NCBI GenBank assembly: GCA_021789595.1
Contig: JAJYJJ010000009.1
Coordinates: forward strand, 1,274-65,273
DNA from: Nitrospirota bacterium
GTDB taxonomy: Bacteria; Nitrospirota; Thermodesulfovibrionia; UBA6902; JAJYJJ01
Length of the DNA: 64,000 bases
Reading direction: 5' to 3'
Part shown: positions 1-64,000 of the stretch, one piece after another
How positions within the stretch are numbered: the stretch's first letter is position 1
Layout of the letters: the number at the start of each line of letters is the position of its first letter
Position numbers and translations under genes: made by a program
Notes under the pieces: generated by a model
The model's input: the letters and a program-made list of their open reading frames with translations, nothing else
What the model was told of the DNA's origin: nothing
Databases searched by the model: none

Positions 1-616
1 TATAGTTGATACTGCTGTATAAGCGGACTATAGAATTCTTCGAGTTCCCTGGAATGTAAAGGAGACAAAAAATATCTCAACTGACAAATCAAGCCAGACA
101 GATGCCGAAACTTACATTGCAGGCTTTAGGGCGGACAGCAGTAATTTTTACCTGACTTATATTCAGATAGATGTTCCAAATATTGACAATGGAGGCTTTG
201 CCGCGCCGCTTAAGATTTACGATAAAAATTTTAATTTGGTCGTGAATGAAAAAGTAAGAACTAAACAGTCAGGAGAGCCTGGTCTTCGACCCTCTTTGGA
301 ATTGAGAGGCGACACGATTTTTGTCGGCCATGACTCCGGAGCGTTAGGTAAAGGAAACGTAGAGGTTTATATTTATAAAATAAAAAGATGCAAACCGGCG
401 AATATGTGAAAAAATCACCTTAACCTTAACAGACAAGCCGGTGTTTGCGGAAGAGAAATGATAGAGCGAAAGCATTTTATTCTTCTGTAGAGTTGAAAAT
501 CCTTAATGCGGCGCGCCAACTTAGTTGGCACGAAAAATTGCGGCGGCGAAAAAAAGAAGCGACGAAAACGAGGACAGAAATGGGATAAAAAACACCAGTA
601 TCGAATGCACCCGGAA

Positions 617-1255
617 CTATCCCATGTCCTTTGCACCCATTATGGCAGTCACATCCCCTATAACGATTACGCCATTGCCCTGTCTCAAGACAAAGTCATT
701 CTGAGGAGTAAATATATAATCCTTCCCATCCTTTATGGCAACAACAGTAAGGTTATCCCTTTCAAGAAGGCCGCTCTCCTTTATGGTCTTATTCAGGTAA
801 GGCGAGCTTTCTGTTATAGGTATATCCTCAACCCTGATGGTTCTTGTCTTTTCCCGTAGCATCTCATCGAGAAAAGATACAACAGATGGTCTTATCATCT
901 CGGAGGCCATCCTGAGGCCGCCAATAAAATCTGGAATCACGACCCCATCTGCCCCTGCCCTTCTGAGTTTCTCCTCGCTCTCTTCTTCAACCGCCTTGGT
1001 TATAACCCGCACATCCGGATTTAGCCCCTTGGCTGTAAGTGTCAAGAGTAAGTTTTCAGCATCTGTGGGAAGGGTGCAGAAAATACCCTTTGCGCGCCTT
1101 ATCCCTGCCTGAAGCAGTATCACATCAGTTGTGGCATCGCCATGGACATAGAGTATTGTATCCGAGAGCTTAGAAAGGGCATCTGCATTCCTGTCGATAA
1201 CAACGAATTTTTTGTTTGTCTTTTCAAGCTCCTCCAGGAGCCTCTTTTTCAGCAT
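617..1255 (-). CDS. TrkA/KtrA-type K+ transport regulatory protein (TrkA-N NAD-binding + TrkA-C domains)
   Basis: 212 aa ORF. N-terminal Rossmann-like 'KKFVVIDRNADALSKL...GDATTDVILLQAGI' (TrkA-N) and C-terminal 'RVEDIPITESSPYLNKTIKESGL...VVAIKDGKDYIF' (TrkA-C/RCK_C) are recognised from family knowledge. Confidence 0.7.
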   Translation of the reverse strand: MLKKRLLEELEKTNKKFVVIDRNADALSKLSDTILYVHGDATTDVILLQAGIRRAKGIFCTLPTDAENLLLTLTAKGLNPDVRVITKAVEEESEEKLRRAGADGVVIPDFIGGLRMASEMIRPSVVSFLDEMLREKTRTIRVEDIPITESSPYLNKTIKESGLLERDNLTVVAIKDGKDYIFTPQNDFVLRQGNGVIVIGDVTAIMGAKDMG

Positions 1256-1324
1256 AGCAGATTATATCACGGATTCCCTTCCCTCTTCTTCTCAGATAGG
1301 CTATAATAATCGTGGAGGTGATTT

Positions 1325-1684
1325 ATGCTACCTTTTAAGCGTTCTCAAAGGGTTGGGGATTTGATGCGTGAGGAGATTGCAGATATTATAATGCGTAAGC
1401 TCAAGGACCCCAGGCTTGGTTTTATTACAGTTACAGGGGTTGATGTAAGCGATGACCTGAAACATGCCAGGGTCTATGTGAGTGTGCTTGAGGCAGAAAA
1501 GCGCGATGAGACAATGAAGGTGTTGGCATCTTCTACAGGTTTCGTAAAAGGAGAGCTCTCAAGGCGGATAAGGATAAAATTCCTTCCTGATATTATGTTT
1601 AAGCTCGATACATCAATCGAATACGGTGCAAAGATAGACAGGATACTAAAGGAGTTAAAAGAAAAAGGTGAAAGTTCCTCCTGA
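1325..1684 (+). CDS. rbfA: ribosome-binding factor A
   Basis: 119 aa with the RbfA pattern 'RSQRVGDLMREEIADII...DPRLGFITVTGVDVSDDLKHARVYVS'. Sits directly upstream of truB as in many bacteria. Confidence 0.85.
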   Translation: MLPFKRSQRVGDLMREEIADIIMRKLKDPRLGFITVTGVDVSDDLKHARVYVSVLEAEKRDETMKVLASSTGFVKGELSRRIRIKFLPDIMFKLDTSIEYGAKIDRILKELKEKGESSS

Positions 1685-2633
1685 ACTTCTATCGCTCATA
1701 ACATCAGCCAAGAGCTTTTTTATCGCAACCCATATCAACCCTGAAGGCGATGCCATCGGGTCTGCTGCAGCACTTGCAATTGCCTTAGAGTCAATTGGCA
1801 AGGATATCTATCTCTTTGACAGGGACCCTGTACCTGAGGTATACAGGTTCCTTCCCCACTCTGAGGGATTTACAAATATAATCCCGGCCTCAACATTTGA
1901 TGTAATGATAATTGTTGATTGTGGAGATATTGAGAGGATCGGTTCAAAAGCGCCTGAGTCAAGACACAGGGCAGTGATTGACCACCATATTACAGAAAGG
2001 CCATTTGGAGATATCAGATGGGTAACGCCGCATGCATCGGCAACAGGCGAGATGATTTACAGCCTGCTGAACAGCCTTGGGATCAAGATCACCAGAGATA
2101 TTGCCGTTAATCTCTATACAGCCATTGTAACAGATACGGGTTTCTTCAGGTATGCAAATACAACACCTGATGCCATGATGACCTGTGGAGAATTAATCGA
2201 CCTTGGGGTTGATCCATCAGAGGTGAATGAGGCAGTATCTGAGAGTTTTTCCCTTAACAAATTTAAACTCCTATCAAGGGTATTGAGTACAATTCAGATG
2301 GATGGAAAAACAGCATGGCTTACAGTCACCAATCAAATGTATGAAGAGACAGGGACATCTGCGGCGGATACGGAAAACTTTGTGAACTACCCGCTGATAA
2401 TAAGAGGGATTGCCGTATCTGTCCTTTTCAGACAGCTTGATCCTGATTTATGGAAGATAAGCCTTCGCTCAAAGAGAAGGCTCGATGTGGCATCCATTGC
2501 AGAGGAGTTCGGGGGCGGAGGCCACAAAAACGCTGCAGGCTGCAATGTAAAGGGAGACCTCCATTATGTCAGGGATCTGGTTATCAATTCTGTGAAGAGG
2601 GCTATCCATGAGTCTAATAGTAAATCTCAATAA
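1668..2633 (+). CDS. nrnA: DHH/DHHA1 family bifunctional oligoribonuclease / pAp phosphatase (NrnA-like)
   Basis: 321 aa with DHH motif 'AIVDHHITE', 'IVTDTGFFRY' and the DHHA1 C-terminal 'GGGGHKNAAG'. Overlaps the rbfA stop and the truB start, suggesting translational coupling. Confidence 0.8.
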   Translation: MKVPPELLSLITSAKSFFIATHINPEGDAIGSAAALAIALESIGKDIYLFDRDPVPEVYRFLPHSEGFTNIIPASTFDVMIIVDCGDIERIGSKAPESRHRAVIDHHITERPFGDIRWVTPHASATGEMIYSLLNSLGIKITRDIAVNLYTAIVTDTGFFRYANTTPDAMMTCGELIDLGVDPSEVNEAVSESFSLNKFKLLSRVLSTIQMDGKTAWLTVTNQMYEETGTSAADTENFVNYPLIIRGIAVSVLFRQLDPDLWKISLRSKRRLDVASIAEEFGGGGHKNAAGCNVKGDLHYVRDLVINSVKRAIHESNSKSQ

Positions 2634-3519
2634 GCCGTCAGGCATAACATCACAGGAGGCAATAGTTAAGGTCAGGGATACCCTTGGTGCAAAAAAGGCT
2701 GGACACAGCGGAACGCTTGACCCGATGGCATCAGGCGTCCTTATCGTGCTTCTTGATAAGGCAACAAGGCTGTCAGAGATATTCCTTAATTTTGATAAGG
2801 AATACCTTGCTACAATGAAACTCGGCGAGGCCACAGATACCCAAGATGTGGAGGGAAAGATAATCTCAAAGGTCGAATCCTTTGAGATTAACAGAGGTGA
2901 TATCGAGGCCGTCTTAAAGTCGTTTGTAGGCAGCATCAGCCAGATACCACCCATGTACTCTGCTATAAAACACGAAGGAATGCCGCTTTACAAACTGGCA
3001 AGAAAGGGTATAGAGATTCATAGAAGTCCAAGGGAGGTTTTTATTCATGAGCTTGCTGTTGAAGGGCTAAACATGCCCCTTGTTACTTTCAGGGTAAGAT
3101 GCTCCAAAGGCACTTATATACGCACCCTGTGTAATGATATAGGAATAGCCCTTGGAGTCGGTGCCCATCTGTTTTCGCTTATAAGGACAAAGGTTGGCCC
3201 ATTCACAATAAAGGATGCAGTCGGCCTTGATGAACTTCTAAATAGAGACAGAGGTATTTACAGCATTGACGATGCCCTGTCCTGGATGAAGGAGATAATG
3301 ATAAGGGATGAGGCAATTGTAAAGGTAAAAAATGGCGCTCCTCTCAAGGCAGCGGATGTGGAATATTTTAGTGATGGTATCAAGATCGGTGATAGGGTAA
3401 GGATAAAGGCAGGAGATAATACACTGCTTGCTATAGGTATTATTCAGGAGGACATGCAGTATCCTATCAGGACAGATAAGGTCATCATGGATTATGAAAA
3501 GGATTGTCTCAGGATATGA
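2608..3519 (+). CDS. truB: tRNA pseudouridine(55) synthase
   Basis: 303 aa with TruB catalytic motif 'GHSGTLDPMASGVLIVLLDKATR', followed by a PUA-like C-terminus. Confidence 0.9.
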   Translation: MSLIVNLNKPSGITSQEAIVKVRDTLGAKKAGHSGTLDPMASGVLIVLLDKATRLSEIFLNFDKEYLATMKLGEATDTQDVEGKIISKVESFEINRGDIEAVLKSFVGSISQIPPMYSAIKHEGMPLYKLARKGIEIHRSPREVFIHELAVEGLNMPLVTFRVRCSKGTYIRTLCNDIGIALGVGAHLFSLIRTKVGPFTIKDAVGLDELLNRDRGIYSIDDALSWMKEIMIRDEAIVKVKNGAPLKAADVEYFSDGIKIGDRVRIKAGDNTLLAIGIIQEDMQYPIRTDKVIMDYEKDCLRI

Positions 3520-4808
3520 CAAAAGATACTTCGCCTGTTGTTAACATAAAAACAATGGATATGCTTGGAAGGCCAGAGGTTGTCACTGTGGATGAAGCAA
3601 GAGGAATGCTGCTGTCACAGTTTAATCCTGTCCCGCCACCAAAGATAGAGATGCCAATAGATGACTGCCTTGGCAGGGTTACTGCGATAGATGTCCTTTC
3701 CCCTGAAGACCTGCCCAATTTTTCCCGTTCAACAGTTGACGGGTTTGCTGTTGCTGCATCGGATACATTTGGCGCAACAGAGGCTATCCCTGCCTATCTC
3801 AATATAGCCGCTGAGGTTATCATGGGTAAAGAGCCTGTATTTGAGCTAAGGAAAGGAGAGGTTGCGAGGATCGCTACAGGTGGTATGCTGCCAATAGGCT
3901 CGGATGCTGTTGTCATGCTTGAGCACACCCAAGCTATTAATGAAAAGATCATAGAGGTATTAAGACCTGTTGCCCCTGGTGACAATGTAATCCAGGCAGG
4001 AGAGGATGCAAAGAAAGGGGATTTAATACTCAGTAAGGGACACAGGATAAGACCGCAGGATATCGGAGCACTTGCAGGGCTTGGCATTACAAGCATACCG
4101 GTATATGAAAAACCAAGGGTTGTCATAATATCTACAGGGGATGAGGTGGTGCCTGCCTCAAGTCCAATCAAGACAGGAGAGGTAAGGGATATAAACTCCT
4201 ATAATCTCGCAGGACTCATTACCAAAAGAGGCGGTGTACCGATTAGAAAAGGGATATTGCCTGACAGATACGATGTCATAAAGGCAGTACTGAAGCAGTC
4301 TCTTAAAGAAGCTGATATTGTTACTATTACAGGCGGAAGCTCTGTTGGCGCAAGGGATCTGACCGCAAAGATAATCAATGACCTCGGCAGCCCAGGCGTC
4401 CTGTTTCATGGCGTATCTGTAAAGCCTGGCAAACCGATGATCGGCGGCATTGTTGATGGTAAGGCCGTATTCGGCCTTCCAGGACATCCTGCTGCTGTGA
4501 CTGTATGCTTTGAGCTTTTCATACGACCTGTGCTTGAACTCCTTACAGGTGAAAAAAAGAAGCACTATCGTCACGGAAACAATACAGTAAAGGCAAGGCT
4601 CACAAAAAACCTTGCCTCAAGCAGCGGCAGGGAGGAGCATATCAGGGTTGCCATTGAGGAGAGGGATGGCAAATTGTGGGCAAGACCAATCCTTGGAAAA
4701 TCAGGTCTCATCACTACCCTTGTAAAGGCTGATGGGACAATTGTAATACCATTAAGAAAACTTGGCTTGGATGAAGGTGAAGAGGTTGAGGTCATTCTAT
4801 TTGACTGA
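3504..4808 (+). CDS. moeA: molybdopterin molybdenumtransferase MoeA
   Basis: 434 aa with MoeA N-domain 'RSTVDGFAVAASDT', the MoCF-binding core 'VVIISTGDEVV...ITGGSSVGARD' and a MoeA_C tail. Confidence 0.85.
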   Translation: MSQDMTKDTSPVVNIKTMDMLGRPEVVTVDEARGMLLSQFNPVPPPKIEMPIDDCLGRVTAIDVLSPEDLPNFSRSTVDGFAVAASDTFGATEAIPAYLNIAAEVIMGKEPVFELRKGEVARIATGGMLPIGSDAVVMLEHTQAINEKIIEVLRPVAPGDNVIQAGEDAKKGDLILSKGHRIRPQDIGALAGLGITSIPVYEKPRVVIISTGDEVVPASSPIKTGEVRDINSYNLAGLITKRGGVPIRKGILPDRYDVIKAVLKQSLKEADIVTITGGSSVGARDLTAKIINDLGSPGVLFHGVSVKPGKPMIGGIVDGKAVFGLPGHPAAVTVCFELFIRPVLELLTGEKKKHYRHGNNTVKARLTKNLASSSGREEHIRVAIEERDGKLWARPILGKSGLITTLVKADGTIVIPLRKLGLDEGEEVEVILFD

Positions 4809-4830
4809 TTTTTTATTTTTTGTTACCCTG

Positions 4831-4853
4831 CGTTATGCAAAAAAGTCATAACG
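4831..4853. promoter_or_regulatory. inverted repeat CGTTATG-N9-CATAACG, ModE-operator-like, upstream of the ModE-N gene
   Basis: 7-bp perfect inverted-repeat arms seen in sequence, 43 bp upstream of the 4896 start codon. It resembles the CGnTATATA/TATATAnCG half sites of E. coli ModE operators (recalled from memory). Confidence 0.35.
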
Positions 4854-4895
4854 GTGGTAATATTAGAATTATAGATTTTCTGGAATATAAGCGGT

Positions 4896-5228
4896 ATGGA
4901 GATTAAATCAAAGCTCTGGATAGAGGTAGAGGGAGAACCTGTCTTCGGCAGGGGCAGGAGGTTTTTGCTTCAGGCAATAGATAAGTATGGCTCAATAAAC
5001 CAGGCAGCTAAGGAGATAAACATCTCCTACAGAAAGGCATGGGGTTACATAAACGCAATGGAAAAGAGGCTCGGTATCAGACTTGTCGAAAGACAGGCAG
5101 GCGGCAAAAATGGCGGCGGCGCCACTCTCACAAAGGAGGCACGGGAGTTTTTAAAGAAGTATGAGATGATGGAGGAAGGCATAAGGGAGATTGTGGATGC
5201 GAGGTTTAAAGAGATATTTGGCGAATAA
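4896..5228 (+). CDS. ModE N-terminal-domain-only winged-helix regulator (molybdate-responsive family, no Mop/TOBE domains)
   Basis: 110 aa resembling the ModE N-domain ('GRRFLLQAIDKYGSINQAAKEINISYRKAWGYINAMEKRLG'). Lies between moeA and a MoCF-binding gene, and a ModE-box-like inverted repeat sits upstream. Confidence 0.6.
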   Translation: MEIKSKLWIEVEGEPVFGRGRRFLLQAIDKYGSINQAAKEINISYRKAWGYINAMEKRLGIRLVERQAGGKNGGGATLTKEAREFLKKYEMMEEGIREIVDARFKEIFGE

Positions 5229-5319
5229 ATAGGATTCAGTGGCCAGGATACAGAAGTCAATAAAACAGTTTAATCCTGACCTTGGCCTCTGAATTCTGCC
5301 TCTAAAGAAAGGATTTGCT

Positions 5320-6564
5320 ATGTGTGATGTTCAATGTGATGAGACAAGAAACATCTGGAAAGGTAAAACAGTCCCTGTAACAGAGGCAGTGGGAATGGTG
5401 CTGGCACACGATATCACAGAGATAAGGCAGGATGAATTTAAAGGCAGGGCATTTAAAAAAGGACATATTGTCAGACATGAGGATATAAGCCACCTTCAAA
5501 GGCTCGGCAAGGAACATCTATTTGTTCTAAACATTGCTGAAGACGAGATGCATGAAGACGATGCAGCGTATGCCCTGGCCAATGCCTTGATGGGCGAAGG
5601 CGTTACAATGGAAGGCGAACCAAAGGAGGGCAAGATAAATATTGTTGCTAATAGAGACGGGCTTTTGAAGATCAATAAGGATGCCCTTTTACAATTCAAT
5701 ATGCTCGGAGATGTTATGTGTGCAAGCCTTCATGATAATACCGTGGTAAAAAGTGGCCAGGTTGTTGCAGGCACGAGGGCAATACCGCTGGTGGTAAAAA
5801 GAAGAATAATTGAAGAGGCAATGGCAATTGCAGAAAAAGTTAGGGTAAAAATCCCCCCTTACCCCCCTTTAGTAAAGGGGGGATGGGGATTTGAGGGGAA
5901 TCAGGAGGATTATAAATTTACTGGAATAATTGCAGTTAAAAAAATGAGAAGGCCAAAGGCAGGCATCATTATTACAGGCAATGAGGTCTATTATGGAAGG
6001 ATAAAGGACGCCTTTGCACCGATTATCACAAAAAAGATCGAGACATTTAAAGGGGAAATTGTAGGGATCTACTATGCGCCTGATGATGAGGTTTTCATAG
6101 AGGCGAGATTGAGGGAACTAATAGAGGCTGGAGCTGATTTGCTAATTACAACAGGAGGCATGTCTGTTGACCCTGATGATGTAACAAGGTTTGCCATAAG
6201 AACACTTGGTGCAACTGATATCACATATGGCTCAGCAGTGCTTCCAGGTGCGATGTTTCTGGTCGCGTATTTTAATAAGTTAAAAGTTAAAAGTCAGAAG
6301 TCAGATAAACCCCTTAATCCTCCCATTACTAAGGGAGGACAGGAGGTGGACTCCGGACTCCAAACTCCAGACTCAGAACTGGTGACTATCTTGGGCATCC
6401 CTGCCTGTGGGATGTATCATAAAACTACAATATTTGATTTAATCCTTCTAAGGGTGCTTGCAGGAGAGAAAATCGGGAGATATGAGCTTGCAGAACTTGG
6501 ACATGGCGGATTATGCCTTAATTGCAAGGAGTGCAGATACCCTGTATGCCCATTTGGAAAATAG
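5320..6564 (+). CDS. molybdopterin-binding (MoCF_biosynth / MoeA-like) domain protein carrying two in-frame repeat-element insertions
   Basis: 414 aa with MoeA-like N-region and MoCF-binding core 'GIIITGNEVYYG...LLITTGGMSVDPDDV'. Two low-complexity inserts, 'IPPYPPLVKGGWGF' and 'KLKVKSQKSDKPLNPPITKGGQEVDSGLQTPDSE', are encoded by palindromic repeat DNA. Confidence 0.6.
   Translation: MCDVQCDETRNIWKGKTVPVTEAVGMVLAHDITEIRQDEFKGRAFKKGHIVRHEDISHLQRLGKEHLFVLNIAEDEMHEDDAAYALANALMGEGVTMEGEPKEGKINIVANRDGLLKINKDALLQFNMLGDVMCASLHDNTVVKSGQVVAGTRAIPLVVKRRIIEEAMAIAEKVRVKIPPYPPLVKGGWGFEGNQEDYKFTGIIAVKKMRRPKAGIIITGNEVYYGRIKDAFAPIITKKIETFKGEIVGIYYAPDDEVFIEARLRELIEAGADLLITTGGMSVDPDDVTRFAIRTLGATDITYGSAVLPGAMFLVAYFNKLKVKSQKSDKPLNPPITKGGQEVDSGLQTPDSELVTILGIPACGMYHKTTIFDLILLRVLAGEKIGRYELAELGHGGLCLNCKECRYPVCPFGK
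5848..5892. repeat. 45-bp G/C-run palindromic element (aaatcccccc-tt-acccccc-ttt agt aaagggggg-at-ggggat-tt) inserted in-frame in a CDS
   Basis: Imperfect inverted repeat with a 3-nt loop, seen directly in sequence. Length is a multiple of 3 and the reading frame is kept. Same family as the perfect copy at 61344..61390. Confidence 0.7.
6285..6390. repeat. composite repetitive insertion (direct repeats aagttaaaag x2, gactcc x4) flanking a diverged palindromic element (aaacccc-ttaatcctccc-att-act-aa-gggagg) inside the same CDS
   Basis: Seen in sequence. 'cctcccattactaagggagg' at 6319..6338 is a hairpin of the same style as the 61344 element. The insertion stays in frame. Confidence 0.5.
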
Positions 6565-6634
6565 GTATCAACTTGTGCCGCAGTTTGCTTTGATGGTTCT
6601 ACGGTCGAAGACCCCTGTGCCTGCCTGATAACGG

Positions 6635-6643
6635 TGTTATAAT
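6635..6643 (+). promoter_or_regulatory. extended -10 (TGtTATAAT) immediately upstream of the addB-like start, suggesting a leaderless or very short-leader transcript
   Basis: TGTTATAAT lies 8 nt before the ATG at 6651. No Shine-Dalgarno sequence is visible in between. Confidence 0.25.
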
Positions 6644-6650
6644 ATAAAAG

Positions 6651-9368
6651 ATGATTACTCTTAAGACCCTGAATCTAAAAGAAGACCCGATTGAATATAT
6701 TTCCAAAAAGGTATATAGCGTTGGATATAAACCATCTGATATTGCCGTTGTCTTTCCAACTGCAAGGGGTATCAGATATTTCTACAGGGCTATATCATGC
6801 CATAACCCTCTGGAAACTATTCATGCGCCATACTGCTATGATATCAGCGAATTTCTAAAACTCTGTCTGAACGCCAATGGAACTGCCTTGATTGATGATG
6901 CCTTAAGGATTTTCTATCTTCATAAGGCCATCGGGAGCATTGATGGGCATCGGCTGTCCGAACTTTTCAAGGAAGGATACGAGAGGTTTGCCGGTGATTA
7001 TCTGAGTTTTATATCAACAGGCCAGCGGCTACTCAGGTTTTATGACGAGATTGCCACAGAAAGGGTTTCATTTCAAACATTAAAAACCAGCACCCTATAC
7101 ACTGATTATGAAAAACACATAGCCCTTCTTGAACAGATATTAACTCAATATAAAGGGCTGCTTTCTGGGGATGGACTTACCGATCCAATATTCCTTAAGA
7201 TGGATGCAAGGATTAATCTTGAGCTATTAGAGGGCTTCAAGAAGATATATTTTCTCACAGGTGGTTATCTCAGTAACTTTGAGCTCGAACTTATCAAGGC
7301 TATTTCGGATGTTAAAGACATCGAGTTGATACTCAGATTTGAAGGCCAGCCTGATGGGCAGACCAGGAAGATCTATAGTTTTTTTGACCTTAAACCAGAA
7401 AACACAACTGAGGAAACGCTTCCCTCCACACTGGAGATACATGAATTCGAGGAGGCCACATCACAGTTTGGCTTTATACTCTCCTCTGTAGAAAGGTCCC
7501 TGAATATGGGCATACCGTCAGAGGAGATTGTTGTGGTGCTGCCTGATGAAAATTTCAAGAGGATAATGTTCAGCCTTGACAGAGAGAGGATATTCAACTT
7601 CGCAATGGGGCTTGATATGAAAGAGACGCTCTTCTATTCATTTTTAAAAGGGATTGAAAGGCTGTTTCACGCTGATGCCCCTGACTCGTTCAGAACCCTG
7701 AGCCTTATACCATTTATAGAGCATCCGTTTGTAAAGAATCTTTTACCTGCAGGTTACGCTGACTCGCTATCAGGGCAACCAAAAAAGTCTAAAGACAAGG
7801 CCTTCTCCACACAGTTGATTGAGGACATTAAAGAGAAGAATAGACTTTTAATAGCAAGACCTGAGTTATTCAGAAGCCCGAAGCTGAGGGATTTCCTTAA
7901 TAAAACAGAGTATCTCCTGACATCAAAGATAGACTATAACAGCTTTTTACTCAGAACATCTGACCTCCTCAGGCATGTGCTTGCCCATCTGGACAAAGAG
8001 TTCATTGATAGGCTTGAGAAGAGTCCTGCGTTCAAGGAATCAAGGAAGGTCATATTTGAATATCTCTTTGAGCATGCATCAAAGCCCTACTATAACATCA
8101 ACACCGGGAACAACGCATTTAACCACCTTAAATACCTAAATCAACAGATCTCCGGAGTTAATTATCCTGATGTAGCAGGTGGAGCAATCACTGTTATGGG
8201 GGTTCTTGAGACAAGAGACCTGAGATTCAAGGCCGTTATTATCCCTGATATGAATGAGGAGATAATACCAAAGAGAAGCGAAAAAGAATTGTTCCTGAAT
8301 ACCGCCATCAGGAAATCCATAGGGATACCCACTTATACAGACAGAGAAAACCTGGGCAGATACTATTTCTTAAGCCTGATAAAAAATGCAGATGCCGTAT
8401 ACCTGAGCTATGTCAAGACAGATAATAGAAGGCCGAGAAGTAGATTTATTGAGGAGATTCTTACAGATACAGGCATAGAACATAGAAAAGGTCTGAGACA
8501 ATATATATTCTCTAATGACACGGCTGATACCCCTTATAGCCTAACCTTCCCTGATATGATAAAAAAGGACGCATATACAATGAGGCTGATAAACAGGATG
8601 CCATTAAGCCCTACAAGTATTAAGACCTACCTTGAATGCAGATACAGGTTTCTCCTCAAATATATAAAGGCTTTTAAAGAGCCAGTAGAGGTAAAAGAGG
8701 AGCTCAGGCCTTTTGACCTCGGCAATATATTTCATGAGGCAATAAAGAAGGTCTACAGGAAAAATAAGTCCTTTAGAGACCATGCAGCACTGTATGAAGT
8801 CATTGTTAATGCTGTCAGAAAAGAGGCGGTGGAAAATTATGATATATTCCGGCTGAGTCACCATGCAAGGTTTGAACTCGATGTGTTTGTTGAAAAGCTC
8901 AGGGCTTTTGTGGATAAGGAGATTGAGAGATTCTCTGGAGGCTGGCACCCAGAGTATATAGAAAAAACCTTATCCGTCCCTATCTTTGGCCATGAGTTCA
9001 AGGGTATGATAGATCGTGTGGATATAAGGCAGGGTAAGGCCATGATAATAGACTATAAACTCTCAGATGTAAGACCATGGAAAAAAGTGAAATTCGACAC
9101 AGATTTTACTGATGTCCAGCTTCCTCTATATATGGCAATGTTTCAAAAGGCTGTGCCTGAGATAGAGGTCGAGGGGATTGCCTATTATGATATGAAAAGG
9201 ACATTCTCGCTCATAACGGCATTTGAAAAAATGGATATTGCAGATTTCATGGAATTCATGCAAGGGGTAATAGCAGAGATGAAGGACAGGGCTGTCTGTT
9301 TCTCAAAGACAGAAAACATCAAGGTATGCAGGCACTGCGGATTTATAGATATGTGCAGAAGGAATTAG
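6651..9368 (+). CDS. addB: AddB-like helicase-nuclease subunit (inactivated helicase fold plus C-terminal RecB-family nuclease with Fe-S cysteines)
   Basis: 905 aa with no Walker A motif. C-terminus has nuclease motif 'MIIDYKLS...QLPLYM' and 'CRHCGFIDMC' (CxxCx5C), matching the AddB iron-staple cysteines. It precedes the addA-like gene, as in the Bacillus addB-addA order. Confidence 0.6.
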   Translation: MITLKTLNLKEDPIEYISKKVYSVGYKPSDIAVVFPTARGIRYFYRAISCHNPLETIHAPYCYDISEFLKLCLNANGTALIDDALRIFYLHKAIGSIDGHRLSELFKEGYERFAGDYLSFISTGQRLLRFYDEIATERVSFQTLKTSTLYTDYEKHIALLEQILTQYKGLLSGDGLTDPIFLKMDARINLELLEGFKKIYFLTGGYLSNFELELIKAISDVKDIELILRFEGQPDGQTRKIYSFFDLKPENTTEETLPSTLEIHEFEEATSQFGFILSSVERSLNMGIPSEEIVVVLPDENFKRIMFSLDRERIFNFAMGLDMKETLFYSFLKGIERLFHADAPDSFRTLSLIPFIEHPFVKNLLPAGYADSLSGQPKKSKDKAFSTQLIEDIKEKNRLLIARPELFRSPKLRDFLNKTEYLLTSKIDYNSFLLRTSDLLRHVLAHLDKEFIDRLEKSPAFKESRKVIFEYLFEHASKPYYNINTGNNAFNHLKYLNQQISGVNYPDVAGGAITVMGVLETRDLRFKAVIIPDMNEEIIPKRSEKELFLNTAIRKSIGIPTYTDRENLGRYYFLSLIKNADAVYLSYVKTDNRRPRSRFIEEILTDTGIEHRKGLRQYIFSNDTADTPYSLTFPDMIKKDAYTMRLINRMPLSPTSIKTYLECRYRFLLKYIKAFKEPVEVKEELRPFDLGNIFHEAIKKVYRKNKSFRDHAALYEVIVNAVRKEAVENYDIFRLSHHARFELDVFVEKLRAFVDKEIERFSGGWHPEYIEKTLSVPIFGHEFKGMIDRVDIRQGKAMIIDYKLSDVRPWKKVKFDTDFTDVQLPLYMAMFQKAVPEIEVEGIAYYDMKRTFSLITAFEKMDIADFMEFMQGVIAEMKDRAVCFSKTENIKVCRHCGFIDMCRRN

Positions 9369-9380
9369 AATCCTGTTATT

Positions 9381-12300
9381 ATGTTTGAACGAGATATTAT
9401 AGAGCCTGAAAAGAGTATCGCCCTAAGGGCATCTGCTGGAAGCGGAAAGACCTTTAACCTCAGTTTAAGGGTCGTTAACCTGCTTTTAAAAGGGGCAGAG
9501 CCTGATAAGATCCTCTGTATAACCTTTACAAACAAGGCAGCAAATGAGATGTATGAGCGGATTATGGAGATGCTCAGGTATCTATCCCTTGAATTGAATC
9601 CATCAAATATAAGGGCAGAGGCAGAATGCCTCCTCGGCAGTGAAATCGGCAACCCTGATGCTGTCGAAGGATTGAGACAGAGGGCAAATGAGATCAATAG
9701 AAATGTCATAAGAAACATCTCAAGACTTAAGGTATCAACAATTGACAGTTTTCTAAACAGCATCCTTAGGCTCTTTCCATTTGAGGCAGGGTTGATGCCT
9801 GACTTCAGGTTAATCACAGAAGAGATGGATGATAATCTTTACGCCCAGGCATTTGACATCTTTATAGAAGCCCTGTCATCCGATGACAAAACAAAAAAAC
9901 TCATACAGGATATTATTATACTCAGCGGTTCCGCCTTAAACTCCCCTTCGGATTTCCTCAACGATTATTTTAAAAGGCTCCTTTCCATGCGTACAGAGAT
10001 TGACCATATCCAGGGGTCATGCAGGTCATCGGAGATCTGGGATGATTTAGATGAGGTGAGAATGCTTGAGTCTGCGGCAAAGAATACCGCGAGGCAGTTT
10101 TCATCGATAATGCAGGCAAGATATCCTGGCCTTGGAAAAAATGCGGTTAATGAATTAATAAAATATGAGACATATCCGATAAAGGAGATCACAGGGCTTA
10201 CAAGTTTTTCAAAGAAGGAACACAAAGATTACAGATATTTTCCCGATGAGCGTAACGAAGAGATTCAGGCAGTCTTCGATGACCTCAAGGCAAAGACATC
10301 TGATTTTCTTATAAGGAAAAACAGGATTTTTCAGGATTCGCTGTTATATCTCTTCTACAGGTTTTTAGGCTATCTTGATGATGCAAAGCGAGAGCTTAAT
10401 GGTCTTACATTCTCAGATGTAACAAACAGGTGTTATAAGCTCCTTGTCTCAAACAACCTAATAAAGGATTCCCCTGACTATTTTTATTTCAGACTCGATA
10501 GCAGGATTGAACATCTTTTAATTGACGAGTTTCAGGACACAAATTTTACCCAGTGGCAGATACTCAAACCCATTGTTGATGAGCTCATCTCAGGCATTGG
10601 TCAGAAGGACAGGCAGGGTTCGTTTTTTTATGTCGGAGACCCCAAGCAGTCAATATACCGCTTCAGGGGAGGAGAAAGCAGGCTGTTTGACAGCATTGTC
10701 AGACAGTATAAGGGAAGGATACTTTCAAGGTCTTTAAATGACAACTACCGAAGTGCAAAGAATATAGTCAGGTTTATTAATGAAGTATTTACCAGAATAG
10801 GCATGCAATATGATTTTACCTATGAAGCACAGGATGCAATGATAGATGGTGTTGATGGATATGTTGAGGTTATGTTTTTTGATAGAAAGAGGTTTAAGGA
10901 TGTTGAGTTTAAGAAGAAACTGGTAGTGGAACATATCCAGAGACTGATCGACTGCGGGATAGAGGCTAAAGATATAACTATCCTCTGTAATAAAAATGAT
11001 GAGTGCGATAGTTATGCATCATATCTTATTAAAAATGGGATAAATGCTGTTACAGAGAGCGCTGATACATTCCTCAATGCCACGCCAGTAAGGGCAATGG
11101 TGAATCTGTTACGATACCTTGCTGATACAGGGCAGAAGGTTTATTTCCTAAGTTTTATGTCCTTAACTGAATATGTAGAAACGACGGACATCGAGGAAAA
11201 GATCCAGAGGATTTCTAACTATGCTAATCTTGTTCCTGTAAGCAAATTGCTTGCGATAATTGTCGAGGAGTTTGACTTGCTAAGGCGGTTTTCCTTTGAC
11301 CCGAACCTGCAGCTCCTGATTGAGTGTTCAACAAGCAATGAACTCGAAGACCCTGTTTCGATAAACGAATTTCTCAGCTTCGCAGAGACCAATCTCAGGG
11401 CTGTAAAGTCATTAAGAATTAATCCCGCCTATCCGCACTTTAATAAGGGAGGGATTCATAAGGGTGCTGTCTCGATCATGACTATCCATAAATCAAAGGG
11501 TCTTGAATTTCCATATGTGATAATCCCCGAGATGGAAGTAACGATGTCTCTGGATGCCAGATTAACACCGATCATATTTGAATACGATGACAACCTGTTT
11601 GTAAAAAACATCTACATAAACGAGAGAAGGGATATCCTGGAGATAAATCCACAGCTTAAAGAGGCTTACAGGTTAGAGCAGGAGTTAATTGTTCGTGACA
11701 GCCTCAATAGGCTCTATGTTGCAATGACAAGGGCAAAGCATGGGCTTTTTATAATCGCAGGGCACAGCGATGGAAACTCCGGAAAACTGCTTTCTGATGT
11801 GCTTTTAAATATCTTCAAAGAAGAACACCTTGTCTACGGCGAGATTCCCAGGCTAACAAAACAAGGCAGAGAAGATAAGGCTGAAACGCCTTTACTGCAG
11901 TCCTTAAGATCAATATGGAGCTTAAAGGACGCCAAGCCCATTATTGAGGAAGAGGAAAAGAAAGATGAAGAGATAACATCCTTTGAAGATTATCAGCACA
12001 GGCTTTTTGGCGAGGCCTTTCATTATGCAGTTCAGGTAATAAAGGGGTTTGAACAGGGTAATGTAGAGGATGCAGTCAAACTTGTGAAACAGAGATTCGG
12101 GGGACTAACATCAATCCCTCATCATTCTCCCTTGCTGAATGTGGGGTTGGAGGATCTAAAGGCAAGACTGTCTATGCTGATAGGTAATGCAGTGTTCAGA
12201 GATATTGTTAACGGGGCAGAGCTTATACGCGAAACAACATTCCTTAAGTCCCTCAAAGACTACAGGATAGACCTTATAGCATTAAAGGATAATACTGCAC

Positions 12301-12464
12301 AGGTTATTGATTTTAAGACAAATTATGATAAGGCCTCGCTAAATAAATATAAAAACCAGATAAGAAATTACTGCAGGCTTGTATCTGATGCTACAGGCAA
12401 AAAAGCATATGGCTATCTGATATTTATACTCGATGACAGGGTCGAGATTCAGGAAGTAAAGTAA
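9381..12464 (+). CDS. addA: UvrD/Rep-family helicase with C-terminal PD-(D/E)XK nuclease (AddA/RexA-like)
   Basis: 1027 aa with Walker A 'ASAGSGKTFNLS', helicase motifs ('LIDEFQDTN', 'VGDPKQSIYRFRGG', 'MTIHKSKGLEFP') and the C-terminal nuclease motif 'VIDFKTNY...YKNQIRNYCRLV'. Confidence 0.75.
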   Translation: MFERDIIEPEKSIALRASAGSGKTFNLSLRVVNLLLKGAEPDKILCITFTNKAANEMYERIMEMLRYLSLELNPSNIRAEAECLLGSEIGNPDAVEGLRQRANEINRNVIRNISRLKVSTIDSFLNSILRLFPFEAGLMPDFRLITEEMDDNLYAQAFDIFIEALSSDDKTKKLIQDIIILSGSALNSPSDFLNDYFKRLLSMRTEIDHIQGSCRSSEIWDDLDEVRMLESAAKNTARQFSSIMQARYPGLGKNAVNELIKYETYPIKEITGLTSFSKKEHKDYRYFPDERNEEIQAVFDDLKAKTSDFLIRKNRIFQDSLLYLFYRFLGYLDDAKRELNGLTFSDVTNRCYKLLVSNNLIKDSPDYFYFRLDSRIEHLLIDEFQDTNFTQWQILKPIVDELISGIGQKDRQGSFFYVGDPKQSIYRFRGGESRLFDSIVRQYKGRILSRSLNDNYRSAKNIVRFINEVFTRIGMQYDFTYEAQDAMIDGVDGYVEVMFFDRKRFKDVEFKKKLVVEHIQRLIDCGIEAKDITILCNKNDECDSYASYLIKNGINAVTESADTFLNATPVRAMVNLLRYLADTGQKVYFLSFMSLTEYVETTDIEEKIQRISNYANLVPVSKLLAIIVEEFDLLRRFSFDPNLQLLIECSTSNELEDPVSINEFLSFAETNLRAVKSLRINPAYPHFNKGGIHKGAVSIMTIHKSKGLEFPYVIIPEMEVTMSLDARLTPIIFEYDDNLFVKNIYINERRDILEINPQLKEAYRLEQELIVRDSLNRLYVAMTRAKHGLFIIAGHSDGNSGKLLSDVLLNIFKEEHLVYGEIPRLTKQGREDKAETPLLQSLRSIWSLKDAKPIIEEEEKKDEEITSFEDYQHRLFGEAFHYAVQVIKGFEQGNVEDAVKLVKQRFGGLTSIPHHSPLLNVGLEDLKARLSMLIGNAVFRDIVNGAELIRETTFLKSLKDYRIDLIALKDNTAQVIDFKTNYDKASLNKYKNQIRNYCRLVSDATGKKAYGYLIFILDDRVEIQEVK

Positions 12465-12507
12465 CTTCCATTTTGACGCCTTCGACGATAGCAGGTATAA
12501 TTGATTC

Positions 12508-13101
12508 ATGGAAAATCTATTGAAAATATTGCCAAGCACATTCATCCCATTGTTTGTCGCTATAGATGTCTTTGCAGTGCTGCCTATATTTATCTCGATG
12601 ACGGATGGGATGGCCAAGGAACACAGACAGACAGTGGTCAGGGACTCGATCCTCACTGCGCTATTTGTAAGTCTTGCGTTTATAGCAGTTGGGGAGGCCA
12701 TATTCAGGGTACTTGGCATTACCACTGATGATTTTAAGGTTGCCGGCGGCCTTGTGCTCCTTGTTTTCTCGGTTATTGAACTCATTATACCAGGCGAGGA
12801 AAGAAGGCAGCCCACGGGAAAACTCGGAGTAGTCCCTATAGGTGTCCCGCTTATTGTTGGTCCTGCTGTCCTTACTACCCTGATTGTGATTGTGGACCAT
12901 TATGGTATCGTGCCAGCAGTTATATCTCTCATCCTGAATCTCATCATTGTATGGCTTTCTTTTATTAATGCGCAGAGGATTATCAGAATCTTTGGCAGAG
13001 GAGGCATCATCGCAATCTCAAAGATCATGGCTTTGCTGCTTGCATCAATAGCGGTAATGATGATACGCCTCGGGATAGCAAATATCATCAGAGGCTCATA
13101 A
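12508..13101 (+). CDS. MarC family (UPF0056) integral membrane protein
   Basis: 197 aa, 6 TM, with the 'NPxG' style N-terminus 'FIPLFVAIDVFAVLPIFISMT' typical of MarC/YhgN family proteins. Confidence 0.7.
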   Translation: MENLLKILPSTFIPLFVAIDVFAVLPIFISMTDGMAKEHRQTVVRDSILTALFVSLAFIAVGEAIFRVLGITTDDFKVAGGLVLLVFSVIELIIPGEERRQPTGKLGVVPIGVPLIVGPAVLTTLIVIVDHYGIVPAVISLILNLIIVWLSFINAQRIIRIFGRGGIIAISKIMALLLASIAVMMIRLGIANIIRGS

Positions 13102-13177
13102 CACATTGAGAAATTACTACGCATCGTTTATCTGAAAAGTGTTTATAATATCTTATAAACACAAAAGGAGAAGGAAA

Positions 13178-13660
13178 ATGTTCATCGGGATCATCTCGGA
13201 TACACATGATGATCTGCCTGTCGTAAGAAAGGCAGTGAAGTTTTTCAATAGAAAGAATGTCGGGCATGTAATCCACGCAGGTGATCTAATATCGCCGTTT
13301 ACAATAGAGGTTTTTAAGGGATTAGACTGCAGGTTTACAGGGATTTTCGGAAACAATGATGGAGATAAGCTGCTGTTAAAAGACAAATCAGAAGGCCGCA
13401 TCCATAACCAGCCGCACATCATGACGCTTCATGGAAGGAAGATAGCACTGCTGCACGAGCCAGATGTCGTTAATGCCCTTGCTGACAGCGGACACTTTGA
13501 CCTTGTCATCTATGGCCACACCCACAGGCCTGATGTAAGGACGGTCAAAAATACCTTGATTGTCAATCCTGGTAAGGCCAGCGGTCTGCTAAAAGGCAGG
13601 GCAACCGTGGCAGTAGTGGATCTGGATAAGATGGAGGCCGAGATAGCGGAGATAAAATAG
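13178..13660 (+). CDS. YfcE/MJ0936-type metallophosphoesterase
   Basis: Motifs 'IISDTHDD', 'HAGDL', 'GNND', 'VIYGHTHRP'. The start was moved to the internal 'MFIGIIS'; the longer listed ORF (13139) adds a non-conserved Lys/Arg-rich leader. Confidence 0.75.
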   Translation: MFIGIISDTHDDLPVVRKAVKFFNRKNVGHVIHAGDLISPFTIEVFKGLDCRFTGIFGNNDGDKLLLKDKSEGRIHNQPHIMTLHGRKIALLHEPDVVNALADSGHFDLVIYGHTHRPDVRTVKNTLIVNPGKASGLLKGRATVAVVDLDKMEAEIAEIK

Positions 13661-13712
13661 TTAGAGTGCTGGATTGAAAATTCCCTGCAGCAAGCTGCGG
13701 GCAATACGCTCG

Positions 13713-14357
13713 CTATCCATTTATCAGGGCATCATCTATAACACTATAATCCTTTATCTTTACCTTCCTTCCAACGACCTCTAACCTGCCCTCGGCAAAG
13801 AGCTGTATTGCCATCGGAAATATCTTATGTTCCTGTTTCAGGATCCTGTCGGAAAGGCTTTCCTCTGTATCACCATCAAAAACAGGGACAGCGGCCTGGA
13901 TTATTATAGGGCCTGTATCCATGCCTTCATCAACAAAATGCACTGTGCAGCCTGAGATCCTCGCCCCATAGTCCACTGCCTGTTTCTGAGCATGTAGCCC
14001 TGGAAAGGATGGAAGCAGTGCAGGATGTATATTCATTATCCTGTTTCTGAAAGGCTCGATCAGGCTCTTTCCGACAACCCTCATAAAGCCCGCAAGAATG
14101 ACAAGCTCAACACCTCGCCTTCTGAGCTCATCTGCAATATGGGAAAAGTAGGTATCCCTGTCCTTGAATTCCTTCGGATCTATATGGAGGTAATCTATAC
14201 CGTGCCTTTTGGCCCTTTCAATGGCAAAGGCATCCTTTCTGTCAGTTATAAGTATGGATATTCCTGCATCAAGCCTGCCTGCCTCTATGGCATCTATTAT
14301 GGCCTGAAAATTTGAACCCCTTCCAGAGGCAAGCACACCGAGTTTTATCCTGGCCAT
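13713..14357 (-). CDS. purN: phosphoribosylglycinamide formyltransferase
   Basis: 'KLGVLASGRGSNFQAIIDA...HPALLPSFPG...SGCTVHFVDEGMDTGPII' matches PurN. The ATG at 14357 is preceded by AGGAG; the longer listed ORF begins at a TTG. Confidence 0.85.
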   Translation of the reverse strand: MARIKLGVLASGRGSNFQAIIDAIEAGRLDAGISILITDRKDAFAIERAKRHGIDYLHIDPKEFKDRDTYFSHIADELRRRGVELVILAGFMRVVGKSLIEPFRNRIMNIHPALLPSFPGLHAQKQAVDYGARISGCTVHFVDEGMDTGPIIIQAAVPVFDGDTEESLSDRILKQEHKIFPMAIQLFAEGRLEVVGRKVKIKDYSVIDDALING

Positions 14358-14380
14358 TATCTCCTTTGCACCCCAAAAGA

Positions 14381-14767
14381 TCAAGGATCTTTTGGGGACC
14401 CCGTTTCAACCCGAGGGAGTTCTATAACCTTTGATTCCTCTCTGGGCATGATGGACCTTCCCTCAAAAGAGCCGCCCTCTGCAATGGAGAGTTTAGGGGT
14501 CTTTATCTCGCCGGTAACGCTACCTTTGGTCTTTATCTCCACAATCTCCTTTGCGCCAAGGTTCCCTTCAATACTTCCTCCTATGATGATACCCTTGGCA
14601 GATACATCGCCCTTAACACTGCCGCTGTCTCCAACAATAACCCAATCTGCCTCTATATTGCCCTCTACACTGCCATCTATCCTCAATGTCCCATGATTTT
14701 TTATATTGCCATTAACAAATGTCCCTTTGCCAAGAAATGACTCAATCCTCTCATGTCTTTTAAACAT
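14381..14767 (-). CDS. bactofilin (CcmA-type polymer-forming cytoskeletal protein)
   Basis: 128 aa made of beta-helix repeats 'GNIKNHGTLRIDGSVEGNIEA...VKGDVSAKGIIIGGSIEGNL' diagnostic of the bactofilin/DUF583 fold. Confidence 0.8.
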   Translation of the reverse strand: MFKRHERIESFLGKGTFVNGNIKNHGTLRIDGSVEGNIEADWVIVGDSGSVKGDVSAKGIIIGGSIEGNLGAKEIVEIKTKGSVTGEIKTPKLSIAEGGSFEGRSIMPREESKVIELPRVETGSPKDP

Positions 14768-15625
14768 CTACCTTGCCTCTATAAATGGTAATGGGTTTGT
14801 CGGTTTCCCATCCTTCCACACCTCATAGTGGACATGCGGGCCTGTGGCATTGCCTGTCGAACCAACATATGCAATAATGTCCCCCCTCTTTATCTTCTGC
14901 CCGGTATGCACGAGGTTCTGTGAGGTATGGGCATAGACGGTTGAATAGCCATAGCCATCTTCAAGCACAACCAGCCTCCCATCACCGCCTTTCCAGCCCT
15001 CGTAGCTCACTATGCCGTCGGCAGTGGCCCTTATAGGGGTTCCCTTTAAATTTGCAATATCAACACCTGAATGAAACTCAGGGCCTCCATTTATCGGGTT
15101 TGTCCTGTATCCAAAGGGTGATGTGATGCGGCCATCAATGGGCCAGCCCTTTGGTGTAGAGACATAGATGTCCTTTTGCTGCCGCAGATAATCCTTAAAC
15201 TCTGACACACTCTTAAGCCTCTCCTGAACCTCTTTTCTTATGGCATCCATATCTACAGAGCCCATATCCTCTGGCTCATTGCTCACCTTTTCAAGGACCT
15301 TATCCCTGGATTTAGAGGATAAAAGATTAACAAGCTCTGCCTCTGCTGCCTTAAGGGTATTGACAGTGCCTTTGATGTCTTTGATCTGGCCTGCGTAGTA
15401 GTTCAATCTTGCCTTCATGCCCTGGTACCTGGCCCTATCAACCGCAGCAGATAACGCAGATATGCTAAAGACAAGCCAGATTGCAATTATGGCAATGATG
15501 CCTATGGACGGCAGATGTAGCCTTATGGTTCGATTGCTGCTGTGAGGAATCAGAATAATGGTTATAGGAGTAAATGCCTTTTTCAGCACCTTCCCAATCT
15601 TCTTAAACATATCAAACATATACAC
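14768..15625 (-). CDS. M23 family metallopeptidase (peptidoglycan endopeptidase) with N-terminal membrane anchor and coiled coil
   Basis: LytM motifs 'HSGVDIA' ... 'GSTGNATGPHVHYEV', an N-terminal TM 'IGIIAIIAIWLVFSISAL' and a coiled-coil segment. Confidence 0.8.
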   Translation of the reverse strand: MYMFDMFKKIGKVLKKAFTPITIILIPHSSNRTIRLHLPSIGIIAIIAIWLVFSISALSAAVDRARYQGMKARLNYYAGQIKDIKGTVNTLKAAEAELVNLLSSKSRDKVLEKVSNEPEDMGSVDMDAIRKEVQERLKSVSEFKDYLRQQKDIYVSTPKGWPIDGRITSPFGYRTNPINGGPEFHSGVDIANLKGTPIRATADGIVSYEGWKGGDGRLVVLEDGYGYSTVYAHTSQNLVHTGQKIKRGDIIAYVGSTGNATGPHVHYEVWKDGKPTNPLPFIEAR

Positions 15626-16643
15626 ATCCCCCCTCCCCTTTATCTATGAAACCGATTATATATGGCCTCTCTCCAAGCTCTTTCAGCCTGAAGATGGCTC
15701 TCTCCACATCCTCCTCTGAAAATACCAGGATAAAGCCAATACCCATGTTAAAAACCCTGAACATCTCAGAAGGAGATACATTCCCAAGTTCCTGTATAAC
15801 CGAAAAAACAGGCTGAATCTGCCATGAATCCTTTTTTATAACTGCCTTCAAACCCGACGGCAGTATCCTCGGCAGATTCTCCGTAATCCCTCCGCCAGTA
15901 ATATGGGCCATGCCCTTTATCTTAAAATCCTTAGACATCTCAAGGACGCTTTTTACATATATCCGCGTTGGCCTTATAAGCTCCTCTCCAAGCGTAGTGC
16001 CTAACTCAGGCATAAATCTGTCTATGCTGTATCCCTTTTCATCAAAGAACAATCTCCTTACAAGGGAAAATCCATTACTGTGAAGACCTGAGGATGCAAG
16101 GCCGACCAGGACATCGCCTGCCTTTATACCCGAACCATCTATTACCCTATCCTCATCAACAATACCAACTGCAAAGCCAGAAAGGTCGTATTCCCCTTCC
16201 CCATAGAAATCAGGCATCTCCGCTGTCTCGCCTCCTATGAGGGAACATCCTGCCTCACTGCACCCATTGCATATGCCCCTGACAACCTCAGCGGCCTTTT
16301 CTGGTCTGAGCCTTCCTATGGCAAAATAATCAAGGAAAAAAAGGGGCTCTGCGCCAGATGTCAGTATATCATTTACGCACATAGCAACAAGATCAATGCC
16401 AACCGTGTCATGTCTATCCATCATAAATGCAATCTTTAATTTCGTCCCAACGCCGTCTGTGCCGCTGACAAGTATAGGGTTTTTGTATCGCTCTATATCA
16501 GGCTTAAACAGTGCACCAAAGCCGCCTATATCAGTGACCACCTCTTTTCTGAAGGTGGCCTTTACAAATGGCGATATGATACCCACAAACCTGTTGCCGG
16601 CATCGATATCAACCCCTGCCTTTTTATAAGTGAGATCTCCCAT
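15612..16643 (-). CDS. purM: phosphoribosylformylglycinamidine cyclo-ligase
   Basis: 343 aa 'YKKAGVDIDAGNRFV...DIGGFGALF...SGTDGVGTKLKIA' is classic AIR synthetase. Confidence 0.9.
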   Translation of the reverse strand: MGDLTYKKAGVDIDAGNRFVGIISPFVKATFRKEVVTDIGGFGALFKPDIERYKNPILVSGTDGVGTKLKIAFMMDRHDTVGIDLVAMCVNDILTSGAEPLFFLDYFAIGRLRPEKAAEVVRGICNGCSEAGCSLIGGETAEMPDFYGEGEYDLSGFAVGIVDEDRVIDGSGIKAGDVLVGLASSGLHSNGFSLVRRLFFDEKGYSIDRFMPELGTTLGEELIRPTRIYVKSVLEMSKDFKIKGMAHITGGGITENLPRILPSGLKAVIKKDSWQIQPVFSVIQELGNVSPSEMFRVFNMGIGFILVFSEEDVERAIFRLKELGERPYIIGFIDKGEGGCVYV

Positions 16644-17025
16644 AATGAGGCTTTAGATTTAAAAGTTATAACATAAAAAAAATATTATTTCCACCCCAAC
16701 ACCTTGGGCTTGACCCCTACTTCGGCTCCTTCGTACAGGGATAAGGATTTGTGACGGAGAGATTTTTCAACATCTATTATTGGAATAGCAGGTCTTAATG
16801 CACAAATTTATGTGCACTGAGATTGTGGCTATTGGAAAACATCTCTTAGCCATACCCTGATATCAAAGAGATTATTGCACAAAAAAATATGCAATGAGGC
16901 CTTTTAAAAGCATCCAGAATTATAACAAAACCACTATATTTCAATGAGTTATGAATCTGGAATCTTGCTTGCAAGGAGAAAAGACAGCAATCTCTGAGGT
17001 CTAATCAGAAAAGGAGGCTACAGAA

Positions 17026-17628
17026 ATGTTGGAAAACAATGCCATATCACCCGATAAGACGATTAGAGGTGTTATTACGCCTGATAAACGGCTCTTTGAC
17101 TTACTCCATAATTCTAAATCGCTTGTTAAAAACAAGAGGATTATAACACCACGGTTGAACATGCAAGATGGCCTTCTGACAGACAGAAGAGTAATCTTTA
17201 CTTCGACCGTAGTCAATAGGGGGATAGACGATGTCTATCAGATCATAAAAGATGTTGAAGGATTCCCAAAATTTATGAAATGGGTCAAGGCCATTATTAT
17301 CCATGAGAGGGAAAACCACAGGGCAATAAGTGAATGGCTTGTTGATTTCGAGGATGCATATTTAGCATGGAAACAAGAAGAAATATATGATGACAGCAGG
17401 GAAAAAATCAGCTTTAACATGCTCAACGGTGACTTTGATGGTTATTGTGGGGAATGGAATCTATCTGAGATGGGAAATAACAAAACCCTTATAACCCTAA
17501 AGGCAAAGTTTGATTGGGGGATGCCCAACATCGAGGTCCTGATGGGACACATACTGAGGAGAAAGGCAAGATATGCTATGAGGACAATGCTCTTAGCAAT
17601 AAAGAAGGAGGTAGGGAATGTTGAGTGA
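17026..17628 (+). CDS. SRPBCC (START/Bet v1/polyketide-cyclase-like) lipid- or ligand-binding domain protein
   Basis: 200 aa. The C-terminal 150 aa has the pattern of cyclase/dehydrase-family proteins ('VVNRGIDDVYQIIKDVEGFPKFMKWVKAI...'). Its stop overlaps the downstream reductase gene. Confidence 0.45.
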   Translation: MLENNAISPDKTIRGVITPDKRLFDLLHNSKSLVKNKRIITPRLNMQDGLLTDRRVIFTSTVVNRGIDDVYQIIKDVEGFPKFMKWVKAIIIHERENHRAISEWLVDFEDAYLAWKQEEIYDDSREKISFNMLNGDFDGYCGEWNLSEMGNNKTLITLKAKFDWGMPNIEVLMGHILRRKARYAMRTMLLAIKKEVGNVE

Positions 17629-18715
17629 GTTCGCCTTTGTGATCCATGCAACCGACTTAAAACTGATGAGTATTGCGTTCGATGAACCAGGGATTATTAA
17701 AAAGAACAGGAGTCTTGTTGAGAAGGCCTTCTCATGGTTCCCTCCATTTAAATGTGCCCATATAGAAGGACTTAGATCGAGAACTGGCAAAACGAGCGAA
17801 GGAGATCTAATCTTCTGCACACTGACACCCGAGCAATTTCTGACAATGGAACCTGATTTTTTGCTTAATCGGATTGTGGAGGCCGGCAGATTGGCTATAG
17901 ACCTTGGAGCAAAGATTCTTGGGCTTGGTGCATATACAGCCTTTGTTGGAAGAAAAGGACTACAGGTAGCAAAGGCACTCGACATGCCAGTTACAACAGG
18001 CAGCAGTTATACGGCTGCAACTGCTGTGGAGGCAACCTTAAAGGCAGCTGTAGATACAGGGATGAGTCTCGATGAAATTAGAGCCTCAGTTGTGGGAGCA
18101 ACCGGGACAATAGGGAGTATATGTTCTCAACTTATTTCAAAAAAAATTCGAGCGATAAACCTTGTTGCGCGGAATCTACCGAGGTTAGAAAATCTATCCA
18201 AGAGAATTAAGGGGAAAAATGAAACGGCAAAGATAATTATCTCTACAGATATAAATTCAATCTCAGAAAGCGATATAGTTGTTTGTGTGACAAATGATCC
18301 TTCTGCCATTATAGATATCAATACCTTGAAATCAGGATCTGTGGTTTGTGATATTTCGATACCAAAGAATATCTCTGAAGAAAATGCCGCAGCAAGGAAA
18401 GACATCCTTGTGATAGATGGCGGCATCGTCAAGCTTCCTGGGGATGTAGAATTCAATTTCTATTTTGGCCTTCCACACAGTCATGCATATGCCTGTATGG
18501 CAGAGACCATGATTCTTGCCCTGGAAGAGCGATATGAATCTTACTCTATAGGTGGTAATATAACTATAGAAAAAGTCGAGGAGATAACCAGGCTTGCCTC
18601 AAAGCACGGATTCAGACTTGCAGAGCTAAAGAGCTTTGGCGTTGCAGTATCGGAAGAGAGGATGGAAAGCTTTAAATATTATTCAAGAGCAAAGGCAATA
18701 TGTGGTAGAATCTAA
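17618..18715 (+). CDS. acyl-ACP reductase-like NAD(P)-dependent oxidoreductase (cyanobacterial AAR family-like)
   Basis: 365 aa with Rossmann motif 'VVGATGTIGSICSQ'. C-terminal 'YACMAETMILALEERYESYSIGGNITIEKVEEITRLASKHGFRL' closely parallels the AAR C-terminus as I recall it ('FACFAESMLLEFE...GRNQITVDKMEQIG...KHGFRP'). Confidence 0.5.
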   Translation: MLSEFAFVIHATDLKLMSIAFDEPGIIKKNRSLVEKAFSWFPPFKCAHIEGLRSRTGKTSEGDLIFCTLTPEQFLTMEPDFLLNRIVEAGRLAIDLGAKILGLGAYTAFVGRKGLQVAKALDMPVTTGSSYTAATAVEATLKAAVDTGMSLDEIRASVVGATGTIGSICSQLISKKIRAINLVARNLPRLENLSKRIKGKNETAKIIISTDINSISESDIVVCVTNDPSAIIDINTLKSGSVVCDISIPKNISEENAAARKDILVIDGGIVKLPGDVEFNFYFGLPHSHAYACMAETMILALEERYESYSIGGNITIEKVEEITRLASKHGFRLAELKSFGVAVSEERMESFKYYSRAKAICGRI

Positions 18716-18718
18716 CCG

Positions 18719-20797
18719 ATGAATATCCATTCGATAGCATCACTTATAGCCTTCTTAGTGTGCACATCGCTGTCTGCCTTTGTATTTTTTAGAGGTAGGA
18801 GAAGCAATGTACACAATGGATTTATCATAGTTACTCAGCTGACAGGTATATGGTCTCTTTTCCCATTTCTGATACTTAACAATCTTATCCCTGTAAAGCA
18901 AATCCTTCTGGTGAGGGCTGTTTATTTAGCCGCCATATTCGACCCGACAGCCTTTCTTTATTTTTCCTTTGCCCTTGTTGGCATTGAGAACAAGAGGAGG
19001 CCCATTATAATGTTATCTTTACTTATATCATTGATACTGTCAGTATTTGGTTTTAGCCCATTATTTATAAAAGATATCGTTAGGTCGGGGAATCTTGCGT
19101 CCATTACGGTAGGGCCTTTGTACCATCTCTATATGCTTTTCTTTGTGTCTGTCTGCCTCTACACATTTTATAACTTTCTGAGTGCATATAAGGTCTCATA
19201 TGGAATATTAAGAAACCAGTTGGAATATGTATTTATAGGGTTTGGGATTGCTTATATTGGCGGATTGATGCATCTCGCAAATATATATTTTAAATATGAG
19301 CCATTTCCCCATGATTTCCTGATCATTCTTTTTGTTCTAATCATCTATTATGCAATCGTCAAATATCGTCTCATGGACATCGATATAGTCTTCAAAAAAG
19401 GTATCACTTATACAACACTGATAACCCTGACACTGCTTCCGGGTTTTGCCATCATCCTGCTCGCCGAGGACATCTTCTTTGGCCAAATAAATTACCCATT
19501 TTCCATTCTTATTCTCCTTGGACTTATAAGCGGAGCCTTTGCCTTTTATGCCATGCGGTTGAAGACTGAACGGGCTGTTGAAAAGAGGATATTCTCGAAG
19601 AAATATCGCTATCATGAAACCATAATGAGTTTCAGCAAGGATATTATCTCTATCCTCGACCTTGATGAACTTTTAAAGAGTCTTGATGCTGTGCTGACAA
19701 AGTCGCTTGACACAAGCGAGCTGTCAGTATTCTTGATAAAGGAGGGGAAAGACACCTATGGTCTTGCCCATTCAAGCGCCAAAAGGGATGAGCCAGCCAT
19801 TGTAGGGGATTTAGAAGACATGGGAAGGATATGGTTGAAGGAAGAGCTCACATGGAAAGAAGCCAACATAAAAAGGTTAATGGGCATGATTAATGCGGAA
19901 GTCTTCATACCGCTGAGGTGCAAGGGAAAGGCTATAGGATTTCTTACCCTCGGAGAAAAAAACAACGGTGGGTTTTATTCCTATGAGGAATTAAATATCC
20001 TATCCGCCCTTTCCAATCAGGCAGCCGTTGCCATTGACAATGCAAGGCTTATTAAGGAGCTTGACCGTTCAAAGGACCTCCTGCGCCGTTCAGAACAACT
20101 ATCCCTTATAGGAAATCTTGCAGTAAGAATAGCGCATGAGATAAGAAATCCGCTTGTAGCCATCGGGACATTCATCCAGATGTTGCCATATAAATACAGC
20201 GATCCTGAGTTCAGGGAGAATTTCTATAACATAGCGCTTGAGGAGGTTAACAGGATTAACGACCTCATAACCGAAATGCTCGACCTCACCAAAAATAAGG
20301 TGTCAAGGTTTCAGTCTGAAAATATACACAGGATTATTGAGAAGATGCTCCTGCTTGCATCCCCAAAGGCAAAAGAAAAGGGGATCAGTATCATCAAAAA
20401 ATACGACACGAGTATTCCAAATGTAATGCTAGATGTTGAAAAAATCAAACAGGTATTCCTCAACCTATTTTACAATGCTATTGAATTTAACAGGGAAGGC
20501 GGACAGATAGCGGTGGTTACAAGGCTCATAGATTCTAACAATAACCATTCGGTCCTGAGGGTTGATGTAAAAGATACAGGTATTGGAATACCTGCGGAAA
20601 ACATAGAGAGGATATTCGACCCTTATTTCACGACAAAACATAAAAGTCCTCTTTTTAAAGGTACAGGGCTCGGCCTGTTTATTTCTAATCAGTATATACT
20701 TGAACACATGGGATGGATTCAGGTAGAAAGCACAATAGATAAAGGTACCACATTTGCAGTGCATTTCCCTATAGAAAAAGGAAATGTGGGGGCTTGA
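18719..20797 (+). CDS. sensor histidine kinase (N-terminal ~7TM domain, GAF, HisKA, HATPase_c), no adjacent response regulator
   Basis: 692 aa with multiple N-terminal TM helices, GAF region 'IPLRCKGKAIGFLTLGEKNNGGFYSYEE', H-box 'HEIRNPL' and ATPase motifs 'DTGIGIP...GTGLGL'. Confidence 0.8.
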   Translation: MNIHSIASLIAFLVCTSLSAFVFFRGRRSNVHNGFIIVTQLTGIWSLFPFLILNNLIPVKQILLVRAVYLAAIFDPTAFLYFSFALVGIENKRRPIIMLSLLISLILSVFGFSPLFIKDIVRSGNLASITVGPLYHLYMLFFVSVCLYTFYNFLSAYKVSYGILRNQLEYVFIGFGIAYIGGLMHLANIYFKYEPFPHDFLIILFVLIIYYAIVKYRLMDIDIVFKKGITYTTLITLTLLPGFAIILLAEDIFFGQINYPFSILILLGLISGAFAFYAMRLKTERAVEKRIFSKKYRYHETIMSFSKDIISILDLDELLKSLDAVLTKSLDTSELSVFLIKEGKDTYGLAHSSAKRDEPAIVGDLEDMGRIWLKEELTWKEANIKRLMGMINAEVFIPLRCKGKAIGFLTLGEKNNGGFYSYEELNILSALSNQAAVAIDNARLIKELDRSKDLLRRSEQLSLIGNLAVRIAHEIRNPLVAIGTFIQMLPYKYSDPEFRENFYNIALEEVNRINDLITEMLDLTKNKVSRFQSENIHRIIEKMLLLASPKAKEKGISIIKKYDTSIPNVMLDVEKIKQVFLNLFYNAIEFNREGGQIAVVTRLIDSNNNHSVLRVDVKDTGIGIPAENIERIFDPYFTTKHKSPLFKGTGLGLFISNQYILEHMGWIQVESTIDKGTTFAVHFPIEKGNVGA

Positions 20798-20844
20798 CAT
20801 TGTATCGGCATGAGTGATATAAAGTGGTAAGAGGTTAGTAAGGC

Positions 20845-21111
20845 ATGTTCAGGCTGAAACTTATAATCTTTATACTGCTTGTGTTTCTGCTCTTTATATT
20901 TCCTGTCGGCTTTCTTTTTGCTGACAGAACTGGCGATATTATAGCTGCAGGGACAGCAGGCTATGTCCTTGGATGTGCCAGTGCCCCTCATTATTATGAC
21001 TATTACCCTGCGCCTTACTACTATGTCCCCCCTCCCCCACCTCCTGGTTACTATTACTATTATGCGCCGCCACCAGTGCCGCCACCTGGCATATATTATT
21101 ACGGTTATTAG
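20845..21111 (+). CDS. small membrane/secreted protein with Tyr/Pro-rich C-terminal tail
   Basis: 88 aa. Hydrophobic N-terminus 'LKLIIFILLVFLLFIFPVGFLFA', then 'HYYDYYPAPYYYVPPPPPPGYYYYYAPPPVPPPGIYYYGY'. The antisense ORF 20719..21117 has no such features. Confidence 0.35.
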   Translation: MFRLKLIIFILLVFLLFIFPVGFLFADRTGDIIAAGTAGYVLGCASAPHYYDYYPAPYYYVPPPPPPGYYYYYAPPPVPPPGIYYYGY

Positions 21112-21176
21112 CCGCATAACCCTAAAAGGGTACGAGTGATAACCTATCTTGTATATTACACTGAGGAGATGATCTT

Positions 21177-22022
21177 ATGGTTATGTTGAACCTTGATTTA
21201 AAGCCTGAGGATTTTACCATTCCTCCCCATGACAACATGGAAGACTTTCACGGTGACTTAAATAATCCTGACATAGTTATTTTCCTTAACGGCAACCAGT
21301 GGATGATAATGAAAGAGTTGCTTGCCGCTTTTCAGCAGGAACATCCAGAAATCAAGAATATCTTTTATGAGACTATCCCGCCTGGAATACTCTTAAAGCA
21401 GATTCGTCACGGCGCCCTGAAGGTTGGGGAGCTGGTTATCAGTGTGCCGCCTGATATCTATACAGCAGGCAGAGAGGAGATGGACTCTCTGTTAAACGAT
21501 GGCTTTATCAAAGAGTATGTTCCTTACGCGAAAAACCATCTGGCTATCATGGTGCCCGAAGGGAACCCGAAGGAGATCACGGGCTGGCGCGATTTAGGGC
21601 GTCCGGGAATCCGGGTGGTTATGCCCAATCCGGTAACGGAAGGTGTCGGTCGTCTGGCACTCAAGGCCATGGAAAAAGCAGAAGGACGTGAACTTGTGGA
21701 GACCGTTATGGGGGAAAAGTTGACCGATGGAGAGACCTTCCTTACCCATATCCACCATCGCCAGACTCTCCTTCTTCTCATGGATGGAACGGCAGATGCC
21801 GGGCCGGTATGGATCAGCGAAGCGCTTTATCAAAAGAGGATAGGAAGCCCTCTGGACTATGTGCCCATCCCGGAAGGACAGAATCAGAGCGGCACATATT
21901 TCATCGCCATCGTAGAGAAGACCGTGCAGCACAGGGTCGCGGCAGAGGCATTTCTTGACTTCATGAGGAGCAGGCAGGCTCAGGATATATATGCCGGCTA
22001 CGGCTTTAGCAGCGCGAATTAA
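21177..22022 (+). CDS. ModA/WtpA-like periplasmic-binding-fold protein (molybdate/tungstate type) lacking a signal peptide
   Basis: 281 aa resembling the ModA N-lobe ('IVIFLNGNQWMIMKELLAAFQQ...ETIPPGILLKQIRHGA'). No N-terminal signal peptide. GC content is locally high. Confidence 0.45.
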   Translation: MVMLNLDLKPEDFTIPPHDNMEDFHGDLNNPDIVIFLNGNQWMIMKELLAAFQQEHPEIKNIFYETIPPGILLKQIRHGALKVGELVISVPPDIYTAGREEMDSLLNDGFIKEYVPYAKNHLAIMVPEGNPKEITGWRDLGRPGIRVVMPNPVTEGVGRLALKAMEKAEGRELVETVMGEKLTDGETFLTHIHHRQTLLLLMDGTADAGPVWISEALYQKRIGSPLDYVPIPEGQNQSGTYFIAIVEKTVQHRVAAEAFLDFMRSRQAQDIYAGYGFSSAN

Positions 22023-22101
22023 ATTTTCAATTACTACTTGCAAAGCCTGTTATGCGAGGGAAATTGTATGAGGGCGCATTCAAATCGTCAGGAGGATATG
22101 G

Positions 22102-22335
22102 ATGAGACCCGATTCACCGTTTTATTTACGGAGTTTTGAAGTGCTTAAAAAATCAGCTTTATTCTCAAGACTCGATGAGGATGTCCTCAAGGAAATGTTT
22201 CTGATTTTCAGGCATCAAGAATGGGAGAAAAAACAGGTTGTTATGGAGCCCGCTCAAACAGTCGAGCAGGGGTTATTTAGAGATCAAAGACCTGCATGCC
22301 CTGATAAGAAAAATAGAAGAACACCTGCATTTTAA
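22102..22335 (+). pseudogene. Crp/Fnr-family cNMP-binding domain fragment (N-terminal ~45 aa only)
   Basis: 'LRSFEVLKKSALFSRLDEDVLKEMFLIFRHQEWEKKQVV' is a typical Crp effector-domain start. The rest of the ORF is unrelated read-through with no HTH. Confidence 0.4.
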
Positions 22336-22486
22336 TAAAGATAGAGATAGAAACAATGAGAAAGGATAAGGTATGTAACTTAAGTAGTAGAAGTGATCGA
22401 GAAAAACAGGTATGCTTTAAATAGGTTTCCCAAACGGCTCATTGGGCCTGACAAAAAAGTTAACCATTAAAAAGCAGGAGATGCAC

Positions 22487-22600
22487 CATGTCAAAGGGAA
22501 AAATGTAGCTGTTGCTATATTCAATACTCACGGTGAGGCCGAAAATGCCGTGTGCGTCTGGCTCAGAGGCGAAAGGAGGTGATGGCAGTCCTCGTCGAAA
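22487..22600 (+). pseudogene. 5' fragment of a paralog of the gene at 23629 (YflT-like stress protein), interrupted by a stop
   Basis: DNA encodes 'MSKGK-*-VAVAIFNTHGEAENAV' versus 'MSEKNLAVAIFNTHTEAEDAV' at 23629. The nucleotide-level similarity is seen directly. Confidence 0.4.
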
Positions 22601-22653
22601 AATAGAGTAAGCAGCAGGTGTCTCAGATGTTAATTCAACCCAAGGAGGAAGCT

Positions 22654-22992
22654 ATGTTCAAGAAAATCGTAGTAGTTGGAATTGCCGTGCTCATGGTTAG
22701 CGGTGCAGCGTTTGCTGCGGACAAGAGTAACAAGATCGCCAAGAGTGACAAGAAGACCCAACATCATCTTTCGAAGATGAAATGCGAAGATTTTCTCATG
22801 CTTGATGAGACGATCAGGCCCAAAGTCGTTTATTATGGGGTCGCATACGCACGCGGCGGCAAGCCGGAAGGCGCCGTGATCGACATCGAAAGAACAGAAA
22901 AGATCACGCCTATAATCGTTGATGAATGCAAGAAAGAGCCAAAAGCGTCCTTCTGGCAGAAACTCAAGGCGGAAGTCAAGAAAATCTTCTAA
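22654..22992 (+). CDS. HdeA/HdeB-family periplasmic acid-stress chaperone
   Basis: Signal peptide 'MFKKIVVVGIAVLMVSGAAFA'. 'CEDFLMLDETIRPKVVYYGVAYARGGKPEGAVIDIERTEKITPIIVDEC' matches the E. coli HdeA core ('CEDFLAVDESFQPTAV...KPEDAVLDV...VTPAIVQAC') including both Cys. The ATG at 22654 is preceded by AAGGAGG. Confidence 0.6.
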   Translation: MFKKIVVVGIAVLMVSGAAFAADKSNKIAKSDKKTQHHLSKMKCEDFLMLDETIRPKVVYYGVAYARGGKPEGAVIDIERTEKITPIIVDECKKEPKASFWQKLKAEVKKIF

Positions 22993-23026
22993 ACTCTCAA
23001 TGTAAAGAAAAAAAGGAGCACACCCT

Positions 23027-23518
23027 ATGAAACCATATCAACTGATTGCGGCCAGCGCGCTGGCACTTATGGTCCTGGCCGGTTGCACCACCACCGGCAT
23101 GGGGCGCGGAGAAATGACCGACAAAGGAAAACCCACCGAGCCCGTTCTGTTCAGTTGGAAAAGCACGGACGGGGGGCTGTCCGGCTCGATGGTGGCCACA
23201 CTGCCCGACGCGACCTACACAGGTAAGTTCTTTCAGATTACCCGTCAGACGCAGCGCGAAACCCTTGCTCCGCTGTGGAACGGCTGGAACGCAGGATGGT
23301 ACGACTGGCCGTACTGGAGCCAGCCTTATCCGGCCACGTACGATGCGACGCAGTTCATTACGTACTACAGCGGCAAAGTGGTTGCCAATCTTGAAACCAA
23401 CGGCGGCCAGCGCATGCGCTGCCGCTTCCATCTTGCCAATCCGACAAGCGGTATGGCTGATGGCGGCCAAGGCGAGTGTCAACTCTCCGGCGGTCGAATC
23501 ATTAACGCAACATTTTAA
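23027..23518 (+). CDS. lipoprotein of unknown function (Trp/Tyr-rich)
   Basis: Lipobox 'LAGC' after a signal peptide. 163 aa in GC-rich DNA. No recognisable domain. Confidence 0.5.
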   Translation: MKPYQLIAASALALMVLAGCTTTGMGRGEMTDKGKPTEPVLFSWKSTDGGLSGSMVATLPDATYTGKFFQITRQTQRETLAPLWNGWNAGWYDWPYWSQPYPATYDATQFITYYSGKVVANLETNGGQRMRCRFHLANPTSGMADGGQGECQLSGGRIINATF

Positions 23519-23628
23519 TCCTTAATTGATAACAAGAAAGAAGGAGGTGGTCAACGACGACGTAGTCAATCGACATATAGTCACGCCATAAATAATAGCA
23601 GTAAAATCACAAAAAAAGGAGGTACACT

Positions 23629-24144
23629 ATGTCAGAGAAAAATTTGGCTGTAGCTATTTTCAACACCCACACTGAGGCTGAGGATGCTGTCAAGGAACTC
23701 CAGAAATCCGGCTTCGATATGAAGAAGCTGTCCATCGTAGGCAAGGACTATCATTCTGAAGAGCATGTGGTAGGCTATTACAATACGGGTGACCGTGTCA
23801 AATACTGGGGAAAGTTGGGGGCCTTCTGGGGTGGATTATGGGGATTCCTTTTCGGTTCCGCGTTCTTTTTCATTCCCGGGATTGGCCCCATCGTTGTAGG
23901 CGGTCCGTTGGTGTCGTGGATCATTGGCGCGCTTGAAGGTGCCGCTATTGTGGGTGGAATGAGCGCCGTTGGAGCAGCGTTATACGGTATCGGCATTCCA
24001 AAAGACAGCGTCCTCAAATATGAGACTTCTCTGAAGGCGAACAAGTTCCTGTTGGTTGCGCACGGGACGGGGGAAGAAGCGGAAAAGGCAAAAAAGATTT
24101 TAGAGACGACTAATGCAGTTGAGACAGCAATTCATCACGCTTAA
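23629..24144 (+). CDS. general-stress-protein 17M (YflT)-like N-domain fused to a glycine-zipper membrane hairpin
   Basis: 171 aa. N-terminal 'LAVAIFNTHTEAEDAVKELQKSGFDMKKLSIVGKD', then 'GAFWGGLWGFLFGSAFFFIPGIGPIVVGGPLVSWIIGALEGAAIVGG'. Confidence 0.45.
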   Translation: MSEKNLAVAIFNTHTEAEDAVKELQKSGFDMKKLSIVGKDYHSEEHVVGYYNTGDRVKYWGKLGAFWGGLWGFLFGSAFFFIPGIGPIVVGGPLVSWIIGALEGAAIVGGMSAVGAALYGIGIPKDSVLKYETSLKANKFLLVAHGTGEEAEKAKKILETTNAVETAIHHA

Positions 24145-24159
24145 AAACGGAGGTATTGA

Positions 24160-24193
24160 AATACGAACAGGCTGTTTAAAAACCCTGTTGTGT
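24160..24193. promoter_or_regulatory. perfect 12-bp inverted repeat gtgtcattgcga-N10-tcgcaatgacac between the stress gene and the cytochrome operon
   Basis: Seen directly in sequence. No downstream U-tract, so it is either an operator or an RNA hairpin. Confidence 0.35.
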
Positions 24194-24242
24194 CATTGCG
24201 AGGAGCAATTTTCGCAATGACACAATCTATGAGGAGAACATT

Positions 24243-25118
24243 ATGGAAAAAAATAAGGTTATATTTGCCCTTGGGATAATTATCATTTTTGCCATTGTAG
24301 GCGCCGGCATCTCCATCGTATTCGGCAGATTTGTCAGCTTCAGCAACATCTCCAGCGTTGTTGCGGCCTCGGAAAAAACCGATGTAGCCGTACAGACGGG
24401 TATGGCAATCACAGATGCAGGCGGCGCAATCGCCTTTAACCCGCCCTCTGTCCAGGATGCGCCGGCAAACATAAAGGACGCGGTCATGCTCGGTCACAAC
24501 ATCCTGACGGATACCCGGAAATATGCGGGTCAATACGTTGGGAACAAGCTCGACTGTTCAAACTGTCATTTCAAGGGGGGCATGACCCAAGGCGGGAAAA
24601 ACGGAGGCCTCTCGCTTGTGGGAGTGGGTGCAACCTATCCCCAGTACAAGAAGAGACAGAACTATTCCGTGGACCTCGTGACACGAACAAATGACTGTTT
24701 TGAAAGGAGCATGAACGGCAAACCCTTGCCCGCTGACAGCCGGGAAATGATAGCTATAGTCACATATTATCAGTGGATATCAAAAGGACTGCCCATATAT
24801 GCCGATATCCCCTGGTTGGGGGTGAAACACCTCAAGAGTGGTCATAAGCCGGATGAGGTAAAGGGGAAGCAGGTCTTTGCAGACAAATGCGCCATGTGCC
24901 ACGGCAATAACGGCCAGGGAACCCCGGCGGCGCCGCCTCTGTGGGGAAAGGATTCCTTTAACGATGGCGCGGGTATGCATAAGCTGGAAAACCTTGCAGC
25001 CTTTGCCTATAAAAATATGCCAAGGGGAAATCCTGACCTTACCCCTGAAGATGCCCTGGATGTAGCAGCGTTTGTTACAACCCAGCCAAGACCTCATTTT
25101 GTGCCCAGAAAGGGATAG
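24243..25118 (+). CDS. membrane-anchored dihaem cytochrome c, TsdA/SoxA-like (thiosulfate dehydrogenase family candidate)
   Basis: N-terminal TM anchor and two CxxCH motifs (CSNCH, CAMCH). 'YVGNKLDCSNCH' and a free Cys in 'TNDCFERSMNG' resemble the TsdA haem-1 region with its Cys ligand (recalled from memory). Confidence 0.5.
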   Translation: MEKNKVIFALGIIIIFAIVGAGISIVFGRFVSFSNISSVVAASEKTDVAVQTGMAITDAGGAIAFNPPSVQDAPANIKDAVMLGHNILTDTRKYAGQYVGNKLDCSNCHFKGGMTQGGKNGGLSLVGVGATYPQYKKRQNYSVDLVTRTNDCFERSMNGKPLPADSREMIAIVTYYQWISKGLPIYADIPWLGVKHLKSGHKPDEVKGKQVFADKCAMCHGNNGQGTPAAPPLWGKDSFNDGAGMHKLENLAAFAYKNMPRGNPDLTPEDALDVAAFVTTQPRPHFVPRKG

Positions 25119-25126
25119 GAGGATTT

Positions 25127-26482
25127 ATGCAGTTTCCCATCTTTCAGGTACCGCATTTAGGCAACGGCATGACAATCGCACTGGATGCAGTGCTGCATGT
25201 GATCATAAGCCACGGACTGGCTATCGGCGCAATAACGCTCATCGTAATAAGTGAATACATGGGATTTAAGAAGTCTTCCCAGGACTGGGAAAATTTTGCA
25301 AAGGACTTTCTGAAATTCACCATTATAATCACCACAGGTGTCGGAGCGGTAACGGGAGTCGGCATATGGCTTATTACCAGCGCCCTTTCACCCCTTGGCA
25401 TAGGCTCTATGCTTCGTGTCTTTTTCTGGCCATGGTTTATTGAATGGATGATATTCACCAGTGAGGTGATTTTTCTTCTCCTCTACTACTTTACCTGGGA
25501 TAAATGGACAAGTGAGAGGAAGAAGCAGCATATTTATCTGGGAGCCGGCTATACCATTTTCGCTCTTTCCTCTGCCTTTCTGATTACAGGTATACTGGGT
25601 TTTATGCTTACTTCTGATGGCTGGCCCTGGGATAAAAGTATCTTATCTGCTTTTTTTAATCCAAGTTACCTACCTCAACTGCTATTGAGGATAGGTATTG
25701 CTTTAGCGCTTGGTACCGTATTCTCTGTGGCATTTCTTCTTTTTACCAGAAGGGAAAGTGGCTTCCGCAAAGAAGCCCTGAACTTTTTCGGAAAGGTTGC
25801 CCTGCTTTCATTATCGGCAACGGTTATATTCACCTGGTGGTATTTCAGCGTCGTCCCTTCATCGTTCAAAACCCACGCTAAATTTGCTGCCCTGACTTCC
25901 CACTTTTCCCAGCAACCTGAAATTTTCTGGATTGCGAATATTACCGCTGCTTTCCTGTTGTTCGTGTTAGCCCTGTCTGCCATGAGAGGTTCCACCCTTC
26001 TGGTTAAAATTCTCATTCTCCCTGCAATTTTGATATCCATGGGTTTTGTAAGTGAATTTGAACGTATAAGGGAGTTCATCAGAGGTCCTTACCTCATGCC
26101 GGGTTACATGTATGCTAATCAGGTATTGTTGAAGGAGACCCCCGTATTGGACAAAGAGGGGTTATTGAAGAATGCATACTGGTATAATTCAATCACAAAG
26201 AGACCTGATGTAGTGAATCAGGGCGCATACCTCTTTGCACAGAACTGTTCAGCATGCCATACCATCGGAGGAATTAATGACATTGCAAAGAGGGTGCAGG
26301 GAAGGACAGAGGATGGAATCTTTGTCATCCTCGGCCATACCCATGATATGGTTCCCTTCATGCCTCCTTTTTCAGGGACAGAGCAGGAGCGGAGGGTAAT
26401 GGCAAGCTTTCTCTATAAGCTATCAACGGGAAGGCTCAAAATGGGTGCACCTTCCCGTTTTACACCAGGGAGGTGGGAATGA
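25127..26482 (+). CDS. CydA-like (cytochrome bd subunit I N-terminal half-like) membrane domain fused to a C-terminal monohaem cytochrome c
   Basis: TM1 His 'DAVLHVIISHGLAIG', 'GVGAVTGVGIW' and 'FTSEVIFLLLYYFTWDKW' parallel CydA 'MYHFLFVPLTLG', 'GVATGLTMEF' and 'FLESTFVGLFFFGWDRL'. The C-terminal 'CSACH...MPPF' is a class I cytochrome c domain. Confidence 0.5.
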   Translation: MQFPIFQVPHLGNGMTIALDAVLHVIISHGLAIGAITLIVISEYMGFKKSSQDWENFAKDFLKFTIIITTGVGAVTGVGIWLITSALSPLGIGSMLRVFFWPWFIEWMIFTSEVIFLLLYYFTWDKWTSERKKQHIYLGAGYTIFALSSAFLITGILGFMLTSDGWPWDKSILSAFFNPSYLPQLLLRIGIALALGTVFSVAFLLFTRRESGFRKEALNFFGKVALLSLSATVIFTWWYFSVVPSSFKTHAKFAALTSHFSQQPEIFWIANITAAFLLFVLALSAMRGSTLLVKILILPAILISMGFVSEFERIREFIRGPYLMPGYMYANQVLLKETPVLDKEGLLKNAYWYNSITKRPDVVNQGAYLFAQNCSACHTIGGINDIAKRVQGRTEDGIFVILGHTHDMVPFMPPFSGTEQERRVMASFLYKLSTGRLKMGAPSRFTPGRWE

Positions 26483-28071
26483 ATAGCCTCTTCGACATAA
26501 TGCTCTCAAAACCGCTTCCGGATGCGTGGCTCCGTGGTCTCCTTTTTGCCTCCTTCACCCTTCATATGGTATTTGTTCTCTTAACTTTAGGGACTGCCAT
26601 CCTTTCTGTTTACTATTTTATTGATGCCCGATGGACCGGTAAACCGGAAGAGTTGCGTATGGATAAGAGGATATTAAAGACCTTCATGGCCCACAAGAGC
26701 CTGGCAGTGGTGCTGGGAGTTGCACCATTGCTTCTGATCCAGATCGGCTTTACCGTCCCCTTCTTTACCGGGGTTAATCTACTTGCGCCTTTATGGATGT
26801 TAGTCATTGTATTTCTGGTAGTGGCATTTTTGTCCTTTGATGCCCTGGGGCACAAAATGTATGTGCACCCTTATTTACATCTGGTTTTTGGCATCATTGC
26901 CCTCCTCCTTCTCCTTGCAGTTCCTGCAGTATTCGTCGGGATTCTGGTGGTGGCAGAAAATCCGGAAAAGTGGTTAACAATAATCAGTAGTGGCTATAAG
27001 CTAAGGGGTTCCTTAGCCTTACACTGGCTTTTCAGATACCTGCATGTCCTCGGGGCTGCGGTTGTATTCGGTGCAGCATTTCATTATTTCTTCTCAGCAA
27101 AAGATGAAACCGAAAAGAGGTCACTGCTTAAATGGATCATTGCCGGGATATTGCTTCAGATCATCCTCGGCACAACGCTCTACAGTTCTTTATTAGAAAA
27201 ACCTGATTACATCACCAATGCTTCATTATTTATTGGCGTCGTCGGTGTCGCATTATTATTGTGGATAATTTATCTCAATGTGGGTAAAAAGAGCACTTTA
27301 GATATCAGAACAGTACTACCTCTCTTAATGCTCATACTTATACCAATGCTTTTAGCAAGACAATTTATTCAGTATAAGAAGTTTCTGCCCCTTGAAAAAC
27401 AGTTACAGGCAAACGCTCAAGCTTACCAAAAAGAATTGCAGCCCTATTCCCAGGAAGCCCTTAATAAATATAAAGACGATTTAAAAGTGGTCTATGACAA
27501 TGGCGAGACCATATATTCAAAGAGCTGTGCCTTCTGTCACGGAGAAAAGGCGGATGGTATCGGACCAGAAGCAAAAAACCTTACAATCCCTCCGGAAGAC
27601 ATATCGGCTATAAGAACCACAAGAACGCATCTTCATAAGATACTAGTCGAAGGCGTTTCGGGCTCTGCCATGCCTTACTTTACTTTTTTTGATAGGTATA
27701 AAATAGACAGCTTGATCGATTATCTGGATAAAAAATATCATGTTCTAAGTTTACCTGAACCTCTTCCTGTTAAAATCTCTGATACAGCATTGCAACAGGC
27801 CCAGAAAATTTATAATGAAACCTGCTCCGGGTGTCATGGAATGGATGGCAGAGGTTCAGCGCTTTCAAAAGGTTTTCAGCCCCAGCCTCCGGACTTTACC
27901 GTTTACAGCTTATCGCCTAAGAGGGCCTTTGATGTCATAACAAAAGGTTATCCAGGGACTGCGATGCCATCATTTAGCAACCTGCCGGAAGAGGTCCGAT
28001 GGAGCCTGGTAAAAATTATTAATGACAAAAGAATCCCTGAACTGACAGGAAGGGGAAAGATAAGAAAATGA
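26473..28071 (+). CDS. second CydA-like membrane domain fused to a C-terminal CcoP-like dihaem cytochrome c
   Basis: TM1 'FTLHMVFVLLTLGTAIL' (cf. CydA 'YHFLFVPLTLGMAFL') and 'APLWML...FLSFDALGHKMY'. C-terminus has 'CAFCH...GSAMP' and 'CSGCH...GTAMPSF' haem sites. The start overlaps the previous stop by 10 bp. Confidence 0.5.
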   Translation: MGMNSLFDIMLSKPLPDAWLRGLLFASFTLHMVFVLLTLGTAILSVYYFIDARWTGKPEELRMDKRILKTFMAHKSLAVVLGVAPLLLIQIGFTVPFFTGVNLLAPLWMLVIVFLVVAFLSFDALGHKMYVHPYLHLVFGIIALLLLLAVPAVFVGILVVAENPEKWLTIISSGYKLRGSLALHWLFRYLHVLGAAVVFGAAFHYFFSAKDETEKRSLLKWIIAGILLQIILGTTLYSSLLEKPDYITNASLFIGVVGVALLLWIIYLNVGKKSTLDIRTVLPLLMLILIPMLLARQFIQYKKFLPLEKQLQANAQAYQKELQPYSQEALNKYKDDLKVVYDNGETIYSKSCAFCHGEKADGIGPEAKNLTIPPEDISAIRTTRTHLHKILVEGVSGSAMPYFTFFDRYKIDSLIDYLDKKYHVLSLPEPLPVKISDTALQQAQKIYNETCSGCHGMDGRGSALSKGFQPQPPDFTVYSLSPKRAFDVITKGYPGTAMPSFSNLPEEVRWSLVKIINDKRIPELTGRGKIRK

Positions 28072-29516
28072 AGAGCAGAAAGATACTTTCAATCGTTCAA
28101 ATGAACGACAGCCATGCCTATTTTGATTTACACCAGGAGATGTTCTGGCAGGGCGACCACGCGGTATACCGTCCCGCCGGAGGTTACGCGCGCATCGCCA
28201 CGATTGTAAAACAGATTCGGGCTGAGAGCCAGGGACGCATTCTCTTTTGCGACTGCGGCGATACCCTCCATGGCACCTATCCTGCCCTGGACACACAGGG
28301 ACAGGCTTTGGTCCCTGTTTTGAATTCATTGGGGCTTGATGCCATGACAGCTCACTGGGAATTTGCTTACGGTCCAAAGGTATTTAACCAGCGGGTTGCT
28401 GAACTGAATTATCCGATGCTGGCAAACAATGTCTATGATAAAGAGACAAAGAAGCCGGTCTATCGGTCGTATGCCGTAAAAGAGATTGGCGGATTACGGA
28501 TCGGCCTTGTGGGGATAGCCTCAAACATTGTGGACAAGACCATGCCGCCTTCTTACAGCGAAGGCATATTCTTTACCCTGGGCAGGGACGAACTTCCGCC
28601 AATTGTCGATACGTTACGCACTCAGGAAAAGGCAGACTTAATCGTTTTGGTCTCGCACCTCGGGTTCCCTCAGGAGATGAAGCTTTTGTCCGAGGTGCAC
28701 GGCATAGATATCTGTCTCAGCGGCCATACGCATAACCGCCTGTACAAGGCGGTTCTCAATGGGAAAACTATTGTTATACAGTCAGGCTGCCATGGTTCTT
28801 TTTTGGGTCGCCTTGACCTGGAGGTGGAGGATAGACAAATCGTCGTTTACCGGCACCGGTTGATTGAGGTTGAAGCAGCAATACAACCTGACCCCGCAGT
28901 AGATGACCTGGTAAGACAGGCGCTCGCACCCTATAAGAATGACCTCTCAGAGGTTGTCGGTGAAACTGCCACAGCACTCAACCGAGGAACAACCCTGGAG
29001 GCCACAATGGACAATTTTCTCCTTCAGGCTTTACTCGAAAGCACCGGTGCGCAATTAGCATTTTCGAATGGCTGGCGCTACGGCGCACCGATAGTTCCCG
29101 GGAAGATAACCTTGAATGACCTTTACAACATTATTCCCATGAATCCACCTGTCTCAACAGTAGAGTTGGCAGGAGAGGAAATCAAGGTAATGTTGGAGGA
29201 GAACCTCGAAAGGACGTTTTCATGCGATCCGTACCAGCAGATGGGAGGGTATGTCAAGCGCTGTATCGGTCTTAATGTATACTTTAAGATAGAGAACCCT
29301 CCAGGACACCGTATTCAAAAACTATTTGCAGGCAATGAAGAGGTACAGCCCGGCCGGCACTACACAGCGGCATTCGTCACGCCGCAAGGGGTCCCTCAGA
29401 AATACGGCCGCAATCGCGAAAACCGGTCGGAACGAACCATAGATGCGCTGCGAAAATATCTGGTGGTGCATCGCCCCCTTCATGCAGAACTCAGAGGCAC
29501 ATTTGTGGCGGTATAA
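28068..29516 (+). CDS. 5'-nucleotidase/SoxB-family dimetal phosphoesterase (no signal peptide)
   Basis: Calcineurin-like motifs 'MNDSHAYFD', 'CGDTLHG', 'GHTHNRL' and a 5'-nucleotidase C-domain. Overlaps the upstream gene by 4 bp. Confidence 0.6.
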   Translation: MKSRKILSIVQMNDSHAYFDLHQEMFWQGDHAVYRPAGGYARIATIVKQIRAESQGRILFCDCGDTLHGTYPALDTQGQALVPVLNSLGLDAMTAHWEFAYGPKVFNQRVAELNYPMLANNVYDKETKKPVYRSYAVKEIGGLRIGLVGIASNIVDKTMPPSYSEGIFFTLGRDELPPIVDTLRTQEKADLIVLVSHLGFPQEMKLLSEVHGIDICLSGHTHNRLYKAVLNGKTIVIQSGCHGSFLGRLDLEVEDRQIVVYRHRLIEVEAAIQPDPAVDDLVRQALAPYKNDLSEVVGETATALNRGTTLEATMDNFLLQALLESTGAQLAFSNGWRYGAPIVPGKITLNDLYNIIPMNPPVSTVELAGEEIKVMLEENLERTFSCDPYQQMGGYVKRCIGLNVYFKIENPPGHRIQKLFAGNEEVQPGRHYTAAFVTPQGVPQKYGRNRENRSERTIDALRKYLVVHRPLHAELRGTFVAV

Positions 29517-29636
29517 AAGAGCCTTCGACATATCAAAAGGAGATGAAGGAAGGAGGAGAATGAGGATGATGCAAAGAAGATAATAAACTACCTTGCCGCA
29601 AACTGCGGCACAGGAAATTAAAACAGAGGAGAGTAA

Positions 29637-30128
29637 ATGAAAAAGATTTTAGCAATATATATTTTAGTTATGGGAGTGTGTTTATTTTCCACGGCCGGTT
29701 TTGCCGAAACCAATTTAATTGTTTTGGAATCACCTTATCCCTTCGATAAGACCGTCAAGGCTATTGAACAGGCAATCCGACCTAATAATATGGGGATTAC
29801 GGCAAAGATTAACGCACAGGCTAATTTGGCGAGAGCAGGAATCAAAATCAGAGGAAACCAGATTTTTGAAATTTTCAGACCCGATTATGCTAAACGTATT
29901 TTTGATCGAAATCTCCAGGCCGGGATTGAGCCGCCTCTACGGATTTATATCTACGAAGACGGAAATAAAACCTTTGTTGTCTATCGAAAGCCGTCTTCCA
30001 TCTTCAAACCTTACGATGATCCTGTTTTGATGGATATTGGAAAGAAGCTTGATTCAATTTTAGAAAAGATCATCAAAATAGCCTTTAGTACGGCGCATGG
30101 CAAAGGAGGCAGAGGGGAAACAGAATGA
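29637..30128 (+). CDS. DUF302 domain protein with signal peptide
   Basis: 163 aa with signal 'MKKILAIYILVMGVCLFSTAGFA' and a DUF302-like core ('PFDKTVKAIEQAI...GIKIRGNQIFEIFRPDYAKRIF...PLRIYIYEDG'). Confidence 0.55.
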   Translation: MKKILAIYILVMGVCLFSTAGFAETNLIVLESPYPFDKTVKAIEQAIRPNNMGITAKINAQANLARAGIKIRGNQIFEIFRPDYAKRIFDRNLQAGIEPPLRIYIYEDGNKTFVVYRKPSSIFKPYDDPVLMDIGKKLDSILEKIIKIAFSTAHGKGGRGETE

Positions 30129-30369
30129 AGCGCTTGTTTTTAAGGGTTCTGCCCATGCACAGGCTATATTCCGCACGTCAAATGGACCTCGCCTGACCAA
30201 TGAGATTCTGCAGCAGCTTATCAAACGTGCGCATATGGTAAAATGAGTATATTTTACAATTGGAGGTGATGATATATCGTTTATTGAAGGTTCAGAGAAT
30301 GGCTGACAAGCAAGAAAAGAATAACGGCTCAAAAAGCTGTAAAACAAACTTGTAATTAAGGAGCGATTT

Positions 30370-30831
30370 ATGGAAGATATCAAACGTATACTTGTCGTAA
30401 GCAGGATGACCAAATACTGCCGGAAGGCTGTTCATTATGGCGTTTCTCTATCTAAAAAATATGGAGCAGAACTTTTTGTCATCCATGTGATTCATAACCC
30501 TTTCGGACTTGAGGGATGGAACCTGCCGATACCTTCTCTGGAAGAAGAATACAAGAGAATTCTCCTGGAAGAGAAAAAGCAGCTGGATATAATTATAAAT
30601 CTGGAGAAAGGAAAAGGCATGTCTGTAAAAGAATTGATTAGAGAAGGAGAGCCTACCGGAGAAATTTTAAAAGCCGTCAAAGAAGAGAATATAGATATCG
30701 TCATCATGCTTGCCCATGAGGAAGGCCATTTGGAACACTTTCTTTTTGGGCACAGCAATGAAGAAATTATCCGGAAGATGCCATGTTCGATTCTCATGGT
30801 GAAGAAGGAGCCTGAGCCTGTGGCATTCTGA
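30370..30831 (+). CDS. universal stress protein (UspA family)
   Basis: 153 aa with 'ILVVSRMTKYCRKAVHYGVSLSKKYGAELFVIHVI' and C-terminal 'MPCSILMVK'. Confidence 0.75.
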   Translation: MEDIKRILVVSRMTKYCRKAVHYGVSLSKKYGAELFVIHVIHNPFGLEGWNLPIPSLEEEYKRILLEEKKQLDIIINLEKGKGMSVKELIREGEPTGEILKAVKEENIDIVIMLAHEEGHLEHFLFGHSNEEIIRKMPCSILMVKKEPEPVAF

Positions 30832-30854
30832 ATTAAGAATCCCGTCGCATTTGA

Positions 30855-30986
30855 AGAGAAAAAAGGGTCTTCGCCGATGTTGCTGAAAAAGAGGGATTTC
30901 CCGAAATTGCCAGACGCTTAAGAGCAATCGCCAGAGCAGAAGAACATCACGAAGAAAGATACAAAAAATTATTAAAGGAGGACGTA
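30855..30986 (+). pseudogene. rubrerythrin ferritin-like-domain remnant (44 codons, no start, no rubredoxin domain)
   Basis: Encodes '[38 protein letters not shown]'. This resembles the Desulfovibrio rubrerythrin segment 'FAKIAREEGYEEIARVFASIAVAEEFHEKRF' (recalled from memory). It sits wedged between the two usp genes. Confidence 0.4.
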
Positions 30987-31435
30987 TGATTTCAAAGATT
31001 TTTGTGCCAACAGACGGTTCAGAGACATCTCAAAAGGCAGCCAGGTATGCAATTGACCTTGCAAAACAGTTGAATGCCTCAGTAATTATCATGAGCGTTA
31101 TCGATAAACGTTCACTTATAGAGCAGACAGTTCCTGCAGAGGCAACTTCAATGCATATAATAGAGCCTATTGAGGATTATCTGCGTGAGGCCGCCCAGAG
31201 GTATGCTGGAGAGGTAAAAAAACTGTGTGATAAAAATGGTGTCCAGTCAAAGACTATCATAACGACAGGATATCCTGTTGAGGATATTGTGAAAGAGGCT
31301 GAGAGGTCGAAGGCAAATCTTATTATTATGGGTTCCCATGGTAGAAGTGCTTTAGCAGCCGCAGTTCTTGGTAGTGTTACATTTGGAGTTATTCATAAAG
31401 ACACAAAAATCCCTGTTCTTGTGGTAAGAAGGTGA
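30986..31435 (+). CDS. universal stress protein (UspA family)
   Basis: 149 aa with '[35 protein letters not shown]' and '[21 protein letters not shown]...IPVLVV'. Confidence 0.75.
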
Positions 31436-31438
31436 TGA

Positions 31439-32032
31439 ATGTTCTGCACTAAGATTCCGAGACTTATAGAAGATGGCCGTATCATGCTGCGACCTCTTCG
31501 GCTCAGCGATGGCCCATTCTTGAGTAATGGATTAAGAGACGAAGACATTTTGAAGGCAAAGGGGTTAAATAAGCCTGTATCTCCATCATGGTTTTTTATC
31601 TGGTGGTGGTTTAGAAAGACCTATATTTGCCCTTTCTGCATTGAATTGAATTCAATGCCCATAGGATTTATAGGTCTATACAACGTGAGACTCGGTAAAT
31701 CTGCCGAAATAAGTCTGGTGATATTCGACAAAACCTTAAGGAGACAGGGTTATGGGACCAGGGCGTTTAAGCTTTTTGCGAAAAGCCTGCAGAGGCATTC
31801 AGTAGTGGAAAAAATACTCATAAAGATTAAGGCAGATAACCACATTGCACTTTCATTCTGGAGGAAACTTGGTTTTGTGGAGGCAAGTATTTCGAATGGT
31901 ATAAATGGTATAATCAGTATGTCTATGGATTTATTAATGGCCTCAAAAATAGAATTGACACTAATTATAAAATCTCCCCTCGCCCCTCTTTGCCAAAGAG
32001 GGGAAATCCTACCTTTGGCAAAGGGAGGTTAG
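31439..32032 (+). CDS. GNAT family N-acetyltransferase whose C-terminus is encoded by a palindromic repeat element
   Basis: GNAT core 'IGFIGLYNV...RRQGYGTRAFKLF...WRKLGFVE'. The last ~20 codons ('IIKSPLAPLCQRGEILPLAKGG') are read from the repeat at 31968..32044. Confidence 0.55.
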   Translation: MFCTKIPRLIEDGRIMLRPLRLSDGPFLSNGLRDEDILKAKGLNKPVSPSWFFIWWWFRKTYICPFCIELNSMPIGFIGLYNVRLGKSAEISLVIFDKTLRRQGYGTRAFKLFAKSLQRHSVVEKILIKIKADNHIALSFWRKLGFVEASISNGINGIISMSMDLLMASKIELTLIIKSPLAPLCQRGEILPLAKGG

Positions 32033-32044
32033 GAGGGATTTTCA
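31968..32044. repeat. composite palindromic element (aaaatctcccct ... cccctctttgccaaagagggg ... cctacctttggcaaagggagg ... aggagggatttt)
   Basis: Nested inverted repeats with C5/G5-type arms, seen in sequence. Related in style to the 61344 element. Confidence 0.55.
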
Positions 32045-32111
32045 TATTTTATGTAATCATTAATTATGAGACCCTTAATAAATAGCAACTATTTATAAGA
32101 AGGGAAGTTTT

Positions 32112-34229
32112 GTGGATAACATGAAAGACAGATTCCCCTATCTCCCGGATAGAATATCGGGTCTTGGTGAATTAGCCTACAATCTCTGGTGGAGCTGGCA
32201 ACCTTCAGTGAGGATGCTCTTTAAGATGTTAAACCGTCCGGCATGGAAAGAGAGTGTCCATAATCCAGTAAAGATGTTAAGAGAACTCCCCAAAGACATT
32301 GTGGAATCAGTTGCAAATGACCCGGAGTATTTACACCACTATGATGCGGTGCTCTCCAGGTTTCGGAAAGAGATGTCTTCAAAAGGGGGCTGGTTTTCTG
32401 AAAATATTGCTGATCCTGAATATTTACCCATTGCCTATTTCTCGGCCGAGTACGGGCTGCACCATTCCCTCCCCTTTTATGCAGGTGGATTGGGCTTCCT
32501 GGCAGGCGACCATATAAAGGAATACAGCGATCTTGGAGCGCCTTTAGTGGCTGTGGGCTTTATGTATCCTGAAGGATATTTGCGCCAGAAAATTCGTGCA
32601 GACGGCTGGCAGGAGAGCGTGGATGAAGTCCTGGACAGGGACGCTGCTCCGATCACAAGGGTTCTCAATGACAAAGGAGAACAGCTTGTGGTCAAGGTAC
32701 CTTTTATCGATCCTCCTGTTTATGTGGCTGTATGGAAAGTGATGGTAGGCCGTGTGCCTCTCTATTTAATAGATACTGATATAGAAATAAATGATCCATG
32801 GAACAGGGGGATATCTGCCCACCTCTATATCGGAGATATCGAACAGCGCCTGCGTCAGGAGATTGTTCTGGGTATCGGCGGAAGTGAGGTCTTGAACACC
32901 CTCGGAATCAAACACTCTGTACTCCATCTGAATGAAGGACATCCGGCCTTTGCCATTTTGGAACGGATAAGGGAAAGGGTACAAGGAGGAATGGGTTTTG
33001 ATAAAGCAATGGAACAGGTCAGGGCGACTACGGTTTTTACCACCCACACGCCTGTGCCTGCAGGGCATGATGTCTTCCCTTTTCATCTGATGGATAAATA
33101 TTTCAGCCATTATTATCCCCTTCTCGGTCTCAATAGAGATGCTTTTCTTCAGATTGGAACTCATCCAGAGAATCCCGCAGCCGGTTTTAACATGACCGCT
33201 TTCGCCCTCAGGATGTCAGCTTATCGTAATGGTGTCAGCAAAAAACATGGAGCGGTTGCTCGCCGTATGTGGCAAGCACTCTGGCCTGAAAGGCAAGAAG
33301 AAAATATCCCCATTGATTTTATAACCAACGGAGTCCATGTCCCCACATGGATAGAACCAAAAATGGAGCTTCTTCTTAACAGATACCTCGGCCCAAACTG
33401 GCTGGAGGATCACGACAACCCTGTAATCTGGGAATTGATAGACGATATTCCTGATAAGGAATTATGGCAGGTCCACTACTGGCTGAAGATGAAACTGATT
33501 AATGTCATCCGGGAGCAGGCACGCCGGAGATGGGTTGAGGACAAGATTTCCCCCACCAATGTTGTGGCTGGGGGGACATTGCTGGATCCATCGGCTTTAA
33601 CTATAGGTTTTGCCCGCCGCTTTGCTACCTATAAAAGGGCGGATTTAATCTTTCAGGATATGGAACGGTTGAAAAGACTCCTTAATGACCGGTGGCGGCC
33701 TCTGCAGATCATATTTGCCGGTAAGGCCCATCCTGCGGATGACCCAGGGAAACGAATCCTTCAGCGGATATTTAATTTTGCCCATGACCCTGATCTGAGA
33801 GGAAGAATTGCCTTTGTGGAGGACTATGGGGAACAACTGGCACAATACATGGTCCACGGAGTGGATGTATGGCTCAACAATCCCTTGCCCCCATTAGAGG
33901 CCAGCGGGACCAGCGGGATGAAGGCATCCCTGAATGGTGTTCCTCACCTGAGCATTCTTGATGGATGGTGGATTGAGGGTTTCAATGGCAAGAATGGATG
34001 GGCATTTGAGGGAAGTGGTGACGATGGTAAAGATGCTGAGGCGATTTATGATATTCTTGAAAATAATGTGATTCCCCTGTATTACAAACTGGATGACTAT
34101 GGCATTCCCCGCGAATGGGTGAAGATTATGAAGGAGGCGATTAAGAGCAACGCACCATTATTCAGTGCCAGAAGAATGGTAAAGGAGTATGTTCAGAAAT
34201 TTTATCAGAGCGCATTGAAATCAGCTTAG
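32112..34229 (+). CDS. glgP: alpha-glucan phosphorylase (GT35, bacterial 'DUF3417' type)
   Basis: 705 aa with 'WWSWQP', 'YFSAEYGL', 'GGLGFLAGDH' and pyridoxal-phosphate region 'EASGTSGMKASLNG'. Confidence 0.85.
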   Translation: MDNMKDRFPYLPDRISGLGELAYNLWWSWQPSVRMLFKMLNRPAWKESVHNPVKMLRELPKDIVESVANDPEYLHHYDAVLSRFRKEMSSKGGWFSENIADPEYLPIAYFSAEYGLHHSLPFYAGGLGFLAGDHIKEYSDLGAPLVAVGFMYPEGYLRQKIRADGWQESVDEVLDRDAAPITRVLNDKGEQLVVKVPFIDPPVYVAVWKVMVGRVPLYLIDTDIEINDPWNRGISAHLYIGDIEQRLRQEIVLGIGGSEVLNTLGIKHSVLHLNEGHPAFAILERIRERVQGGMGFDKAMEQVRATTVFTTHTPVPAGHDVFPFHLMDKYFSHYYPLLGLNRDAFLQIGTHPENPAAGFNMTAFALRMSAYRNGVSKKHGAVARRMWQALWPERQEENIPIDFITNGVHVPTWIEPKMELLLNRYLGPNWLEDHDNPVIWELIDDIPDKELWQVHYWLKMKLINVIREQARRRWVEDKISPTNVVAGGTLLDPSALTIGFARRFATYKRADLIFQDMERLKRLLNDRWRPLQIIFAGKAHPADDPGKRILQRIFNFAHDPDLRGRIAFVEDYGEQLAQYMVHGVDVWLNNPLPPLEASGTSGMKASLNGVPHLSILDGWWIEGFNGKNGWAFEGSGDDGKDAEAIYDILENNVIPLYYKLDDYGIPREWVKIMKEAIKSNAPLFSARRMVKEYVQKFYQSALKSA

Positions 34230-34289
34230 AAACCTTGCATAGGGCTGTTGAATGCTACTGCCAGGCTCATAGATCAAAGGAGGCTACAA

Positions 34290-35408
34290 ATGGACCGACA
34301 TACGATTCCATTGGGACGCATTCTGGGTATCCCTATTGGACTGGATTATTCCTGGTTTTTGATTTTTATACTGCTCACCTGGACGATGGCCGTTGGCTAC
34401 TACCCGGCTGAATTTAAGAACTGGCCCACGACCCAATATTGGGTCGTGGGCGCGGCGACTGCCATCATGCTGTTTGTGAGCGTACTGCTGCATGAGTTGG
34501 GACATTCGGTGGTGGCGATGCACTACAAAATTCCGGTGCGGAGCATCACGCTCTTTATCTTTGGCGGCATCTCCCTCATTGGCGCCGAACCACCAAACGC
34601 TGCTGCTGGATTCTGGATCGCCATCGCTGGCCCTGTTGTCAGTTTCGTTTTGGCAGTCCTCCTCAGTCTGACGCAGCCTTTCTTCGCAGGTGTCGCCCCA
34701 CTACTGGCCCTGTTCAAATATCTGGTCTATATCAACGTCGCGATAGGCTTGTTCAATCTTATTCCGGGCTTTCCCCTGGACGGTGGCGGTGTCCTTCGGG
34801 CCATTGTCTGGAGTATCAACCACAACATGCGCCGGGCCACCCTCATCGCCGCCAATGTTGGGCGATTCATCGCCTACCTCTTCATCTTCTTCGGTGTGTG
34901 GCAAATATTTGGTGGCAACTTCATCAACGGCATGTGGATCGCCTTCATCGGCTGGTTTCTTGAGAGTGCCGCCAGGGGGCAGGTTCAGCAACTGGCGCTT
35001 CACGATATGCTGGCAGGCCGTAAAGTGTCACAGGCAATGAATCGGCAATACGCAGCCATCCCTGCCGACACTACCTTGCAACACCTGGTGGACGATCACA
35101 TTTTGGGCAGCGGCCGCCGGAGTTTCGTGGTCAAGCGGGGTGATGATGTTATTGGCTTGTTGACCTTACATCACATAAAAGATGTCCCGCGGTCTGAATG
35201 GCCAGTGATGACCACCGCTCAAGCCATGATCCCGATAGAGCAAACGAAACGGGTGCGGCCAGATGAGGAGCTGTGGACAGCTCTGGAAGAGATGGACCGC
35301 GATGGGGTCAATCAACTTCCCGTAATGGTGGATGGGCAAATTCAGGGTATGCTCAGCCGGGAGGATATTATCAGCTATTTGCGCACTCTACGGGAATTCG
35401 GTGCTTAG
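34290..35408 (+). CDS. site-2 protease family (M50) zinc metalloprotease with tandem CBS domains
   Basis: 'HELGH' zinc motif and 'NLIPGFPLDGG', then CBS pair ('VSQAMNRQYAAIPADTTL...', '...LPVMVDGQIQGMLSRED'). A ~105-nt stretch within the gene counts at ~59% GC versus ~40% nearby. The ATG at 34290 is preceded by AAGGAGG. Confidence 0.75.
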   Translation: MDRHTIPLGRILGIPIGLDYSWFLIFILLTWTMAVGYYPAEFKNWPTTQYWVVGAATAIMLFVSVLLHELGHSVVAMHYKIPVRSITLFIFGGISLIGAEPPNAAAGFWIAIAGPVVSFVLAVLLSLTQPFFAGVAPLLALFKYLVYINVAIGLFNLIPGFPLDGGGVLRAIVWSINHNMRRATLIAANVGRFIAYLFIFFGVWQIFGGNFINGMWIAFIGWFLESAARGQVQQLALHDMLAGRKVSQAMNRQYAAIPADTTLQHLVDDHILGSGRRSFVVKRGDDVIGLLTLHHIKDVPRSEWPVMTTAQAMIPIEQTKRVRPDEELWTALEEMDRDGVNQLPVMVDGQIQGMLSREDIISYLRTLREFGA

Positions 35409-35434
35409 CCGATGTCCCGTTACAAGGAGGGATT

Positions 35435-36085
35435 ATGGTCACTATCAAGAAAAAACTCGGCGAGATGCTTGTAGAGGAAGGTCTTATTGACAACCTGCAG
35501 CTTAATTCTGCATTAGGGCATCAGCGACAGTGGGGTGGACATTTAGGTTCCATATTTGTTGAGATGGGTTTTGTTGATGAAAAGGATATAGCTGCAGCGC
35601 TTGAAAGGCAGCTCGGAATAAGATGCATCAATATAGATGACTTCGATGTGTCTGAGGCAGCAATTGAGGCCATGAAGGTAGATATCGCAAAGAAGTATAT
35701 GGCATTCCCGCTGATGTTAGAAGATAAAACACTTACCCTTGCCATGACCAACCCCGCAGAACTGAATGTCATTGATGAACTGCAATTCATGCTTGGCTAT
35801 AGGATAAAGCCTGTACTTGCCCTTGAGTCAGACATAAAAAGGGCTATTGCCTATCACTATGAGGGGGTTGAAAGACCAAAACAAAGAATTGATAGAAAAT
35901 CTGTTCAGGAAGTTGAGATCAAACCAACCGAATTCAAACAGGAACAGGAGACTCTTAGGCAGGAAGAGCCAAAAAGAGAGATTACACAAAAAATGGTTAT
36001 CGAGGCTCTGATTAGCCTTCTTGTGGAAAAAGGCATTATAACAAAAGATGAGATGCTGAACAGGCTTCATGATAGAACTGGATAA
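35435..36085 (+). CDS. stand-alone T2SSE_N / MshEN-domain protein (putative c-di-GMP-binding module)
   Basis: 216 aa. N-terminal 'LGEMLVEEGLIDNLQLNSALGHQRQWGGHLGSIFVEMGFVDEKDIAAALERQLGI' is the GspE/MshE N-domain repeat pattern, followed by a charged helical tail. The ATG at 35435 is preceded by AAGGAGG. Confidence 0.55.
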   Translation: MVTIKKKLGEMLVEEGLIDNLQLNSALGHQRQWGGHLGSIFVEMGFVDEKDIAAALERQLGIRCINIDDFDVSEAAIEAMKVDIAKKYMAFPLMLEDKTLTLAMTNPAELNVIDELQFMLGYRIKPVLALESDIKRAIAYHYEGVERPKQRIDRKSVQEVEIKPTEFKQEQETLRQEEPKREITQKMVIEALISLLVEKGIITKDEMLNRLHDRTG

Positions 36086-36138
36086 TTGTAAACCATTCTA
36101 ATATTATGAGTTGACAATCCTATCTTCTTTAGTAAAAT
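36086..36138 (+). promoter_or_regulatory. bio operon promoter (-35 TTGACA at 36111-36116, -10 TAAAAT at 36133-36138) overlapping a BirA-operator-like dyad TTGTAAACC-N15-GTTGACAA
   Basis: The left half-site TTGTAAACC is identical to the E. coli bioO half-site (recalled from memory). The right half GTTGACAA differs by one base from GTTTACAA. Confidence 0.4.
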
Positions 36139-36147
36139 ATATACCTG

Positions 36148-37107
36148 ATGATAGATCTTCTCGAAACCATCCTTGAAGAATCCACATTTGATGGGCTGAC
36201 AAGTGTAGAGACGGCCATTACACTTGTCAATGAGGACATATACCGTCTTATGGATCTATCAAACAGGTTGAGGCAGGGCTTCAGGGGCAATAGGATTGAT
36301 ATCTGCTCTATTGTTAATGCAAAGTCAGGTGCATGCACCGAAGACTGCCACTATTGTGCACAGTCTGCAAAAAGCAACGCAGGGGTAAAGGTCTACCCCC
36401 TCTTACCGGATGAGATAATTACTGAAGCGGCAAGGGCTGCAATGGAAAATGGTGCAAAGAGGTTCTGCATCGTTACAAGTGGTAAAAAGGTCAACAATGA
36501 TGATCTTAAGAGGATATGCAGGGTTGTTACACAGATAAGGGAGCTTGGGCTGCTTCCATGCGCTACACTTGGTCTTTTAAATAGAGACGAGCTTATGGAG
36601 TTAAAGGATGCCGGCCTTGAAAGGTTTCACCACAATATTGAGACCTCAAGGGATTTCTTCCCGAGGATATGCAGAACCCACAGATATGAGGATAAACTCA
36701 TGACAATAGAGGCTGTGAAGGATACAGGCCTTTCGCTCTGTTCAGGCGGGATCTTTGGCATGGGAGAGTCATGGAAGGACAGGATAGAAATGGCCTTTGA
36801 ACTGAGGGAAATAGGTGCTGATTCGATTCCAATAAACTTTCTTACCCCAATAAAGGGAACCCTCCTTGGCGATATGGAAATGCTTTCACCAATCGAGGCG
36901 CTGAGGATCATAAGCCTCTACCGACTCATCCTTCCATCAAAGGAAATAAGGGTCTGTGGTGGAAGGAATGTGGTATTAAGAGAATTAAATTCTTTTATAT
37001 TCATGGCAGGCGCAAATGGATTTCTCATCGGCAATTACCTCACAACCACAGGCAGGGAGCCAAAGGCTGACCTGAAACTCCTTGATGACCTGAACCTTGA
37101 GAGATAA
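36148..37107 (+). CDS. bioB: biotin synthase
   Basis: Radical-SAM 'CTEDCHYCAQS' and typical BioB length and patterning (319 aa). Confidence 0.9.
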   Translation: MIDLLETILEESTFDGLTSVETAITLVNEDIYRLMDLSNRLRQGFRGNRIDICSIVNAKSGACTEDCHYCAQSAKSNAGVKVYPLLPDEIITEAARAAMENGAKRFCIVTSGKKVNNDDLKRICRVVTQIRELGLLPCATLGLLNRDELMELKDAGLERFHHNIETSRDFFPRICRTHRYEDKLMTIEAVKDTGLSLCSGGIFGMGESWKDRIEMAFELREIGADSIPINFLTPIKGTLLGDMEMLSPIEALRIISLYRLILPSKEIRVCGGRNVVLRELNSFIFMAGANGFLIGNYLTTTGREPKADLKLLDDLNLER

Positions 37108-37954
37108 TTTATACAGCCTTCGAATGAGGGCATCAAAGGGCGGCCTTCATATCTCAGGCGCAGAGGGCATATTCACAGAAGATGCAATCCCAAGAAGAAT
37201 GAAAGACTTCTATCTCCGTGCTATACATCATGAAAGGGGTAAACCCTCTGAGATACATATAACCGCCACGGCCTTGAAATCCCGGCCAATCATAATAAAA
37301 ACCCTTCCCCTGATCACTGTCGAAACAAAAAATCCAGCCGATGCCATAAGAACTGCATCCAGCATCCTGAGCCTTAAAGGGATATCAAAGGATGCAATAG
37401 ACCTTGCAATAAATGGTATTTTTAAGGGTCATGTCATGCGGGGGGCTATGATTGTTGATGCAGAAGATGCCATACGACTGGAGCCTGACAGACAAAGAGG
37501 TGTAAGGGCATCCATGCTCGGCATTAAAGATGAGGCATACCGGATATTATCAAAAAGGCTCTCAAGACTCGGAATCAACAATGTGACAGTCAGGGATGCC
37601 TTAATACTTGCCTCAAAGGTGGCCTCTCACCTCTGTATCCTTGGAGAGCTCTGCGTATCTGATGACCCTACATATACAACAGGCTATGTTGCAACAGGGG
37701 ATTATGGATACATAAGACTGCCCAATATAAAGCGCTACGGCCTTAAAAAAGGAGGACGGGCATTCTTTATAAAAAAAGGAACGAATATCAAAAAACTGGT
37801 AGAATATCTCGAAGAAACACCTGCAATGGTTGGTGAGGTTTCTGAATGCAGGGCAACCATAACCATGGAGGAGTTCAGTGATATCCTTGATAGGAAACCC
37901 TGTAGCAGGAAAGGGTTCATTAAAAAAGATTGCAAAGGCAGAAGCACTGCTTAA
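37097..37954 (+). CDS. bioW: 6-carboxyhexanoate-CoA ligase (pimeloyl-CoA synthetase)
   Basis: 'YSLRMRAS', 'LASKVASHLCILGELCVSDDPTYTTGYVA' and 'GGRAFFIKKG' align with B. subtilis BioW. It has a ~30 aa C-terminal extension that overlaps the next gene. Confidence 0.7.
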   Translation: MRDNLYSLRMRASKGGLHISGAEGIFTEDAIPRRMKDFYLRAIHHERGKPSEIHITATALKSRPIIIKTLPLITVETKNPADAIRTASSILSLKGISKDAIDLAINGIFKGHVMRGAMIVDAEDAIRLEPDRQRGVRASMLGIKDEAYRILSKRLSRLGINNVTVRDALILASKVASHLCILGELCVSDDPTYTTGYVATGDYGYIRLPNIKRYGLKKGGRAFFIKKGTNIKKLVEYLEETPAMVGEVSECRATITMEEFSDILDRKPCSRKGFIKKDCKGRSTA

Positions 37955-38729
37955 GGCAAAAGGTATTGAGTTTAAGTCCTTTATAACAAGAAAAAGAGGA
38001 GATGCTGAATACTTTGCAAAAAGGGCTGTGGATGAAGGTGCAGGGCTTGTCATTGCTGCAGGGGGAGATGGGACATATAACGAGGTAATAAACGGCCTTG
38101 CACTTACAGATGTTCCAATGGCCATTGTTGCACTCGGGACAACCAATGTCCTTGCAAAGGAGCTCAATATACCAGAGGATGTAGAGGCTGCATTAAAGAC
38201 TGCCTTTGAAGGCAACATCCACCATGTCTCCCTTGGCAGGATTGATGGAAGGTTCTTTTCCCTGATGGCAGGTATTGGCTTTGATGGCAACGCGGTTTAC
38301 AGGGTTGGTCATGGATTAAAACGCCTTGGAAGGATTGGCTACATCCTGTCAGGCCTTAATGTCCTTTTGAATTACAGGCCAGAGGAGATAGAGCTGAGGA
38401 TTGATGACAGGGTACTCAGGGGCTATAGCGCAATCATCGGAAATGCAAGATGTTATGGAGGTAATTTTAATATCACTCCCAAGGCAGATATGCTTGAGCC
38501 TTTGTTAGACCTATGCCTTCTTATGGGAAACAAGAGGCGTGATATGCTAAGATATGTAATTGGTATATTTGCTAATGGACGCCATTTGAGGTTCAGGGAT
38601 GTGCATTATGAGAAGGTCAAGGGGATTGAGGTTATTGGGAATTCCCACATCCAGATAGACGGGGATTATTTCGGAAGACTACCTGTAAACATAGAGGTTG
38701 TTCCTGATGCACTCAGGCTCATCTGGTAA
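37878..38729 (+). CDS. DAGK_cat-family lipid kinase (YegS/DgkA-like)
   Basis: 'MISLIGNPVAGKGS', 'VIAAGGDGTYNEV' and a C-terminal accessory domain. Overlaps bioW by 77 bp. Confidence 0.7.
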   Translation: MISLIGNPVAGKGSLKKIAKAEALLKAKGIEFKSFITRKRGDAEYFAKRAVDEGAGLVIAAGGDGTYNEVINGLALTDVPMAIVALGTTNVLAKELNIPEDVEAALKTAFEGNIHHVSLGRIDGRFFSLMAGIGFDGNAVYRVGHGLKRLGRIGYILSGLNVLLNYRPEEIELRIDDRVLRGYSAIIGNARCYGGNFNITPKADMLEPLLDLCLLMGNKRRDMLRYVIGIFANGRHLRFRDVHYEKVKGIEVIGNSHIQIDGDYFGRLPVNIEVVPDALRLIW

Positions 38730-38747
38730 AGACATTCAGGAGGGGAT

Positions 38748-40073
38748 ATGAATATGGGCAGATTTGAAAGAGACCTCATAAGATTTCCAGAGGCCATTGA
38801 TGATGAGGATTATGTAATCGTTACCTATTATCTTGAAACAGCAATGGATATTGAAAAGGCAGCCAATGCCTTTGCAGCAGAACAGTCAACAGGAACATGG
38901 CAGAGGGTTGGCTATGAAACTGATGACCTGAGAGAAAAACACGGCGCAAAGGTCATCGGCATCTATCCCATCCCTGGCGAATGTCCTCAGAATCTTCCAA
39001 GCGGCACGACCATGAAGGAGTTTGGTGCTGGCAATAGATGCATTAGGGCGTCAGTCTTAAGATTGGCCTTCCCGCACATAAACTTTGGCCCTAAGATTCC
39101 AAACCTCCTTACAGCAGTGGCAGGGAATCTCTATGAGATGGGTTCATTTACAGCCATAAAGCTCATTGATATAGAGTTCCCAGATTCCTACCTCAAGGAT
39201 TTTACAGGACCAAGATTCGGGGTAAAGGTCTGCAGAGACATCCTCGGTGTTTATGGCAGACCACTGATAGGGGCCATTATTAAACCATGTGTAGGTCTGA
39301 GTGCAGAAAGGCTTGCAGAGCTTGCATACCAGGGAGCAAAAGGAGGTCTTGACTTTATCAAGGACGATGAACTCCTTGCTGATACAACATATAACTCGAT
39401 AAAAGACAGGGTAAAACATGTGATGGCAGCCTTAAAGAGGGCAGATGAGGAAAAGGGCGAAAAGACCATGTATGCCTTTAATATCACAGACAGGCTGGAC
39501 AGGGTTAAGGAGCTCCATGATATTGTTGTAGAAAATGGCGGCAACTGTGTGATGCTTAATGCTGCAACCATCGGGCTTGAGGCAATGAGGGAGCTTGCTG
39601 AATACACAGAGGTCCCCATACACTGCCACAGGGACTTTGCACCAATGTGGGCAAGGAGTCCCTATCTTGGGATCTCATTTCCAGCCCTAACAAAACTCTT
39701 CAGGCTGTGCGGTGCAGACCAGATACACTGCGGCGCAATACAGGGCAAACTATACGAGACAGACGAGGAAGTCGTTACGAATATGAGGGCATGCACCCTT
39801 GAATTTGGAGGTATAAAGGATGCAATGCCTGTTAGCTCTGGGGGCCAGTGGGCAGGCAAGTCACCTGTGAATGCAAGAAAGATAGGACACTATGACTTCC
39901 TGCACCTTTCTGGCGGAGGCATCTATGCACATCCTGATGGTGCAGAGGCAGGTGCAAGAAGCGTAAGGCAGGCATGGGATGCTGTTTTAAAAGGGATCCG
40001 ATTAGAGGATTATGCAAAGGAAAAAAGAGAGCTCGCAAGGGCTATTGAACACTTCGGAAGTGTGATATACTGA
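38748..40073 (+). CDS. rbcL: ribulose-1,5-bisphosphate carboxylase large-subunit family, form III-like with complete catalytic residue set
   Basis: Catalytic residues are all present: 'AAEQSTGTWQ' (E60/T65 equivalents), 'VAGNLYEM' (N123), 'IIKPCVGLS' (K175), 'GGLDFIKDDE' (K201/D203/E204), 'IHCHRDF' (H294/R295), 'ADQIHCGAIQGKL' (H327/K334), 'VSSGGQ' and 'SGGGIYAHPDG'. The C-terminus 'HPDGAEAGARSVRQAWDAVLKGIRLEDYAKEKRELARAIEHFG' is near-identical in pattern to archaeal form III enzymes as I recall them. Confidence 0.75.
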   Translation: MNMGRFERDLIRFPEAIDDEDYVIVTYYLETAMDIEKAANAFAAEQSTGTWQRVGYETDDLREKHGAKVIGIYPIPGECPQNLPSGTTMKEFGAGNRCIRASVLRLAFPHINFGPKIPNLLTAVAGNLYEMGSFTAIKLIDIEFPDSYLKDFTGPRFGVKVCRDILGVYGRPLIGAIIKPCVGLSAERLAELAYQGAKGGLDFIKDDELLADTTYNSIKDRVKHVMAALKRADEEKGEKTMYAFNITDRLDRVKELHDIVVENGGNCVMLNAATIGLEAMRELAEYTEVPIHCHRDFAPMWARSPYLGISFPALTKLFRLCGADQIHCGAIQGKLYETDEEVVTNMRACTLEFGGIKDAMPVSSGGQWAGKSPVNARKIGHYDFLHLSGGGIYAHPDGAEAGARSVRQAWDAVLKGIRLEDYAKEKRELARAIEHFGSVIY

Positions 40074-40080
40074 ATACGCC

Positions 40081-41454
40081 ATGGCTGTAAAAGGTATCTT
40101 GGAGGCCATTGCTCGATTCATCGAAAAGGAACATATCCTTTCCTGCAAGGAAGACCTCATATGCTATTCATCTGATGCAACATACCATAATGCCATGCCT
40201 GATGTAGTGGTCATCCCTGAGGAAAAGAGGGAGATAATACAAGTCCTGAGGTTTGCAAACAGCGAGAGGATACCTGTTACTCCAAGGGGTGCAGGCACAG
40301 GGCTTTCTGGTGGGGCATTGCCAGTCAGAGGAGGTATCGTCCTTGCTACAACGAGGTTAAATCGCATCATAGACATAGATGAATCAAATCTCTATGCTGT
40401 TGTCGAACCAGGTGTGATAACAGCATCACTACACTCAGAGGTGGAGCAGAGGGGATTATTTTATCCGCCTGACCCATCAAGCCTCAGGGTATGCACAATA
40501 GGCGGTAATCTCGGCCACTCAGCAGGCGGGCCAAGAGGACTCAAATACGGTATAACAAGAAATTATGTAATGGGGCTTGAGGTTGTCCTTCCCCAGGGTA
40601 AGATAATAAACACAGGTGCAAGGACTGTTAAGAGTGTCTCAGGTTATGACCTGACAAGGCTCATGACAGGCTCAGAAGGGACATTGGGAGTTATTACAAA
40701 GGCACTGCTTAGACTTATACCGAAACCAGAGGCCTCCATGACATTCATGGCATTTTTTGACAGCATCTCTCTCGCAGCGGATGCGGTGGTTGGAATAATC
40801 AAAAAAGGCATCCTTCCAACAAGCCTTGAATTCATGGACGGCACAACAATAAAGGCGATAATCCAGTATAAGTCCATAGAACTGCCAGAGGATGCAGATG
40901 CAGCACTCCTTATAGAGGTAGATGGCTTTGAATCAGAGGTAAAAAGGCAGGCAGCGCTTCTTATGGATGTCCTTCATGGTTCGGGTGCAAGGGGCATACA
41001 TTCCGCAAAGGATAAAACGGAAATGGAAGATATGTGGAATGCGCGCAGGATGGCCCTCCCTGCCCTTTCAAGGATAAGGCCAAGCACAATCTTAGAGGAT
41101 GCCACTGTGCCAAGGCATCAGGTTCCAATAATGGTAAGGGCAATACAGGGCCTTTCTATAAAATATGATATTCCAATTGGTATTTTTGGCCATGCAGGTG
41201 ACGGCAACCTGCATCCAACCATACTTACAGATGTCCATGATAAGGACGAGATGGAAAAGGTGGATAAGGTTATAGAGGAGATATTTGAGATTGCCCTTTC
41301 CCTCGGTGGAACCCTTACAGGTGAGCACGGCATTGGGGTGAGCAAGGCAAGGTTTCTCAAAAAAGAGATTGGTGAAGAAGGCATTCGGCTTATGAGGGCA
41401 ATCAGGAATATCTTTGACCCAAATGGTATAATGAACCCCGGGAAGATATGCTGA
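40081..41454 (+). CDS. FAD-binding oxidoreductase, GlcD/D-lactate dehydrogenase family (glycolate oxidase subunit-like)
   Basis: 457 aa with FAD_binding_4 'PRGAGTGLSGGALP' and FAD-oxidase_C 'GHAGDGNLHP...GEHGIG'. Confidence 0.8.
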   Translation: MAVKGILEAIARFIEKEHILSCKEDLICYSSDATYHNAMPDVVVIPEEKREIIQVLRFANSERIPVTPRGAGTGLSGGALPVRGGIVLATTRLNRIIDIDESNLYAVVEPGVITASLHSEVEQRGLFYPPDPSSLRVCTIGGNLGHSAGGPRGLKYGITRNYVMGLEVVLPQGKIINTGARTVKSVSGYDLTRLMTGSEGTLGVITKALLRLIPKPEASMTFMAFFDSISLAADAVVGIIKKGILPTSLEFMDGTTIKAIIQYKSIELPEDADAALLIEVDGFESEVKRQAALLMDVLHGSGARGIHSAKDKTEMEDMWNARRMALPALSRIRPSTILEDATVPRHQVPIMVRAIQGLSIKYDIPIGIFGHAGDGNLHPTILTDVHDKDEMEKVDKVIEEIFEIALSLGGTLTGEHGIGVSKARFLKKEIGEEGIRLMRAIRNIFDPNGIMNPGKIC

Positions 41455-42110
41455 GACAATGCCTTAAGCTGTTTAAACAGTCCTATATCAGGCGGGTTGC
41501 AGCGTCTTTCTGGCTCCTGATTATTGGCATCTGGCTTATGACTCCGCCTATCGCAACAGCCATTGATAACAAACCGCTCAAGGCAATATTGAAGGAAAAA
41601 GGGATATACCGCATAGATGAGCCGAGGATCGTCATAAAAAAATTAACATATGAGCTCATCCTCTTTGACGGCAGCAGGGAATTAAAGACCTATTCTATCT
41701 ACCTTGGAAGCGATGAGAATAACGACAAGGAGGTCCGCGGTGATAGAAATACACCTGAGGGCGAGTTTTATATATGCATGCGGAAAAAGAGCAAAAGATT
41801 TTACAGATTTCTCGGACTCAGCTACCCTGACCTGAAAAGGGCAGAATACGGCCTCAGACATAACCTGATTACAGAGTATGATTACTGGCGGATTTTCCAG
41901 GCTATAAACGATAAAAAACAACCGCCATGGAATACAAGACTCGGAGGGTTTATAGGAATCCATGGAATGGGGAAGAAAAGGGAAAAGATATTAAGGGATC
42001 TGCCCTTCAAGATAAACTGGACAAAGGGCTGTATTGCACTTTCAGACAGGGATATAGAGGAGATATTCTCAGTTGCAAGGATTGGCACGCCTGTGATAAT
42101 AACTCAATAA
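41448..42110 (+). CDS. L,D-transpeptidase (YkuD family) with signal anchor
   Basis: 'GGFIGIHGMG' and the catalytic 'TKGCIAL' motif. Confidence 0.65.
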   Translation: MLRQCLKLFKQSYIRRVAASFWLLIIGIWLMTPPIATAIDNKPLKAILKEKGIYRIDEPRIVIKKLTYELILFDGSRELKTYSIYLGSDENNDKEVRGDRNTPEGEFYICMRKKSKRFYRFLGLSYPDLKRAEYGLRHNLITEYDYWRIFQAINDKKQPPWNTRLGGFIGIHGMGKKREKILRDLPFKINWTKGCIALSDRDIEEIFSVARIGTPVIITQ

Positions 42111-42115
42111 TAAGA

Positions 42116-42571
42116 TTAGGGCCCGTGCCCTGTCCATATACCAGCACCAACCGCAATAAGGCTAAGGATTAAAAGAAACCAGTGAAATACCTGGAGCCTG
42201 AAGAATACCCGGGATGCATCCATATCCTTTGAAAAGAGGGTTTTAAAGATTATCGGCTCAAAGATAAAGAGTATGAGGACATATGTAGTCCATGCAACAA
42301 TCATTACCCATATCCCTATGCCTCTACCAGTAAGCAGGAAAGACATGCCCATCCTGTAAAGGAGAAACAGTCCTGTTATTCCTGCAGTTATGGAATATAT
42401 CTTTGCAAGCCGTGCAAACCTGTGTTCAACCCCCTGAAACATAATGGCCTTTTCAATAGAGCCCGCTGTCCGCATGATTATCGGAAACATCACCATGGTC
42501 ACAAACGCAACGCCGCCAATCCATAAAACTACTGATATGACATGGATAATCAGCAATAGTGTAAAGAGCAT
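42116..42571 (-). CDS. small integral membrane protein of unknown function (4 TM)
   Basis: 151 aa, strongly hydrophobic helices, no motif recognised. Confidence 0.4.
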   Translation of the reverse strand: MLFTLLLIIHVISVVLWIGGVAFVTMVMFPIIMRTAGSIEKAIMFQGVEHRFARLAKIYSITAGITGLFLLYRMGMSFLLTGRGIGIWVMIVAWTTYVLILFIFEPIIFKTLFSKDMDASRVFFRLQVFHWFLLILSLIAVGAGIWTGHGP

Positions 42572-42662
42572 TGATCGCCTCCTCTCTAAATAATCTGGTT
42601 ATCAAAATATAACTTCATGCCTATCAGTCTGCAAGCCATAGGACAAACACCACATAATCTAA

Positions 42663-42737
42663 TGGAGCCGGCGGGGAGGATCGAACTCCCGACCTGCTGA
42701 TTACGAATCAGCTGCTCTACCTCTGAGCTACGCCGGC
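42663..42737 (-). tRNA. tRNA-Thr (anticodon CGU), CCA encoded
   Basis: The reverse complement folds as a cloverleaf: acceptor GCCGGCG/CGCCGGC, D-arm GCTC..GAGC, anticodon arm GCTGA-TTCGTAA-TCAGC (anticodon CGT), T-arm GGGAG-TTCGATC-CTCCC, then CCA. Confidence 0.85.
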
Positions 42738-42952
42738 GTACATCGGTTTAAAGTTTACAACAATCAAAGATAATAGCACAGGATTTCGAATATTTTATTA
42801 GCTATAATCTCTCTTTGTCAATCACTCGAAATTTATAAAGTTCATTTGAAAGTTGAAAATTTGACAGTCTGCCCTGCCCACTTGACACATTTAATGTGAA
42901 AGCAGTATATTTTAACTAGGACACAGAGGTCTACGAACAAAAAGGAGCTAAT

Positions 42953-45391
42953 ATGTTTGAGAAATTCACTGAGCGAGGACGCAAGGTGATAATCTATGCA
43001 AGGGAAGAGGCCGAGAAAAGACAGAACGACTACTTAGGAACAGAACACCTGCTCCTTGCAATCCTGAGAGAAGACGACAGCCTACCAGCATTGATCCTGA
43101 AAAAGATGGGGCTCTCAATAGATGAGATCAGGATAGAAGTAGAGCGGAATCTACCATCGGGGACAAATCTACTTACCTTTGGCGACATACCATTTACACC
43201 AAGGGCAAAAAAGGTTCTTGAACTTGCCGTAGAAGAGGCCAGACTCCTCGGCCACAACTATATAGGCAGCGAACACCTTCTGCTCGGGATTATAAGAGAA
43301 GATGAAGGTATAGCTGGAAAAATCCTGAGGAGCCTTGGCGCTAATCTCCTCGGTGCAAGACAGCTTGCCATAAACTTTGCCCTGCGCGGACAGCCGCAAA
43401 CAAAGGAACGAAAGAGCCAGACACCTGCCCTTGATGAATTCGGCAGGGATCTCACAAACCTTGCACGACAGGGAAAACTCGACCCGGTTATCGGCAGAGA
43501 GGATGAGATAGAAAGGGTATTGCAGATACTTTCAAGAAGGATAAAGAACAACCCTGCAATAATAGGAGAGTCTGGTGTTGGGAAGACAGCTATTGTTGAG
43601 GGCCTTGCCCAGAGGATTGTGGCAGGGGATGTACCAGAAAACCTTCTGAACAAGAGGATTGTGGCCCTTGACCTCGGCGCGCTTATTGCAGGGACAAAAT
43701 ACCGTGGCCAGTTTGAGGAAAGACTCAAATTTGTCATGAAGGAGATCATGCAGTCAGACAATATAATACTGTTTGTGGATGAGTTTCACACACTTGTTGG
43801 CGCAGGCGCTGCAGAGGGGTCAATAGATGCATCCAGCATGTTAAAACCTGCTCTCTCAAGGGGTGAGATACAATGTATTGGCGCAACCACTCCAGATGAG
43901 TTCAGAAAATACATAGAAAAAGACGGTGCACTTGAGCGGAGATTCCAGCCGATATTCCTCCAGCCGCCATCGGTTGATGAGACAATAAAGATACTGAAGG
44001 GGCTTAAAAGCCGCTACGAGATGCATCACAGGGTCAAGATTACGGATGAAGCAATTGCTGCGGCTGTCAAATTATCAGACCGCTACATATCTGAGAGGTT
44101 TCTTCCTGATAAGGCCATTGATGTCATTGACGAGACAGGTGCAAGAATAAAACTCAGAAAATATACCGTTCCCCAGGACCTTAAGGAACTTGAAAAGGAT
44201 ACAAAACGCCTGGCTAAGGAAAAAGCCCTCTACATAAAACTACATGATTTTGAAAAGGCAGCTTCCATCAGAAGCGAAGAAGAACGGATAAAGAGGCTTT
44301 ACAACGAGCGATACCAGAAATGGAAGGAAAATCAGCAAAAAGAAATGCCAATTCTTCAGGAGGAGGATGTGGCCTATACTGTCTCAAAGATAACAGGCAT
44401 ACCTCTTTTCAAGCTCGAAGAAAAGGAAACAGAGAAGCTTGTCCGCATGGAGGCTGAACTTCATAAGAGGATAATCGCCCAGGAAGAGGCTATAAAGGCT
44501 GTATCAAATGCCATCAGGCGTTCAAGGGCAGGGATTAAAACAAGAAAGAGGCCTATAGGTTCGTTCTTTTTCCTTGGTCCAACAGGGGTTGGAAAGACAG
44601 AACTCGCAAAGGCACTTGCGGAGTTTCTATTCAATGACGAATCATCGCTCATAAAGATAGATATGTCTGAATATATGGAACGGTTTAATGTATCGAGGCT
44701 TACAGGCGCCCCGCCCGGCTATGTAGGGTATGAAGAGGGAGGACAGTTAACCGAAAGGGTAAGGAGAAAGCCGTATGTTGTGATACTATTTGATGAGATA
44801 GAAAAGGCACATCCGGATGTCTTTAACATCCTGCTACAGGTTCTTGACGAAGGGGTTCTGACAGACAGTTTTGGCAGAAAGGTAGACTTCAGGAACACTG
44901 TGATAATAATGACATCCAATCTTGGCGCAAGATATATAGAAAAGGCGACACCCCTCGGCTTTCAGAAGGGAACTGCCGAGGATGCATACAAAAAGATAAA
45001 GGACAGCATACTTGATGAGCTCAAAAAGACATTCAATCCCGAATTCCTGAACCGTGTTGATGAGACTGTGGTATTCCATCAGCTCGGGAAAGAGCATCTT
45101 ATAAAGATTATTGACCTCTTGATAAATGAGGTAAACAAGCAATTAATAGAGCAAGACCTTGCCATAGAGGTAAGCGACGAGGTAAAGGAATGGATACTGG
45201 AACACTATTATCAGCCAAATTACGGCGCAAGACCTATGAGAAGGGCTATCCAGAAATGTATAGAAGACCCGCTTTCAGAAGAGCTCCTCAGAGGAAACTT
45301 CAAGGGCACAAAAAAGATACGGGTCATCCTGGAGGGCAATTCACCAGTATTTGTTGAGAGCGAGGCAGAGGTTCTCACTGGAGTAAATTAA
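42953..45391 (+). CDS. clpC: ATP-dependent Clp protease ATP-binding subunit ClpC
   Basis: 812 aa with Clp_N repeat pair, two AAA+ modules (Walker A 'GESGVGKT' and 'GPTGVGKT') and UVR-like linker '[25 protein letters not shown]'. Confidence 0.85.
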
Positions 45392-45455
45392 CAGAAAACA
45401 AAGACCTGCCACGGCCGTAATAAAGCAGCACTCTTCCCACAGCAGAGCGCTGTAG

Positions 45456-45824
45456 TTATTTATAGTAGGTTGCTCCAGCAGTTGCCGATTCCCATACCAT
45501 TACTGCAGATACCTCTATATCGCCGTCCTCGATCTTTTTACTCAGGGAATCGTATATCCACCTTGCAATATTTTCAGAGGATGGATTTAGCTCTGTAAAT
45601 GGAAAAACCTCATTTAAGCAGGCATGCTCAATTGGCAATAATATCTCGTCTGTCATCTTCTTCAGTTTGTGGAAGTCTATAGCAAGGCCTATCTCATCAA
45701 GGTGCTCTGCTGTAACAAACACCTGAACCTTCCAGTTATGCCCGTGAAGCCTCTCACACTTTCCCATATAGCCCCTTAATTGATGGGCTGCTGAAAAATT
45801 TGTTTCTATCATAAGTTCATACAT
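45456..45824 (-). CDS. queD: 6-carboxy-5,6,7,8-tetrahydropterin synthase (QueD / PTPS family)
   Basis: 122 aa with 'FSAAHQL...CERLHGHNWKV' zinc-binding CxxH/HGH signature. Confidence 0.8.
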   Translation of the reverse strand: MYELMIETNFSAAHQLRGYMGKCERLHGHNWKVQVFVTAEHLDEIGLAIDFHKLKKMTDEILLPIEHACLNEVFPFTELNPSSENIARWIYDSLSKKIEDGDIEVSAVMVWESATAGATYYK

Positions 45825-45835
45825 AAACTATCCTC

Positions 45836-48005
45836 CTATGTCCACATTGTAGCCTCAAATTCAGGCGATGGCACAGTCAGCGATATATAACCCCTCCACG
45901 GCCATCTCTCAACCTCTTCACCACCCTTCTGAAGCGAGACAAAGAAACTTACCTCATCCTTCTGAGCTGCATCAATGTCCTTAAACGGGACAGCCATCTC
46001 AAGAATATCCAAACAAGCCACATCCTTGATGGTTTTATAGATACTCCAATCGCCATTGCCTTTACGATAGAGCTTCCCTGTAACCTTTGCCTCTTCGATA
46101 AAGACATCTATCCTCAGTGCCAAGGGCTTTATAAAGAAAAACGATATACCCATGTCATTTAGTATATCCTTGAGCGGTGACTTTGCATCAAGCCTCAGAT
46201 AGAGATTGTCAAGGTCAAACCCATAGTATATGTAGGTGATAAAGCTCTCGCTCTTGTGCATGGTTCCGCCTGATCTCATGACCTCTAAATATGCGGCATT
46301 AAACCATTCATAATAGTTTGTTATCTCACCATCTATCCTCGGCGTTATAAAGCCCCTCGGTTCAATTGTCGGCTTAATTGCCCTATCCTCCTTGAGTATT
46401 GAGAGAAGGAGTTTTGATGGTATGTCCTTACCCATCTCTTTATAGACATTCATGAGGTTCAGCCTGAAAAGCTCATCAAATTCTTCCTGAGTCTCCGTCA
46501 CATGCTCATCCCCATACCACCACCACCAATCACTGCCTTCTGCAATATATATGGATTTCCATGCCCTGGTGTAATCCGTATCAGGATGAAGGGCAGAAAA
46601 TTTGGCAAGGTCTTCCCTTGTCTCTCCAAGCATATCCCATGCAAGGTTGTCCTCCTCATGTCCTATCCATATGCTGAAATTCGAAGCAATCCAAGAGCCT
46701 GAAAAGAGCCTTGAGAGGGTCTTCTTAGGCTGATTTTCCTTAAGGTATTCCGAGACAGTCGCTGCCTTAATACCGCCTTCCTTGCTTAGTCCGTCATAGA
46801 GATAGAGTAAGAAATCCCTGCCATCGTTTTTATAATGCTCCCATGCATTCTCTCCATCAAGGATTATAGGAACAATGAAATTTCTATCCTTAGGAAGGAC
46901 TGCCCTTATTGTTTTTAATCTCTTAATAAGGTCATTTGCAGCCTCCCTTGAATCCCACTTTGAATAGATAAACCCTATAAGATCGGACAGCTCATGGTCT
47001 CTGAAGATGATTGAAAGCCTATCCTTTATAGAATAAGGCTGGTAGAGATTTTTTGGGTCGTTGAGCCTTCCTCTCACATCCCTCAGTGGTATACCGATTG
47101 ATCTTTCGAGTATCCCTTCATCTGTTGCTATCCATTTTATTCCGTTTTCTATAAATGCATCTATAACCTCATAGCTTACAGAGCCCTCAGATGGCCACAT
47201 CCCCTCTGGCCTCTTTCCAAATGCCCTCTCATGATACTCCACAGCCATTGCTATCTGTCTTACTGCATCTTCAGGGTGAGAGAATCTATTTTGCGGGAGT
47301 TTTATTTCCGGGAGTGCCATCCGCGCGGAATTTGTATCATAGAGCAATGGAAGGATTGGATGATAAAAAGGCGATGTTGTCAGTTCCACCTGGCCTCTTT
47401 CCATCATCCTTCTATATTCAGGGATAATCATCCTCATCAACTCCATTTGTTTATTTATAAGAATAGCCTTTTCCTCTTCTGTAAACCCCCTTCCCTTTTT
47501 AATAAGTTCTTTAAGAAAGCCGTCTTCGGTCCTGAACATCGGGTCAAACCATGCAAGGTTGAATATGACCTGAAGGTCAAGAAAATCAGCAGGTGTAAAA
47601 TATCTGCTTACCCTCTCAAGCTCGGTATGGGATACATTCATTCCCCTTTTTATCAGCAACTCCCAGTAACGGGGGAACGGTCTTATCATATTGTCCCAGT
47701 TGGCATAAAAGAAGTTCTCAAGGATAAATACCTTTTGTTCTATGTTTAGATCCTTTGCAGGATATAAGGCCATCTCTAAATAATTGTCCTTTACATTTCC
47801 ATCTGCATAATCCATGATCTGCTCTAAGAGTGAGGGGACAATATTGAATGTCTGGTATATTCCTGGGAAATCCTTAAGAATAGCAACCATATCGTAATAG
47901 TCTTTTATTCCATGCAGTCTTACCCATGGAAGGCGATATACACCTGTTAAGGGGTCTTTGTAGTAAGGCTGATGCATATGCCAGAGAAAGGCTATGTAAA
48001 GCTGG

Positions 48006-48016
<11 letters not shown>
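45836..48016 (-). CDS. glycoside hydrolase family 57 (alpha-amylase / 4-alpha-glucanotransferase / branching-enzyme type)
   Basis: 726 aa. N-terminal 'LYIAFLWHMHQPYYKDP' is the GH57 hallmark, with a large C-terminal extension. Confidence 0.8.
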
Positions 48017-51020
<3,004 letters not shown>

Positions 51021-51024
<4 letters not shown>

Positions 51025-52406
51025 TTCCTTGGCGCATGGATAGCTAAATTATGGGCATCCTCAGCAGCCTCCATCAAGCCCTCAGACAGGGTTGGATGGG
51101 CGTGTATTGTGTTGGCTATGTCCTGGATCTTAAGCTTTGCCCTAAGGGCAATAGCAATCTCATGGATGAGGTCAGATGCATGTGGACCAATGATATGGGC
51201 GCCGAGGAGGGCATCGTCCTCTGCATTGGCTATGAGCTTTATTATTCCTGAAATCTCTCCCATCGCATGGGCCTTGCCAAGTCCCCTGAACTGGAATCTG
51301 CCGATCCTGAGTCTGTAGCCTCTCTGGATAGCCTGATTTTCCCTCAAACCAACAGATGCAATCTCAGGTGATGTAAATATTGCAGCAGGGACAATAGAAT
51401 AATCCATCCGTTCGTCTTTACCAAGTGCATTGGCCGCTGCAATAAGGCCCTCTTTTGAGGCTACATGGGCAAGCAGTATTCCGCCAATGACATCGCCTAT
51501 GGCATAGACGCCGTCTACATTTGTCTGCATTCTGTCATCAACTACAATCTCTCCTCTCGGACCTTTTTTAATCCCTACATCCTCAATGCCCATGCCATCG
51601 CTGTTGAACGACCTTCCAATGGAAACAAGAACCTTTTCTGCAACAATCACCTTCCCATCACCGAGGAAGGCATGGATTTCGTCATCCTTCAATTCAACGG
51701 CATTGACCTTTGTATCTGTAAGGAGCTTTATCTTCTTTTTCTTTAGCTCCCTCTCAAGGATAGCTGAAATCTCTTCATCTTCTGTAGATACTGCCCGAGG
51801 AAGCATCTCAACCATAGTCACATCAGAGCCAAGTCCCCTGAAGATAAAAGCAAATTCGCAGCCTACAACACCAGCGCCGACTATGAGGATGCTCTTTGGT
51901 ATATCTTTGAGGTTGAGTGCATCGGTGCTCGAAAGGATCTTTTCACCGTCAAAGGGAAAGGTCGGAATCTGAGCTGGCCTTGAGCCTGTGGCGATAATTA
52001 TCCTGTCTGCATCTATCTCTTCAGCAGGGCTATTATTTACATCAACTCTTATCTTCCTCGGAGAGGCAATAACACCTCTGCCCTGCACAAGCCTGACACC
52101 CCAGCTCTTAAAAAGACCCTTGATTCCCTTTACCTGGATGGCAACTACCTTTTCCTTTCGCTCCATTATCCTGGCGATATCAGGCCTTACATTGCCTGTA
52201 AGTTCAAGACCAAATTCATCAAGCCTTCCTGCCCTGTCAATTGCCTCTGCAGAGGCAACAAGGGCCTTTGTCGGGATACAGCCTCGGTTAAGGCATGTCC
52301 CCCCTACCTCTGTGTCCTCTATGACAGTTACCTGAGCGCCGAGCTGTGCAGCCCTGATAGCAGCAACATAACCTCCTGGGCCTGCACCAATAATTGCAAG
52401 CCTCAT
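51021..52406 (-). CDS. lpdA: dihydrolipoyl dehydrogenase
   Basis: 'IIGAGPGGYVAAIRAAQLG', redox-active 'GGTCLNRGCIPTK', second Rossmann fold and dimerisation domain. Confidence 0.9.
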
Positions 52407-52789
52407 CTGCTCTCCTCTTCAACATGCTTTTCATACTCAGAGGCATCCATCAGATCGCTCAGTTCAGAAGGATCATCCATCTCGATTACTGCTATCCAGC
52501 CTTTCCCATATGGCTCCTCGTTTATTATTTCAGGCGAATCGGAAAGCTCCTCATTAACCTCGATAATCGTCCCGCCTACAGGACTTATTACCGATGATGT
52601 AGCCTTTGTGGATTCTATCTCCGTGAGCTCTGAATTTGCCTCCACAGCGCTATCAACCTCAGGAAGGTCTATGTAGACTATATCTCCTAACTCCTTCTGA
52701 GCATAGTCTGTAATGCCAATCGTTGCCTTCTTGCCTGAAACCCTTACCCATGTGTGCTCCTTGTGATACTTCAAGTCCTTTGGATTCAT
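52403..52789 (-). CDS. gcvH: glycine cleavage system H protein
   Basis: 128 aa, 'YHKEHTWVRV...ATIGITDYAQ' and lipoyl-lysine 'ESTKATS'. Confidence 0.9.
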   Translation of the reverse strand: MNPKDLKYHKEHTWVRVSGKKATIGITDYAQKELGDIVYIDLPEVDSAVEANSELTEIESTKATSSVISPVGGTIIEVNEELSDSPEIINEEPYGKGWIAVIEMDDPSELSDLMDASEYEKHVEEESR

Positions 52790-52874
52790 TATATCCCCTC
52801 CTTTAAAAATTTTAAAAATTCAATCTTCAGGTGAGTCAATTCTTAACATAGGATTTTACCTTTTGTCAATGGGT

Positions 52875-53726
52875 TTAATAAAACTCCTTCACAGTAGCAG
52901 CTAATCCTGACAGGTCGAAGGATTGCCTTACAAGGGGTTTATCCTTGATTACTGGTATTCTCTCCTCAAATATTGGACGGTTATTGCGATAGATTACACC
53001 AATAGGTATGCGCTGTCCCCATTCAAGGGCCTTTTTAAACGCCTCTGTCCTGTCTTCAGGGTTGTATTCTGGCTCTATGTGATAGACCCTCTGCCTATAC
53101 CATTCATAGGTATTGACTTTATTGAATGTTACACAGGGCTGAAGGATATCAACCAGAGAAAATCCCCTGTGGTTTACCGCCTCTTTTATCAGGCCTTTTA
53201 AATGCACATTATCGCCTGCAAATCCTCTTGCCACAAAGCTGCAGTCAAGGGCTACTGCCAGTGCCATGGGATTGAGCTGCTCAGAAAGGACTCCAAAGGG
53301 CTGATTCTTTGTTGTCATGCCCTCCATACTTGTAGGAGATGCCTGACCCTTTGTGAGTCCGTATATCTGGTTGTCATGCACAAAGAGTTTTACATTGATG
53401 TTCCTTCTCATGGCATGTATTAAGTGGTTTCCGCCCTCGCCATAACAGTCCCCATCTCCAGCAACGGCGATTACAAGCATCTCATGATCGGCAAGCCTTA
53501 TCCCTGATGCAACAGGGAGCGTCCTTCCGTGAAGGCCGTTGAAGGTATTACATTTCAGATAATGGGGGAATTTCCCTGCCTGACCTATTCCGGAGACAAT
53601 GGTAAACTGATAAGGCTCTATGGCAAGCTCCATCATGGCATCTTTAAATGACTTTAATATGCCGAAATTACCGCATCCAGGACACCATGCAGGGTTCTGC
53701 CCTTTATAATCATCTAAGGATGACAT
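52875..53726 (-). CDS. korB: 2-oxoacid:ferredoxin oxidoreductase beta subunit (TPP-binding, KorB-like)
   Basis: 'WCPGCGNFGI' and TPP motif 'AGDGDCYGEGGNHLIHAMRRNINVKLFVHDNQIYGLTKGQ'. Confidence 0.8.
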   Translation of the reverse strand: MSSLDDYKGQNPAWCPGCGNFGILKSFKDAMMELAIEPYQFTIVSGIGQAGKFPHYLKCNTFNGLHGRTLPVASGIRLADHEMLVIAVAGDGDCYGEGGNHLIHAMRRNINVKLFVHDNQIYGLTKGQASPTSMEGMTTKNQPFGVLSEQLNPMALAVALDCSFVARGFAGDNVHLKGLIKEAVNHRGFSLVDILQPCVTFNKVNTYEWYRQRVYHIEPEYNPEDRTEAFKKALEWGQRIPIGVIYRNNRPIFEERIPVIKDKPLVRQSFDLSGLAATVKEFY

Positions 53727-55431
53727 TTAATTCCTTCAATAACCCTTCCAGCGAAAACGGTCTTCCATCGTATTTATTAATCAATCTATTGAAAGTGTAT
53801 CCTGTTTCTGTCTTCATAAGGCGGGCGAACTGTCCTGTTGCATTATTTTCAATGCATAAGGTTAATCCTGCACTCTTCAGTACCTTAATGTAATTGAATT
53901 TAGCTGTGGACGGAAGTGGATAGATCTCACTGAAGTGCAGCATGGCTATACTATAATTCTTTGACAGCTCATCAACCACCTCCTTCATCACTCCATAGGT
54001 TGACCCCCACCCTGTAACTACTATCTCTGGATCAGAATCACCATAAAGAAATGGGGCATCTATCTCTTTTCTGATAAAGGGCGATTTCTTAAACAGTCTC
54101 TTTTGTACCATTTTTATCCTTGTCTCTGCATCCTCAACAATATGCCCTTCTTCATCATGTTCGTCGCTGTCTGTTACAACAAGGTGTTTTGCATCTCCAG
54201 GGACACCTAACAATGACACCCCGCTTTCAGTAAAGGCATGTCTTTTATATTCCCTGAGATCTCTAAATGCCTCGCCCCTTAATCTGTAATCTGTATATTT
54301 AACCCTGCTTAGATCAAACCCTTCAAATGTCCACTGGGAATCAGCAAGGTATTGGTCGGTAAGGATAAACACAGGTATCTGGTATTTCTCTGCTATATCA
54401 AATGCCTTGTTTGTGAGATAGAATGCCTGCTCAGGTGTGCCCGGGGCAAATATTACTCTTGGAAATTCCCCGTGTGCTGTATACAGGGCAAATTGCAGTT
54501 CAGCCTGTTCTGTTCTCGTGGGGAATCCTGTAGCAGGCCCCGGCCTCTGCGCAAGGGCAATGACTATCGGGGTCTCTGTCATGGCAGCCAAGGAAAGGCC
54601 CTCTACCATTAATGCAAAACCTCCTCCTGAGCTCCCTGTCATAGCCCTGACGCCTGCAAATGAAGCGCCCAATGCCATGTTAATGGCTGCAATCTCGTCC
54701 TCTGCCTGTTCAACGATAATTCCGTATTCCTTTGCCTTGCTCGCGATATAGAGCATAATCCCAGTCGAGGGTGTCATTGGATACGCTGAATAGAATTTAC
54801 AACCCGATGCAATAGCGCCAAGTCCTACAGCCTCATTTCCTGCAATTAAAAGTAGGGGCGAACTGCCGTTCGCCCCTACAGAGAATGAACATCGCAAACA
54901 TTCCTTCGCAGCATAATCATGGCCAGCCATAGCAGTATTGATATTCGCCTTTATAATATCTTCACCCTTCTTTTTGAATATATCCTTTATAATTTCAAGG
55001 AGGATGTTCAATTCCATGCCAAGCATGCCTAACACTGCTCCAGTGGCAACGGTGTTTGCCATTATCTTATTTCCGCCATGTTCTACCGCTAAATTGACGA
55101 AGGGGATGTCCACAGAGTTTTGAGTTGAGAGTTTAGAGTTATGACTTTTTGAGTCATAGATTATCTGACCGTATTCTGAAAGCTCTTTTTCATGAAGCAG
55201 TATGCTTTCTTTATCGAGGGCAACCAGGATATCAATAATGTCTCTGCATGCTGTTACAGGCTTGTCAGAAAACCTTATCTGGAAAAAATTGTGACCGCCC
55301 CTTATGCGTGACTCATAATCCTGATGGGTAAATACATGATAACCTGCCCTTGAAAATACCCTCGCAAGGGTGTCTCCAATAGTCTGTATACCCTGTCCTG
55401 CCTCACCGCCTATCTTGATTGAGTAGTCCAA
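53710..55431 (-). CDS. korA: 2-oxoacid:ferredoxin oxidoreductase alpha subunit with fused N-terminal gamma domain (KorA-like)
   Basis: 573 aa. N-terminal gamma-like 'IGGEAGQGIQTIGDTLARV', followed by the pyruvate-flavodoxin-OR-type alpha domain. Confidence 0.8.
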   Translation of the reverse strand: MDYSIKIGGEAGQGIQTIGDTLARVFSRAGYHVFTHQDYESRIRGGHNFFQIRFSDKPVTACRDIIDILVALDKESILLHEKELSEYGQIIYDSKSHNSKLSTQNSVDIPFVNLAVEHGGNKIMANTVATGAVLGMLGMELNILLEIIKDIFKKKGEDIIKANINTAMAGHDYAAKECLRCSFSVGANGSSPLLLIAGNEAVGLGAIASGCKFYSAYPMTPSTGIMLYIASKAKEYGIIVEQAEDEIAAINMALGASFAGVRAMTGSSGGGFALMVEGLSLAAMTETPIVIALAQRPGPATGFPTRTEQAELQFALYTAHGEFPRVIFAPGTPEQAFYLTNKAFDIAEKYQIPVFILTDQYLADSQWTFEGFDLSRVKYTDYRLRGEAFRDLREYKRHAFTESGVSLLGVPGDAKHLVVTDSDEHDEEGHIVEDAETRIKMVQKRLFKKSPFIRKEIDAPFLYGDSDPEIVVTGWGSTYGVMKEVVDELSKNYSIAMLHFSEIYPLPSTAKFNYIKVLKSAGLTLCIENNATGQFARLMKTETGYTFNRLINKYDGRPFSLEGLLKELNVILR

Positions 55432-55448
55432 GGAACCTTCTTGAACTT

Positions 55449-55703
55449 CTATTCCCTTTCTTCGAAATTCTTAATGAACTGCCCTATCTGGACACCGAGG
55501 TAAACGCATTTGAAGCCATCCATGCACTCATCGGCATCCCTTTTTTCAAGATGCGTTGTAAGCTCATTGCCATCCCTTTTAAACCTGACAATATATGCAT
55601 TGTTTTCTTCGTTAAATTCAAGTCCTACAGAAATGCCATGTTTTGAGATTTCAGGATACATCTCCATAATCTTCTCTTTTAATGCAACAACCGTATAACC
55701 CAC
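55449..55703 (-). CDS. small conserved-looking hypothetical protein (84 aa)
   Basis: ORF directly downstream of sod on the minus strand and upstream of korA. No motif recognised. Confidence 0.3.
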   Translation of the reverse strand: MGYTVVALKEKIMEMYPEISKHGISVGLEFNEENNAYIVRFKRDGNELTTHLEKRDADECMDGFKCVYLGVQIGQFIKNFEERE

Positions 55704-55730
55704 GTCCTTACCTCCTTAAACCGCGGGATA

Positions 55731-56309
55731 TTATCTCATCCTTGCTTCAACCGCCTTCCAGTCTATGTTCTTGAAGAACGAATCTATATAATCTGCCCTC
55801 TTGAGTCCATAATCAAGCATAAAGGCATGCTCAAATACATCCATTATCAATAGAGGGTTGCACCCTGCCGGATGCGAGACATCATGCTCATTTATCCAGA
55901 AATTGATAAGTTTCCCGTCTGTCATATCCTGATAAAGCACTGCCCAACCAATACCTCTCATTGTTCCTGTTGCCTTGAAGTCCTTTTCCCACAGCTCATA
56001 GCTTCCAAAATCTTCGGTCAGTTTGCTGGCAAGCCTCCCATCCTTGTCAATTCCACCTTTTCCGCCAAGATTCTCAAAATAGTACTCGTGAAGCCTCATT
56101 CCGTTAAATTCCCATCCCAGTCTCCTTTTCAACTCAGCAAATTCGGGGATTCCTGTCCTTCCGTCCTTTAACATATGCCCAAGCGTCTCAATGGCCTTGT
56201 TTGTATTTGTCACATAGCCCTGATAGAGGGTAAAGTGATTCTTTAAGAGTGTCTCACTGAATCCCTCCATACCGATAAGTCTTGAGTAATCCTTTGCGGT
56301 GTAAGCCAT
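55731..56309 (-). CDS. Fe/Mn superoxide dismutase
   Basis: 192 aa with 'HFTLYQGYV', 'DVFEHAFMLDY' and metal-ligand His/Asp positions. Confidence 0.9.
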   Translation of the reverse strand: MAYTAKDYSRLIGMEGFSETLLKNHFTLYQGYVTNTNKAIETLGHMLKDGRTGIPEFAELKRRLGWEFNGMRLHEYYFENLGGKGGIDKDGRLASKLTEDFGSYELWEKDFKATGTMRGIGWAVLYQDMTDGKLINFWINEHDVSHPAGCNPLLIMDVFEHAFMLDYGLKRADYIDSFFKNIDWKAVEARMR

Positions 56310-56349
56310 GGTCTTCCTCCTTATTTTAAATTTAAATTTACAGCAAATC

Positions 56350-57183
56350 CTATCTCACGATTACCCCTGCATAGCCAACCACATGTTCAAAATCCCCGCT
56401 TACTTCTCCTGATGTCATGTATTTAATGAGTTCTGCTTCTCTTGCGCCAAGGGCCTTTGATGCGGACAACATTGCTGTTGCCGGGGCAAATCCGCACATG
56501 GATATCCTCTCCTCCATAACGGTTCTATGAAGACCCTCTGGGTCGAGATCAAGGATCCTTTCTATGGCCTTCTTATCCTTTTGTCTTGCTATGTCATCAG
56601 GTTCATAATGGCTCATGTCAGAGCTTGCAACGATTACCACGGAGTGTGATGTCTGCTCTACTGCCTTGGCTATGGCCTCTCCGACTGCCATACAGTCCTC
56701 AAGGGAATGCGACATCATCGTAATCGGAACTATCATTACATTCTGAGAAAAATAAAGGATAAACGGAAGTTGAACCTCGAGTGAATGTTCGAAAAGATGG
56801 GCCTGTGCGTCCTCTTCTATAATTGCCCCCTCTGTAAGTATCTTGCCTGAGAGCTCTTCATCTATCTTTACCGTGCCAAGTGGAATCTCCCATTCTCCAT
56901 AGGACATAAGAGCGACCTTGGTGCCAAATCCAGTGTGGTTTGGGCCTATGAGTATAAATGTATGGGGGAATTTTATCCTCGAATATACTGCGCCTGCCAC
57001 AGCCCCTGAATACATAAGACCTGCATGAGGGGAAAGCACCCCAATCACCTTTTCTTTACCTGCTTCCCCGGAAAATCTGCGCCCCTCTGGTAATCCTGTC
57101 GCAATACATGCCTCTACCTGTGCCCTTAGTTTTGATAGATTGGCATAATAAAACTGTCCTGAAACAGCAGGTCTTCTCTTCAT
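56350..57183 (-). CDS. Memo-like / AmmeMemoRadiSam system protein B family
   Basis: 277 aa, 'VSGQFYY...VIGVLSPHAGLMYSGAVAG...GPNHTG...HSLEVQLPF...SSDMSHY'. Confidence 0.75.
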   Translation of the reverse strand: MKRRPAVSGQFYYANLSKLRAQVEACIATGLPEGRRFSGEAGKEKVIGVLSPHAGLMYSGAVAGAVYSRIKFPHTFILIGPNHTGFGTKVALMSYGEWEIPLGTVKIDEELSGKILTEGAIIEEDAQAHLFEHSLEVQLPFILYFSQNVMIVPITMMSHSLEDCMAVGEAIAKAVEQTSHSVVIVASSDMSHYEPDDIARQKDKKAIERILDLDPEGLHRTVMEERISMCGFAPATAMLSASKALGAREAELIKYMTSGEVSGDFEHVVGYAGVIVR

Positions 57184-57234
57184 ACTGCCCTCCTATCGAA
57201 CAGTTCAATTGGTTTGAACCCTTCCCCTCAGAGG

Positions 57235-58581
57235 TCAGAACACCTGATGGTCTGTATAGCTTTCAAACCTCGTGTATTTGTCCCTGAAGGTGAGATTCAC
57301 CGTTCCTATAGGGCCGTTTCTTTGCTTTGAAATGATCAGCTCTGCCTTGCCCTTGTTTGGGCCGTCAGGGTTATAGACCTCATCCCTGTAAAGAAAGATT
57401 ATAACATCGGCATCCTGCTCTATTGCACCTGATTCCCTGATATCAGCAAGGTTTGGTCTCTTATCATTCCTTTGTTCAACAGACCTGTTTAACTGGCTTA
57501 GTGCAACAACAGGAATCTTTAACTCCTTTGCAAGCGACTTTAAAGAACGGGAGATATCAGATACCTCCTGCTCCCTTCGCTCAAAACTACCCCTTCCCTT
57601 CATTAGCTGCAGGTAGTCGACTATGATTAAGCTCAGACCGTGCTCTGCCTTTAACCGCCTTGCCTTTGCCCTCATCTCAAAGACATTCGTATCTGTTCCA
57701 TCGTCTATAAAGATCGGCGCCTCTGTTAATCTTCCAGCGGCATTGGTGAGCTTTCGCCAGTCGTCCTTCCCGAGGAATCCTGAACGGACTGCCTTACTGT
57801 CAACCTCTGCCTCAGAGCAGAGCATCCTCAGGACAAGTTGCTCCTTTGACATCTCGAGGCTGAATATGGCAACCGGCTCTCTTTTTTCAATCGCAACATG
57901 CTGTGCCATATTCAAGGCAAGGGCGGTCTTTCCCATAGAAGGCCTGCCGCCTATGACTATCAGATCACATTGTTGGAGTCCTGATGTTTTATGGTCGAGG
58001 TCTGAAAAACCAGTGGGAAGCCCTGTGATGAGTTCCTTCTTCTCATACATCTGCTCTATCATCTCAAAGCTGTCCTTAATGACCTCCTTTATCCCCACAA
58101 ATGAAGGCCTTATCCTTCTCTCTGAAAGTTCAAACACCTTTTTCTCTGCATAATCCATCAGCTCATCTACCTCAAGGCTGTTTTCATAGCCGAGGGTTAT
58201 GAGCTCTGTTGCAGTCTTTATGAGATTCCTGATAGCAGACCTCTCCCTTACTATCCTTGCGTGGTATCTGATGTTAGCTGCTGTTGGAACTACTGTGGCA
58301 AGGGAGCTGAGGTATGATATGCCGCCCACGGCCTCAATAGCATCTTCCCTCTTCATGTAGTCGGTGAGGGTTATAAGGTCTATGGCCTCATTCTTATCAA
58401 AAAGCTCGAGCATGGCCTTAAATATCTTTCTATGGGATTCCTTATAAAAATCATCAGGCGAGATTATCTCTATTGCCCTGTGGATGGCTTCATTCTCAAG
58501 GAGGATTGCCCCAAGCACAGACTGCTCTGCCTCAAGGTTCTGAGGTGGCAGTCTGTCAAGGACAACATCTAATTCTTTCAT
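57235..58581 (-). CDS. dnaB: replicative DNA helicase
   Basis: 448 aa with N-terminal 'PPQNLEAEQSVLGAIL', Walker A 'GGRPSMGKT' and the RecA-like fold. Confidence 0.9.
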   Translation of the reverse strand: MKELDVVLDRLPPQNLEAEQSVLGAILLENEAIHRAIEIISPDDFYKESHRKIFKAMLELFDKNEAIDLITLTDYMKREDAIEAVGGISYLSSLATVVPTAANIRYHARIVRERSAIRNLIKTATELITLGYENSLEVDELMDYAEKKVFELSERRIRPSFVGIKEVIKDSFEMIEQMYEKKELITGLPTGFSDLDHKTSGLQQCDLIVIGGRPSMGKTALALNMAQHVAIEKREPVAIFSLEMSKEQLVLRMLCSEAEVDSKAVRSGFLGKDDWRKLTNAAGRLTEAPIFIDDGTDTNVFEMRAKARRLKAEHGLSLIIVDYLQLMKGRGSFERREQEVSDISRSLKSLAKELKIPVVALSQLNRSVEQRNDKRPNLADIRESGAIEQDADVIIFLYRDEVYNPDGPNKGKAELIISKQRNGPIGTVNLTFRDKYTRFESYTDHQVF

Positions 58582-59021
58582 TCCCTTACTACTATAACAT
58601 TCAAGGAGGCATTGGTCTCTGGATGGATCTTTACTGTTACAGTATATGTCCCGAGGCGTTTTATGGGCTCTTCAAGGATTATCCTTCTCTTATCTATCTC
58701 AACACCTTCCTTCAGCAATGCCTCGGCTATATCCATAGCAGTCACAGAGCCAAAAAGCCTATCCTCCTCCCCTGCCCTGGCAGGGATGGTTATTGTAGTT
58801 GAAGAGATCCTGGCGGCAATGTCATCTGCAGCCTTTTTCTCTTTCCTGGCCTTCTCTGCAACTATCTTTTTATAATGCTCAAACTCCTTTATATTCTTTG
58901 GATCTGCCTCAATGGCAAGTTTCTTAGGGATCAGAAAATTCCTTCCATACCCATCAGCCACATTCAAGATGTCACCCATCCTGCCGAGATCTTTAACATC
59001 TTCTCTAAGAATTACCTGCAT
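58578..59021 (-). CDS. rplI: 50S ribosomal protein L9
   Basis: 147 aa 'MQVILREDVKDLGRMGDILNVADGYGRNFLIP'. Confidence 0.9.
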   Translation of the reverse strand: MQVILREDVKDLGRMGDILNVADGYGRNFLIPKKLAIEADPKNIKEFEHYKKIVAEKARKEKKAADDIAARISSTTITIPARAGEEDRLFGSVTAMDIAEALLKEGVEIDKRRIILEEPIKRLGTYTVTVKIHPETNASLNVIVVRE

Positions 59022-59087
59022 CTATATCCCTCCTTTATTATGGATAAATCTATGAAAATAGTAACCCATGCATAAGCTAATTGTCAA

Positions 59088-61330
59088 TCAGTCAGTGCCA
59101 CGATCTCTTGTTTCAAGTGTTTTTTCATGGGGCACTGAAAGTGCAAATGCCTTTGATAGTTCCGCCACGGCCTGCATAAACCTTTTCTTTCCATCATCCT
59201 GCAGGAGGATACACTCCATTGCCTCTTTTATAACAGTCAACCTTTCGGCAGGACTGCCGGATAAGAATCTTGAATAGTCAAATCCATGAAACATTGATGA
59301 AACAATCTCATATTTCTCAAGCATTATAGCGACTGCCTCTTCCTGAGGAATGCCTGTCATGTCACGGTCTCTTTCTATGTAATCGGAAAGTGCCTTCTTC
59401 AGTTCATCTGCAATGCCAAGGTAATCAACCACCAGACCACCTGGTTTATCCTTAAATACCCTGTTGACTCTGGCTATTGCCTGCATAAGCCCGTGTCCGC
59501 GCATTGGCTTGTCTATATACATGGTATGAAGACAGGGAGCATCAAAGCCTGTGAGCCACATATCACGCACAATGACAAGTTTAAATGGATGCTCAGTTTT
59601 TTTTGAAAAGGTTTTTGCAAGTTTCTCTCTCTTTGCTTTGTTCCTGATATGCTGCTGCCATTCTACAGGATCAGATGCAGAACCGGTCATAACTACCTTC
59701 AAGAATCCCTTATCATTATCTTTATGATGCCATTCAGGCCTGAGTTTGATTAATGCATTATAGAGATCAACACATATACGCCTGCTCATGCAGACGATCA
59801 TGCCTTTCCCGTCCATAGCCTCAAGCCTTTTCGCAAAGTGATCAATAATGTCTTTCGCCACGAGGCCGATACGTTTTTCTGTCCCGACCATTGCCTCAAG
59901 CTGTGCCCATTTCCGCTTTAGCTTTTCCTTTACATTTATCTCTTCTCCCTCTGTCACTTCTTCAAATTCAGGGTCAATCCTTGGCCTTTCTTCTTCCCCT
60001 CTATAGGCGTACCTGTGAATCCGATAAACGAGGCGTTCGGAAGGGCATCTCTCATATGTCTGGCAAAGCCATCTATGAAGTCATACTGGCTCCTGTGCGC
60101 CTCATCAGCAATAACAATTATATTCCTTCTGTCAGAGAGCTTGGGATAATCCCCTCCTTTTTCAGGCAAAAACTTCTGTATGGTTGTAAACACAACACCG
60201 CCTGATGCGACATTGAGAAGCTTTCTAATATCTTCCCTGCTTCCCGCCTGCACGGGTGTCTGCCTGAGCAGGTCTCTGCACCGTGAAAATGTCCCGAACA
60301 ACTGGTCATCAAGGTCATTGCGGTCTGTAAGAAGAACGATCGTTGGATTCTGCATTTCAGGATGCTGTATTATCTTCCCAGCATAAAATACCATTGTCAG
60401 GCTTTTGCCACTCCCCTGTGTATGCCAGACAACACCAACCCGTTTGTCACCCTTTGGAGATACCGCCTGAATCGTACATTCAACAGCCTTATTTACTGCA
60501 TGGAATTGATGATATCCTGCCATCTTCTTTACAATTTCAGAGCCGTCAATCTCAAAGACAAGGAAGTATCTTAGTAAATCAAGAAATCTCTGCCTTTCAA
60601 AGATTCCCTTAATCATTACCTCAAGTTCAGGAAGACCCTTCGGAGCTAAATCATCTCCTGTTATTGTTCTCCACGGCAGAAACCATTCCCAGTCTGCAGT
60701 CAGAGTCCCTGCCCTTGCCTCTATACCGTCAGAGACAAGGAGGATTCCGTTATAAAGGAAAAGAGAGGGGATTTCTTTTTTGTATGTCTGCAATTGATTA
60801 AATGCATCCTTAACTGTTGCATTTTCGTCAGAGGGATTCTTAAGTTCAATTACACCTAATGGTATGCCATTCACGAAAACAACTATGTCAGGCCGTCTGT
60901 TACTTTGTCCTTCAACAACTGTGAACTGATTAACTGCCAGCCAGTTGTCGTTATCAAGATTGTCGAAATCTATAATCCCGACACTGTCACCAACAATCCG
61001 GCCTTCTGCGTCTTTATATTCAACCTCTATACCTTCAGTAAGCATTTTATGAAACCGATGATTGTTTGCTGCAAGAAGGGGCGATTCGTGAATAATCCTT
61101 GTTAATTTACGGAAGGCATCCTCAATTGCCTCATCTGGAATAGCAGGATTGATTTTCGTTAAAGCAGAACGAACCCTATTCTCAAGAATCACATCGCTGT
61201 AAGATGCCCGTTCAGCAAATAATTCACCAGAAGCAATATCTGGTTCATTGAGAACGGAATACCCCAACCCCTTGAACCAGTCAAGGGCTGCTTGTTCTAT
61301 TTCTGATTCTGTAATAATATTTCTCTTCAT
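59088..61330 (-). pseudogene. hsdR: type I restriction enzyme R subunit (HsdR), disrupted: frameshift at ~59955, internal deletion and truncated C-terminus
   Basis: Upstream ORF (458 aa) has the nuclease N-domain and helicase motifs '[13 protein letters not shown]', '[11 protein letters not shown]', 'GFTGTP'. Downstream ORF (289 aa, GTG start overlapping the first stop as GTGA) resumes at 'WAQLEAMVG' and carries '[15 protein letters not shown]'. About 100 aa expected between motif III and this point are missing, and the usual ~200 aa C-terminal domain is absent. Confidence 0.65.
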
Positions 61331-61343
61331 TTTTCAGTTTCCT

Positions 61344-61390
61344 AAATCCCCCTTAATCCCCCTTTAGCAAAGGGGGATTAAGGGGGATTT
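61344..61390. repeat. perfect 47-bp palindrome aaatcccccttaatcccccttt-agc-aaagggggattaagggggattt (22-nt arms, 3-nt loop)
   Basis: Seen directly in sequence, immediately upstream of the hsdR start. This is the best-preserved copy of the element family seen at 5848, ~6307 and 31968. Confidence 0.85.
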
Positions 61391-61666
61391 TTTACTCATT
61401 ATTTTTTTCTGTGATTCCATCTGACTATGTAGTATAATAGTCCCATGAAAAAGAAATCCCTCAAAGAAACCAATCCTTATTTAAAAGACCCAAAAAAATA
61501 CGAAGCTTCATTGGCTATAAATCTTGTAACATCCTCTGCGGTTGAAGGCATCCGCATAAGACCCTCTCAACTCCTCAAAAAGAACCTTAAATCTAAACGG
61601 ACTTAGATTTAATAGACCGCTCAATGATTTTTTTTAAAAGCCTTTCCATCGGTTTATAATCCCTGC

Positions 61667-61933
61667 TTAAGCCGCTGTTGATTGCGGCAAAATACTCTTT
61701 TCGTTTGAGCCATATTTTATGCTTGTTTTAATGTCTTCTGCTGTAAAACAATGGCTTGCATCATACCTGCGGAAAAGCTTATCAATCGCTGATGCAAGAG
61801 CCACGGACTCTGCCTCATCCATTTCTCTTTTCAACTTTATGCCAAGCTTGTTTTTTAGGACACGGCCGCGAGAGTCGGTCTCAAATTGGGCTTCGGGTAA
61901 AGCTGATGTGTCATAACGACCGGATTTTTTCAT
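61667..61933 (-). pseudogene. Fic/Doc-family protein N-terminal fragment (no HPFx[DE]GNGR core)
   Basis: 88 aa containing the conserved Fic N-terminal 'GRVLKNKLGIK...EAESVAL'. The ORF stops before the catalytic motif and no continuation is found in any frame. Confidence 0.45.
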
Positions 61934-62090
61934 ATCTTCTCCACAAACCTCTCCGCATCCTCACTATGATTTCCTCCGACAACAGCTTTGGCAGCAAGGT
62001 GTCACGGATAGAGGCGAGGGTGCGGGATTGTATCGCATTATTAATTCGTTTCTCTATTAAAGGACTTATAATTGTATCCAATAAATCTAA

Positions 62091-63026
62091 TTAATCAGGC
62101 GAAGGAATAAGAACTTTGGCTTCCGCCAGATGATGGCGCTGGATATGCCCCATCGTGGTAGCTTTAGTAGCTGCAATCGCTTGAAAATCTGATAAATAAT
62201 GTTTTGTCCACAAATAATAAAACCATTTGGGATAGTTTTTTGATGTTACCTTAAACAAATGCTGATTCAACGCACCACGACCACCGCACCATATAACTAC
62301 CTCAAGACTACCAGACCAAGAAAATAATATATCTCCATCGCTGACAATATAGGCAGGGTTAATATTAACACTTGCCTTATCGCTTCCTTCGGTGCTGTCT
62401 TTCCTTAATTGTGCAATTTTTATTACTGGCAGGAAATCATAATCATTTTCTGGTGGATACTTCTGCAAAGCTAATCCGTTCAGATAATCAGCTATTTCAC
62501 CAAGGCTTCCCACCCCCCACCCCTTCGGAATCTTGCCGAGCGGCGAATCTTGCCATTCTTTATGAGGGCCAAGGCCGGAGATATGGTCGAAGTCCACAAA
62601 CCATGATTTAAAAATCGCCCTTGCCATAGCCTCAAGTGTCTCATTCATTTTCCTGTTCAGTTCAATCTTATCATCCAGCGCACCTAAGATTGATGCAATG
62701 GCTTTTTGTTCGGGGAGAGGAGGGAGATTAAGCGTCAATCTTGCAATTGCACTTGCTGGCACTCGTTGCCGTCCTGTTGAACCTTCCATGTGCTGAATAG
62801 CATAATTTCTGAACTCAGGGTCTCCTACCAGGTAGTAAACAAAAAGGTTGTCAGATATGCCATCTTTACCTGAAAGCACTATAAATTCGGTTGAACCATG
62901 TCCTACGACATCATCAGGTAAGCAACTTAAGAATACTGTTTTACCATTTTCAAGACAAGGTGTAATTCTTGCCAACAAAGTATCACCATTTTGAAATCGT
63001 GAACCAGAACCTTTAAATTCTTTCAT
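62091..63026 (-). CDS. hsdS: type I R-M specificity subunit HsdS, atypical/truncated (starts mid-TRD, lacks distal conserved repeat)
   Basis: 311 aa with central conserved region 'LPPLPEQKAIASILGALDDKIELNRKMNETLEAMARAIFKSWFVDFD' flanked by TRD-like sequence. The N-terminus 'GDTLLARITPCLENGK' is normally internal to a TRD. Confidence 0.6.
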   Translation of the reverse strand: MKEFKGSGSRFQNGDTLLARITPCLENGKTVFLSCLPDDVVGHGSTEFIVLSGKDGISDNLFVYYLVGDPEFRNYAIQHMEGSTGRQRVPASAIARLTLNLPPLPEQKAIASILGALDDKIELNRKMNETLEAMARAIFKSWFVDFDHISGLGPHKEWQDSPLGKIPKGWGVGSLGEIADYLNGLALQKYPPENDYDFLPVIKIAQLRKDSTEGSDKASVNINPAYIVSDGDILFSWSGSLEVVIWCGGRGALNQHLFKVTSKNYPKWFYYLWTKHYLSDFQAIAATKATTMGHIQRHHLAEAKVLIPSPD

Positions 63027-63204
63027 TTCAAAATGATTAATCGTACGGGTAAAAGGCTACACAATATCCATAGAAACATGAGGTGCGAGTTCTCCTCGTA
63101 AAATTTTTCGTGGAGGGTTTATATCTACTGCGTCTTCAAATATCATTTCCTTCCACTTATCCCCCATTCCCCAACCCCTTCAAATTTCCAATGCCTGTTT
63201 TGCA

Positions 63205-63249
63205 GGGGCGACCTGTTGGGTCGCCCAAAGAGGGCGAGGCCTCGCCCCT
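63205..63249. repeat. tandem GC-rich hairpins (ggggcgacc-tgtt-gggtcgccc; agggcgagg-cctcgccct) preceded by C-run motif atcccccattcccc
   Basis: Seen in sequence, between the ORF6N stop and the hsdS start on the minus strand. Terminator-like, but it lacks a U-tract. Confidence 0.45.
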
Positions 63250-63285
63250 ACATGATAATGTTGTAATGAATTATTAATCCTGCAA

Positions 63286-63851
63286 TTATACATCATGTTC
63301 TTGCTTCCTGCGGCTTGATATTTTGTACCTTGCGCCTTTTTCCCTCACTCTGAATCCGATTTTCTTTTCCTTTGGTTCAGGTTGTGCCATGAGCTGACGA
63401 ATGGCGTCAAAAACAACCCTGAATTGGGCATCGTATTTCTTTTCAAGCTCATCAAGCCTTTTTGCAAGGTCTTTATGAGAGGCTATCATTTCCCTGAGCT
63501 TTACGAACGCACGCATTATGTGAATGTTTACTTCTATCGCTCTCTCGCTATTTAGCACAGTTGAAAGCATAGCAACCCCTTGTTCGGTAAAAACATAGGG
63601 CTGATACCCTCCAAGATGTTTGCGTGAAGGTATCGCATTTTGCGATACCATAATGTCAATCTCCTGTTCATTTAATTGGAACATAAAGTCTTCAGGGAAA
63701 CGTCTCATGTTTCGTTTGACTTGCTCTCTCAATCGTATCGGTTTTACACTATAAAGACCTGCAGGTCTTTATCCAGCATGACTTTATGACCACGAATCAA
63801 ATAGATTTTTCGTTCGATCACTTCAACAGGAATAATTTCTTTCATCCGCCC
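63286..63851 (-). pseudogene. ORF6N-domain protein (common hsdM-hsdS intervening gene) with a frameshift at the palindrome GACCTGCAGGTC (~63757-63768)
   Basis: The downstream frame gives '[28 protein letters not shown]...' (ORF6N core). The upstream ATG frame gives '[28 protein letters not shown]' and then hits a stop. The two halves join only after a 1-nt frame change. Confidence 0.5.
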
Positions 63852-63929
63852 TCCTTTTTGTGTAAAGCAAAATGCGGATTCGCTTTACACAAAATATTTT
63901 ATGCCCATTCCACTTGTCATAAAATCTCT

Positions 63930-64000
63930 ATTTTTCAAAGAAATATCTACGATTAGCCTTTATTGCCTTCTCAAGCTCTGTGCTTTCTGCAAACTGCTCT
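63930..64000 (-). CDS. hsdM: probable 3' end of hsdM (type I methyltransferase), partial at window edge
   Basis: The reverse strand reads '...EQFAESTELEKAIKANRRYFFEK*', consistent with an HsdM C-terminus. Only ~23 codons are in the window. Confidence 0.3.

Follow-up and report, generated by a model that had tools for sequence, protein, structure and literature searches.

In the window analysed here (64,000 nucleotides of a Nitrospirota contig), two lineage-specific insertions were found within a gene for a molybdopterin-binding protein, and both preserve its reading frame. The earlier note is upheld in both observation and interpretation, with the corrections given below. We consider it probable that the inserted segments are small, non-autonomous, dispersed palindromic repeats, which landed in two permissive loops of the protein, where translation runs through them to give disordered surface loops. 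They represent a phenomenon resembling the RPEs of Rickettsia, with an apparently undescribed element family. Coordinates are given in Table 1.

The host gene (ORF 5320..6564, plus strand) encodes a MoeA/MogA-like molybdopterin-binding protein of 414 aa, as judged from the ORF list and from domain and fold matches. Its sequence and fold matches in the PDB were MoeA, Cnx1E, gephyrin E and MoaB, and 7993 homologues were retrieved. The protein belongs to the Pfam family PF00994 (MoCF_biosynth), matched at aa 215–312 (E = 3e-19) with 69.6 bits for a gathering cut-off of 26.6; this match spans only profile positions 1–97 of 144, and ends a few residues before the second insert. The NCBIfam domain TIGR00177 was matched below its cut-off. 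If the inserts are translated, tryptic peptides covering the junctions and inserts would include IPPYPPLVK and GGWGFEGNQEDYK.

Table 1. Features of the window: host gene neighbours, the two variable sites with their repeats, and further copies of the C/G palindrome.
Feature	Positions	Strand	Description and basis
MoeA	3504..4808		adjoins host gene 5320..6564
ModE-like HTH gene	4896..5228		adjoins host gene 5320..6564
Site 1, variable linker	5830..5922	+	aa 171-201; orthologue alignment and AlphaFold2
C6/G6 double-stem palindrome, coding subfamily	5849..5892 (44 nt)	.	encodes (K)IPPYPPLVKGGWGF; nhmmer E = 5e-13
Putative degenerate extra right arm	5893..5911	.	GAGGGGAATCAGGAGGATT, encodes EGNQED; direct reading of the sequence
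Site 2, variable turn	6271..6384	+	aa 318-355; Pfam, orthologue alignment, AlphaFold2
Left arm of outer element	6272..6305	.	TTAAAAG x3 then AAGTCAG x2; encodes KLKVKSQKSD; TRF
Decayed C/G palindrome at hairpin apex	6307..6348	.	encodes KPLNPPITKGGQEV; nhmmer match 6310..6346, E = 0.018, with a model built without the site 2 copy
Right arm of outer element	6349..6380	.	heptamers GACTCCR x3.7; encodes DSGLQTPDSEL; TRF
Composite copy, C/G palindrome family	31969..32042	.	z = -3.7; nhmmer E = 0.002 and 0.0095
Perfect intergenic copy	61344..61390	.	22+22 palindrome, 3-nt loop; -24.9 kcal/mol, z = -7.6

That both segments are insertions follows from comparison with 27 distant orthologues from other taxa (40–51% identity; one partly aligned locus was left out). 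Site 1 has 3–6 residues in all 27 and site 2 has 4 residues in 25 and 8 in the remaining two, versus 31 and 38 residues in the window, so that about 78 nt and about 102 nt were inserted, respectively. Among 120 Thermodesulfovibrionales-like orthologues, the two sites range from empty to 66–72 residues and each accommodates more than 10 unrelated repeat families. Several of these close orthologues lack an insert at one site or at both, and 8 of 120 have at most 6 residues at each site. The sites are insertion hot spots across the whole lineage. All 120 orthologues are full-length (353–448 aa, covering 96–100% of the query), so there is no frameshifted ("off") allele among them. Hairpin z-scores of the orthologue inserts were between −2 and −8, and several inserts fold no better than shuffles. 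The number of heptamers also differs between close orthologues (ISATVRQSDSATATSPI versus ...SPIHPFTHSPI), and, compared with P0069, part of orthologue P0085 is duplicated internally.

Alleles exchange their insert states via homologous recombination, as seen in orthologues P0002 and P0022. These are 99.4% identical over nt 1–815, but identity falls to 79–81% on either side of site 2 (over about 100 and about 60 nt), and one of the pair has an insert at this site while the other has none.

The earlier note had presumed that the host protein tolerates the inserts as surface loops, and the structure predicted by AlphaFold2 agrees. A pLDDT below 50 was obtained only at residues 1–14, 178–199, 280–286, 325–352 and 395–414, and the loops 178–199 and 325–352, which sit between well-folded elements, correspond to the two inserts, both thus predicted to be disordered. 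In this model, site 1 is flanked by helix 161–176 and strand 204–207, exactly at the linker joining the N-terminal domain to the MoCF domain, and site 2 is the turn joining strands 312–319 and 354–360. The inserts are presumably translated.

At site 1, the block 5848..5892 (AAAATCCCCCCTTACCCCCCTTTAGTAAAGGGGGGATGGGGATTT) encodes the peptide IPPYPPLVKGGWGF. Its description in the earlier note as an in-frame hairpin element was borne out: the DNA forms a two-step hairpin of −15.5 kcal/mol (z = −3.5), and none of 200 shuffles folded equally well. The outer right arm of the palindrome is decayed to G4. Judging from the letters, the adjoining 5893..5911 looks like a degenerate extra right arm; a copy at another locus (L330) is followed by a similar arm (AGGGGATTAAGGGGG). 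The relation to the perfect intergenic copy at 61344 is clear for this block. The 22-nt arm of that copy, which has three matches in the whole window for none expected (100 shuffles), aligns to 5849..5870 with three mismatches, and blastn-short aligned the two elements over 33 nt at 88% identity (E = 1e-4). A T-tract was sought on the sense strand of the site 1 copy and was absent, so that this copy does not resemble a terminator inside the gene.

Site 2 is more complex. Its block 6285..6390, which encodes KSQKSDKPLNPPITKGGQEVDSGLQTPDSE, does contain, in frame, the direct repeats (detected by TRF) and the CCTCCC-N8-GGGAGG inverted repeat (6319..6338) pointed out earlier, but it is not one element. 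A single palindrome was rejected as a description of site 2: the whole block forms no better hairpin than its own shuffles (z = −0.5), and the inner hairpin is weak (z = −1.7). Site 2 is a composite: tandem heptamers form the arms of an outer hairpin, and a decayed C/G palindrome occupies its apex. The left-arm heptamers belong to the same family as (GAGTCAG)x5 in orthologue P0040 and (GAGTCAA)n in P0011; comparison with these two and P0002 showed that the right arm is only partly complementary to the left. The inner stem, CCTCCC/GGGAGG in the window, is CCCCCCC/GGGGGGG in P0002, which amounts to a compensated change from C-G to T-A. Both segments have hairpin character, although the block at site 2 of the window, taken by itself, does not form a significant hairpin.

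The second block shares an 11-nt exact match (blastn-short) with the family of the 61344 copy, a weaker link than that of the first block; P0002, the closest orthologue, strengthens it by having a well-preserved copy at this position. Kinship with the 61344 copy, proposed earlier for both segments, holds for site 1 and for the inner part of site 2 only, and not for the heptamer arms. It is also a kinship between subfamilies, because the 61344 copy (C5 subfamily, TTAAT spacers) has stop codons in all three frames, whereas the in-gene copies are open.

The window has four copies of the C/G palindrome, including those of sites 1 and 2. The copy at 31969..32042 consists of outer arms around two inner hairpins, and the C-terminal ~20 residues (KSPLAPLCQRGEILPLAKGG) of an acetyltransferase-like ORF (31439..32032), as well as its stop codon, come from this copy. 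The copy at 61344..61390 lies upstream of hsdR (59954..61330, minus strand), 13 nt from the start of the gene. It is followed by TTTTTT on the plus strand, and the terminator pattern fits on this strand only; no plus-strand gene ends there. An Rfam scan of the whole window at gathering thresholds returned one tRNA only, and no match at the elements.

The general layout of the C/G palindrome is AAT-C6-N3-C6-TTT-N3-AAA-G6-N2-G6-ATTT (45 nt, with units of 44–47 nt), and all 14 complete symmetric copies available end in AAATCC and GGATTT. Runs of 4–8 C or G differ in length between copies. The coding subfamily is 45 nt long (15 codons), and whichever way it is oriented two of its three frames are free of stop codons; its insertion thus neither shifts nor closes the frame of the host. 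Between the window and P0011, identity at third codon positions is 0.39 over 318 core codons, and 13 of 15 within the element. We count this in favour of the insertion reading; such strong conservation at the DNA level could also mean selection on the hairpin rather than recent insertion.

As read from the sequences, one asymmetric consensus, C6-TYR-C6...G6-AT-G6, is common to unrelated genes on different contigs and in different genomes, namely those for MoCF, FmdE, a 4Fe-4S protein, RecJ, a radical-SAM protein, NagZ and PurL. In-frame copies were also present in ferredoxin and N6_N4 methyltransferase genes. In the orthologue loci (935 kb), a strict regular expression for the core retrieved the window's own two copies only; as it is blind to diverged copies, an nhmmer profile was needed. 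With this profile, 17 copies were found in 353 kb of contigs from the clade, of which 16 overlap ORFs, and none in 676 kb from other taxa; the analysis as a whole covered contigs around one gene plus pattern matches. The core of the palindrome was detected in at least 120 genome contigs from many phyla and also in viral contigs, and 79% of cases have the same outer modules; across phyla, 41% of cores lie inside ORFs of at least 100 aa, versus 85% of random positions. Similar C/G palindromes occur in annotated plasmids of Acinetobacter, Planktothrix, Synechocystis and Microcystis, where no feature is annotated. At the protein level, a concatenated 64-aa peptide query against a set of 5.8 billion proteins gave only two weak matches. 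Searching the literature for the sequences themselves brought up only primer and barcode papers of no relation to the elements, and nothing relevant came from searches that paired Nitrospirota or Thermodesulfovibrio with MITE, REP or intragenic repeats.

On this reading, two kinds of element are at work, the 45-nt C/G palindrome and hairpins with tandem-heptamer arms, the former appearing repeatedly at the apex of the latter, with site 2 of the window as one case. Heptamer families (GCGGAAT, GAGTCAG, GGGTCAA, ATGCAGGAT and others) recur in PurL, the radical-SAM protein and RecJ. Nesting was observed on the DNA of the window site 2, of site 2 in P0002 and P0059 (z = −4.6), of RecJ at locus L065, and of site 1 in P0007 (−30.9 kcal/mol, z = −8.0), which suggests that hairpin apices may be a preferred target. 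We infer that copies arose by transposition-like copying from master elements, and that genes act as a filter, in which copies survive if they are open, keep the frame and sit in tolerant loops.

Neither a target-site duplication nor a conserved target motif was detected in 11 flanks. No transposase or other conserved gene was found within about 8 kb of 240 element-bearing loci, nor any RAYT homologue in these loci. All-against-all clustering of their 8432 ORFs revealed no gene common to the genome loci, and only phage structural genes common to the viral contigs. Mobility is thus deduced from dispersal. The only RAYT-like ORF near the window, lying just outside it (L001, 85–561), is a pseudogene with an internal stop; it scores 64.5 bits for an NCBIfam cut-off of 80, and no C/G palindrome flanks it.

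Could the hairpins be selected cis-acting signals in the DNA or mRNA, which regulate the molybdenum cofactor gene (by making ribosomes pause at the domain boundary, by stabilising or processing the mRNA, or as a recombination signal) and yield peptides as by-products? The third-codon identity within the element, well above the synonymous background, would fit, as would the compensated change in the inner stem of site 2, the position of site 1 exactly at the domain linker, the approximately 18-fold enrichment of heptamer arrays in the host gene versus its flanks, and the terminator pattern of the intergenic copy. We nevertheless judge this quite unlikely, since each site is empty in 8 of 120 orthologues and all distant orthologues lack the inserts, the many unrelated families at each site include several that fold no better than shuffles, and numerous unrelated genes that have neither position nor function in common contain the same element. 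Complementarity of the arms is by itself no sign of selection in a DNA palindrome, and hairpin-templated repair of quasi-palindromes can produce compensated changes without selection. An origin in place, by heptamer replication slippage and quasi-palindrome-making template switching in unconstrained loops, would require no mobile element, and would account for the variable heptamer number, for the duplication in P0085 and for the lack of target-site duplications (11 flanks) and transposase (240 loci). It is very unlikely to have generated one 45-nt asymmetric consensus, including its TYR and AT spacers, in unrelated genes of different genomes, the recurrence of heptamer families in PurL, the radical-SAM protein and RecJ, or a core that is found across phyla and viral contigs, mostly with the same outer modules.

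The extreme variability of both sites in a protein otherwise 65–80% identical among close orthologues, the mosaic alleles around site 2 and the variable C/G runs might also suggest diversifying selection on two adaptive hypervariable surface loops, for which the repeats would be raw material, possibly with on/off switching by frameshifts in C6/G6. This seems highly improbable for a cytoplasmic protein of the cofactor-biosynthesis type, with no evident partner to drive diversification, with inserts predicted to be disordered, and with 120 of 120 orthologues full-length. The source is a metagenome-assembled genome, and a mis-assembled contig, a pseudogene or a wrongly joined ORF was considered as well; the chance of such an artefact is negligible, as the same architecture is present with an intact frame in more than 100 independent assemblies (NCBI, JGI, ENA, Logan) and 20 metagenome contigs, the catalytic-domain residues are invariant across the orthologue set, and an identical protein is on record in GCA_027331655.1. 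Dispersed repeats inserted into permissive loops are thus our preferred reading. A bolder version of it, which we regard as rather improbable, would make them pan-bacterial, partly phage-borne ultra-small mobile elements that enter single-stranded hairpin apices with no enzyme of their own or linked to them. One "translation-proof" subfamily, by virtue of its 15 codons and of being open in both orientations, would then spread into coding sequence with about the same ease as into non-coding DNA in Thermodesulfovibrionia, and create heritable, recombining hypervariable loops in housekeeping proteins.

Among known repeats, the REPs are mainly extragenic, carry GTAG or CGTC tags and are mobilised by RAYT tyrosine transposases (PMC3116915; PMC3733652). 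The present elements resemble REPs, BIMEs and REPINs as short palindromes, perhaps in similarly high copy number, with doublet or composite layouts and other elements inserted into them, and a RAYT-like gene is located just outside the window. They differ in that 16 of the 17 clade copies overlap ORFs, in their AAATCC...GGATTT ends without either tag, and in the lack of a cognate flanked RAYT (240 loci, the local one being a pseudogene). In the contig samples the palindrome measures 44–47 nt; REPs are given as 20–40 bp. The cyanobacterial SDRs of Elhai et al. 2008 are reportedly very small, partly palindromic mobile repeats (21–27 nt), said to lie within tandem heptameric repeats and to be nested in one another; no enzyme is known to us for them. 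On this description, small size, heptamer nesting and the similar palindromes in cyanobacterial plasmids would be points in common, whereas phylum, length (45 nt) and the mainly in-frame genic location would differ. ERIC, Correia, QMITE1 of Coxiella and the Anabaena MITEs form in-frame fusions inside genes (PMC10969869, PMC5896051). MITEs are likewise non-autonomous and sometimes have open frames, but their internal region is bounded by TIRs, they produce target-site duplications and they have a parent IS. No such feature was found here, where the whole element is one 45-nt palindrome. Finally, cyanobacterial STRRs and the TAACTGA repeats of Beggiatoaceae are few-copy tandem 7-nt units, mostly intergenic and upstream of genes (PMC4679880). 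They share with our heptamers the unit length, the presence of families in distant lineages and the lack of a known transfer mechanism; here, in contrast, two roughly complementary arrays form hairpin arms, in frame inside genes.

The parallel already drawn in the earlier note is with the RPEs, dispersed palindromes in frame in unrelated housekeeping genes (Ogata et al. 2000 Science 290:347, as summarised in PMC10969869), which this summary gives as ~100–150 bp long and restricted to obligate intracellular Rickettsia. It holds for in-frame palindromic repeats in genes as a functional likeness only. In both systems a palindrome is repeated (four copies in the window, 17 in 353 kb), several families coexist per genome, and the extra peptide segments are compatible with the host fold; the present copies lie in frame in unrelated genes, and on the AlphaFold2 prediction they would lie where the fold tolerates them. 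Unit size (44–47 nt, outside the 100–150 bp of RPE-1 to RPE-10) and host set them apart, as probably does sequence. The host here is a free-living anaerobic Nitrospirota, and numerous phyla as well as viral contigs share the core of the element; further differences are the two recurrent hot spots within a single gene, the hairpins with tandem-heptamer arms, and the nesting of palindromes at hairpin apices.

A 2024 review regards RPEs as the extreme case, and a similar process in other prokaryotes as merely conceivable (PMC10969869). The same outcome is now observed in free-living, environmentally abundant sulfate-reducing Nitrospirota, with a much smaller element whose length and open frames make insertion frame-neutral, and whose nesting hints at targeting of hairpin apices. 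To our knowledge, textbooks describe genes colonised in frame by palindromic repeats for Rickettsia only. In the annotation of metagenomes, such inserts enlarge protein families and split them up, and they break Pfam matches, as for PF00994 here. One conserved gene with two natural hot spots and dozens of alleles could serve to study the movement of these repeats, their tolerance by the host protein and their recombination.

Orthologues of the molybdopterin-binding (MoCF) protein were aligned at two loops, site 1 (5830..5922, aa 171–201) and site 2 (6271..6384, aa 318–355), using the best 120 homologues and 47 orthologous genes with DNA from metagenomes. In 27 orthologues from other taxa (40–51% identity, same conserved anchors; locus L199, which aligned partially, was left out of this count), site 1 spans 3–6 residues, and site 2 spans 4 residues in 25 and 8 in the other two, versus 31 and 38 residues in the window. 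The segments are therefore lineage-specific insertions, as the earlier note had proposed. Within the clade sharing more than 60% identity, site 1 has a median length of 25 residues (range 3–66) and site 2 one of 28 (range 4–72), and eight proteins have at most 6 residues at each site. Crude 4-mer clustering gave 16 insert families with several members at site 1 and 11 at site 2. The placement of the inserts in loops, also proposed earlier, agrees with an AlphaFold2 model (mean pLDDT 72.9), in which they are predicted as low-confidence residues 178–199 and 325–352 flanked by confident secondary structure.

The host reading frame is real. Its PF00994 match (aa 215–312, profile positions 1–97 of 144) ends a few residues ahead of the site 2 block, and its neighbours encode MoeA, a ModE-like HTH protein and a PD-(D/E)XK nuclease. 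An identical protein is found on contig DAHWTN010000018.1 (GCA_027331655.1), and the nearest homologues are labelled Nitrospirae, Nitrospirota or Thermodesulfovibrionales. Related solved structures are MoeA, Cnx1E, gephyrin E and MoaB.

Host gene, repeat copies and other inverted repeats in the window
Feature	Position	Strand	z	Remark
MoCF_biosynth (PF00994) protein, 414 aa	5320..6564	+		ORF confirmed, Pfam
Site 1 C/G palindrome AAATCCCCCCTTACCCCCCTTTAGTAAAGGGGGGATGGGGATTT	5849..5892			two-step DNA hairpin
Site 2 heptamer array, TTAAAAG + AAGTCAG	6272..6305
Site 2 heptamer array, GACTCCA	6349..6380
Composite C/G palindrome, fourth copy	31969..32042		-3.7	outer arms enclose two inner hairpins
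Perfect inverted repeat	24188..24225			14-nt arms, 10-nt gap; unrelated to C/G family
Perfect inverted repeat	34424..34451			14-nt arms, gap 0; unrelated to C/G family
Inverted repeat	63856..63894			16-nt arms 94% complementary, 7-nt gap; unrelated to C/G family

The element at site 1, described earlier as an in-frame palindrome, folds at -15.5 kcal/mol (z = -3.5), a value reached by none of 200 shuffles. Its assignment to one family with the intergenic copy at 61344..61390, a perfect 22+22 palindrome (z = -7.6), held: the arm of the latter matches 5849..5870 with 3 mismatches (matches expected by chance, 0), and the two copies share 88% identity over 33 nt (E = 1e-4). In the intergenic copy the runs are C5 and the spacers TTAAT/ATTAA; it carries stops in all three frames (by inspection), and its plus strand matches a terminator pattern. 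The site 1 copy has no T-tract on its sense strand. The intergenic copy lies 13 nt upstream of the start codon of an HsdR-type ORF (59954..61330, minus strand, 458 aa). This type I restriction subunit matches only positions 1–414 of the 674-position TIGR00348 profile and appears truncated or split.

Modules of the C/G palindrome follow the order AAATC5-6 (outer arm), spacer, C5-6TTT (inner arm), 3-nt loop, AAAG5-6, spacer, G5-6ATTT. In-gene copies have in common an asymmetric consensus, AAT CCC CCC TCA CCC CCC TTT nnn AAA GGG GGG ATG GGG GGA TTT, of 45 nt or 15 codons. It translates as NPPSPPFxKGGMGGF in one orientation and NPPIPPLxKGGEGGF in the other, with a second open frame reading IPPHPPLxKGGWGDF, and these predicted peptides match exactly peptides found in host ORFs.

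At site 2, the heptamer repeats and the CCTCCC-N8-GGGAGG hairpin between the two arrays were found as the earlier note described, but the block is not one element: folded whole, it gave no significant hairpin (z = -0.5). Read from the alleles, it is a nested composite: a decayed C/G palindrome sits at the apex of a heptamer-armed hairpin. The orthologue P0011 carries this outer element but lacks the inner palindrome; in P0002 the inner copy, CCCCCCCTTACTAAGGGGGGG, is well preserved, and a compensated change separates the window stem from it. Nesting of this kind also occurs in DNA at site 2 of P0059 (z = -4.6), at site 1 of P0007 (-30.9 kcal/mol, z = -8.0) and in the RecJ gene of locus L065. 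Heptamer arms are found as (GAGTCAG)x5...(AACTCCR)x4 in P0040 and (GAGTCAA)n...TTGACTC in P0011, and orthologues hold many further heptamer-hairpin families, whose folds score z = -2 to -6. Elsewhere in the window, a 2-oxoacid:ferredoxin-oxidoreductase-like ORF (53710..55431, minus strand) carries in-frame tandem heptamers at 55114..55140 (AACTCTN x3.9 on the coding strand, reading SKSHNSKLSTQNS), of one family with the site 2 right arm and with SELQTQNSKL of P0002. This array is probably a further in-frame insertion.

Further copies were sought with an nhmmer profile built from 18 copies (E < 0.02). Seventeen matches were found in 353 kb of Thermodesulfovibrionales-like contigs, versus none in 676 kb around other-taxa orthologues. 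The focal gene holds 11 of them, three lie in frame within the genes for FmdE, a 4Fe-4S protein and an N6_N4 methyltransferase, and two form the C-terminus of the acetyltransferase-like ORF 31439..32032; only the 61344 copy is intergenic. That C-terminus belongs to the fourth copy in the window, which supplies the final ~20 residues of the ORF together with its stop codon and looks like a C-terminal extension derived from the repeat. Pattern matches in public genomes added in-frame copies in a radical-SAM protein, a CbiG/CobJ-like protein (two copies), RecJ, NagZ, PurL and a kinase-like protein. The PurL-like ORF of L119 (1404 aa) has four in-frame insert types (PPTHPSPSRGKGKGEGE, GVQVKRDQSLESLTPRTLESF, SECGMRNAEYSEFRNPKSEF, NPPSPPLEKGGKGEF), and the radical-SAM ORF of L011 (837 aa) has the in-frame repeat types NPPIPPLLKGGEGGF and MQDTGYKIQDK...ASCIMHHAS. 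The C/G family is dispersed, and mostly intragenic in this lineage.

At least 120 genome contigs from many phyla (L002–L121) and at least 120 viral contigs (L205–L324) contain the 16-base core CCCCCTTTNNNAAAGGGGG, accompanied by the outer modules AAATCCCCC or GGGGGATTT. Among the matches listed, the core was present in Desulfobacterota, Beta- and Gammaproteobacteria, Ignavibacteria, Omnitrophota, Patescibacteria, Chloroflexi and Myxococcota; an ATC4+ or G4+AT outer module was found on at least one side in 79% of cores, and on both sides in only 7% of genome cores and 3% of viral-contig cores. Most of these listed copies are asymmetric (one outer arm) or split (hairpin-outer ... outer-hairpin), and across phyla 41% lie within stop-to-stop ORFs of at least 100 aa, versus 85% of random positions. 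One viral contig, IMGVR_UViG_3300035670_001258 (L275, L208), has at least nine copies. Acinetobacter and cyanobacterial plasmids carry similar, unannotated sequences. In L091 (4914..5210), C/G-family modules form a satellite-like tandem array with a period of ~137 nt, each unit containing two C/G hairpins and GGGGGATTT / AAATCCCCC modules.

In a tree built without the two sites, neighbour proteins often agree at one site and disagree at the other. P0002 and P0022 are 99.4% identical over nt 1–815, but beside site 2, which is filled with 84 nt in one gene and empty in the second, identity drops to 79% over ~100 nt on one flank and 81% over ~60 nt on the other. This mosaic patch shows that alleles exchange insert states through homologous recombination. 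When the window is compared with P0011, identity at third codon positions is 39% over 318 core codons, versus 13 of 15 within the site 1 element; the element is thus either much younger than the gene divergence or kept constant at the DNA level. Clade loci contain 13.2 arrays of period 7–8 per 100 kb, versus 2.7 in other taxa. The focal gene, ~33 of 311 kb, holds 28 of the 41 arrays (counted from the array listing), an ~18-fold enrichment that marks it as a hot spot. In P0085, VMGIPPSTPPL is duplicated internally at site 1 relative to otherwise identical alleles (P0069), a copy-number change within an insert.

A selected RNA or DNA signal might account for the inserts, but empty alleles exist and unrelated families occupy the same site. 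Slippage or template switching in place could build repeats, but unrelated genes have a common asymmetric consensus. Adaptive hypervariable loops are difficult to reconcile with the predicted disorder of the inserts in a cytoplasmic cofactor protein, and an assembly artefact with the same architecture in more than 100 independent assemblies. The best supported explanation is the copying of non-autonomous palindromic repeats, with a filter on persistence in genes. No target duplication was seen in the 11 flanks examined, and no consistently linked gene was found near 240 element-bearing loci. Shortly before window position 1 (L001 85..561, DAHWTN010000018.1) lies a gene that resembles REP-associated tyrosine transposases (RAYT); it is a pseudogene with an in-frame stop, scores 64.5 bits versus an NCBIfam cut-off of 80 and has no flanking C/G palindromes. 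Mobilisation is therefore a step that we infer.

The parallel drawn earlier with Rickettsia palindromic elements (RPE; PMC10969869) holds for behaviour, but not for size, host or distribution: by analogy the C/G element works like an RPE, yet it is not one. Identity with REP/REPIN (PMC3116915, PMC3733652) was rejected, the element being not extragenic and having neither a GTAG/CGTC tag nor a cognate RAYT, and MITE criteria excluded a MITE. The nearest conceptual relatives may be the cyanobacterial small dispersed repeats (Elhai et al. 2008, reference 43 of PMC3116915). No description of in-frame palindromic repeats in Nitrospirota was found in the literature searched. With these corrections, the earlier observation is confirmed and its interpretation supported. 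Small palindromic repeats would be copied to new sites; in genes, only copies that keep the frame, lack stops and lie in tolerant loops would persist, to be read as disordered loops and later changed by nested insertion, heptamer slippage, decay and allelic recombination.

Follow-up and report, generated by a model that had tools for sequence, protein, structure and literature searches.

A thioester reductase of the AAR/PigE superfamily tied genetically to an SRPBCC domain and a 7TM-GAF histidine kinase: a candidate lipid-derived signalling cassette

All characterised members of the AAR/PigE superfamily pass the aldehyde that they form on to a partner protein or domain, which is either bound or fused to the reductase (PMC8341465, PMC9594044, PMC6498172). 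For the cyanobacterial acyl-ACP reductase (AAR; TIGR04058, PDB 6JZQ/6JZY) this partner is the aldehyde-deformylating oxygenase (ADO), as a rule a neighbouring gene's product, and for the AAR-type domains of PigE, TamH and KecF, which act in the biosynthetic clusters for prodigiosin, tambjamine and koreenceine, it is a linked PLP transaminase. Among AAR-like folds, the terminal amidation domain (TAD) of NRPS/PKS systems (PDB 9E4S-9E56) makes up a third branch, which has the same invariant Cys and Thr-Thr-Gly motif, ends NRPS modules, is NAD-specific by virtue of an Asp and has been proposed to follow other chemistry. Here, we describe a reductase of this superfamily encoded in a 64-kb window, by which we mean the whole stretch of 64,000 nucleotides that was analysed, and discuss its conserved association with a START-fold protein and a polytopic sensor histidine kinase, a combination for which no description was found in the literature searched.

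The features of the locus to which we refer throughout are as follows.

16644 to 17025, + strand: intergenic region of 382 bp between the divergent purM and the SRPBCC gene; presumed promoter/regulatory region, with AAAGGAGG at its 3' end
17026 to 17628, + strand: SRPBCC/START-fold protein of the Coq10/RatA type, 200 aa (Pfam PF03364, Polyketide_cyc)
17618 to 18715, + strand: AAR/PigE-superfamily thioester reductase, 365 aa (NCBIfam PigE N-domain and AAR; PDB 4ppm, 6jzq)
17993 to 18001, + strand: Thr126-Thr127-Gly128 motif (PVTTGSSYT), invariant in alignment A1
18095 to 18115, + strand: dinucleotide-binding motif G160-A-T-G163-T-I-G166, from invariant columns in A1 and the alignment to AAR
18494 to 18496, + strand: codon of Cys293 (YACMAE), from the HMMER alignment to 6jzq; invariant in alignments A1 and A2
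18719 to 20797, + strand: 7TM-GAF sensor histidine kinase, 692 aa (Pfam), with H-, N-, G1 and G2 boxes conserved
18719 to 19363, + strand: sensor domain of the kinase, predicted to have seven helices in a GPCR-like arrangement, helices 4 and 5 being joined by a beta-hairpin loop

The SRPBCC and reductase genes overlap by 11 bp (17618-17628) in the list of open reading frames, just as the first-pass annotation of this DNA had described, and both starts have a strong Shine-Dalgarno sequence, AAAGGAGG lying 7 nt 5' of ATG 17026 and AAGGAGG lying 6 nt 5' of ATG 17618. The kinase gene, which had been overlooked, begins only 3 nt past the reductase stop. Upstream, purM lies on the - strand and ends at 16643; a promoter and terminator scan of the operon returned sites no more numerous than in shuffled sequence, and no response regulator or extra copy of the SRPBCC protein, the reductase or the kinase was found in the 64-kb window. 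Our best explanation, which we put forward tentatively, is that the genes from 17026 to 20797 make up one three-gene signalling cassette.

Among the family profiles, the reductase is matched best by NF053554, the N-terminal reductase domain of PigE (203.9 bits in NCBIfam, positions 46-360 of 837), and next by the AAR equivalog TIGR04058 (116.7 bits, E 1.4e-33), for which it lies below the cutoff of 449.7 bits; of the PDB entries, 4ppm aligns over residues 52-359 (118.7 bits) and the AAR 6jzq at 88 bits (E 9e-24). Far lower scores are given by two of the families that the first-pass annotation had named as telling against its proposal of an AAR-like homolog, glutamyl-tRNA reductase at 37 bits and shikimate dehydrogenase at 23. 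The homology that it proposed is real, with the catalytic Cys and NAD(P)H site both kept, but the protein is not an AAR ortholog. Judged by sequence, it stands nearer to the thioester-reductase domain of the PigE type than to AAR, and belongs to an uncharacterised branch of aldehyde-forming reductases.

The ordinary annotation, that the protein is a shikimate or amino-acid dehydrogenase or else a true cyanobacterial-type AAR feeding alkane synthesis, has in its favour a sole significant Pfam match, to Shikimate_DH, and the public names of its more than 3000 homologs, which include 'shikimate dehydrogenase', 'predicted amino acid dehydrogenase' and 'acyl-ACP reductase', none of which fits. The Pfam match is confined to the Rossmann part (residues 150-258), whereas it is PigE and AAR that match over the full length, the catalytic Cys included, which contradicts the 'shikimate dehydrogenase' identity. 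A genuine AAR/ADO alkane pathway is rejected on the wide gap to the AAR cutoff (117 versus 450 bits) and on the lack of an ADO in the 64 kb, where a six-frame search with an ADO probe sequence gave no hit (best E 0.95). No ferritin-like protein occurs among the annotated neighbours of the operon, in agreement with the earlier remark that no ADO-like gene is nearby, and ADO is absent from related loci also. Taken together, we regard the ordinary annotation as scarcely credible.

The residues on which catalysis would depend are readily recognised. Cys293 aligns with Cys294 of S. elongatus AAR ('FACFAE'), which is the acyl-enzyme nucleophile of that protein (PMC9594044; bioRxiv 10.1101/2024.10.28.620694), and in the TAD structure a Thr-Thr-Gly motif like that at residues 126-128 sits against the catalytic cysteine (bioRxiv 10.1101/2024.10.28.620694). 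The Rossmann motif noticed in the first pass is present as VGATGTIGS, as are the C-terminal block motifs quoted with it (...AYACMAETMILALEERYESYSIGGNITIEKVEEITRLASKHGFRLAEL...), and past the dinucleotide-binding motif Arg185, in 'VARN', has its counterpart in the 'TARN' of the NADPH-using AAR, homology that suggests a preference for NADPH here too. In A1, an alignment of 26 homologs, Cys293, T126-T127-G128, the GxGxxG motif and R185 are all invariant. The fold was assessed through a natural fusion homolog, P0091, which is 47% identical to the window reductase; its model (pLDDT 87.8, pTM 0.83) matches AAR 6jzy with a TM of 0.80 over the target (E 2.8e-22).

The reductase thus has in common with AAR the fold, as seen in this modelled homolog, the catalytic Cys in an xACxAE helix, the TTG motif and GxGxxG plus 'ARN', and probably also the chemistry, which would run from thioester through enzyme thioester to aldehyde. 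It differs in having only ~22-25% identity, in having an SRPBCC protein and a sensor kinase as partners without ADO, and in being found in lineages that are not photosynthetic, Omnitrophota and Elusimicrobiota among them. PigE, TamH and KecF are its closest relatives in sequence and the TAD a distant one (32 bits, Foldseek E 2e-19). The 365-aa protein belongs to the AAR/PigE thioester-reductase superfamily, and its catalytic residues are intact. It carries no extra domain, and no aminotransferase was found among the annotated neighbours of the operon or in related loci.

The SRPBCC fold assigned earlier to the upstream protein is confirmed by PF03364 (57.5 bits, cutoff 23.4), while the score against the RatA equivalog is far below threshold (28 versus 258 bits). 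The domain occupies approximately residues 57-195 and follows an N-terminal extension of ~55 aa that is missing in most homologs, which are ~145-155 aa long. A mis-called start was considered and ruled out, as ATG 17026 is preceded by its Shine-Dalgarno sequence and the internal ATG at 17161 has no such site; an Elusimicrobiota homolog, at 206 aa, is of nearly the same length as the window protein. Among 23 SRPBCC partners of related reductases, W104, W115, F130, G135, D136, G142, W164 and P167 are conserved, and no obvious conserved catalytic residues are found. In seven of the 24 related loci the SRPBCC domain and the reductase are fused, with a linker of 2-18 residues, and given these fusions the link between the two is functional. 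The SRPBCC half of the P0091 fusion model matches the START protein 2d4r with a TM of 0.91, and also polyketide aromatase/cyclases, namely ZhuI, WhiE-VI and TcmN.

This last resemblance bears on reductive chain release in specialised metabolism, in the style of PigE, TamH and KecF, in which the SRPBCC protein would act on the aldehyde much as a cyclase/aromatase does and the kinase would be a cluster-situated regulator. The best family match being the PigE reductase domain is in keeping with such a role, as is one related locus (L006) where another paralog of the reductase occurs together with a dehydratase resembling FabA/ApeI. We nonetheless consider it improbable, as PKS, NRPS, dedicated ACP, transaminase and tailoring genes were not found in the window or in most related loci, the SRPBCC signature is of the Coq10/RatA type without obvious catalytic residues, and the cassette has just three or four genes. 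Whereas PigE, TamH and KecF have PLP transaminases as partners within biosynthetic clusters, the partner here is a START/SRPBCC domain, with neither transaminase nor cluster. Since the aldehyde of characterised superfamily members goes to a bound or fused partner, and since seven fusions join the two proteins, we place the SRPBCC domain in the role of hand-off partner.

The third gene encodes a kinase composed of a HisKA_7TM domain (~1-215), two more membrane helices (~221-292), a GAF domain (~314-441), HisKA (471-525) and HATPase (572-686), with the phospho-acceptor His473 and the N, G1 and G2 boxes present. Pfam scores of 40.6 bits for PF16927 (cutoff 28.6), 45 for HisKA and 88 for HATPase_c identify it as a HisKA_7TM kinase. 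The sensor domain is modelled as a GPCR-like seven-helix bundle, and Y211, I213, R217, L218 and D220 form a conserved cytoplasmic juxtamembrane motif. A rhodopsin-like Schiff base between an aldehyde and a lysine of the 7TM domain was entertained and dropped, since the membrane domains of the 24 reductase-linked kinases share no conserved lysine. As a protein-database query, the 7TM region alone gave two matches, and the full-length kinase was productive.

Among described kinases it resembles PrsK (TIGR02916), which likewise has a polytopic N-terminal sensor followed by GAF, HisKA and HATPase domains, and to which kinases related to ours align over nearly their full length (156-166 bits). The window kinase itself scores 106.7 bits against an equivalog cutoff of 300, over the GAF-kinase part only, and the window lacks PrsR, PrsT, EpsH and PEP-CTERM genes; no sigma-54 regulator, TPR or exosortase genes are among those annotated around the operon. 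The stimulus of PrsK has been called obscure since 2006 (PMC1569441), and neither PMC5847659 nor PMC1569441 names a stimulus for the HisKA_7TM/PrsK-like sensor domain.

The association of these three genes is best appreciated across related loci. The reductase's own clade, hereafter clade A, consists of 24 distinct loci from Omnitrophota, Elusimicrobiota and further MAGs (reductase identity median 46%, range 38-74%); a metagenome scan yielded at least seven further loci of the clade. A 7TM kinase is encoded on the same strand as the reductase in all 23 loci where this could be assessed, abutting or overlapping it in 21, with nine ATGA overlaps, and no clade-A reductase was observed that lacked it. 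The SRPBCC domain is present in 22 of the 24, and the sole other conserved neighbour, found in 13, is a receiver-only response regulator with no DNA-binding domain. In the sister clade, none of 133 loci has an SRPBCC or 7TM kinase partner, and the difference in linkage between reductase and 7TM kinase gives a Fisher p of 5e-28, calculated with no phylogenetic correction. Fourteen Chloroflexota loci of the sister clade nevertheless show a second, independent association with a kinase, of a different and GAF-rich kind, the reductase there being followed by REC-GGDEF and a 5xGAF hybrid kinase; this, too, we count in favour of the signalling role discussed below. In clade A, the reductase, an SRPBCC domain and a 7TM-GAF histidine kinase are bound together genetically.

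Gene arrangements of this kind are known from cell-cell signalling systems, CqsA-CqsS, LqsA-LqsS, PhcB-PhcS and RpfF-RpfC-RpfG all being operons of an acyl-thioester enzyme and a polytopic membrane histidine kinase. The present locus has the same pairing, and in related loci there are possible outputs of the HD-GYP type, reminiscent of RpfG, in the form of HD_5 proteins (L006 and L171), along with an eight-gene PilZ array (L008) and a PilZ fusion (L004). The likeness is one of gene arrangement alone, as there is no sequence homology to the synthases or receptors of those systems, and the enzyme here is a reductase with a carrier domain and the sensor a HisKA_7TM-GAF protein. As an architectural criterion only, the autoinducer-type unit of enzyme plus polytopic kinase is conserved in 23 of 23 loci, 21 of them abutting.

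Because the reductase and SRPBCC protein are always encoded directly 5' of the 7TM kinase, we favour a lipid-derived signalling module over bulk lipid synthesis, and suggest, with slightly less than even confidence, that the two proteins make and present a hydrophobic aldehyde that is sensed by the kinase. The cytoplasmic reductase would take an acyl chain from a phosphopantetheine thioester, either acyl-ACP or acyl-CoA, onto Cys293 and, using NAD(P)H, convert it into a hydrophobic aldehyde, which would pass straight into the SRPBCC pocket much as other superfamily members pass theirs to ADO or a fused transaminase. The aldehyde-derived lipid, or a close derivative, would then be the cue for the kinase, acting through either the GPCR-like membrane domain or the cytoplasmic GAF domain. 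The kinase would in turn phosphorylate a receiver-only response regulator encoded elsewhere in the genome, with an output that, to judge from the related loci, is probably c-di-GMP turnover. Such a cue may act between cells or may report the cell's own acyl-ACP/NADPH state. In this scheme, we infer the substrate, the product and the binding to the kinase alike.

The main rival to a signalling role, and the one nearest to the first-pass annotation, is membrane-lipid remodelling, in which the aldehyde or alcohol made by the pair enters ether, plasmalogen-like or wax-type lipids and the 7TM kinase monitors the membrane, either its physical condition or its composition, and tunes the pathway. A multi-helix membrane sensor does adjoin a lipid enzyme here, in the manner of the Bacillus subtilis DesK/DesR system and des, and gene adjacency fits a sensor-plus-effector arrangement of the des-desKR type equally well. 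Some related loci also have membrane-lipid genes nearby, including a CDP-alcohol phosphatidyltransferase (CDP-OH_P_transf) and PgpA in L171, an MGDG synthase (MGDG_synth), a lipid A acyltransferase (Lip_A_acyltrans) and a FabA-like gene in L006 and Lip_A_acyltrans in L170, and L011 and L171 carry an inserted GMC oxidoreductase, a family with alcohol/aldehyde oxidoreductases among its members. These lipid genes are sporadic, however, and genes for acyltransferases, for enzymes of the alkyl-DHAP or PlsA/R type or for wax synthases are neither conserved alongside the clade-A reductase nor present in the window. Moreover, des is regulated apart from its sensor, as the target of a DNA-binding regulator, whereas here the enzyme is co-transcribed with the sensor, lying 5' of it with translational coupling, and the regulator that usually accompanies them consists of a receiver only; nor is it usual for a biosynthetic enzyme never to occur without a kinase. 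With only the SRPBCC domain, the 7TM-GAF kinase and the receiver-only regulator as conserved partners, the context lends no support to the wax, ether or plasmalogen-type bulk-lipid role suggested in the first pass, and we think remodelling unlikely, if deserving of serious attention.

A further alternative is that the reductase and SRPBCC protein are co-sensors, which respond to levels of NAD(P)H/NAD(P)+ or of acyl-ACP and modulate the kinase by protein contact, the aldehyde being incidental. Translational coupling and the ATGA overlaps with the kinase would fit a stoichiometric complex, for which the juxtamembrane motif could provide a docking site, and in the Chloroflexota loci the reductase goes with a GAF kinase that is soluble. 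Against this, the strict conservation of all catalytic residues is as expected of a working enzyme, handling of a small hydrophobic ligand is suggested by the SRPBCC pocket domain, and there is no reductase-kinase fusion among the 120 homologs listed for either protein. We give the co-sensor arrangement little credence.

The signalling role that we prefer could also be considered from the side of the kinase. Each of three related 7TM-GAF kinases without a reductase, the only three cases in this reverse comparison, is encoded directly 3' of another acyl-thioester enzyme, a FabF-type ketoacyl synthase in two and a FeeM-like N-acyltransferase, accompanied by an ACP and a ketoacyl synthase, in one. 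As these ketoacyl synthases score above the FabF equivalog cutoff, they may be ordinary enzymes of fatty acid synthesis, and ketoacyl synthases of FabF grade together with an OlsB/FeeM-like N-acyltransferase also count in favour of membrane-lipid remodelling. It is conceivable, if on balance doubtful, that the GPCR-like 7TM/GAF kinases of the PrsK-like group are an unrecognised signalling family that reads self-made acyl-derived lipids, this being a START-chaperoned fatty aldehyde from an AAR-type reductase in Omnitrophota, Elusimicrobiota and the present MAG, and the product of other acyl-ACP enzymes in their relatives.

A family of more than 3000 proteins now circulates under ill-fitting names, and one of its clades, having a dedicated sensor-kinase partner, offers a testable candidate source of ligand for the HisKA_7TM/PrsK-like sensor domain. 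The START-domain carrier would be a fourth hand-off partner of AAR-type reductases, beside ADO, transaminases and NRPS termini, which is of relevance to aldehyde biocatalysis. Were the signalling reading true, it would place lipid-aldehyde signalling in Omnitrophota and Elusimicrobiota, whose sampled representatives are nearly all uncultured MAGs. Should the wider idea of a kinase family reading acyl-derived lipids hold, the signals could belong to a chemical class that is new, used between cells or to convey growth state, in phyla that are for the most part uncultured. Within clade A, parts of the cassette are at times duplicated, with two SRPBCC-reductase pairs in L172 and two kinases in both L012 and L173.

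The window carries, at 17026-20797, what looks like a three-gene operon, referred to here as the cassette:

17026-17628, + strand: SRPBCC/START protein, 200 aa (PF03364, 57.5 bits)
17618-18715, + strand: thioester reductase, 365 aa, 11-bp overlap with the SRPBCC gene
18719-20797, + strand: sensor histidine kinase, 692 aa (Pfam HisKA_7TM, GAF, HisKA, HATPase_c)

Strong Shine-Dalgarno sequences precede both the SRPBCC ATG at 17026 (AAAGGAGG, 7 nt 5') and the reductase ATG at 17618 (AAGGAGG, 6 nt upstream), and the kinase ORF begins 3 nt past the reductase stop codon. The upstream genes (purM, M23 peptidase, bactofilin and purN) are encoded on the other strand, which leaves an intergenic region of 382 bp before the cassette. 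The first-pass annotation put the first two ORFs in exactly the right place and gave their 11-bp overlap correctly, the motifs it cited are found in the reductase translation and its SRPBCC-fold assignment agrees with the PF03364 match; it overlooked the third ORF, the kinase. It also held that no aldehyde deformylating oxygenase (ADO) is nearby, and a six-frame probe of the window with an ADO sequence gave no match. Response regulator, ACP and acyl-activating enzyme are likewise absent from the 64-kb window, within which the cassette is isolated.

Pfam recognises only the Rossmann part of the reductase (Shikimate_DH, residues 150-258, 44 bits). Over the whole protein, NCBIfam gives the PigE N-terminal reductase domain at 204 bits (model positions 46-360 of 837), the equivalog TIGR04058 for cyanobacterial acyl-ACP reductase (AAR) at 117 bits, below its cutoff of 450, glutamyl-tRNA reductase at 37 bits and shikimate dehydrogenase at 23 bits. 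PigE and AAR therefore lead, and the shikimate, saccharopine and glutamyl-tRNA reductase families are not the best matches; the earlier description of the protein as AAR-like holds in that it is a superfamily homologue with the catalytic Cys, but the score against TIGR04058 rules out an AAR ortholog. The solved structures that it matches best by sequence are PigE 4ppm (119 bits), AAR 6jzq (88 bits) and the NRPS/PKS terminal amidation domain (TAD) 9e4x (32 bits). Cys293 ('YACMAE') aligns with AAR Cys294, the acyl-enzyme nucleophile, and is invariant across 26 aligned homologues, as are Thr126-Thr127-Gly128, G160/G163/G166 and Arg185; the active-site hallmarks of an AAR-like TAD structure are a TTG motif and a Cys (bioRxiv 10.1101/2024.10.28.620694). 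The AlphaFold model of P0091, a natural SRPBCC-reductase fusion homologue of 513 aa (pLDDT 87.8, pTM 0.83), matches AAR 6jzy at TM 0.80 and also the TAD domain 9e4u, while its N-terminal half matches the START protein 2d4r (TM 0.91) and polyketide aromatase/cyclases. Because of the full-length PigE/AAR matches, the conserved Cys and TTG and the fit of this model, the reductase is placed in the AAR/PigE thioester-reductase superfamily, with its AAR-type active site intact.

More than 3000 relatives of the reductase are found in the protein database, the closest 45-57% identical, under the public names 'shikimate dehydrogenase', 'predicted amino acid dehydrogenase' and 'fatty aldehyde-generating acyl-ACP reductase'; that these existing annotations are correct we regard as a slight prospect. 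Many relatives, of 500-560 aa, carry PF03364 and the reductase on a single chain. At least 173 loci, collected by exact-protein look-ups, a genome scan (571 species genomes with relatives) and a metagenome scan, were scored with the window's own proteins and split cleanly into clade A (scoring 328 bits or more with the window reductase; at least 24 distinct loci, 25 reductase genes) and clade B (133 distinct loci, 292-331 bits). Clade A comes from Omnitrophota, Elusimicrobiota, one MAG labelled Shapirobacteria and metagenomes, and its reductases have a pairwise identity of 38-74% (median 46%).

A same-strand HisKA_7TM kinase is present in all 23 clade A loci with downstream sequence, abutting or overlapping the reductase gene in 21 (ATGA overlap in nine) and separated from it in the remaining two (L011, L171) by one GMC oxidoreductase gene. 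SRPBCC occurs in 22 of the 24 loci (none in L170 or L093) and is fused to the reductase in seven, with linkers of 2-18 residues. Neither SRPBCC nor the 7TM kinase is found in any of the 133 clade B loci, a contrast in partners with a Fisher p of 5e-28 when kinship among loci is ignored. The reductase is obligately coupled, at the genetic level, to an SRPBCC pocket domain and a 7TM-GAF kinase. Directly 3' of the kinase, 13 of the 24 clade A loci have a receiver-only response regulator (~129 aa), beyond which no neighbour of the cassette recurs across the 24, and duplications are confined to the cassette (L172 has two SRPBCC-reductase pairs, L012 and L173 two kinases each). Signalling-type outputs of related loci comprise these receiver-only regulators, HD_5/HD-GYP proteins (L006, L171) and PilZ proteins (L004, L008).

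Individual loci show further variation. The GMC-family FAD oxidoreductase (~433 aa; L011:7085-8383, L171:10110-11417) could act on an alcohol or aldehyde product, oxidising or reducing it. Divergent second reductase paralogs of 325-373 aa (L006:6067-7523, followed by a FabA/ApeI-like dehydratase; L011:4540-5517; L172:6908-8468, with its own SRPBCC gene) suggest diversification within the cassette. In the metagenomic locus L008 the cassette is directly preceded by a tandem array of eight single-domain PilZ genes (L008:3230-6945), and in L004 a PilZ-methyltransferase-hydrolase fusion overlaps the start of the fused reductase.

Briefly, characterised AAR-type domains transfer a phosphopantetheine acyl group to the Cys and reduce it to an aldehyde, a reactive product that is passed to a bound or fused partner; AAR delivers it to ADO, and PigE, TamH and KecF of the prodigiosin, tambjamine and koreenceine pathways deliver it to a transaminase (PMC8341465, PMC9594044, PMC6498172). 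Here we propose SRPBCC in the partner position, where it would receive and hold the hydrophobic aldehyde; the aldehyde lipid or a derivative would then be the cue for the kinase, read by either the membrane domain or the GAF domain. We favour such a signalling cassette tentatively, at a little under an even chance. The strongest case for it over bulk lipid production is that the clade A reductase is never seen without the kinase (23/23 loci), that its gene precedes that of the kinase in translational coupling and that no lipid-assembly gene is conserved beside the cassette. A co-sensor role of the reductase and a small-metabolite pathway each take a smaller share of the probability.

The reductase-linked kinases conserve the H, N, G1 and G2 boxes and, in the sensor region, W45, G132, F142, N166, Q167, Y170, Y190, E194, P197, Y211, I213, R217, L218 and D220. 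Conserved lysines are lacking in this region, which rules out a rhodopsin-like Schiff base with the aldehyde. Alignments of related kinases with PrsK extend over almost the whole protein, but their scores stay under the PrsK cutoff; the PrsK stimulus 'remains obscure' (PMC1569441), and HisKA_7TM is among the sensor domains of archaeal two-component systems, with no ligand named (PMC5847659). As a reverse test, we took the context of three kinases that share 40%, 34% and 32% identity with that of the window:

L174:4607-8058: ketoacyl synthase upstream of the kinase; HD-GYP response regulator downstream
L175:2835-8127: ketoacyl synthase upstream of the kinase; aldehyde:ferredoxin oxidoreductase; FadL-like porin (outer-membrane protein)
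L176:3521-8202: FeeM/OlsB-like N-acyltransferase overlapping the kinase start; adjoining ACP and ketoacyl synthase

The reductase is absent beside all three, and all three (n=3) have another acyl-thioester enzyme directly 5' of the kinase on the same strand, with sigma-54 activators downstream. The L174 and L175 synthases are 56% identical, and the L176 N-acyltransferase is only distantly related to the PEP-CTERM-associated family. The ketoacyl synthases score above the equivalog threshold for FabF and may simply be ordinary FabF enzymes. These FabF-grade enzymes, along with sporadic membrane-lipid genes near related loci, are why we keep as the main rival a DesK/Des-like homeostasis unit, which we nevertheless judge unlikely.

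In Bacillota, clade B reductases sit in a housekeeping block ordered birA, coaX, dus, a small HTH-like protein (~177 aa), a 304-aa protein, reductase, greA and lysS. The 304-aa protein (L019:5065-5979, plus ~40 other Bacillota loci among L019-L089), which has no Pfam match, is always 5' of the reductase and overlaps its start by ~16 bp; it represents a further partner, so far uncharacterised, to which the family is tightly coupled. Fourteen Chloroflexota loci (L044, L017, L045, L057, L058, L066, L080, L084-L086, L106, L113, L128, L139) have the reductase, often with a hexapeptide-repeat transferase 5', then a REC-GGDEF gene and a giant soluble hybrid kinase (1200-2350 aa, 0.9-2.2 kb 3' of the reductase), exemplified by:

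L044:2510-7027: giant hybrid kinase with five GAF, PAS, HisKA, HATPase and two receivers

They link the reductase family a second time, and independently, to c-di-GMP-type outputs and GAF-containing kinases. Neither the enzyme superfamily nor the general logic of synthase-receptor pairs is new; the literature searched held nothing joining an acyl-ACP reductase with SRPBCC or describing the reductase-SRPBCC-kinase triad, and clade A appears undescribed, as does its combination of partners (a START domain with a 7TM-GAF kinase).

Downstream of the window cassette lie a solute-binding protein gene (SBP_bac_11, 21177-22022) and, at 22618-26482 (+), a series of envelope/stress and respiratory genes (HdeA-like periplasmic chaperone, YflT/ActD-like protein, two c-type cytochrome proteins), none of them common to related loci. 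An 88-aa ORF at 20845-21111 (+), 47 nt past the kinase stop and also gene-called on the Logan contig L001, has no Pfam match, a hydrophobic N-terminal segment and a tail extremely rich in Tyr and Pro (…HYYDYYPAPYYYVPPPPPPGYYYYYAPPPVPPPGIYYYGY). A 77-aa ORF at 22102-22335 (+), also lacking a Pfam match, ends early; its start (…LRSFEVLKKSALFSRLDEDVLKEMF…) is reminiscent of the beginning of a cNMP-binding/Crp-type domain, and the ORF is possibly a truncated regulator or a pseudogene.

Follow-up and report, generated by a model that had tools for sequence, protein, structure and literature searches.

Between a histidine kinase gene and a cytochrome module, the 64,000-nt window (the whole stretch of DNA analysed here) carries a block of stress-related genes and gene fragments, at nt 21150–24150, which raises the question of whether it entered the genome as a single island. 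The first-pass annotation described it as such an island, with a G+C content of 55–60% and with edge fragments that looked like scars of recombination. The analysis confirms the genes and the two fragments (see below), but the composition is patchy. The computed G+C content of the block is 48.3% against 44.2% for the window, and the shift had been judged about 10 points too large by eye. Among 1220 windows of 3 kb, 67 have a G+C content equal to or above that of the block, and the maximum is at nt 32451. In 200-nt windows, values of 56–60% are confined within the block to a lipoprotein gene, while 57% is also reached within the adjacent cytochrome c gene, and the raised G+C runs on into the cytochrome genes. 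By gene, the values are 49.9% for the gene of a binding protein (SBP), 39.7% for a Crp stump, 46.9% for HdeA, 58.3% for the lipoprotein (GC3 67.7%, GC2 0.53; G+C z 3.8) and 49.6% for YflT, and comparable figures occur outside the block (tsdA, 51.4%; nt 28068–29516, 50.9%; nt 34248–35408, 53.8%). Codon usage of the SBP, HdeA and YflT genes (z of 2.1, 1.4 and 2.0) is inside the normal spread of the window, leaving the lipoprotein gene (z 6.4) as the only strong outlier. The shift does not run across the whole unit, and the block reads as a mosaic rather than a coherent GC-rich island. By its best ClpC hits, the host MAG is a Nitrospirota, Thermodesulfovibrionales-like.

The first gene of the block encodes SBP281 (21177..22022, + strand), an oxyanion-type protein of the periplasmic-binding fold (Pfam SBP_bac_11, 164 bits), which had been called ModA-like and signal-less. 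The latter holds, as no N-terminal hydrophobic segment is present (maximum KD19 −0.09), but the ModA identity was rejected: the score against TIGR01256 (modA) is 56.5, below the equivalog cutoff of 62.5, and the protein is partnered in the genome by TsdA. Among PDB entries, the sulfate-binding proteins SubI/Sbp match best. Homologues align over their full length at 42–46% identity, and in at least 11 of 21 plasmid or secondary-replicon records they lie within 3 kb of a TsdA-like cytochrome gene on the same strand. In Burkholderia stagnalis the two genes adjoin directly, and the Hymenobacter homologue likewise has no signal peptide. In the window, the cytochrome module opens with a homologue of TsdA-type diheme thiosulfate dehydrogenase (24243..25118, + strand; PDB 4wq7/4wqc, E about 1e-43; PF21342 SoxA-TsdA) that is 74% identical to the Dissulfurimicrobium protein, and continues with two polytopic membrane proteins carrying C-terminal cytochrome c domains and a SoxB-like phosphoesterase. 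SBP281 and TsdA are partner genes of a thiosulfate or sulfur-oxyanion module, normally neighbours or close to each other, and the linkage of the SBP gene is to tsdA, not to stress genes. Because it is the conserved partner of the TsdA cytochrome gene, the left boundary of the accessory stretch lies at about nt 22023 and not at nt 21150.

What lies between the two partners (about nt 22023–24242) is a Crp/Fnr pseudogene, a YflT stump and an intact HdeA-lipoprotein-YflT cassette. The right edge of the inserted stretch is marked by a perfect 14-bp inverted repeat with a 10-nt loop (24188..24225, not assigned to a strand), which follows the YflT stop codon and precedes tsdA. This hairpin, which has no T-run, occurs once in the window and was not called as an intrinsic terminator. 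Insertion at this position is inferred from distant replicons, in which the interval between the partners is variable (0–3 kb), because no close relative lacking the insert was found: a metagenome scan based on the kinase returned only relatives of 55% identity or less, with other neighbours, and none that was close and without the block. The species representatives searched do not include the host genome.

The first fragment is the remnant of a Crp/Fnr-family regulator gene (22102..22369, + strand). It was delimited by tblastn with P0183, a full-length Crp/Fnr protein (247 aa, with cNMP_binding and HTH_Crp_2 domains) from a search of 1.84 billion representatives. The N-terminal 55 or so codons (22102–22266) are fused out of frame to the C-terminal 30 or so (22271–22369), and about 162 internal codons, specifying the cNMP-binding and HTH domains, have been deleted. 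Residues 8–58 of P0183 match nt 22114–22266 (49% identity, E 2e-14) and residues 221–239 match nt 22271–22327 in another frame (63% identity, E 2e-6). Since only the equivalents of these two segments remain, in two frames, this is a pseudogene; a profile scan gave no Pfam match in the fragment.

The second fragment is a YflT-type gene remnant (22469..22582, + strand) that retains the RBS region and about 22 codons with homology to the full copy further downstream. About 77% of its nucleotides are the same as in that copy, over the RBS region and the 5' end of the gene, and 15 of 18 residues are identical (E 2e-8); the local alignment score is 74, compared with a background maximum of 35 across the six-frame window. 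There is a 2-nt insertion after the ancestral ATG (22488), which is out of frame and leads to a stop, and the 3' remainder has been lost through a deletion of roughly 545 bp. The extent of this loss is seen by comparison with a relative, L095, in which a YflT gene of intact length is found upstream of HdeA, syntenic with the stump: nt 22380–23000 are colinear with the YflT-HdeA region of L095 except for a gap from about codon 23 of YflT to about 90 nt beyond its stop, and non-coding homology 5' of the stump reaches about nt 22346. The YflT gene upstream of HdeA is dispensable or degraded in two lineages. Neither fragment is at an edge or looks like a recombination junction. The Crp remnant is inside the stretch and has kept both gene ends, and the YflT stump results from a deletion in a gene with an intact-length counterpart in L095. 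Both are best read as deletions that followed arrival.

These observations bear directly on the proposal that a proteobacterial donor supplied a single GC-rich acid/stress island (nt 21150–24150), which entered in one step between the kinase gene and the cytochrome operon; we consider this unlikely. It would account for the GC3 of four block genes being above the window mean (57, 59, 68 and 55% vs 46%), and the proposed search for a donor did find relatives of the lipoprotein, YflT and HdeA that are mostly labelled proteobacterial (the taxon labels of MAGs being those of their submitters). Against it stand a mean G+C that is equalled or exceeded elsewhere in the window, a single outlier in codon usage, the linkage of SBP281, and fragments that are internal and arose by simple deletions with gene ends or flanks preserved. 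The usual hallmarks are also absent: there are no flanking direct repeats, no integrase or transposase domains in the neighbouring genes scanned, and no tRNA gene flanking the block, the only one in the window being at nt 42663. In Dissulfurimicrobium and in relative L093, moreover, the cassette is accompanied by the cytochrome module itself.

The patchwork is better described as an accessory region of ordinary kind that holds one uncharacterised cassette. The first gene of the latter (22654..22992, + strand) specifies a 112-aa member of the HdeA family (PF06411, 75.2 bits; cutoff 22). HdeA is an acid-activated periplasmic chaperone, and the homologue, which has a signal peptide (hydrophobic N-terminus), is presumably a periplasmic holdase at low pH. 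As annotated, both cysteines are conserved: C44 and C92 match those of E. coli HdeA (1bg8; E 2.9e-12 over 74 residues). The NCBIfam equivalog model NF007576 gives 84.4 bits, 0.6 bit under its cutoff of 85. The gene has a strong RBS and ends 34 nt upstream of the lipoprotein gene (23027..23518, + strand). The product of the latter, correctly recognised as a Trp/Tyr-rich lipoprotein (lipobox LAGC; 6 Trp and 7 Tyr in 144 mature residues), is a beta-barrel of eight strands that carries a Trp/Tyr/Pro-rich loop and a pair of invariant cysteines. It belongs to an unnamed conserved family with 44 invariant positions, for which there is no Pfam model, and Foldseek gave no significant match. The third gene (23629..24144, + strand) encodes a full-length YflT-type membrane protein. 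In Bacillus, YflT is a general stress protein of the sigma-B regulon. PF11181 matches residues 8–74 (38.0 bits; cutoff 26.2), and this N-terminal YflT domain is followed by the predicted glycine-zipper hairpin, hydrophobic and rich in GxxxG, at about residues 63–122, and by a short C-terminal domain.

Similar gene groups recur elsewhere. For the purposes of this study, a cassette was defined as a lipoprotein-family gene that adjoins a YflT171-type gene and a secreted helper on the same strand, the helper being HdeA or its alternative, p216, an unnamed helical protein of 216 aa. In the window the order is HdeA-lipoprotein-YflT, with spacers of 34 and 110 nt. Adjacent same-strand homologues of YflT, p216, HdeA or (at one locus) Usp accompany the lipoprotein at 26 of 80 genome loci. 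The arrangements include YflT-p216-lipoprotein (8 loci), p216-lipoprotein (7) and YflT-lipoprotein (6), and variants with HdeA include YflT-HdeA-lipoprotein in L050 and HdeA-YflT-lipoprotein in L041. YflT-lipoprotein is also the arrangement of L010. Components are also found in L006/7 and in L093, where the end of the cytochrome module is followed by p216, lipoprotein, HdeA and Usp, and Dissulfurimicrobium combines the TsdA module with p216, lipoprotein and YflT. The gene order around the cassette was different in every relative examined. From these sequence comparisons, the cassette appears to be a variant of a recurrent mobile module in which a membrane protein of YflT type is combined with a helper in the periplasm and a lipoprotein that forms an 8-stranded beta-barrel. 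At the remaining 54 of the 80 loci no partner of the lipoprotein was detected, and few loci have HdeA as the helper; the three components may be loosely co-located rather than parts of one machine.

The HdeA, lipoprotein and YflT genes are probably of foreign, horizontal origin, and to this extent the earlier reading of the block as acquired stands, although not for the block as one unit. MAGs labelled Dissulfurimicrobium, Myxococcales and Proteobacteria contain proteins that share 79–82% identity with the lipoprotein, and the YflT protein is 68% identical to the Dissulfurimicrobium copy, while ClpC, a highly conserved yardstick, reaches only 78–85% identity to the nearest Nitrospirota; these pairwise identities are at odds with the host phylogeny. 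Most members of the lipoprotein family occur in high-GC Burkholderiales, and others on conjugative plasmids. The compositional sign of foreign origin is strong for the lipoprotein gene only.

Vertical inheritance of a native region, its patchiness reflecting amino acid content (a lipoprotein rich in Gly, Ala, Pro, Trp and Arg) and expression-linked codon choice, is improbable in our view. Part of the lipoprotein G+C is indeed forced by composition, given the high GC2, and several clearly native genes have codon-usage z values of 3–4 (ClpC, 3.8). The nearest relatives of HdeA and the lipoprotein (86–88% identity) are also in similarly low-GC contigs (L093, 46%). Yet amino acid content does not account for a GC3 of 0.68, and the proteins of other phyla matched at 79–82% belong to genomes of 52–71% G+C, a similarity that exceeds that of ClpC within the phylum. 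Surroundings of the cassette that vary in every relative examined, and family members on conjugative plasmids, also speak against it. Relative to its host, the lipoprotein gene is 6–14 points higher in G+C in low-GC hosts and lower in high-GC hosts.

It seems quite improbable that the full-length YflT gene encodes, instead of a stress protein, a small ActD-like membrane component of the cytochrome complex specified downstream (TsdA with the two polytopic cytochrome c fusion proteins). PF11821 (ActD) covers residues 7–165, marginally, at 26.6 bits against a cutoff of 25.7, but is outscored by the YflT domain. The gene lies 98 nt upstream of tsdA, and the Dissulfurimicrobium gene is within 4 kb of the same cytochrome module. 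Burkholderiales homologues (53–56% identity), however, are situated upstream of the lipoprotein gene and pair with it and p216, with no homologue of the cytochrome module within 6 kb on each side, and the neighbouring genes scanned include neither ActB/ActC-type nor ACIII core genes; that the YflT gene upstream of HdeA is dispensable or degraded in two lineages also counts against such a role. An assembly or binning artefact, with the lipoprotein segment as chimeric DNA from another organism of the metagenome, would fit a MAG source and the sharp G+C jump at nt 23000–23500 but is highly improbable, as nt 17701–28000 are base-for-base identical to the NCBI MAG contig, an independent Logan contig (run SRR13170411) is identical from HdeA to the third cytochrome gene, with the same HdeA-lipoprotein-YflT-tsdA order, and L093 has an equally GC-rich lipoprotein gene in its 46% G+C contig.

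We therefore favour, as rather likely, a mosaic in which a foreign stretch came to lie between SBP281 and tsdA, suffered two later deletions and left a mobile envelope cassette. The stretch at about nt 22023–24242 would have been acquired horizontally with the gene order Crp/Fnr regulator, YflT, HdeA, lipoprotein (and YflT). After arrival, two deletions of about 0.5 kb would have destroyed the regulator and the upstream YflT copy, which would have been redundant with the downstream one, leaving the intact HdeA-lipoprotein-YflT cassette. The two YflT copies may have come from duplication of the gene or from fusion of two arrangements. Without a Crp-type regulator of its own, this is probably now read with neighbouring genes. 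Exported HdeA would hold unfolding periplasmic proteins at low pH; the lipoprotein, anchored in the membrane and facing the periplasm, may use its barrel and Trp-rich loop to bind a ligand or partner; and the YflT protein would be an inner-membrane protein whose soluble domain lies in the cytoplasm. Their joint role would be envelope protection, in this case of c-type cytochromes in the periplasm that serve a sulfur metabolism which generates acid. A broader and rather doubtful possibility is that YflT-type protein, helper (HdeA or p216) and lipoprotein form one undescribed mobile trans-envelope protection or sensing module, common to Burkholderiales and sulfur-cycling anaerobes, and recruited beside the TsdA modules of thiosulfate-using or sulfur-disproportionating bacteria, where it shields periplasmic cytochromes from self-generated acid.

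The main value of the analysis is corrective: the G+C shift was overstated, the boundary misplaced, and the supposed ModA is the partner of a thiosulfate dehydrogenase. On a small scale, the two clean deletion pseudogenes illustrate how a regulator can be lost and a paralogue pruned once a gene cluster has been rearranged. As a lead, the uncharacterised conserved lipoprotein family, recurrent beside YflT-type proteins and periplasmic helpers and present in plasmid stress clusters, can be tested in tractable carriers such as Rhodoferax and Acidovorax. A second lead is the binding protein of sulfate/thiosulfate type, which has no signal peptide and is consistently tied to TsdA across phyla; it may bear on substrate sensing or handling by thiosulfate dehydrogenase modules.

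Several known systems resemble parts of the locus. The cytochrome is a clear homologue of TsdA from the TsdA/TsdB loci of Allochromatium vinosum, but the partners downstream are not TsdB and the SBP has no signal peptide. Neisserial 8-stranded barrels (the NHBA C-domain, TbpB/HpuA/hemophilin) share only 9–14% sequence identity with the lipoprotein, which is a single barrel, lacks a handle domain and contains a Trp-rich insertion of 45 residues; neither Slam nor TonB-receptor genes are among its neighbours. YflT of Bacillus subtilis (general stress protein 17M) has the same N-terminal PF11181 domain; it is small and soluble, whereas the protein described here is anchored in the membrane by its Gly-zipper hairpin and is part of a Gram-negative envelope cassette. 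Lipoprotein homologues (49–50% identity) are embedded in multi-stress clusters of sphingomonad conjugative plasmids and megaplasmids (ClpB-TrxC-Hsp20-Grx-BON-Dps-Usp-DnaJ), which we take to resemble the enterobacterial heat-resistance locus. The cassette of the window, in contrast, has no adjacent cytoplasmic chaperone or redox genes, and two Usp genes lie 6–7 kb downstream. With the hdeAB chaperones of the E. coli acid-fitness island, the HdeA homologue shares the family, the signal peptide and the conserved disulfide pair; there are no hdeB, hdeD or gadE neighbours among the genes scanned with Pfam, the host is a Nitrospirota anaerobe, and the partners of HdeA are a lipoprotein and a membrane protein of YflT type.

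The 3-kb block at nt 21150–24150, between a histidine kinase gene and a cytochrome module, was described in the first-pass annotation as a 55–60% GC island. Computed directly, its G+C content is 48.3% vs 44.2% for the whole window; 67 of 1220 overlapping 3-kb windows equal or exceed the block, with the maximum at nt 32451. In 200-nt windows, values of 56–60% are confined to nt 23000–23500, within one gene, and the adjoining cytochrome c gene reaches up to 57%. Within the block, G+C content is 49.9% in the SBP281 gene, 39.7% in the Crp stump, 46.9% in the HdeA gene, 49.6% in the YflT gene and 58.3% in the lipoprotein gene (GC3 67.7%; z 3.8 and 3.25), while outside it tsdA has 51.4%, nt 28068–29516 50.9% and nt 34248–35408 53.8%. 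Codon usage was compared with that of all other genes by Karlin's B, the null being obtained by resampling synonymous codons; z was 6.4 for the lipoprotein, 2.1 for SBP281, 1.4 for HdeA and 2.0 for YflT, and unrelated genes of the window attain 3–11. Because of the computed G+C values, and because the lipoprotein gene is the single strong codon-usage outlier of the block, a GC-rich island was not confirmed; what stands is a modest, patchy increase and a single atypical gene. The most atypical gene of the window is the M50 peptidase-CBS gene at nt 34248–35408 (GC3 63%, codon z 11.1), beside which a DUF3417 glucan phosphorylase gene (nt 32112–34229) has a codon z of 5.0. We regard the region as an ordinary accessory region with two clean deletion pseudogenes and a cassette whose horizontal acquisition is reasonably well supported.

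The gene calls themselves (a signal-less binding protein, HdeA with both Cys, a lipoprotein and a YflT-like protein) were borne out. SBP281 (nt 21177–22022, +) matches Pfam SBP_bac_11 (164 bits) and has a non-hydrophobic N-terminus; its score falls below the ModA cutoff, and its closest PDB relatives are sulfate-binding proteins. HdeA (nt 22654–22992, +; Pfam HdeA, 75 bits) carries a signal peptide, and two Cys align with the Cys of the E. coli protein; it scores 84.4 bits against the NCBIfam HdeA equivalog cutoff of 85. The lipoprotein (nt 23027–23518, +) has the lipobox LAGC and carries 6 Trp and 7 Tyr among its 144 mature residues. The YflT protein (nt 23629–24144, +; Pfam YflT, 38 bits) has a hydrophobic hairpin with four GxxxG motifs, and matches the ActD profile marginally (26.6 bits vs a cutoff of 25.7). 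The Crp stump, the lipoprotein and an 88-aa ORF (nt 20845–21111, +) that lies between the kinase gene and SBP281 had no matches in Pfam or NCBIfam. The N-terminus of this ORF is strongly hydrophobic, and its tail, YYYVPPPPPPGYYYYYAPPPVPPPGIYYYGY, consists of Tyr and Pro only; the NCBI MAG annotation calls it a gene, and homologues were absent from every fetched locus. Literature searches pairing HdeA with either Nitrospirae or YflT gave no relevant results. Over nt 17701–28000 the NCBI MAG contig is identical to the window, and an independently assembled Logan contig is identical to it from nt 22591 onward.

Two gene remnants precede HdeA. An exhaustive search with the 77-aa ORF of the first (nt 22102–22369) against 1.84 billion representatives retrieved P0183, which is 247 aa long and has cNMP_binding and HTH_Crp_2 domains; phmmer against the PDB gave a chance match only. 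By tblastn, residues 8–58 of P0183 correspond to nt 22114–22266 (49% identity, E 2e-14), and residues 221–239 to nt 22271–22327 in another frame (63% identity, E 2e-6). Since the two ends of P0183 match in two frames, the Crp gene has retained both ends and is missing about 162 codons from its interior. What is annotated as a 77-aa ORF is the Crp N-terminus reading into C-terminal DNA out of frame. The cassette was absent from the genomic contexts of the Crp-like relatives P0183, P0182 and P0184, and no Fnr-type boxes were found near the block. Short ORFs of 62–76 aa on other metagenome contigs (L107, nt 301–489, L108, nt 787–975 (P0182); P0185) likewise match this Crp-like subfamily at its N-terminus only (MRPDSPFY...), which hints that the regulator has been truncated repeatedly or that a short form exists.

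The second remnant (nt 22469–22582) is identical to the full YflT copy at 15 of 18 residues, with a local score of 74 vs a peak of 35 across the remaining six-frame window; its DNA is about 77% identical to that copy, ribosome-binding region included. A 2-nt insertion shifts the ancestral ATG at nt 22488 out of frame, and a stop follows after six codons. The stump sits exactly where YflT is found in two relative loci, L050 and L095. In L095 (GCA_052915985.1) a full-length YflT lies directly upstream of HdeA, and nt 22380–23000 of the window is colinear with it, the sole large difference being a gap of about 545 bp that begins at YflT codon ~23 and ends ~90 nt past the stop; homology extends into non-coding DNA upstream of the stump. 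The L095 YflT gene (nt 9300–9815) has an in-frame TAG at the position of the window's conserved Trp codon (GAF*GG vs GAFWGG); either the upstream YflT was inactivated independently a second time, or the TAG is a sequencing error. As the Crp fragment keeps both ends and the YflT stump is colinear with L095, both are simple internal deletions of the stretch rather than edge junctions. The fragments noticed at first pass are thus real (a Crp N-terminus and a 5' duplicate of YflT), but the edge scars proposed there are not supported, since the deletions are internal.

The lipoprotein belongs to a family for which Pfam and NCBIfam hold no model, with 328 homologues at 55–88% identity and 44 invariant positions; those at 73–82% carry labels such as Proteobacteria, Myxococcales and delta-/gammaproteobacteria. 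A scan of one genome per species gave 80 lipoprotein loci, mostly in Burkholderiales (Rhodoferax, Polaromonas, Acidovorax, Variovorax). When the window's proteins were run against the fetched loci, a same-strand homologue of YflT, p216, HdeA or (in one locus) Usp was found beside the lipoprotein in 26 of the 80, and no partner was detectable in 54. The arrangements among the 26 include YflT-p216-lipoprotein (8), p216-lipoprotein (7), YflT-lipoprotein (6), YflT-HdeA-lipoprotein (L050, Rhodoferax) and HdeA-YflT-lipoprotein (L041). The helper p216 is a Lys/Glu/Ala-rich protein of 216 aa with a signal peptide and without a Pfam model. Conserved, secreted and helical (L006, nt 7281–7931; L093, nt 406–1056; many Burkholderiales), in at least 15 loci it directly precedes the lipoprotein, in the slot that HdeA occupies in the window. 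Dissulfurimicrobium MAGs have the same three-gene cytochrome module as the window (74, 69 and 62% identity), followed by a multiheme cytochrome, p216, lipoprotein (79%) and YflT (68%). In L093 the end of the cytochrome module is followed by p216, lipoprotein, HdeA (86%) and a Usp 63% identical to the window's Usp at nt 30986–31435. Two further loci (L010/L013) have the order YflT-lipoprotein-P-type ATPase; directly upstream lies a DUF3417 phosphorylase 39% identical to the window's. On sphingomonad conjugative megaplasmids the lipoprotein (49–50% identity) occurs among ClpB, TrxC, Hsp20, glutaredoxin, BON, Dps, Usp and DnaJ-like genes. On the Sphingomonas plasmid, a Gly-rich protein of 216 aa encoded near the lipoprotein showed no detectable relatedness to YflT171. 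Given this recurrence of components, the window's HdeA-lipoprotein-YflT order is one permutation of a recurrent module.

Horizontal acquisition of the cassette is likely, because identity across phyla exceeds that of ClpC within the phylum, family members are carried on plasmids, and gene order differs in every relative examined. The ClpC of the window (nt 42953–45391) is 78–85% identical to proteins labelled Nitrospirae, Nitrospirota or Thermodesulfovibrionales, the basis for the host's taxonomic placement. The lipoprotein gene keeps a G+C content of 52–65% irrespective of host: 58% in the window (host/locus 44%), 56% in L093 (46%), 52% in L017 (47%) and 62% in L003 (71%). No direct repeats flank the block, no tRNA or integrase marks transfer of the cassette, a kinase-based metagenome scan found no close relative, and promoter and terminator scans were at or under shuffle expectation.

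Beyond the anatomy, homology, synteny, recurrence and composition described, we infer joint function, stress signal and order of events as follows. Exported HdeA would act as a low-pH holdase, the lipoprotein would be tethered facing the periplasm and the YflT protein would cross the inner membrane, the three jointly protecting envelope proteins. Plausible candidates for these proteins are the c-type cytochromes of a sulfur-oxyanion pathway; this pathway also includes a SoxB-like phosphoesterase (nt 28068–29516), DUF302 and two Usp genes downstream. The Crp-type regulator, the probable controller of the unit, is now dead, and the upstream YflT would have been lost as redundant. The two Usp genes (nt 30370–31435) follow the SoxB-like and DUF302 genes, and as one is 63% identical to the HdeA-adjacent Usp of L093, the stress genes may share a larger neighbourhood, at about 21–31.5 kb, with the sulfur genes.

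The first gene of the cytochrome module (tsdA, nt 24243–25118, +) encodes a homologue of TsdA thiosulfate dehydrogenase (E about 1e-43 to 4wq7/4wqc). Just upstream, at nt 24188–24225, the perfectly matching 14-bp arms of an inverted repeat, TTGTGTCATTGCGA / TCGCAATGACACAA, enclose a 10-nt loop; the repeat occurs only once in the window and lacks a T-run, so it could serve as an operator or form an RNA hairpin. After tsdA (nt 25127–28071), in overlapping or abutting frames, come two polytopic membrane proteins of 451 and 532 aa, whose C-terminal cytochrome c domains are their only matches to a named family; both are kept with tsdA in Dissulfurimicrobium (69% and 62% identity). Of 21 records (plasmids or secondary replicons) that carry a close homologue of SBP281, at least 11 show a TsdA-like gene on the same strand and no more than 3 kb away, including Hymenobacter (2), Burkholderia stagnalis, B. 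arboris, Methylobacterium, Komagataeibacter (2), Bradyrhizobium betae and Paraburkholderia fungorum (2). The two genes abut in B. stagnalis, the interval between them is variable in other replicons too, and in Gluconobacter DoxD adjoins the SBP281 homologue. The Hymenobacter homologue likewise lacks a signal peptide, so the idea that SBP281 has lost its own was dropped. From this linkage, SBP281 and tsdA are partners, with the stress cassette and two pseudogenes filling about nt 22023–24242 between them, and the boundaries first drawn at nt 21150 and 24150 were abandoned. The lipoprotein/YflT/helper module, which is uncharacterised, and the SBP-TsdA linkage are each a modest lead. On plasmids from Bacteroidota, Alphaproteobacteria and Betaproteobacteria (L111, L114, L115, L110), SBP281-type proteins, some of them signal-less, occur with TsdA-like cytochromes, DsrE, YeiH-type sulfate exporters or DoxD, in what looks like a mobile thiosulfate-handling gene set.

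Follow-up and report, generated by a model that had tools for sequence, protein, structure and literature searches.

A TsdA-type cytochrome gene regularly precedes a pair of genes for cytochrome bd-like subunits with haem c domains

Gene organisation of the locus

Cytochrome bd-like proteins with covalently attached haem c raise the question of which donor feeds them and what they reduce. Such a pair is encoded in the stretch of 64,000 nucleotides from a Nitrospirota bacterium that was analysed here (the window; GCA_021789595.1, contig JAJYJJ010000009.1), together with a TsdA-like dihaem cytochrome c, a SoxB-like hydrolase and a DUF302 protein. A preliminary description had read these genes as a horizontally acquired periplasmic electron-entry module, possibly linked to thiosulfate or sulfur. 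All five ORFs were found in place on the plus strand (Table 1), with the haem c sites of ORF2 and ORF3 located in the sequence at the C-terminal ends, as described before. The overlap of ORF2 and ORF3 had been given as 10 bp, but ATG 26479, which is preceded by GGGAGG, is the more likely start of ORF3 because homologues have 520-530 aa and alignments begin at residue 3; the overlap is then 4 bp (ATGA).

Table 1 Features of the locus. Residues of ORF3 are counted from GTG 26473, the start of the longest ORF.
Feature	Nucleotides	Strand	Residues	Evidence or remark
SBP_bac_11 (molybdate/sulfate/thiosulfate-type) binding protein	21177..22022	+		Pfam E=6.4e-48
ORF1, TsdA-type dihaem cytochrome c	24243..25118	+	291 aa	phmmer against 4wq7; Pfam SoxA-TsdA_cyt-c and Cytochrom_C
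ORF1 N-terminal hydrophobic anchor or signal			1-34
ORF1 haem 1, CSNCH	24555-24569		105-109
ORF1 haem-1 ligand, inside RTNDCFERS	24684-24710		Cys152
ORF1 haem 2, CAMCH	24888-24902		216-220
ORF1 Asn-Met (haem 2)	25014-25019		Asn258-Met259
ORF2, OR-C1a-type bd-like subunit	25127..26482	+	451 aa	8 TM and C-terminal monohaem cytochrome c
ORF2 H24	25196-25198		H24	E. coli CydA H19
ORF2 E106 to E113	25442-25465		E106, E113	E. coli CydA E99/E107
ORF2 haem c, CSACH	26246-26260		374-378
ORF2 further key residues			H135, M412
ORF3, OR-C1b-type bd-like subunit	26479..28071	+	530 aa	8 TM and C-terminal dihaem cytochrome c
ORF3 H31	26563-26565		H31
ORF3 proton-channel Glu positions			Leu103, Leu110	occupied by Leu
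ORF3 RYLH	27034-27045		H191 (last residue)
ORF3 haem c, CAFCH	27526-27540		352-356
ORF3 haem c, CSGCH	27823-27837		451-455
ORF4, SoxB-like dimetal hydrolase, leaderless	28068..29516	+	482 aa	4-bp overlap with ORF3
ORF5, secreted DUF302 protein	29637..30128	+	163 aa	neighbour only; Pfam PF03625 E=2.5e-12

ORF1 is a member of the TsdA family

ORF1 matched TsdA of Allochromatium vinosum (4wq7) with E=1.5e-42 and the cysteine in NDCFERS, which had suggested a TsdA-like protein before, indeed aligned with the haem-1 ligand Cys96 of that enzyme. In an alignment of 64 homologues with A. vinosum TsdA, both CxxCH motifs, His53, the Cys96 ligand, Ser100 and Met209 were invariant, and Arg92 was retained in 64 of the 65 sequences. 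ORF1 is a periplasmic member of the TsdA family (thiosulfate dehydrogenase/tetrathionate reductase) and its catalytic His/Cys haem is intact; it is probably membrane-tethered. Like TsdA of A. vinosum and C. jejuni it is a dihaem protein in which haem 1 (His/Cys) lies in a site with conserved Cys, Arg and Ser, and haem 2 has His/Met ligands. The Met is preceded by Asn, as in C. jejuni; this Asn replaces Lys208 in ORF1 and in 38 of the 64 homologues. Since TsdA is bidirectional and the C. jejuni enzyme is biased towards tetrathionate reduction, the Asn-Met at haem 2 counts against thiosulfate oxidation. Soluble or fused proteins are known as redox partners of TsdA, namely HiPIP, a monohaem cytochrome c and, in Marichromatium purpuratum, a fused dihaem unit, which we take to be TsdB of a TsdBA fusion. 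The partner encoded next to ORF1, by contrast, is a membrane-bound bd-like pair with haem c domains, and ORF1 itself bears an N-terminal hydrophobic anchor.

ORF2 and ORF3 have the fold of cytochrome bd subunits

The likeness of ORF2 to CydA is far above chance. Residues 19-188 matched CydA of Geobacillus (5doq_A) in phmmer with E=2.8e-13, hhalign aligned H24, E106 and E113 with H19, E99 and E107 of E. coli CydA (E=6.4e-5), and the top 14 PDB matches found by Foldseek with the AlphaFold model were all bd-oxidase subunits. The TM1-4 core carries the equivalents of CydA H19, E99, E107, H126 and S140; H24, E106 and E113 are kept in 76-77 of 77 sequences of its family. ORF3 did not match CydA in a direct sequence search, but profile-profile comparison with the ORF2 family by hhalign gave a probability of 95% and E=2e-8 (membrane domains alone, E=8e-5), and Foldseek ranks 2-16 of its model (pLDDT 81.7) were all CydA or CydB chains. 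Neither membrane domain matched NnrS or DoxX. Both models have eight TM helices and the C-terminus outside, which fits attachment of haem c in the periplasm. ORF2 and ORF3 are paralogues with the cytochrome bd subunit fold and periplasmic haem c domains with one and two His/Met haems, respectively, and the earlier view of two tandem bd-like proteins fused to c-type cytochromes is upheld, for ORF2 by sequence and fold and for ORF3 by profile and fold.

In the ORF3 family, H31 and H191 are invariant (65/65 sequences) and both Glu positions are hydrophobic. H191 aligned with the haem b558 ligand H186 of E. coli CydA, albeit in a weak alignment (E=0.043) whose register moves by one helical turn in a different profile alignment. 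H204 is kept in 59 of 65 sequences and may, according to the model, lie near the cytoplasmic end of TM5. Equivalents of E445, the second active-site ligand, and of the b558 ligand M393 were not identified in the pair by hhalign against E. coli CydA. A haem complement that probably differs from that of canonical bd, the putative position of H204 and peroxide-related genes close by in some loci would fit a pair that reduces another oxidant (H2O2, NO) or is a mere transmembrane electron conduit. We regard this as very unlikely, since the conserved features are those linked to O2 reduction and proton supply in characterised bd oxidases and nothing positive points to any alternative substrate.

A canonical quinol-oxidising Q-loop was not found in ORF2 or ORF3, in which TM6 and TM7 are joined by a short loop. 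With the canonical quinol site missing, a cytochrome c-fed bd-like complex, as suggested before, is the natural reading. The pair shares with CydAB (E. coli bd-I, Geobacillus bd) the subunit fold and, as we infer, the pseudo-symmetric two-subunit architecture, but has eight instead of nine helices and lacks the Q-loop, ORF2 has no His at H186, and the M393 and E445 equivalents were not identified. Further, a CydA paralogue that has an H19-type His of its own serves as the second subunit, and both subunits carry covalent haem c domains, so that cytochrome c and not quinol is the likely donor. In CydAA' of Caldivirga maquilingensis (qOR4a/qOR4b), which was shown to reduce O2 (Murali et al.), CydB is likewise replaced by a CydA paralogue that has kept H19 and lost the proton-channel glutamates; however, its CydA has retained both the site for quinol and the ligands of haem b558, and CydAA' has neither haem c domains nor a TsdA partner.

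The pair corresponds to OR-C1a and OR-C1b

ORF2 and ORF3 match the OR-C1a and OR-C1b subfamilies of the cytochrome bd superfamily, which were defined and named from sequence by Murali, Gennis & Hemp 2021 (bioRxiv 10.1101/2021.01.16.426971). The preliminary description had called the assembly uncharacterised; this holds for its biochemistry, but its architecture has been recognised since 2021. As in ORF2/ORF3, OR-C1a and OR-C1b are encoded by adjacent paralogous CydA-like genes, have eight TM helices each, lack the quinol-binding site and have CxxCH haem c domains at their periplasmic C-terminal ends. H19, E99 and E107 are present in the "a" member, the glutamates are missing from the "b" member, and one haem c (a) and two (b) are among the numbers listed by those authors. 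The numbering of the OR-C1a reference (H24, E105/E112, S145, H131) is nearly identical to that of ORF2 (H24, E106/E113, S149, H135), and no structural difference from ORF2/ORF3 was found. The OR-C1a/OR-C1b family was counted 532 times in 24,706 GTDB genomes; cytochrome c was deduced as the donor to OR-C, and the common four-helix core was inferred to have kept O2 reduction as its function (Murali et al. 2021, 10.1101/2021.01.16.426971). A TsdA/SoxA-type partner, thiosulfate or OR-C1b residues such as H191 are nowhere mentioned in the text and supplement of that work, and we found no published report of a regular TsdA-OR-C1 pairing. New here is that a TsdA-type gene regularly precedes the OR-C1a/OR-C1b pair.

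A widespread three-gene cassette with variable neighbours

The order tsdA-like, OR-C1a, OR-C1b was found in 67 of 80 related loci, in Nitrospirota, Bacteroidota, Desulfobacterota, Chloroflexota, Planctomycetota and others, including cultured Desulfovibrio. Both C1a and C1b were found wherever the sequence allows, and unbiased clustering of neighbours revealed tsdA, C1a and C1b as the only broadly conserved genes. These data show that the core is a widespread three-gene cassette. In 12-13 of the 80 loci, TsdA is missing and the pair is accompanied by at most a small monohaem cytochrome c; TsdA is therefore not obligatory. These loci, the Desulfovibrio cassettes, which have no sulfur-related neighbours, and the proposal of cytochrome c alone as donor by Murali et al. 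would be in line with a pair that serves as a generic cytochrome c oxidase and detoxifies O2, with the TsdA-like protein as no more than the entry cytochrome for electrons from the periplasmic cytochrome pool and not a thiosulfate enzyme. This is quite unlikely in our view, since the TsdA active-site signature (Cys ligand, Ser100, and Arg92 in 64/65) is preserved in 64 homologues, which would not be expected for a plain electron carrier, and sulfur-related accessory genes recur across diverse taxa. The latter encode DsrE-like proteins (10 + 5 loci), TauE (5), a SUOX-type molybdoenzyme (4) and also DoxD-DoxA; together with the identity of ORF1 they support the suspected sulfur/thiosulfate link.

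In three loci (L064, L076 and L023), the cassette is adjoined by genes for four-haem fusions of a cytochrome c peroxidase (CCP) with a catalytically intact TsdA module; in L087, such a CCP-TsdA fusion adjoins genes for a SoxB-like protein, catalase and superoxide reductase. Since a peroxidase can only accept electrons, the TsdA module of these fusions must be the donor. Another recurrent accessory neighbour is the SBP_bac_11 gene, with homologues within the fetched cassette flanks of L001, L003, L010, L059, L063, L064, L065 and L076. The protein of the window gave weak NCBIfam matches to ModA and CysP and has no signal peptide. Of the accessory genes, the window has only this one and the SoxB-like gene.

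The SoxB-like and DUF302 genes are outside the core

ORF4 matched SoxB of Thermus (2wdc, E=3e-51) and has the complete dimetal motif set (NDSH, GD, HWE, SH, GHTH), but its score against TIGR04486 (SoxB) was 352 bits and, thus, under the cut-off of 550. The previous assignments of ORF4 as a leaderless SoxB-family hydrolase and of ORF5, which has a signal-like N-terminus, as a secreted DUF302 protein proved correct; their inclusion in the module did not. Of the 80 loci, about 11 have a SoxB-like gene close to the cassette, 4 of them directly downstream, and none has a DUF302 homologue there. The SoxB-like ORF4 is an accessory gene outside the cassette core. A dedicated five-gene periplasmic electron-entry module is thus highly improbable, the more so as ORF4 has no signal peptide, in contrast to the periplasmic location of TsdA and the haem c domains, and SoxB-like genes are usually found elsewhere, in unrelated stress or glycan contexts, amid genes for DUF202 proteins, P-type ATPases, Usp, glycan phosphorylases and Ni/Co transporters. 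What argues for such a module is the 4-bp ORF3/ORF4-type overlap, seen in the window and in L001, L007, L019 and L059, the presence of either a remnant of OR-C or a CCP-TsdA fusion in two of six independent contexts examined from the SoxB-like gene outward, and a precedent: in Erythrobacter flavus 21-3, thiosulfate is converted to sulfur by TsdA and then a SoxB-domain hydrolase, for which genetic evidence indicates TsdA-derived tetrathionate as the substrate (Zhang et al. 2020, PMC7608252). There, too, TsdA and a SoxB-domain hydrolase annotated as 5'-nucleotidase are encoded together, without SoxYZ. Unlike in E. flavus 21-3, the hydrolase of the window lacks an export signal and falls into a separate clade of 482-aa proteins that is very highly conserved (82-93% identity between phyla), sulfur dioxygenases are not encoded nearby, and the link to the cassette is confined to some lineages.

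A possible route from thiosulfate to O2

Our tentative proposal, to which we would give somewhat less than an even chance, is that TsdA oxidises thiosulfate and that the electrons pass via haem c to a bd-type site that reduces O2. The thiosulfate/tetrathionate couple is able to reduce bd-type haems and O2. The two paralogues would form a CydA/CydB-like heterodimer and split the tasks of CydA: OR-C1b, with H191 in or close to the place of the b558 ligand, would hold a low-spin entry haem, and OR-C1a, with H24 as active-site His and E106 and E113 as glutamates of the proton channel, the oxidant-reducing haem, with protons drawn from the cytoplasm. O2 reduction by OR-C is suggested by the conserved residues. 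TsdA would convert two thiosulfate to tetrathionate (+198 mV is given for the couple in PMC9562282), and electrons would flow from its haem 2 via the three haems c of OR-C1a/b and the membrane haems to O2. Such a route would skip the quinone pool, with charge separated as in a bd oxidase, and the sulfur products may be handled by the variable accessory proteins (SoxB-like, DsrE-like, TauE, SUOX-type molybdoenzyme, solute-binding protein). That the hosts are mostly strict anaerobes counts against a role in O2 reduction; the likely role in these mostly anaerobic hosts would be the scavenging of O2 at the expense of thiosulfate, with part of the energy conserved.

Electrons could also flow in reverse, from menaquinol or another membrane or cytoplasmic donor via the bd-like pair and haem c to TsdA, which would then reduce tetrathionate to thiosulfate. 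TsdA works in both directions, the Asn described above is that of the reduction-biased C. jejuni enzyme, the hosts are mainly anaerobes, often without a bc1 complex, and the OR-C1b His may be the counterpart of the ligand to b558, the haem that faces quinol. We consider tetrathionate respiration unlikely nevertheless: the Q-loop is absent and the TM6-TM7 loop short, the invariant E106/E113 channel and H24 suit a proton-consuming reduction at a buried haem and not quinol oxidation, the CCP-TsdA fusions show that such TsdA modules serve as donors, and the accessory genes (DsrE, SUOX-type enzyme, DoxDA, SoxB-like) are genes of oxidative sulfur metabolism. What the regular pairing of TsdA with OR-C1 suggests is a testable path by which anaerobes may transfer electrons from thiosulfate to O2 independently of quinones.

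Base composition and horizontal exchange

The block had been described as GC-rich and horizontally acquired. Its GC content is 0.472, which is reached by 5.6% of equal-sized segments, compared to 0.442 for the window, and ORF2 and ORF3 have 0.45 and 0.43, respectively; the GC signal for horizontal acquisition is weak. A recent horizontal exchange is, however, supported by a mosaic pattern of identities.

Gene organisation

The five ORFs that the preliminary description had grouped as one possibly thiosulfate-linked electron-entry module were all found as described, on the + strand (Table), and the numbers of CxxCH motifs counted there were confirmed (two each in ORF1 and ORF3, a single one in ORF2). 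ORF3 overlaps the downstream side of the ORF2 gene. This overlap had been given as 10 bp but amounts to 4 bp, since the start of ORF3 most likely is the ATG at 26479, which is preceded by GGGAGG and forms an ATGA overlap with the stop codon of ORF2; database homologues of ORF3 have 520-530 aa and align from residue 3. Residues of ORF3 are numbered here from the longest-ORF start (GTG 26473). A promoter and terminator scan gave counts near shuffle expectation, and no operon boundaries were derived from it.

Features of the cassette region and of related loci (L001-L080, loci related to the cassette; L081-L089, loci around homologues of ORF4)
Feature	Location	Strand	Length / remark
ORF1, TsdA-type cytochrome	24243-25118	+	291 aa
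ORF2, OR-C1a type	25127-26482	+	451 aa
ORF3, OR-C1b type	26473-28071	+	532 aa as longest ORF
ORF4, SoxB-like hydrolase	28068-29516	+	482 aa
ORF5, DUF302 protein	29637-30128	+	163 aa
YflT/ActD-like protein	window 23629-24144; L007:4599-5135; L059:8138-8674; L006:8789-9322		171 aa; directly upstream of cassette
DsrE-like protein upstream of TsdA	L003:8477-9070; L049:8304-8936 (-); 8 other loci		~190 aa, secreted
CCP-TsdA fusions	L064:13573-15507; L076:13594-15525; L023:4566-6644 (-); L087:5239-7230		about 645-700 aa
SBP_bac_11 protein (ModA/CysP-like)	window 21177-22022		
Pro/Tyr-rich ORF	window 20845-21111		88 aa
Lipoprotein-like ORF	window 23027-23518		163 aa
Decayed cassette	L089:5152-6842		

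ORF1 is a TsdA-type dihaem cytochrome

ORF1 matched two cytochrome c domains of Pfam, one of them SoxA/TsdA (E=1.9e-12). Among solved structures, the best match was TsdA of Allochromatium vinosum (4wq7, E=1.5e-42, residues 76-287 against 20-238); the TsdBA fusion of Marichromatium was matched with E=1.6e-27 (5lo9). In an alignment of 64 cassette-linked homologues and A. vinosum TsdA, both CxxCH motifs, His53, the haem-1 ligand Cys96, Ser100 and the haem-2 ligand Met209 were invariant (65/65), Arg92 was found in 64/65 and Arg82 in 54/65 sequences. The corresponding residues of ORF1 are H109, C152, S156, M259, R148 and R138. The Cys within NDCFERS (Cys152), on which the earlier reading of a TsdA-like protein with a Cys/His-ligated haem 1 was based, is thus properly aligned with Cys96, and by its sequence ORF1 is identified as TsdA. 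At the position of Lys208, ORF1 has N258; the aligned homologues have Asn (38), Phe (20) or Tyr (6). Residues 1-34 are hydrophobic; the protein is exported and probably tethered to the membrane. An identity as SoxA was rejected, the score with TIGR04484 being 67.5 bits against a cut-off of 110; SoxA structures were not present among the PDB matches at E<=0.01, and no SoxX or SoxYZ-like genes were found among the neighbours scanned.

ORF2 and ORF3 belong to the cytochrome bd superfamily

Searches of Pfam and NCBIfam with the membrane parts of ORF2 and ORF3 returned neither Cyt_bd_oxida_I, NnrS or DoxX nor any other family, and PF01654 gave no match to either protein at E<=0.1. The kinship with CydA was brought out by PDB sequence search, profile comparison and fold search. 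Residues 19-188 of ORF2 matched Geobacillus CydA (5doq_A) with E=2.8e-13, and E. coli CydA was matched by hhalign with E=6.4e-5. In a Foldseek search of the PDB with the AlphaFold model of ORF2 (mean pLDDT 66.5, helices 85-94), the top 14 matches were bd-oxidase subunits without exception, with CydA chains ranked ahead of CydB. DSSP assigned 8 long helices to this model, all before residue 335, and the CSACH motif (aa374-378) falls in a Pfam match to Cytochrome_CBB3.

Direct sequence searches with ORF3 matched only its dihaem c domain, and the OR-C1b profile gave no bd match among PDB sequences. Compared with the ORF2 family, the family profile of ORF3 aligned in register with 95% probability and E=2e-8 (hhalign); with the membrane domains only, E was 8e-5. 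The model of ORF3 (pLDDT 81.7) has 8 helices, the sequence carries two CxxCH motifs, and Foldseek ranks 2-16 were CydA or CydB chains. Weak matches to cytochrome b of the bc1 complex (6kls_B, E about 1e-3) were set aside because the fold search with ORF3 returned solely bd subunits. According to the models, both ORF2 and ORF3 have the fold of a cytochrome bd subunit, in agreement with the earlier assignment of the membrane domains as CydA-like. Eight helices are followed by the cytochrome domain in both models and, therefore, the C-terminus is predicted to be periplasmic, as needed for the attachment of haem c.

Murali et al. (2021, bioRxiv 10.1101/2021.01.16.426971) distinguished qOR, OR-C and OR-N within the bd superfamily and described OR-C1a and the neighbouring OR-C1b as proteins of 8 helices each, without quinol site and with a C-terminal periplasmic part containing CxxCH; E99 and E107 are kept in the 'a' members and both are lacking in the 'b' members, and H19 is found throughout. 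In ORF2, H24, E106 and E113 aligned with H19, E99 and E107 of CydA and are kept in 76-77 of the 77 homologues. Leu187/Arg188 occupy the position of H186, so there is no His; nothing like a Q-loop was found in ORF2, and the periplasmic loops of the model are short. The OR-C1a reference of Murali et al. has H24, E105, E112, S145 and H131, again with no His at the H186 position, compared to H24, E106, E113, S149 and H135 in ORF2, which is 46-48% identical to Desulfovibrio genes of the kind given in their Table S7. In ORF3, the H19-type His (H31) is invariant among homologues and both Glu positions are Leu (Leu103, Leu110). Of the haem ligand sets of canonical CydA (H186/M393, E445, H19) and its Q-loop, ORF2 and ORF3 have the H19 equivalent only. 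Since every tested feature of the two subfamilies was found, ORF2 is classified as OR-C1a and ORF3 as OR-C1b, by the features described in Murali et al.

H191 is invariant in OR-C1b (65/65). It falls on H186, the b558 ligand of E. coli CydA, in a weak alignment (E=0.043) with a similar motif (RYLHVLGAAVVFGAAF vs KFVHTVASGYVTGAMF); the register is off by one helical turn in another profile alignment, and the equivalence of H191 and H186 is therefore tentative. If it applies, the roles of CydA may be split, with the entry haem in OR-C1b and the active-site His and the proton channel in OR-C1a.

Murali et al. counted 532 OR-C copies in 24,706 GTDB genomes and inferred cytochrome c as electron donor of OR-C; our search of the OR-C branch gave >1,600 protein clusters. 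Biochemical work on OR-C was not found in the literature searched. The preliminary description had supposed the assembly to be uncharacterised; the pair had already been named.

TsdA is regularly paired with OR-C1a/b

The comparison covered 80 loci, taken from reference genomes in a wide range of phyla. OR-C1a and OR-C1b occurred together wherever the contig extends, and a TsdA-type gene was located directly upstream of the pair on the same strand in 67/80 loci; co-occurrence with tsdA had been suggested as a check. In loci without TsdA, the pair stands alone or behind a small monohaem cytochrome c. When all flanking ORFs were clustered without bias, TsdA, OR-C1a and OR-C1b emerged as the only broadly conserved genes. 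TsdA, SoxA and thiosulfate are never mentioned in the preprint of Murali et al., and no literature linking TsdA to a bd-like protein was found; that OR-C1a/b are regularly accompanied by an intact TsdA is new here. The preliminary description was sound as an observation and right in outline, but its central architecture is already a published, uncharacterised family and the module had been drawn too wide: DUF302 accompanies the cassette in 0/80 loci and the SoxB-like gene, which had also been taken as an integral part, is near it in about 11/80. Among the loci around ORF4 homologues, L089 has a decayed cassette with a full OR-C1b (68% identity) after a remnant of OR-C1a of only 35 residues; behind OR-C1b follow DsrE, TauE, SoxB-like and DsrE.

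The recurrent neighbours of the cassette are sulfur-related. The most frequent accessory gene, missing from the window, encodes a secreted DsrE/DsrF-like protein and immediately precedes the TsdA gene in 10 taxonomically diverse loci. TauE and a further DsrE-like group were found in 5 loci each and a Tat-exported SUOX-type molybdoenzyme in 4; a DoxD-DoxA fusion is also among the neighbours. A molybdate/sulfate/thiosulfate-type binding protein is encoded near the cassette in 8 loci. The copy in the window has no signal peptide, as in L001 (the closest MAG), unlike the cassette-adjacent homologues in L003 and L010, and no ABC transporter partner adjoins its gene.

In four loci, a dihaem cytochrome c peroxidase (CCP_MauG) is fused to a TsdA module with an intact Cys, Arg, Ser and Asn-Met signature, giving a protein with four haems. 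They adjoin the OR-C cassette or DUF202, SoxB-like, catalase and superoxide reductase genes. Since the peroxidase solely consumes electrons, the TsdA part would have to oxidise its substrate. The fusions are candidate thiosulfate:H2O2 oxidoreductases; no description of them was found in the literature consulted on the cassette.

Proposed function of the cassette

The cassette could transfer electrons from thiosulfate to O2 or operate in reverse. Asn-Met at haem 2, as in ORF1, is the arrangement of the Campylobacter jejuni enzyme, which is biased toward tetrathionate reduction; because the TsdA family is bidirectional, it leaves the catalytic direction unfixed. The direction from thiosulfate to O2 is favoured on indirect evidence, at slightly less than an even chance, because the TsdA part of the CCP-TsdA fusions would act as a donor, the proton-channel glutamates of OR-C1a are invariant, the accessory genes are oxidative in character and a paralogue pair, CydAA', has O2 reductase activity (Murali et al. 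2021, bioRxiv 10.1101/2021.01.16.426971). With electrons flowing from thiosulfate to O2, the cassette could possibly, if rather doubtfully, encode a self-contained, quinone-independent thiosulfate:O2 oxidoreductase supercomplex, in which three haems c would connect membrane-tethered TsdA to a bd-type oxidase built as a heterodimer. The jobs of CydA would be divided between its two paralogous subunits: OR-C1b would carry the entry haem, OR-C1a the O2 site and proton channel.

Such a supercomplex would give the OR-C branch its first assigned function and physiological donor, and TsdA a new type of partner besides those described so far (HiPIP, monohaem cytochrome c and a fused dihaem unit). It would represent a minimal two-enzyme aerobic respiratory chain in many 'strict anaerobes', namely sulfate reducers, Thermodesulfovibrionia and anaerobic Bacteroidota and Chloroflexota; a parallel system, for thiosulfate:H2O2, would be provided by the CCP-TsdA fusions. 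Burning thiosulfate with traces of O2, without quinones, could then be within reach of many sulfate reducers and other anaerobes. This would matter for O2 tolerance where oxic and anoxic zones meet and for the cryptic cycling of tetrathionate in sediments. The OR-C branch is widespread, and the pairing with TsdA gives this orphan oxidase family a concrete substrate that is testable in cultured Desulfovibrio relatives. The apparent division of CydA roles between paralogues is a useful case for the evolution of bd oxidases by duplication.

The SoxB-like protein ORF4

ORF4 scored 352.5 bits with the SoxB model TIGR04486 (cut-off 550), covering model positions 109-518 of 556, and matched Thermus SoxB (2wdc) with E=3e-51, SHWEW being aligned to AHWEF. 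The metal motifs are complete (NDSH, GD, AHWEF with the SoxB-type HWE, SH and GHTH). An export signal was not found: a hydrophobic N-terminus is lacking, the DxH metal motif starts at residue 14 and the ORF is already the longest possible. ORF4 is thus a SoxB-like dimetal hydrolase without export signal. In Erythrobacter flavus 21-3, TsdA and a SoxB-domain protein annotated as '5'-nucleotidase' work in sequence on thiosulfate and tetrathionate (PMC7608252), a role that is hard to fit to ORF4, which has no signal peptide.

All homologues have 482 aa and are 82-93% identical across Atribacterota, Actinomycetota, Ignavibacteriota, Bacteroidota and Desulfobacterota; this level of conservation across distant phyla (window copy and L081-L089) is unusual. 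The gene lies directly downstream of the cassette in four close relatives. Across six independent contexts, the gene found most often beside it encodes a DUF202 membrane protein and frequently lies directly upstream; P-type ATPases, Usp, glycan phosphorylases and a Ni/Co transporter are also encoded nearby. In one of these contexts a decayed cassette occurs together with DsrE and TauE, and a second one contains a CCP-TsdA fusion alongside catalase and superoxide reductase. Since ORF4 is near the cassette in only a minority of loci and occurs elsewhere in other contexts, it is outside the cassette core; its tie to TsdA-type cytochromes is loose but recurrent.

Probable horizontal exchange and flanking genes

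The cassette block has a GC content of 0.472 compared to 0.442 for the whole window; 5.6% of equal-sized windows reach the value of the block, and neither ORF2 nor ORF3 exceeds the window mean. What had been called a visibly more GC-rich block is thus only mildly raised, and GC is a weak argument for the horizontal acquisition proposed earlier. Nucleotide identity of window 24243-29516 to the closest MAG (L001:9141-14390) is mosaic: it starts from 63% at the 5' end of ORF1, climbs to 97-100% throughout ORF2 and ORF3 and drops back to 90-94% in ORF4. For the SBP and glucan phosphorylase genes on the flanks, it amounts to 70-77%. This mosaic supports a recent exchange of the cassette core, by recombination or transfer. 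Neither Rfam elements (20-32.5 kb of the window) nor island-bounding repeats were found.

An ORF of 88 aa, which lies in a different frame shortly upstream of the SBP gene, encodes a signal-like N-terminus and a tail that is extremely rich in Pro and Tyr (YYYVPPPPPPGYYYYYAPPPVPPPGIYYYGY). The lipoprotein-like ORF of 163 aa coincides with the regional GC maximum (0.583, GC3 0.677), has no Pfam or NCBIfam match and is missing from related loci. The YflT/ActD-like protein shares 94-95% identity with its counterparts in two Nitrospirota loci and 74% with that in Desulfobacterium N47; its gene seems to travel with the same island, alongside HdeA, two Usp genes and glucan phosphorylase.
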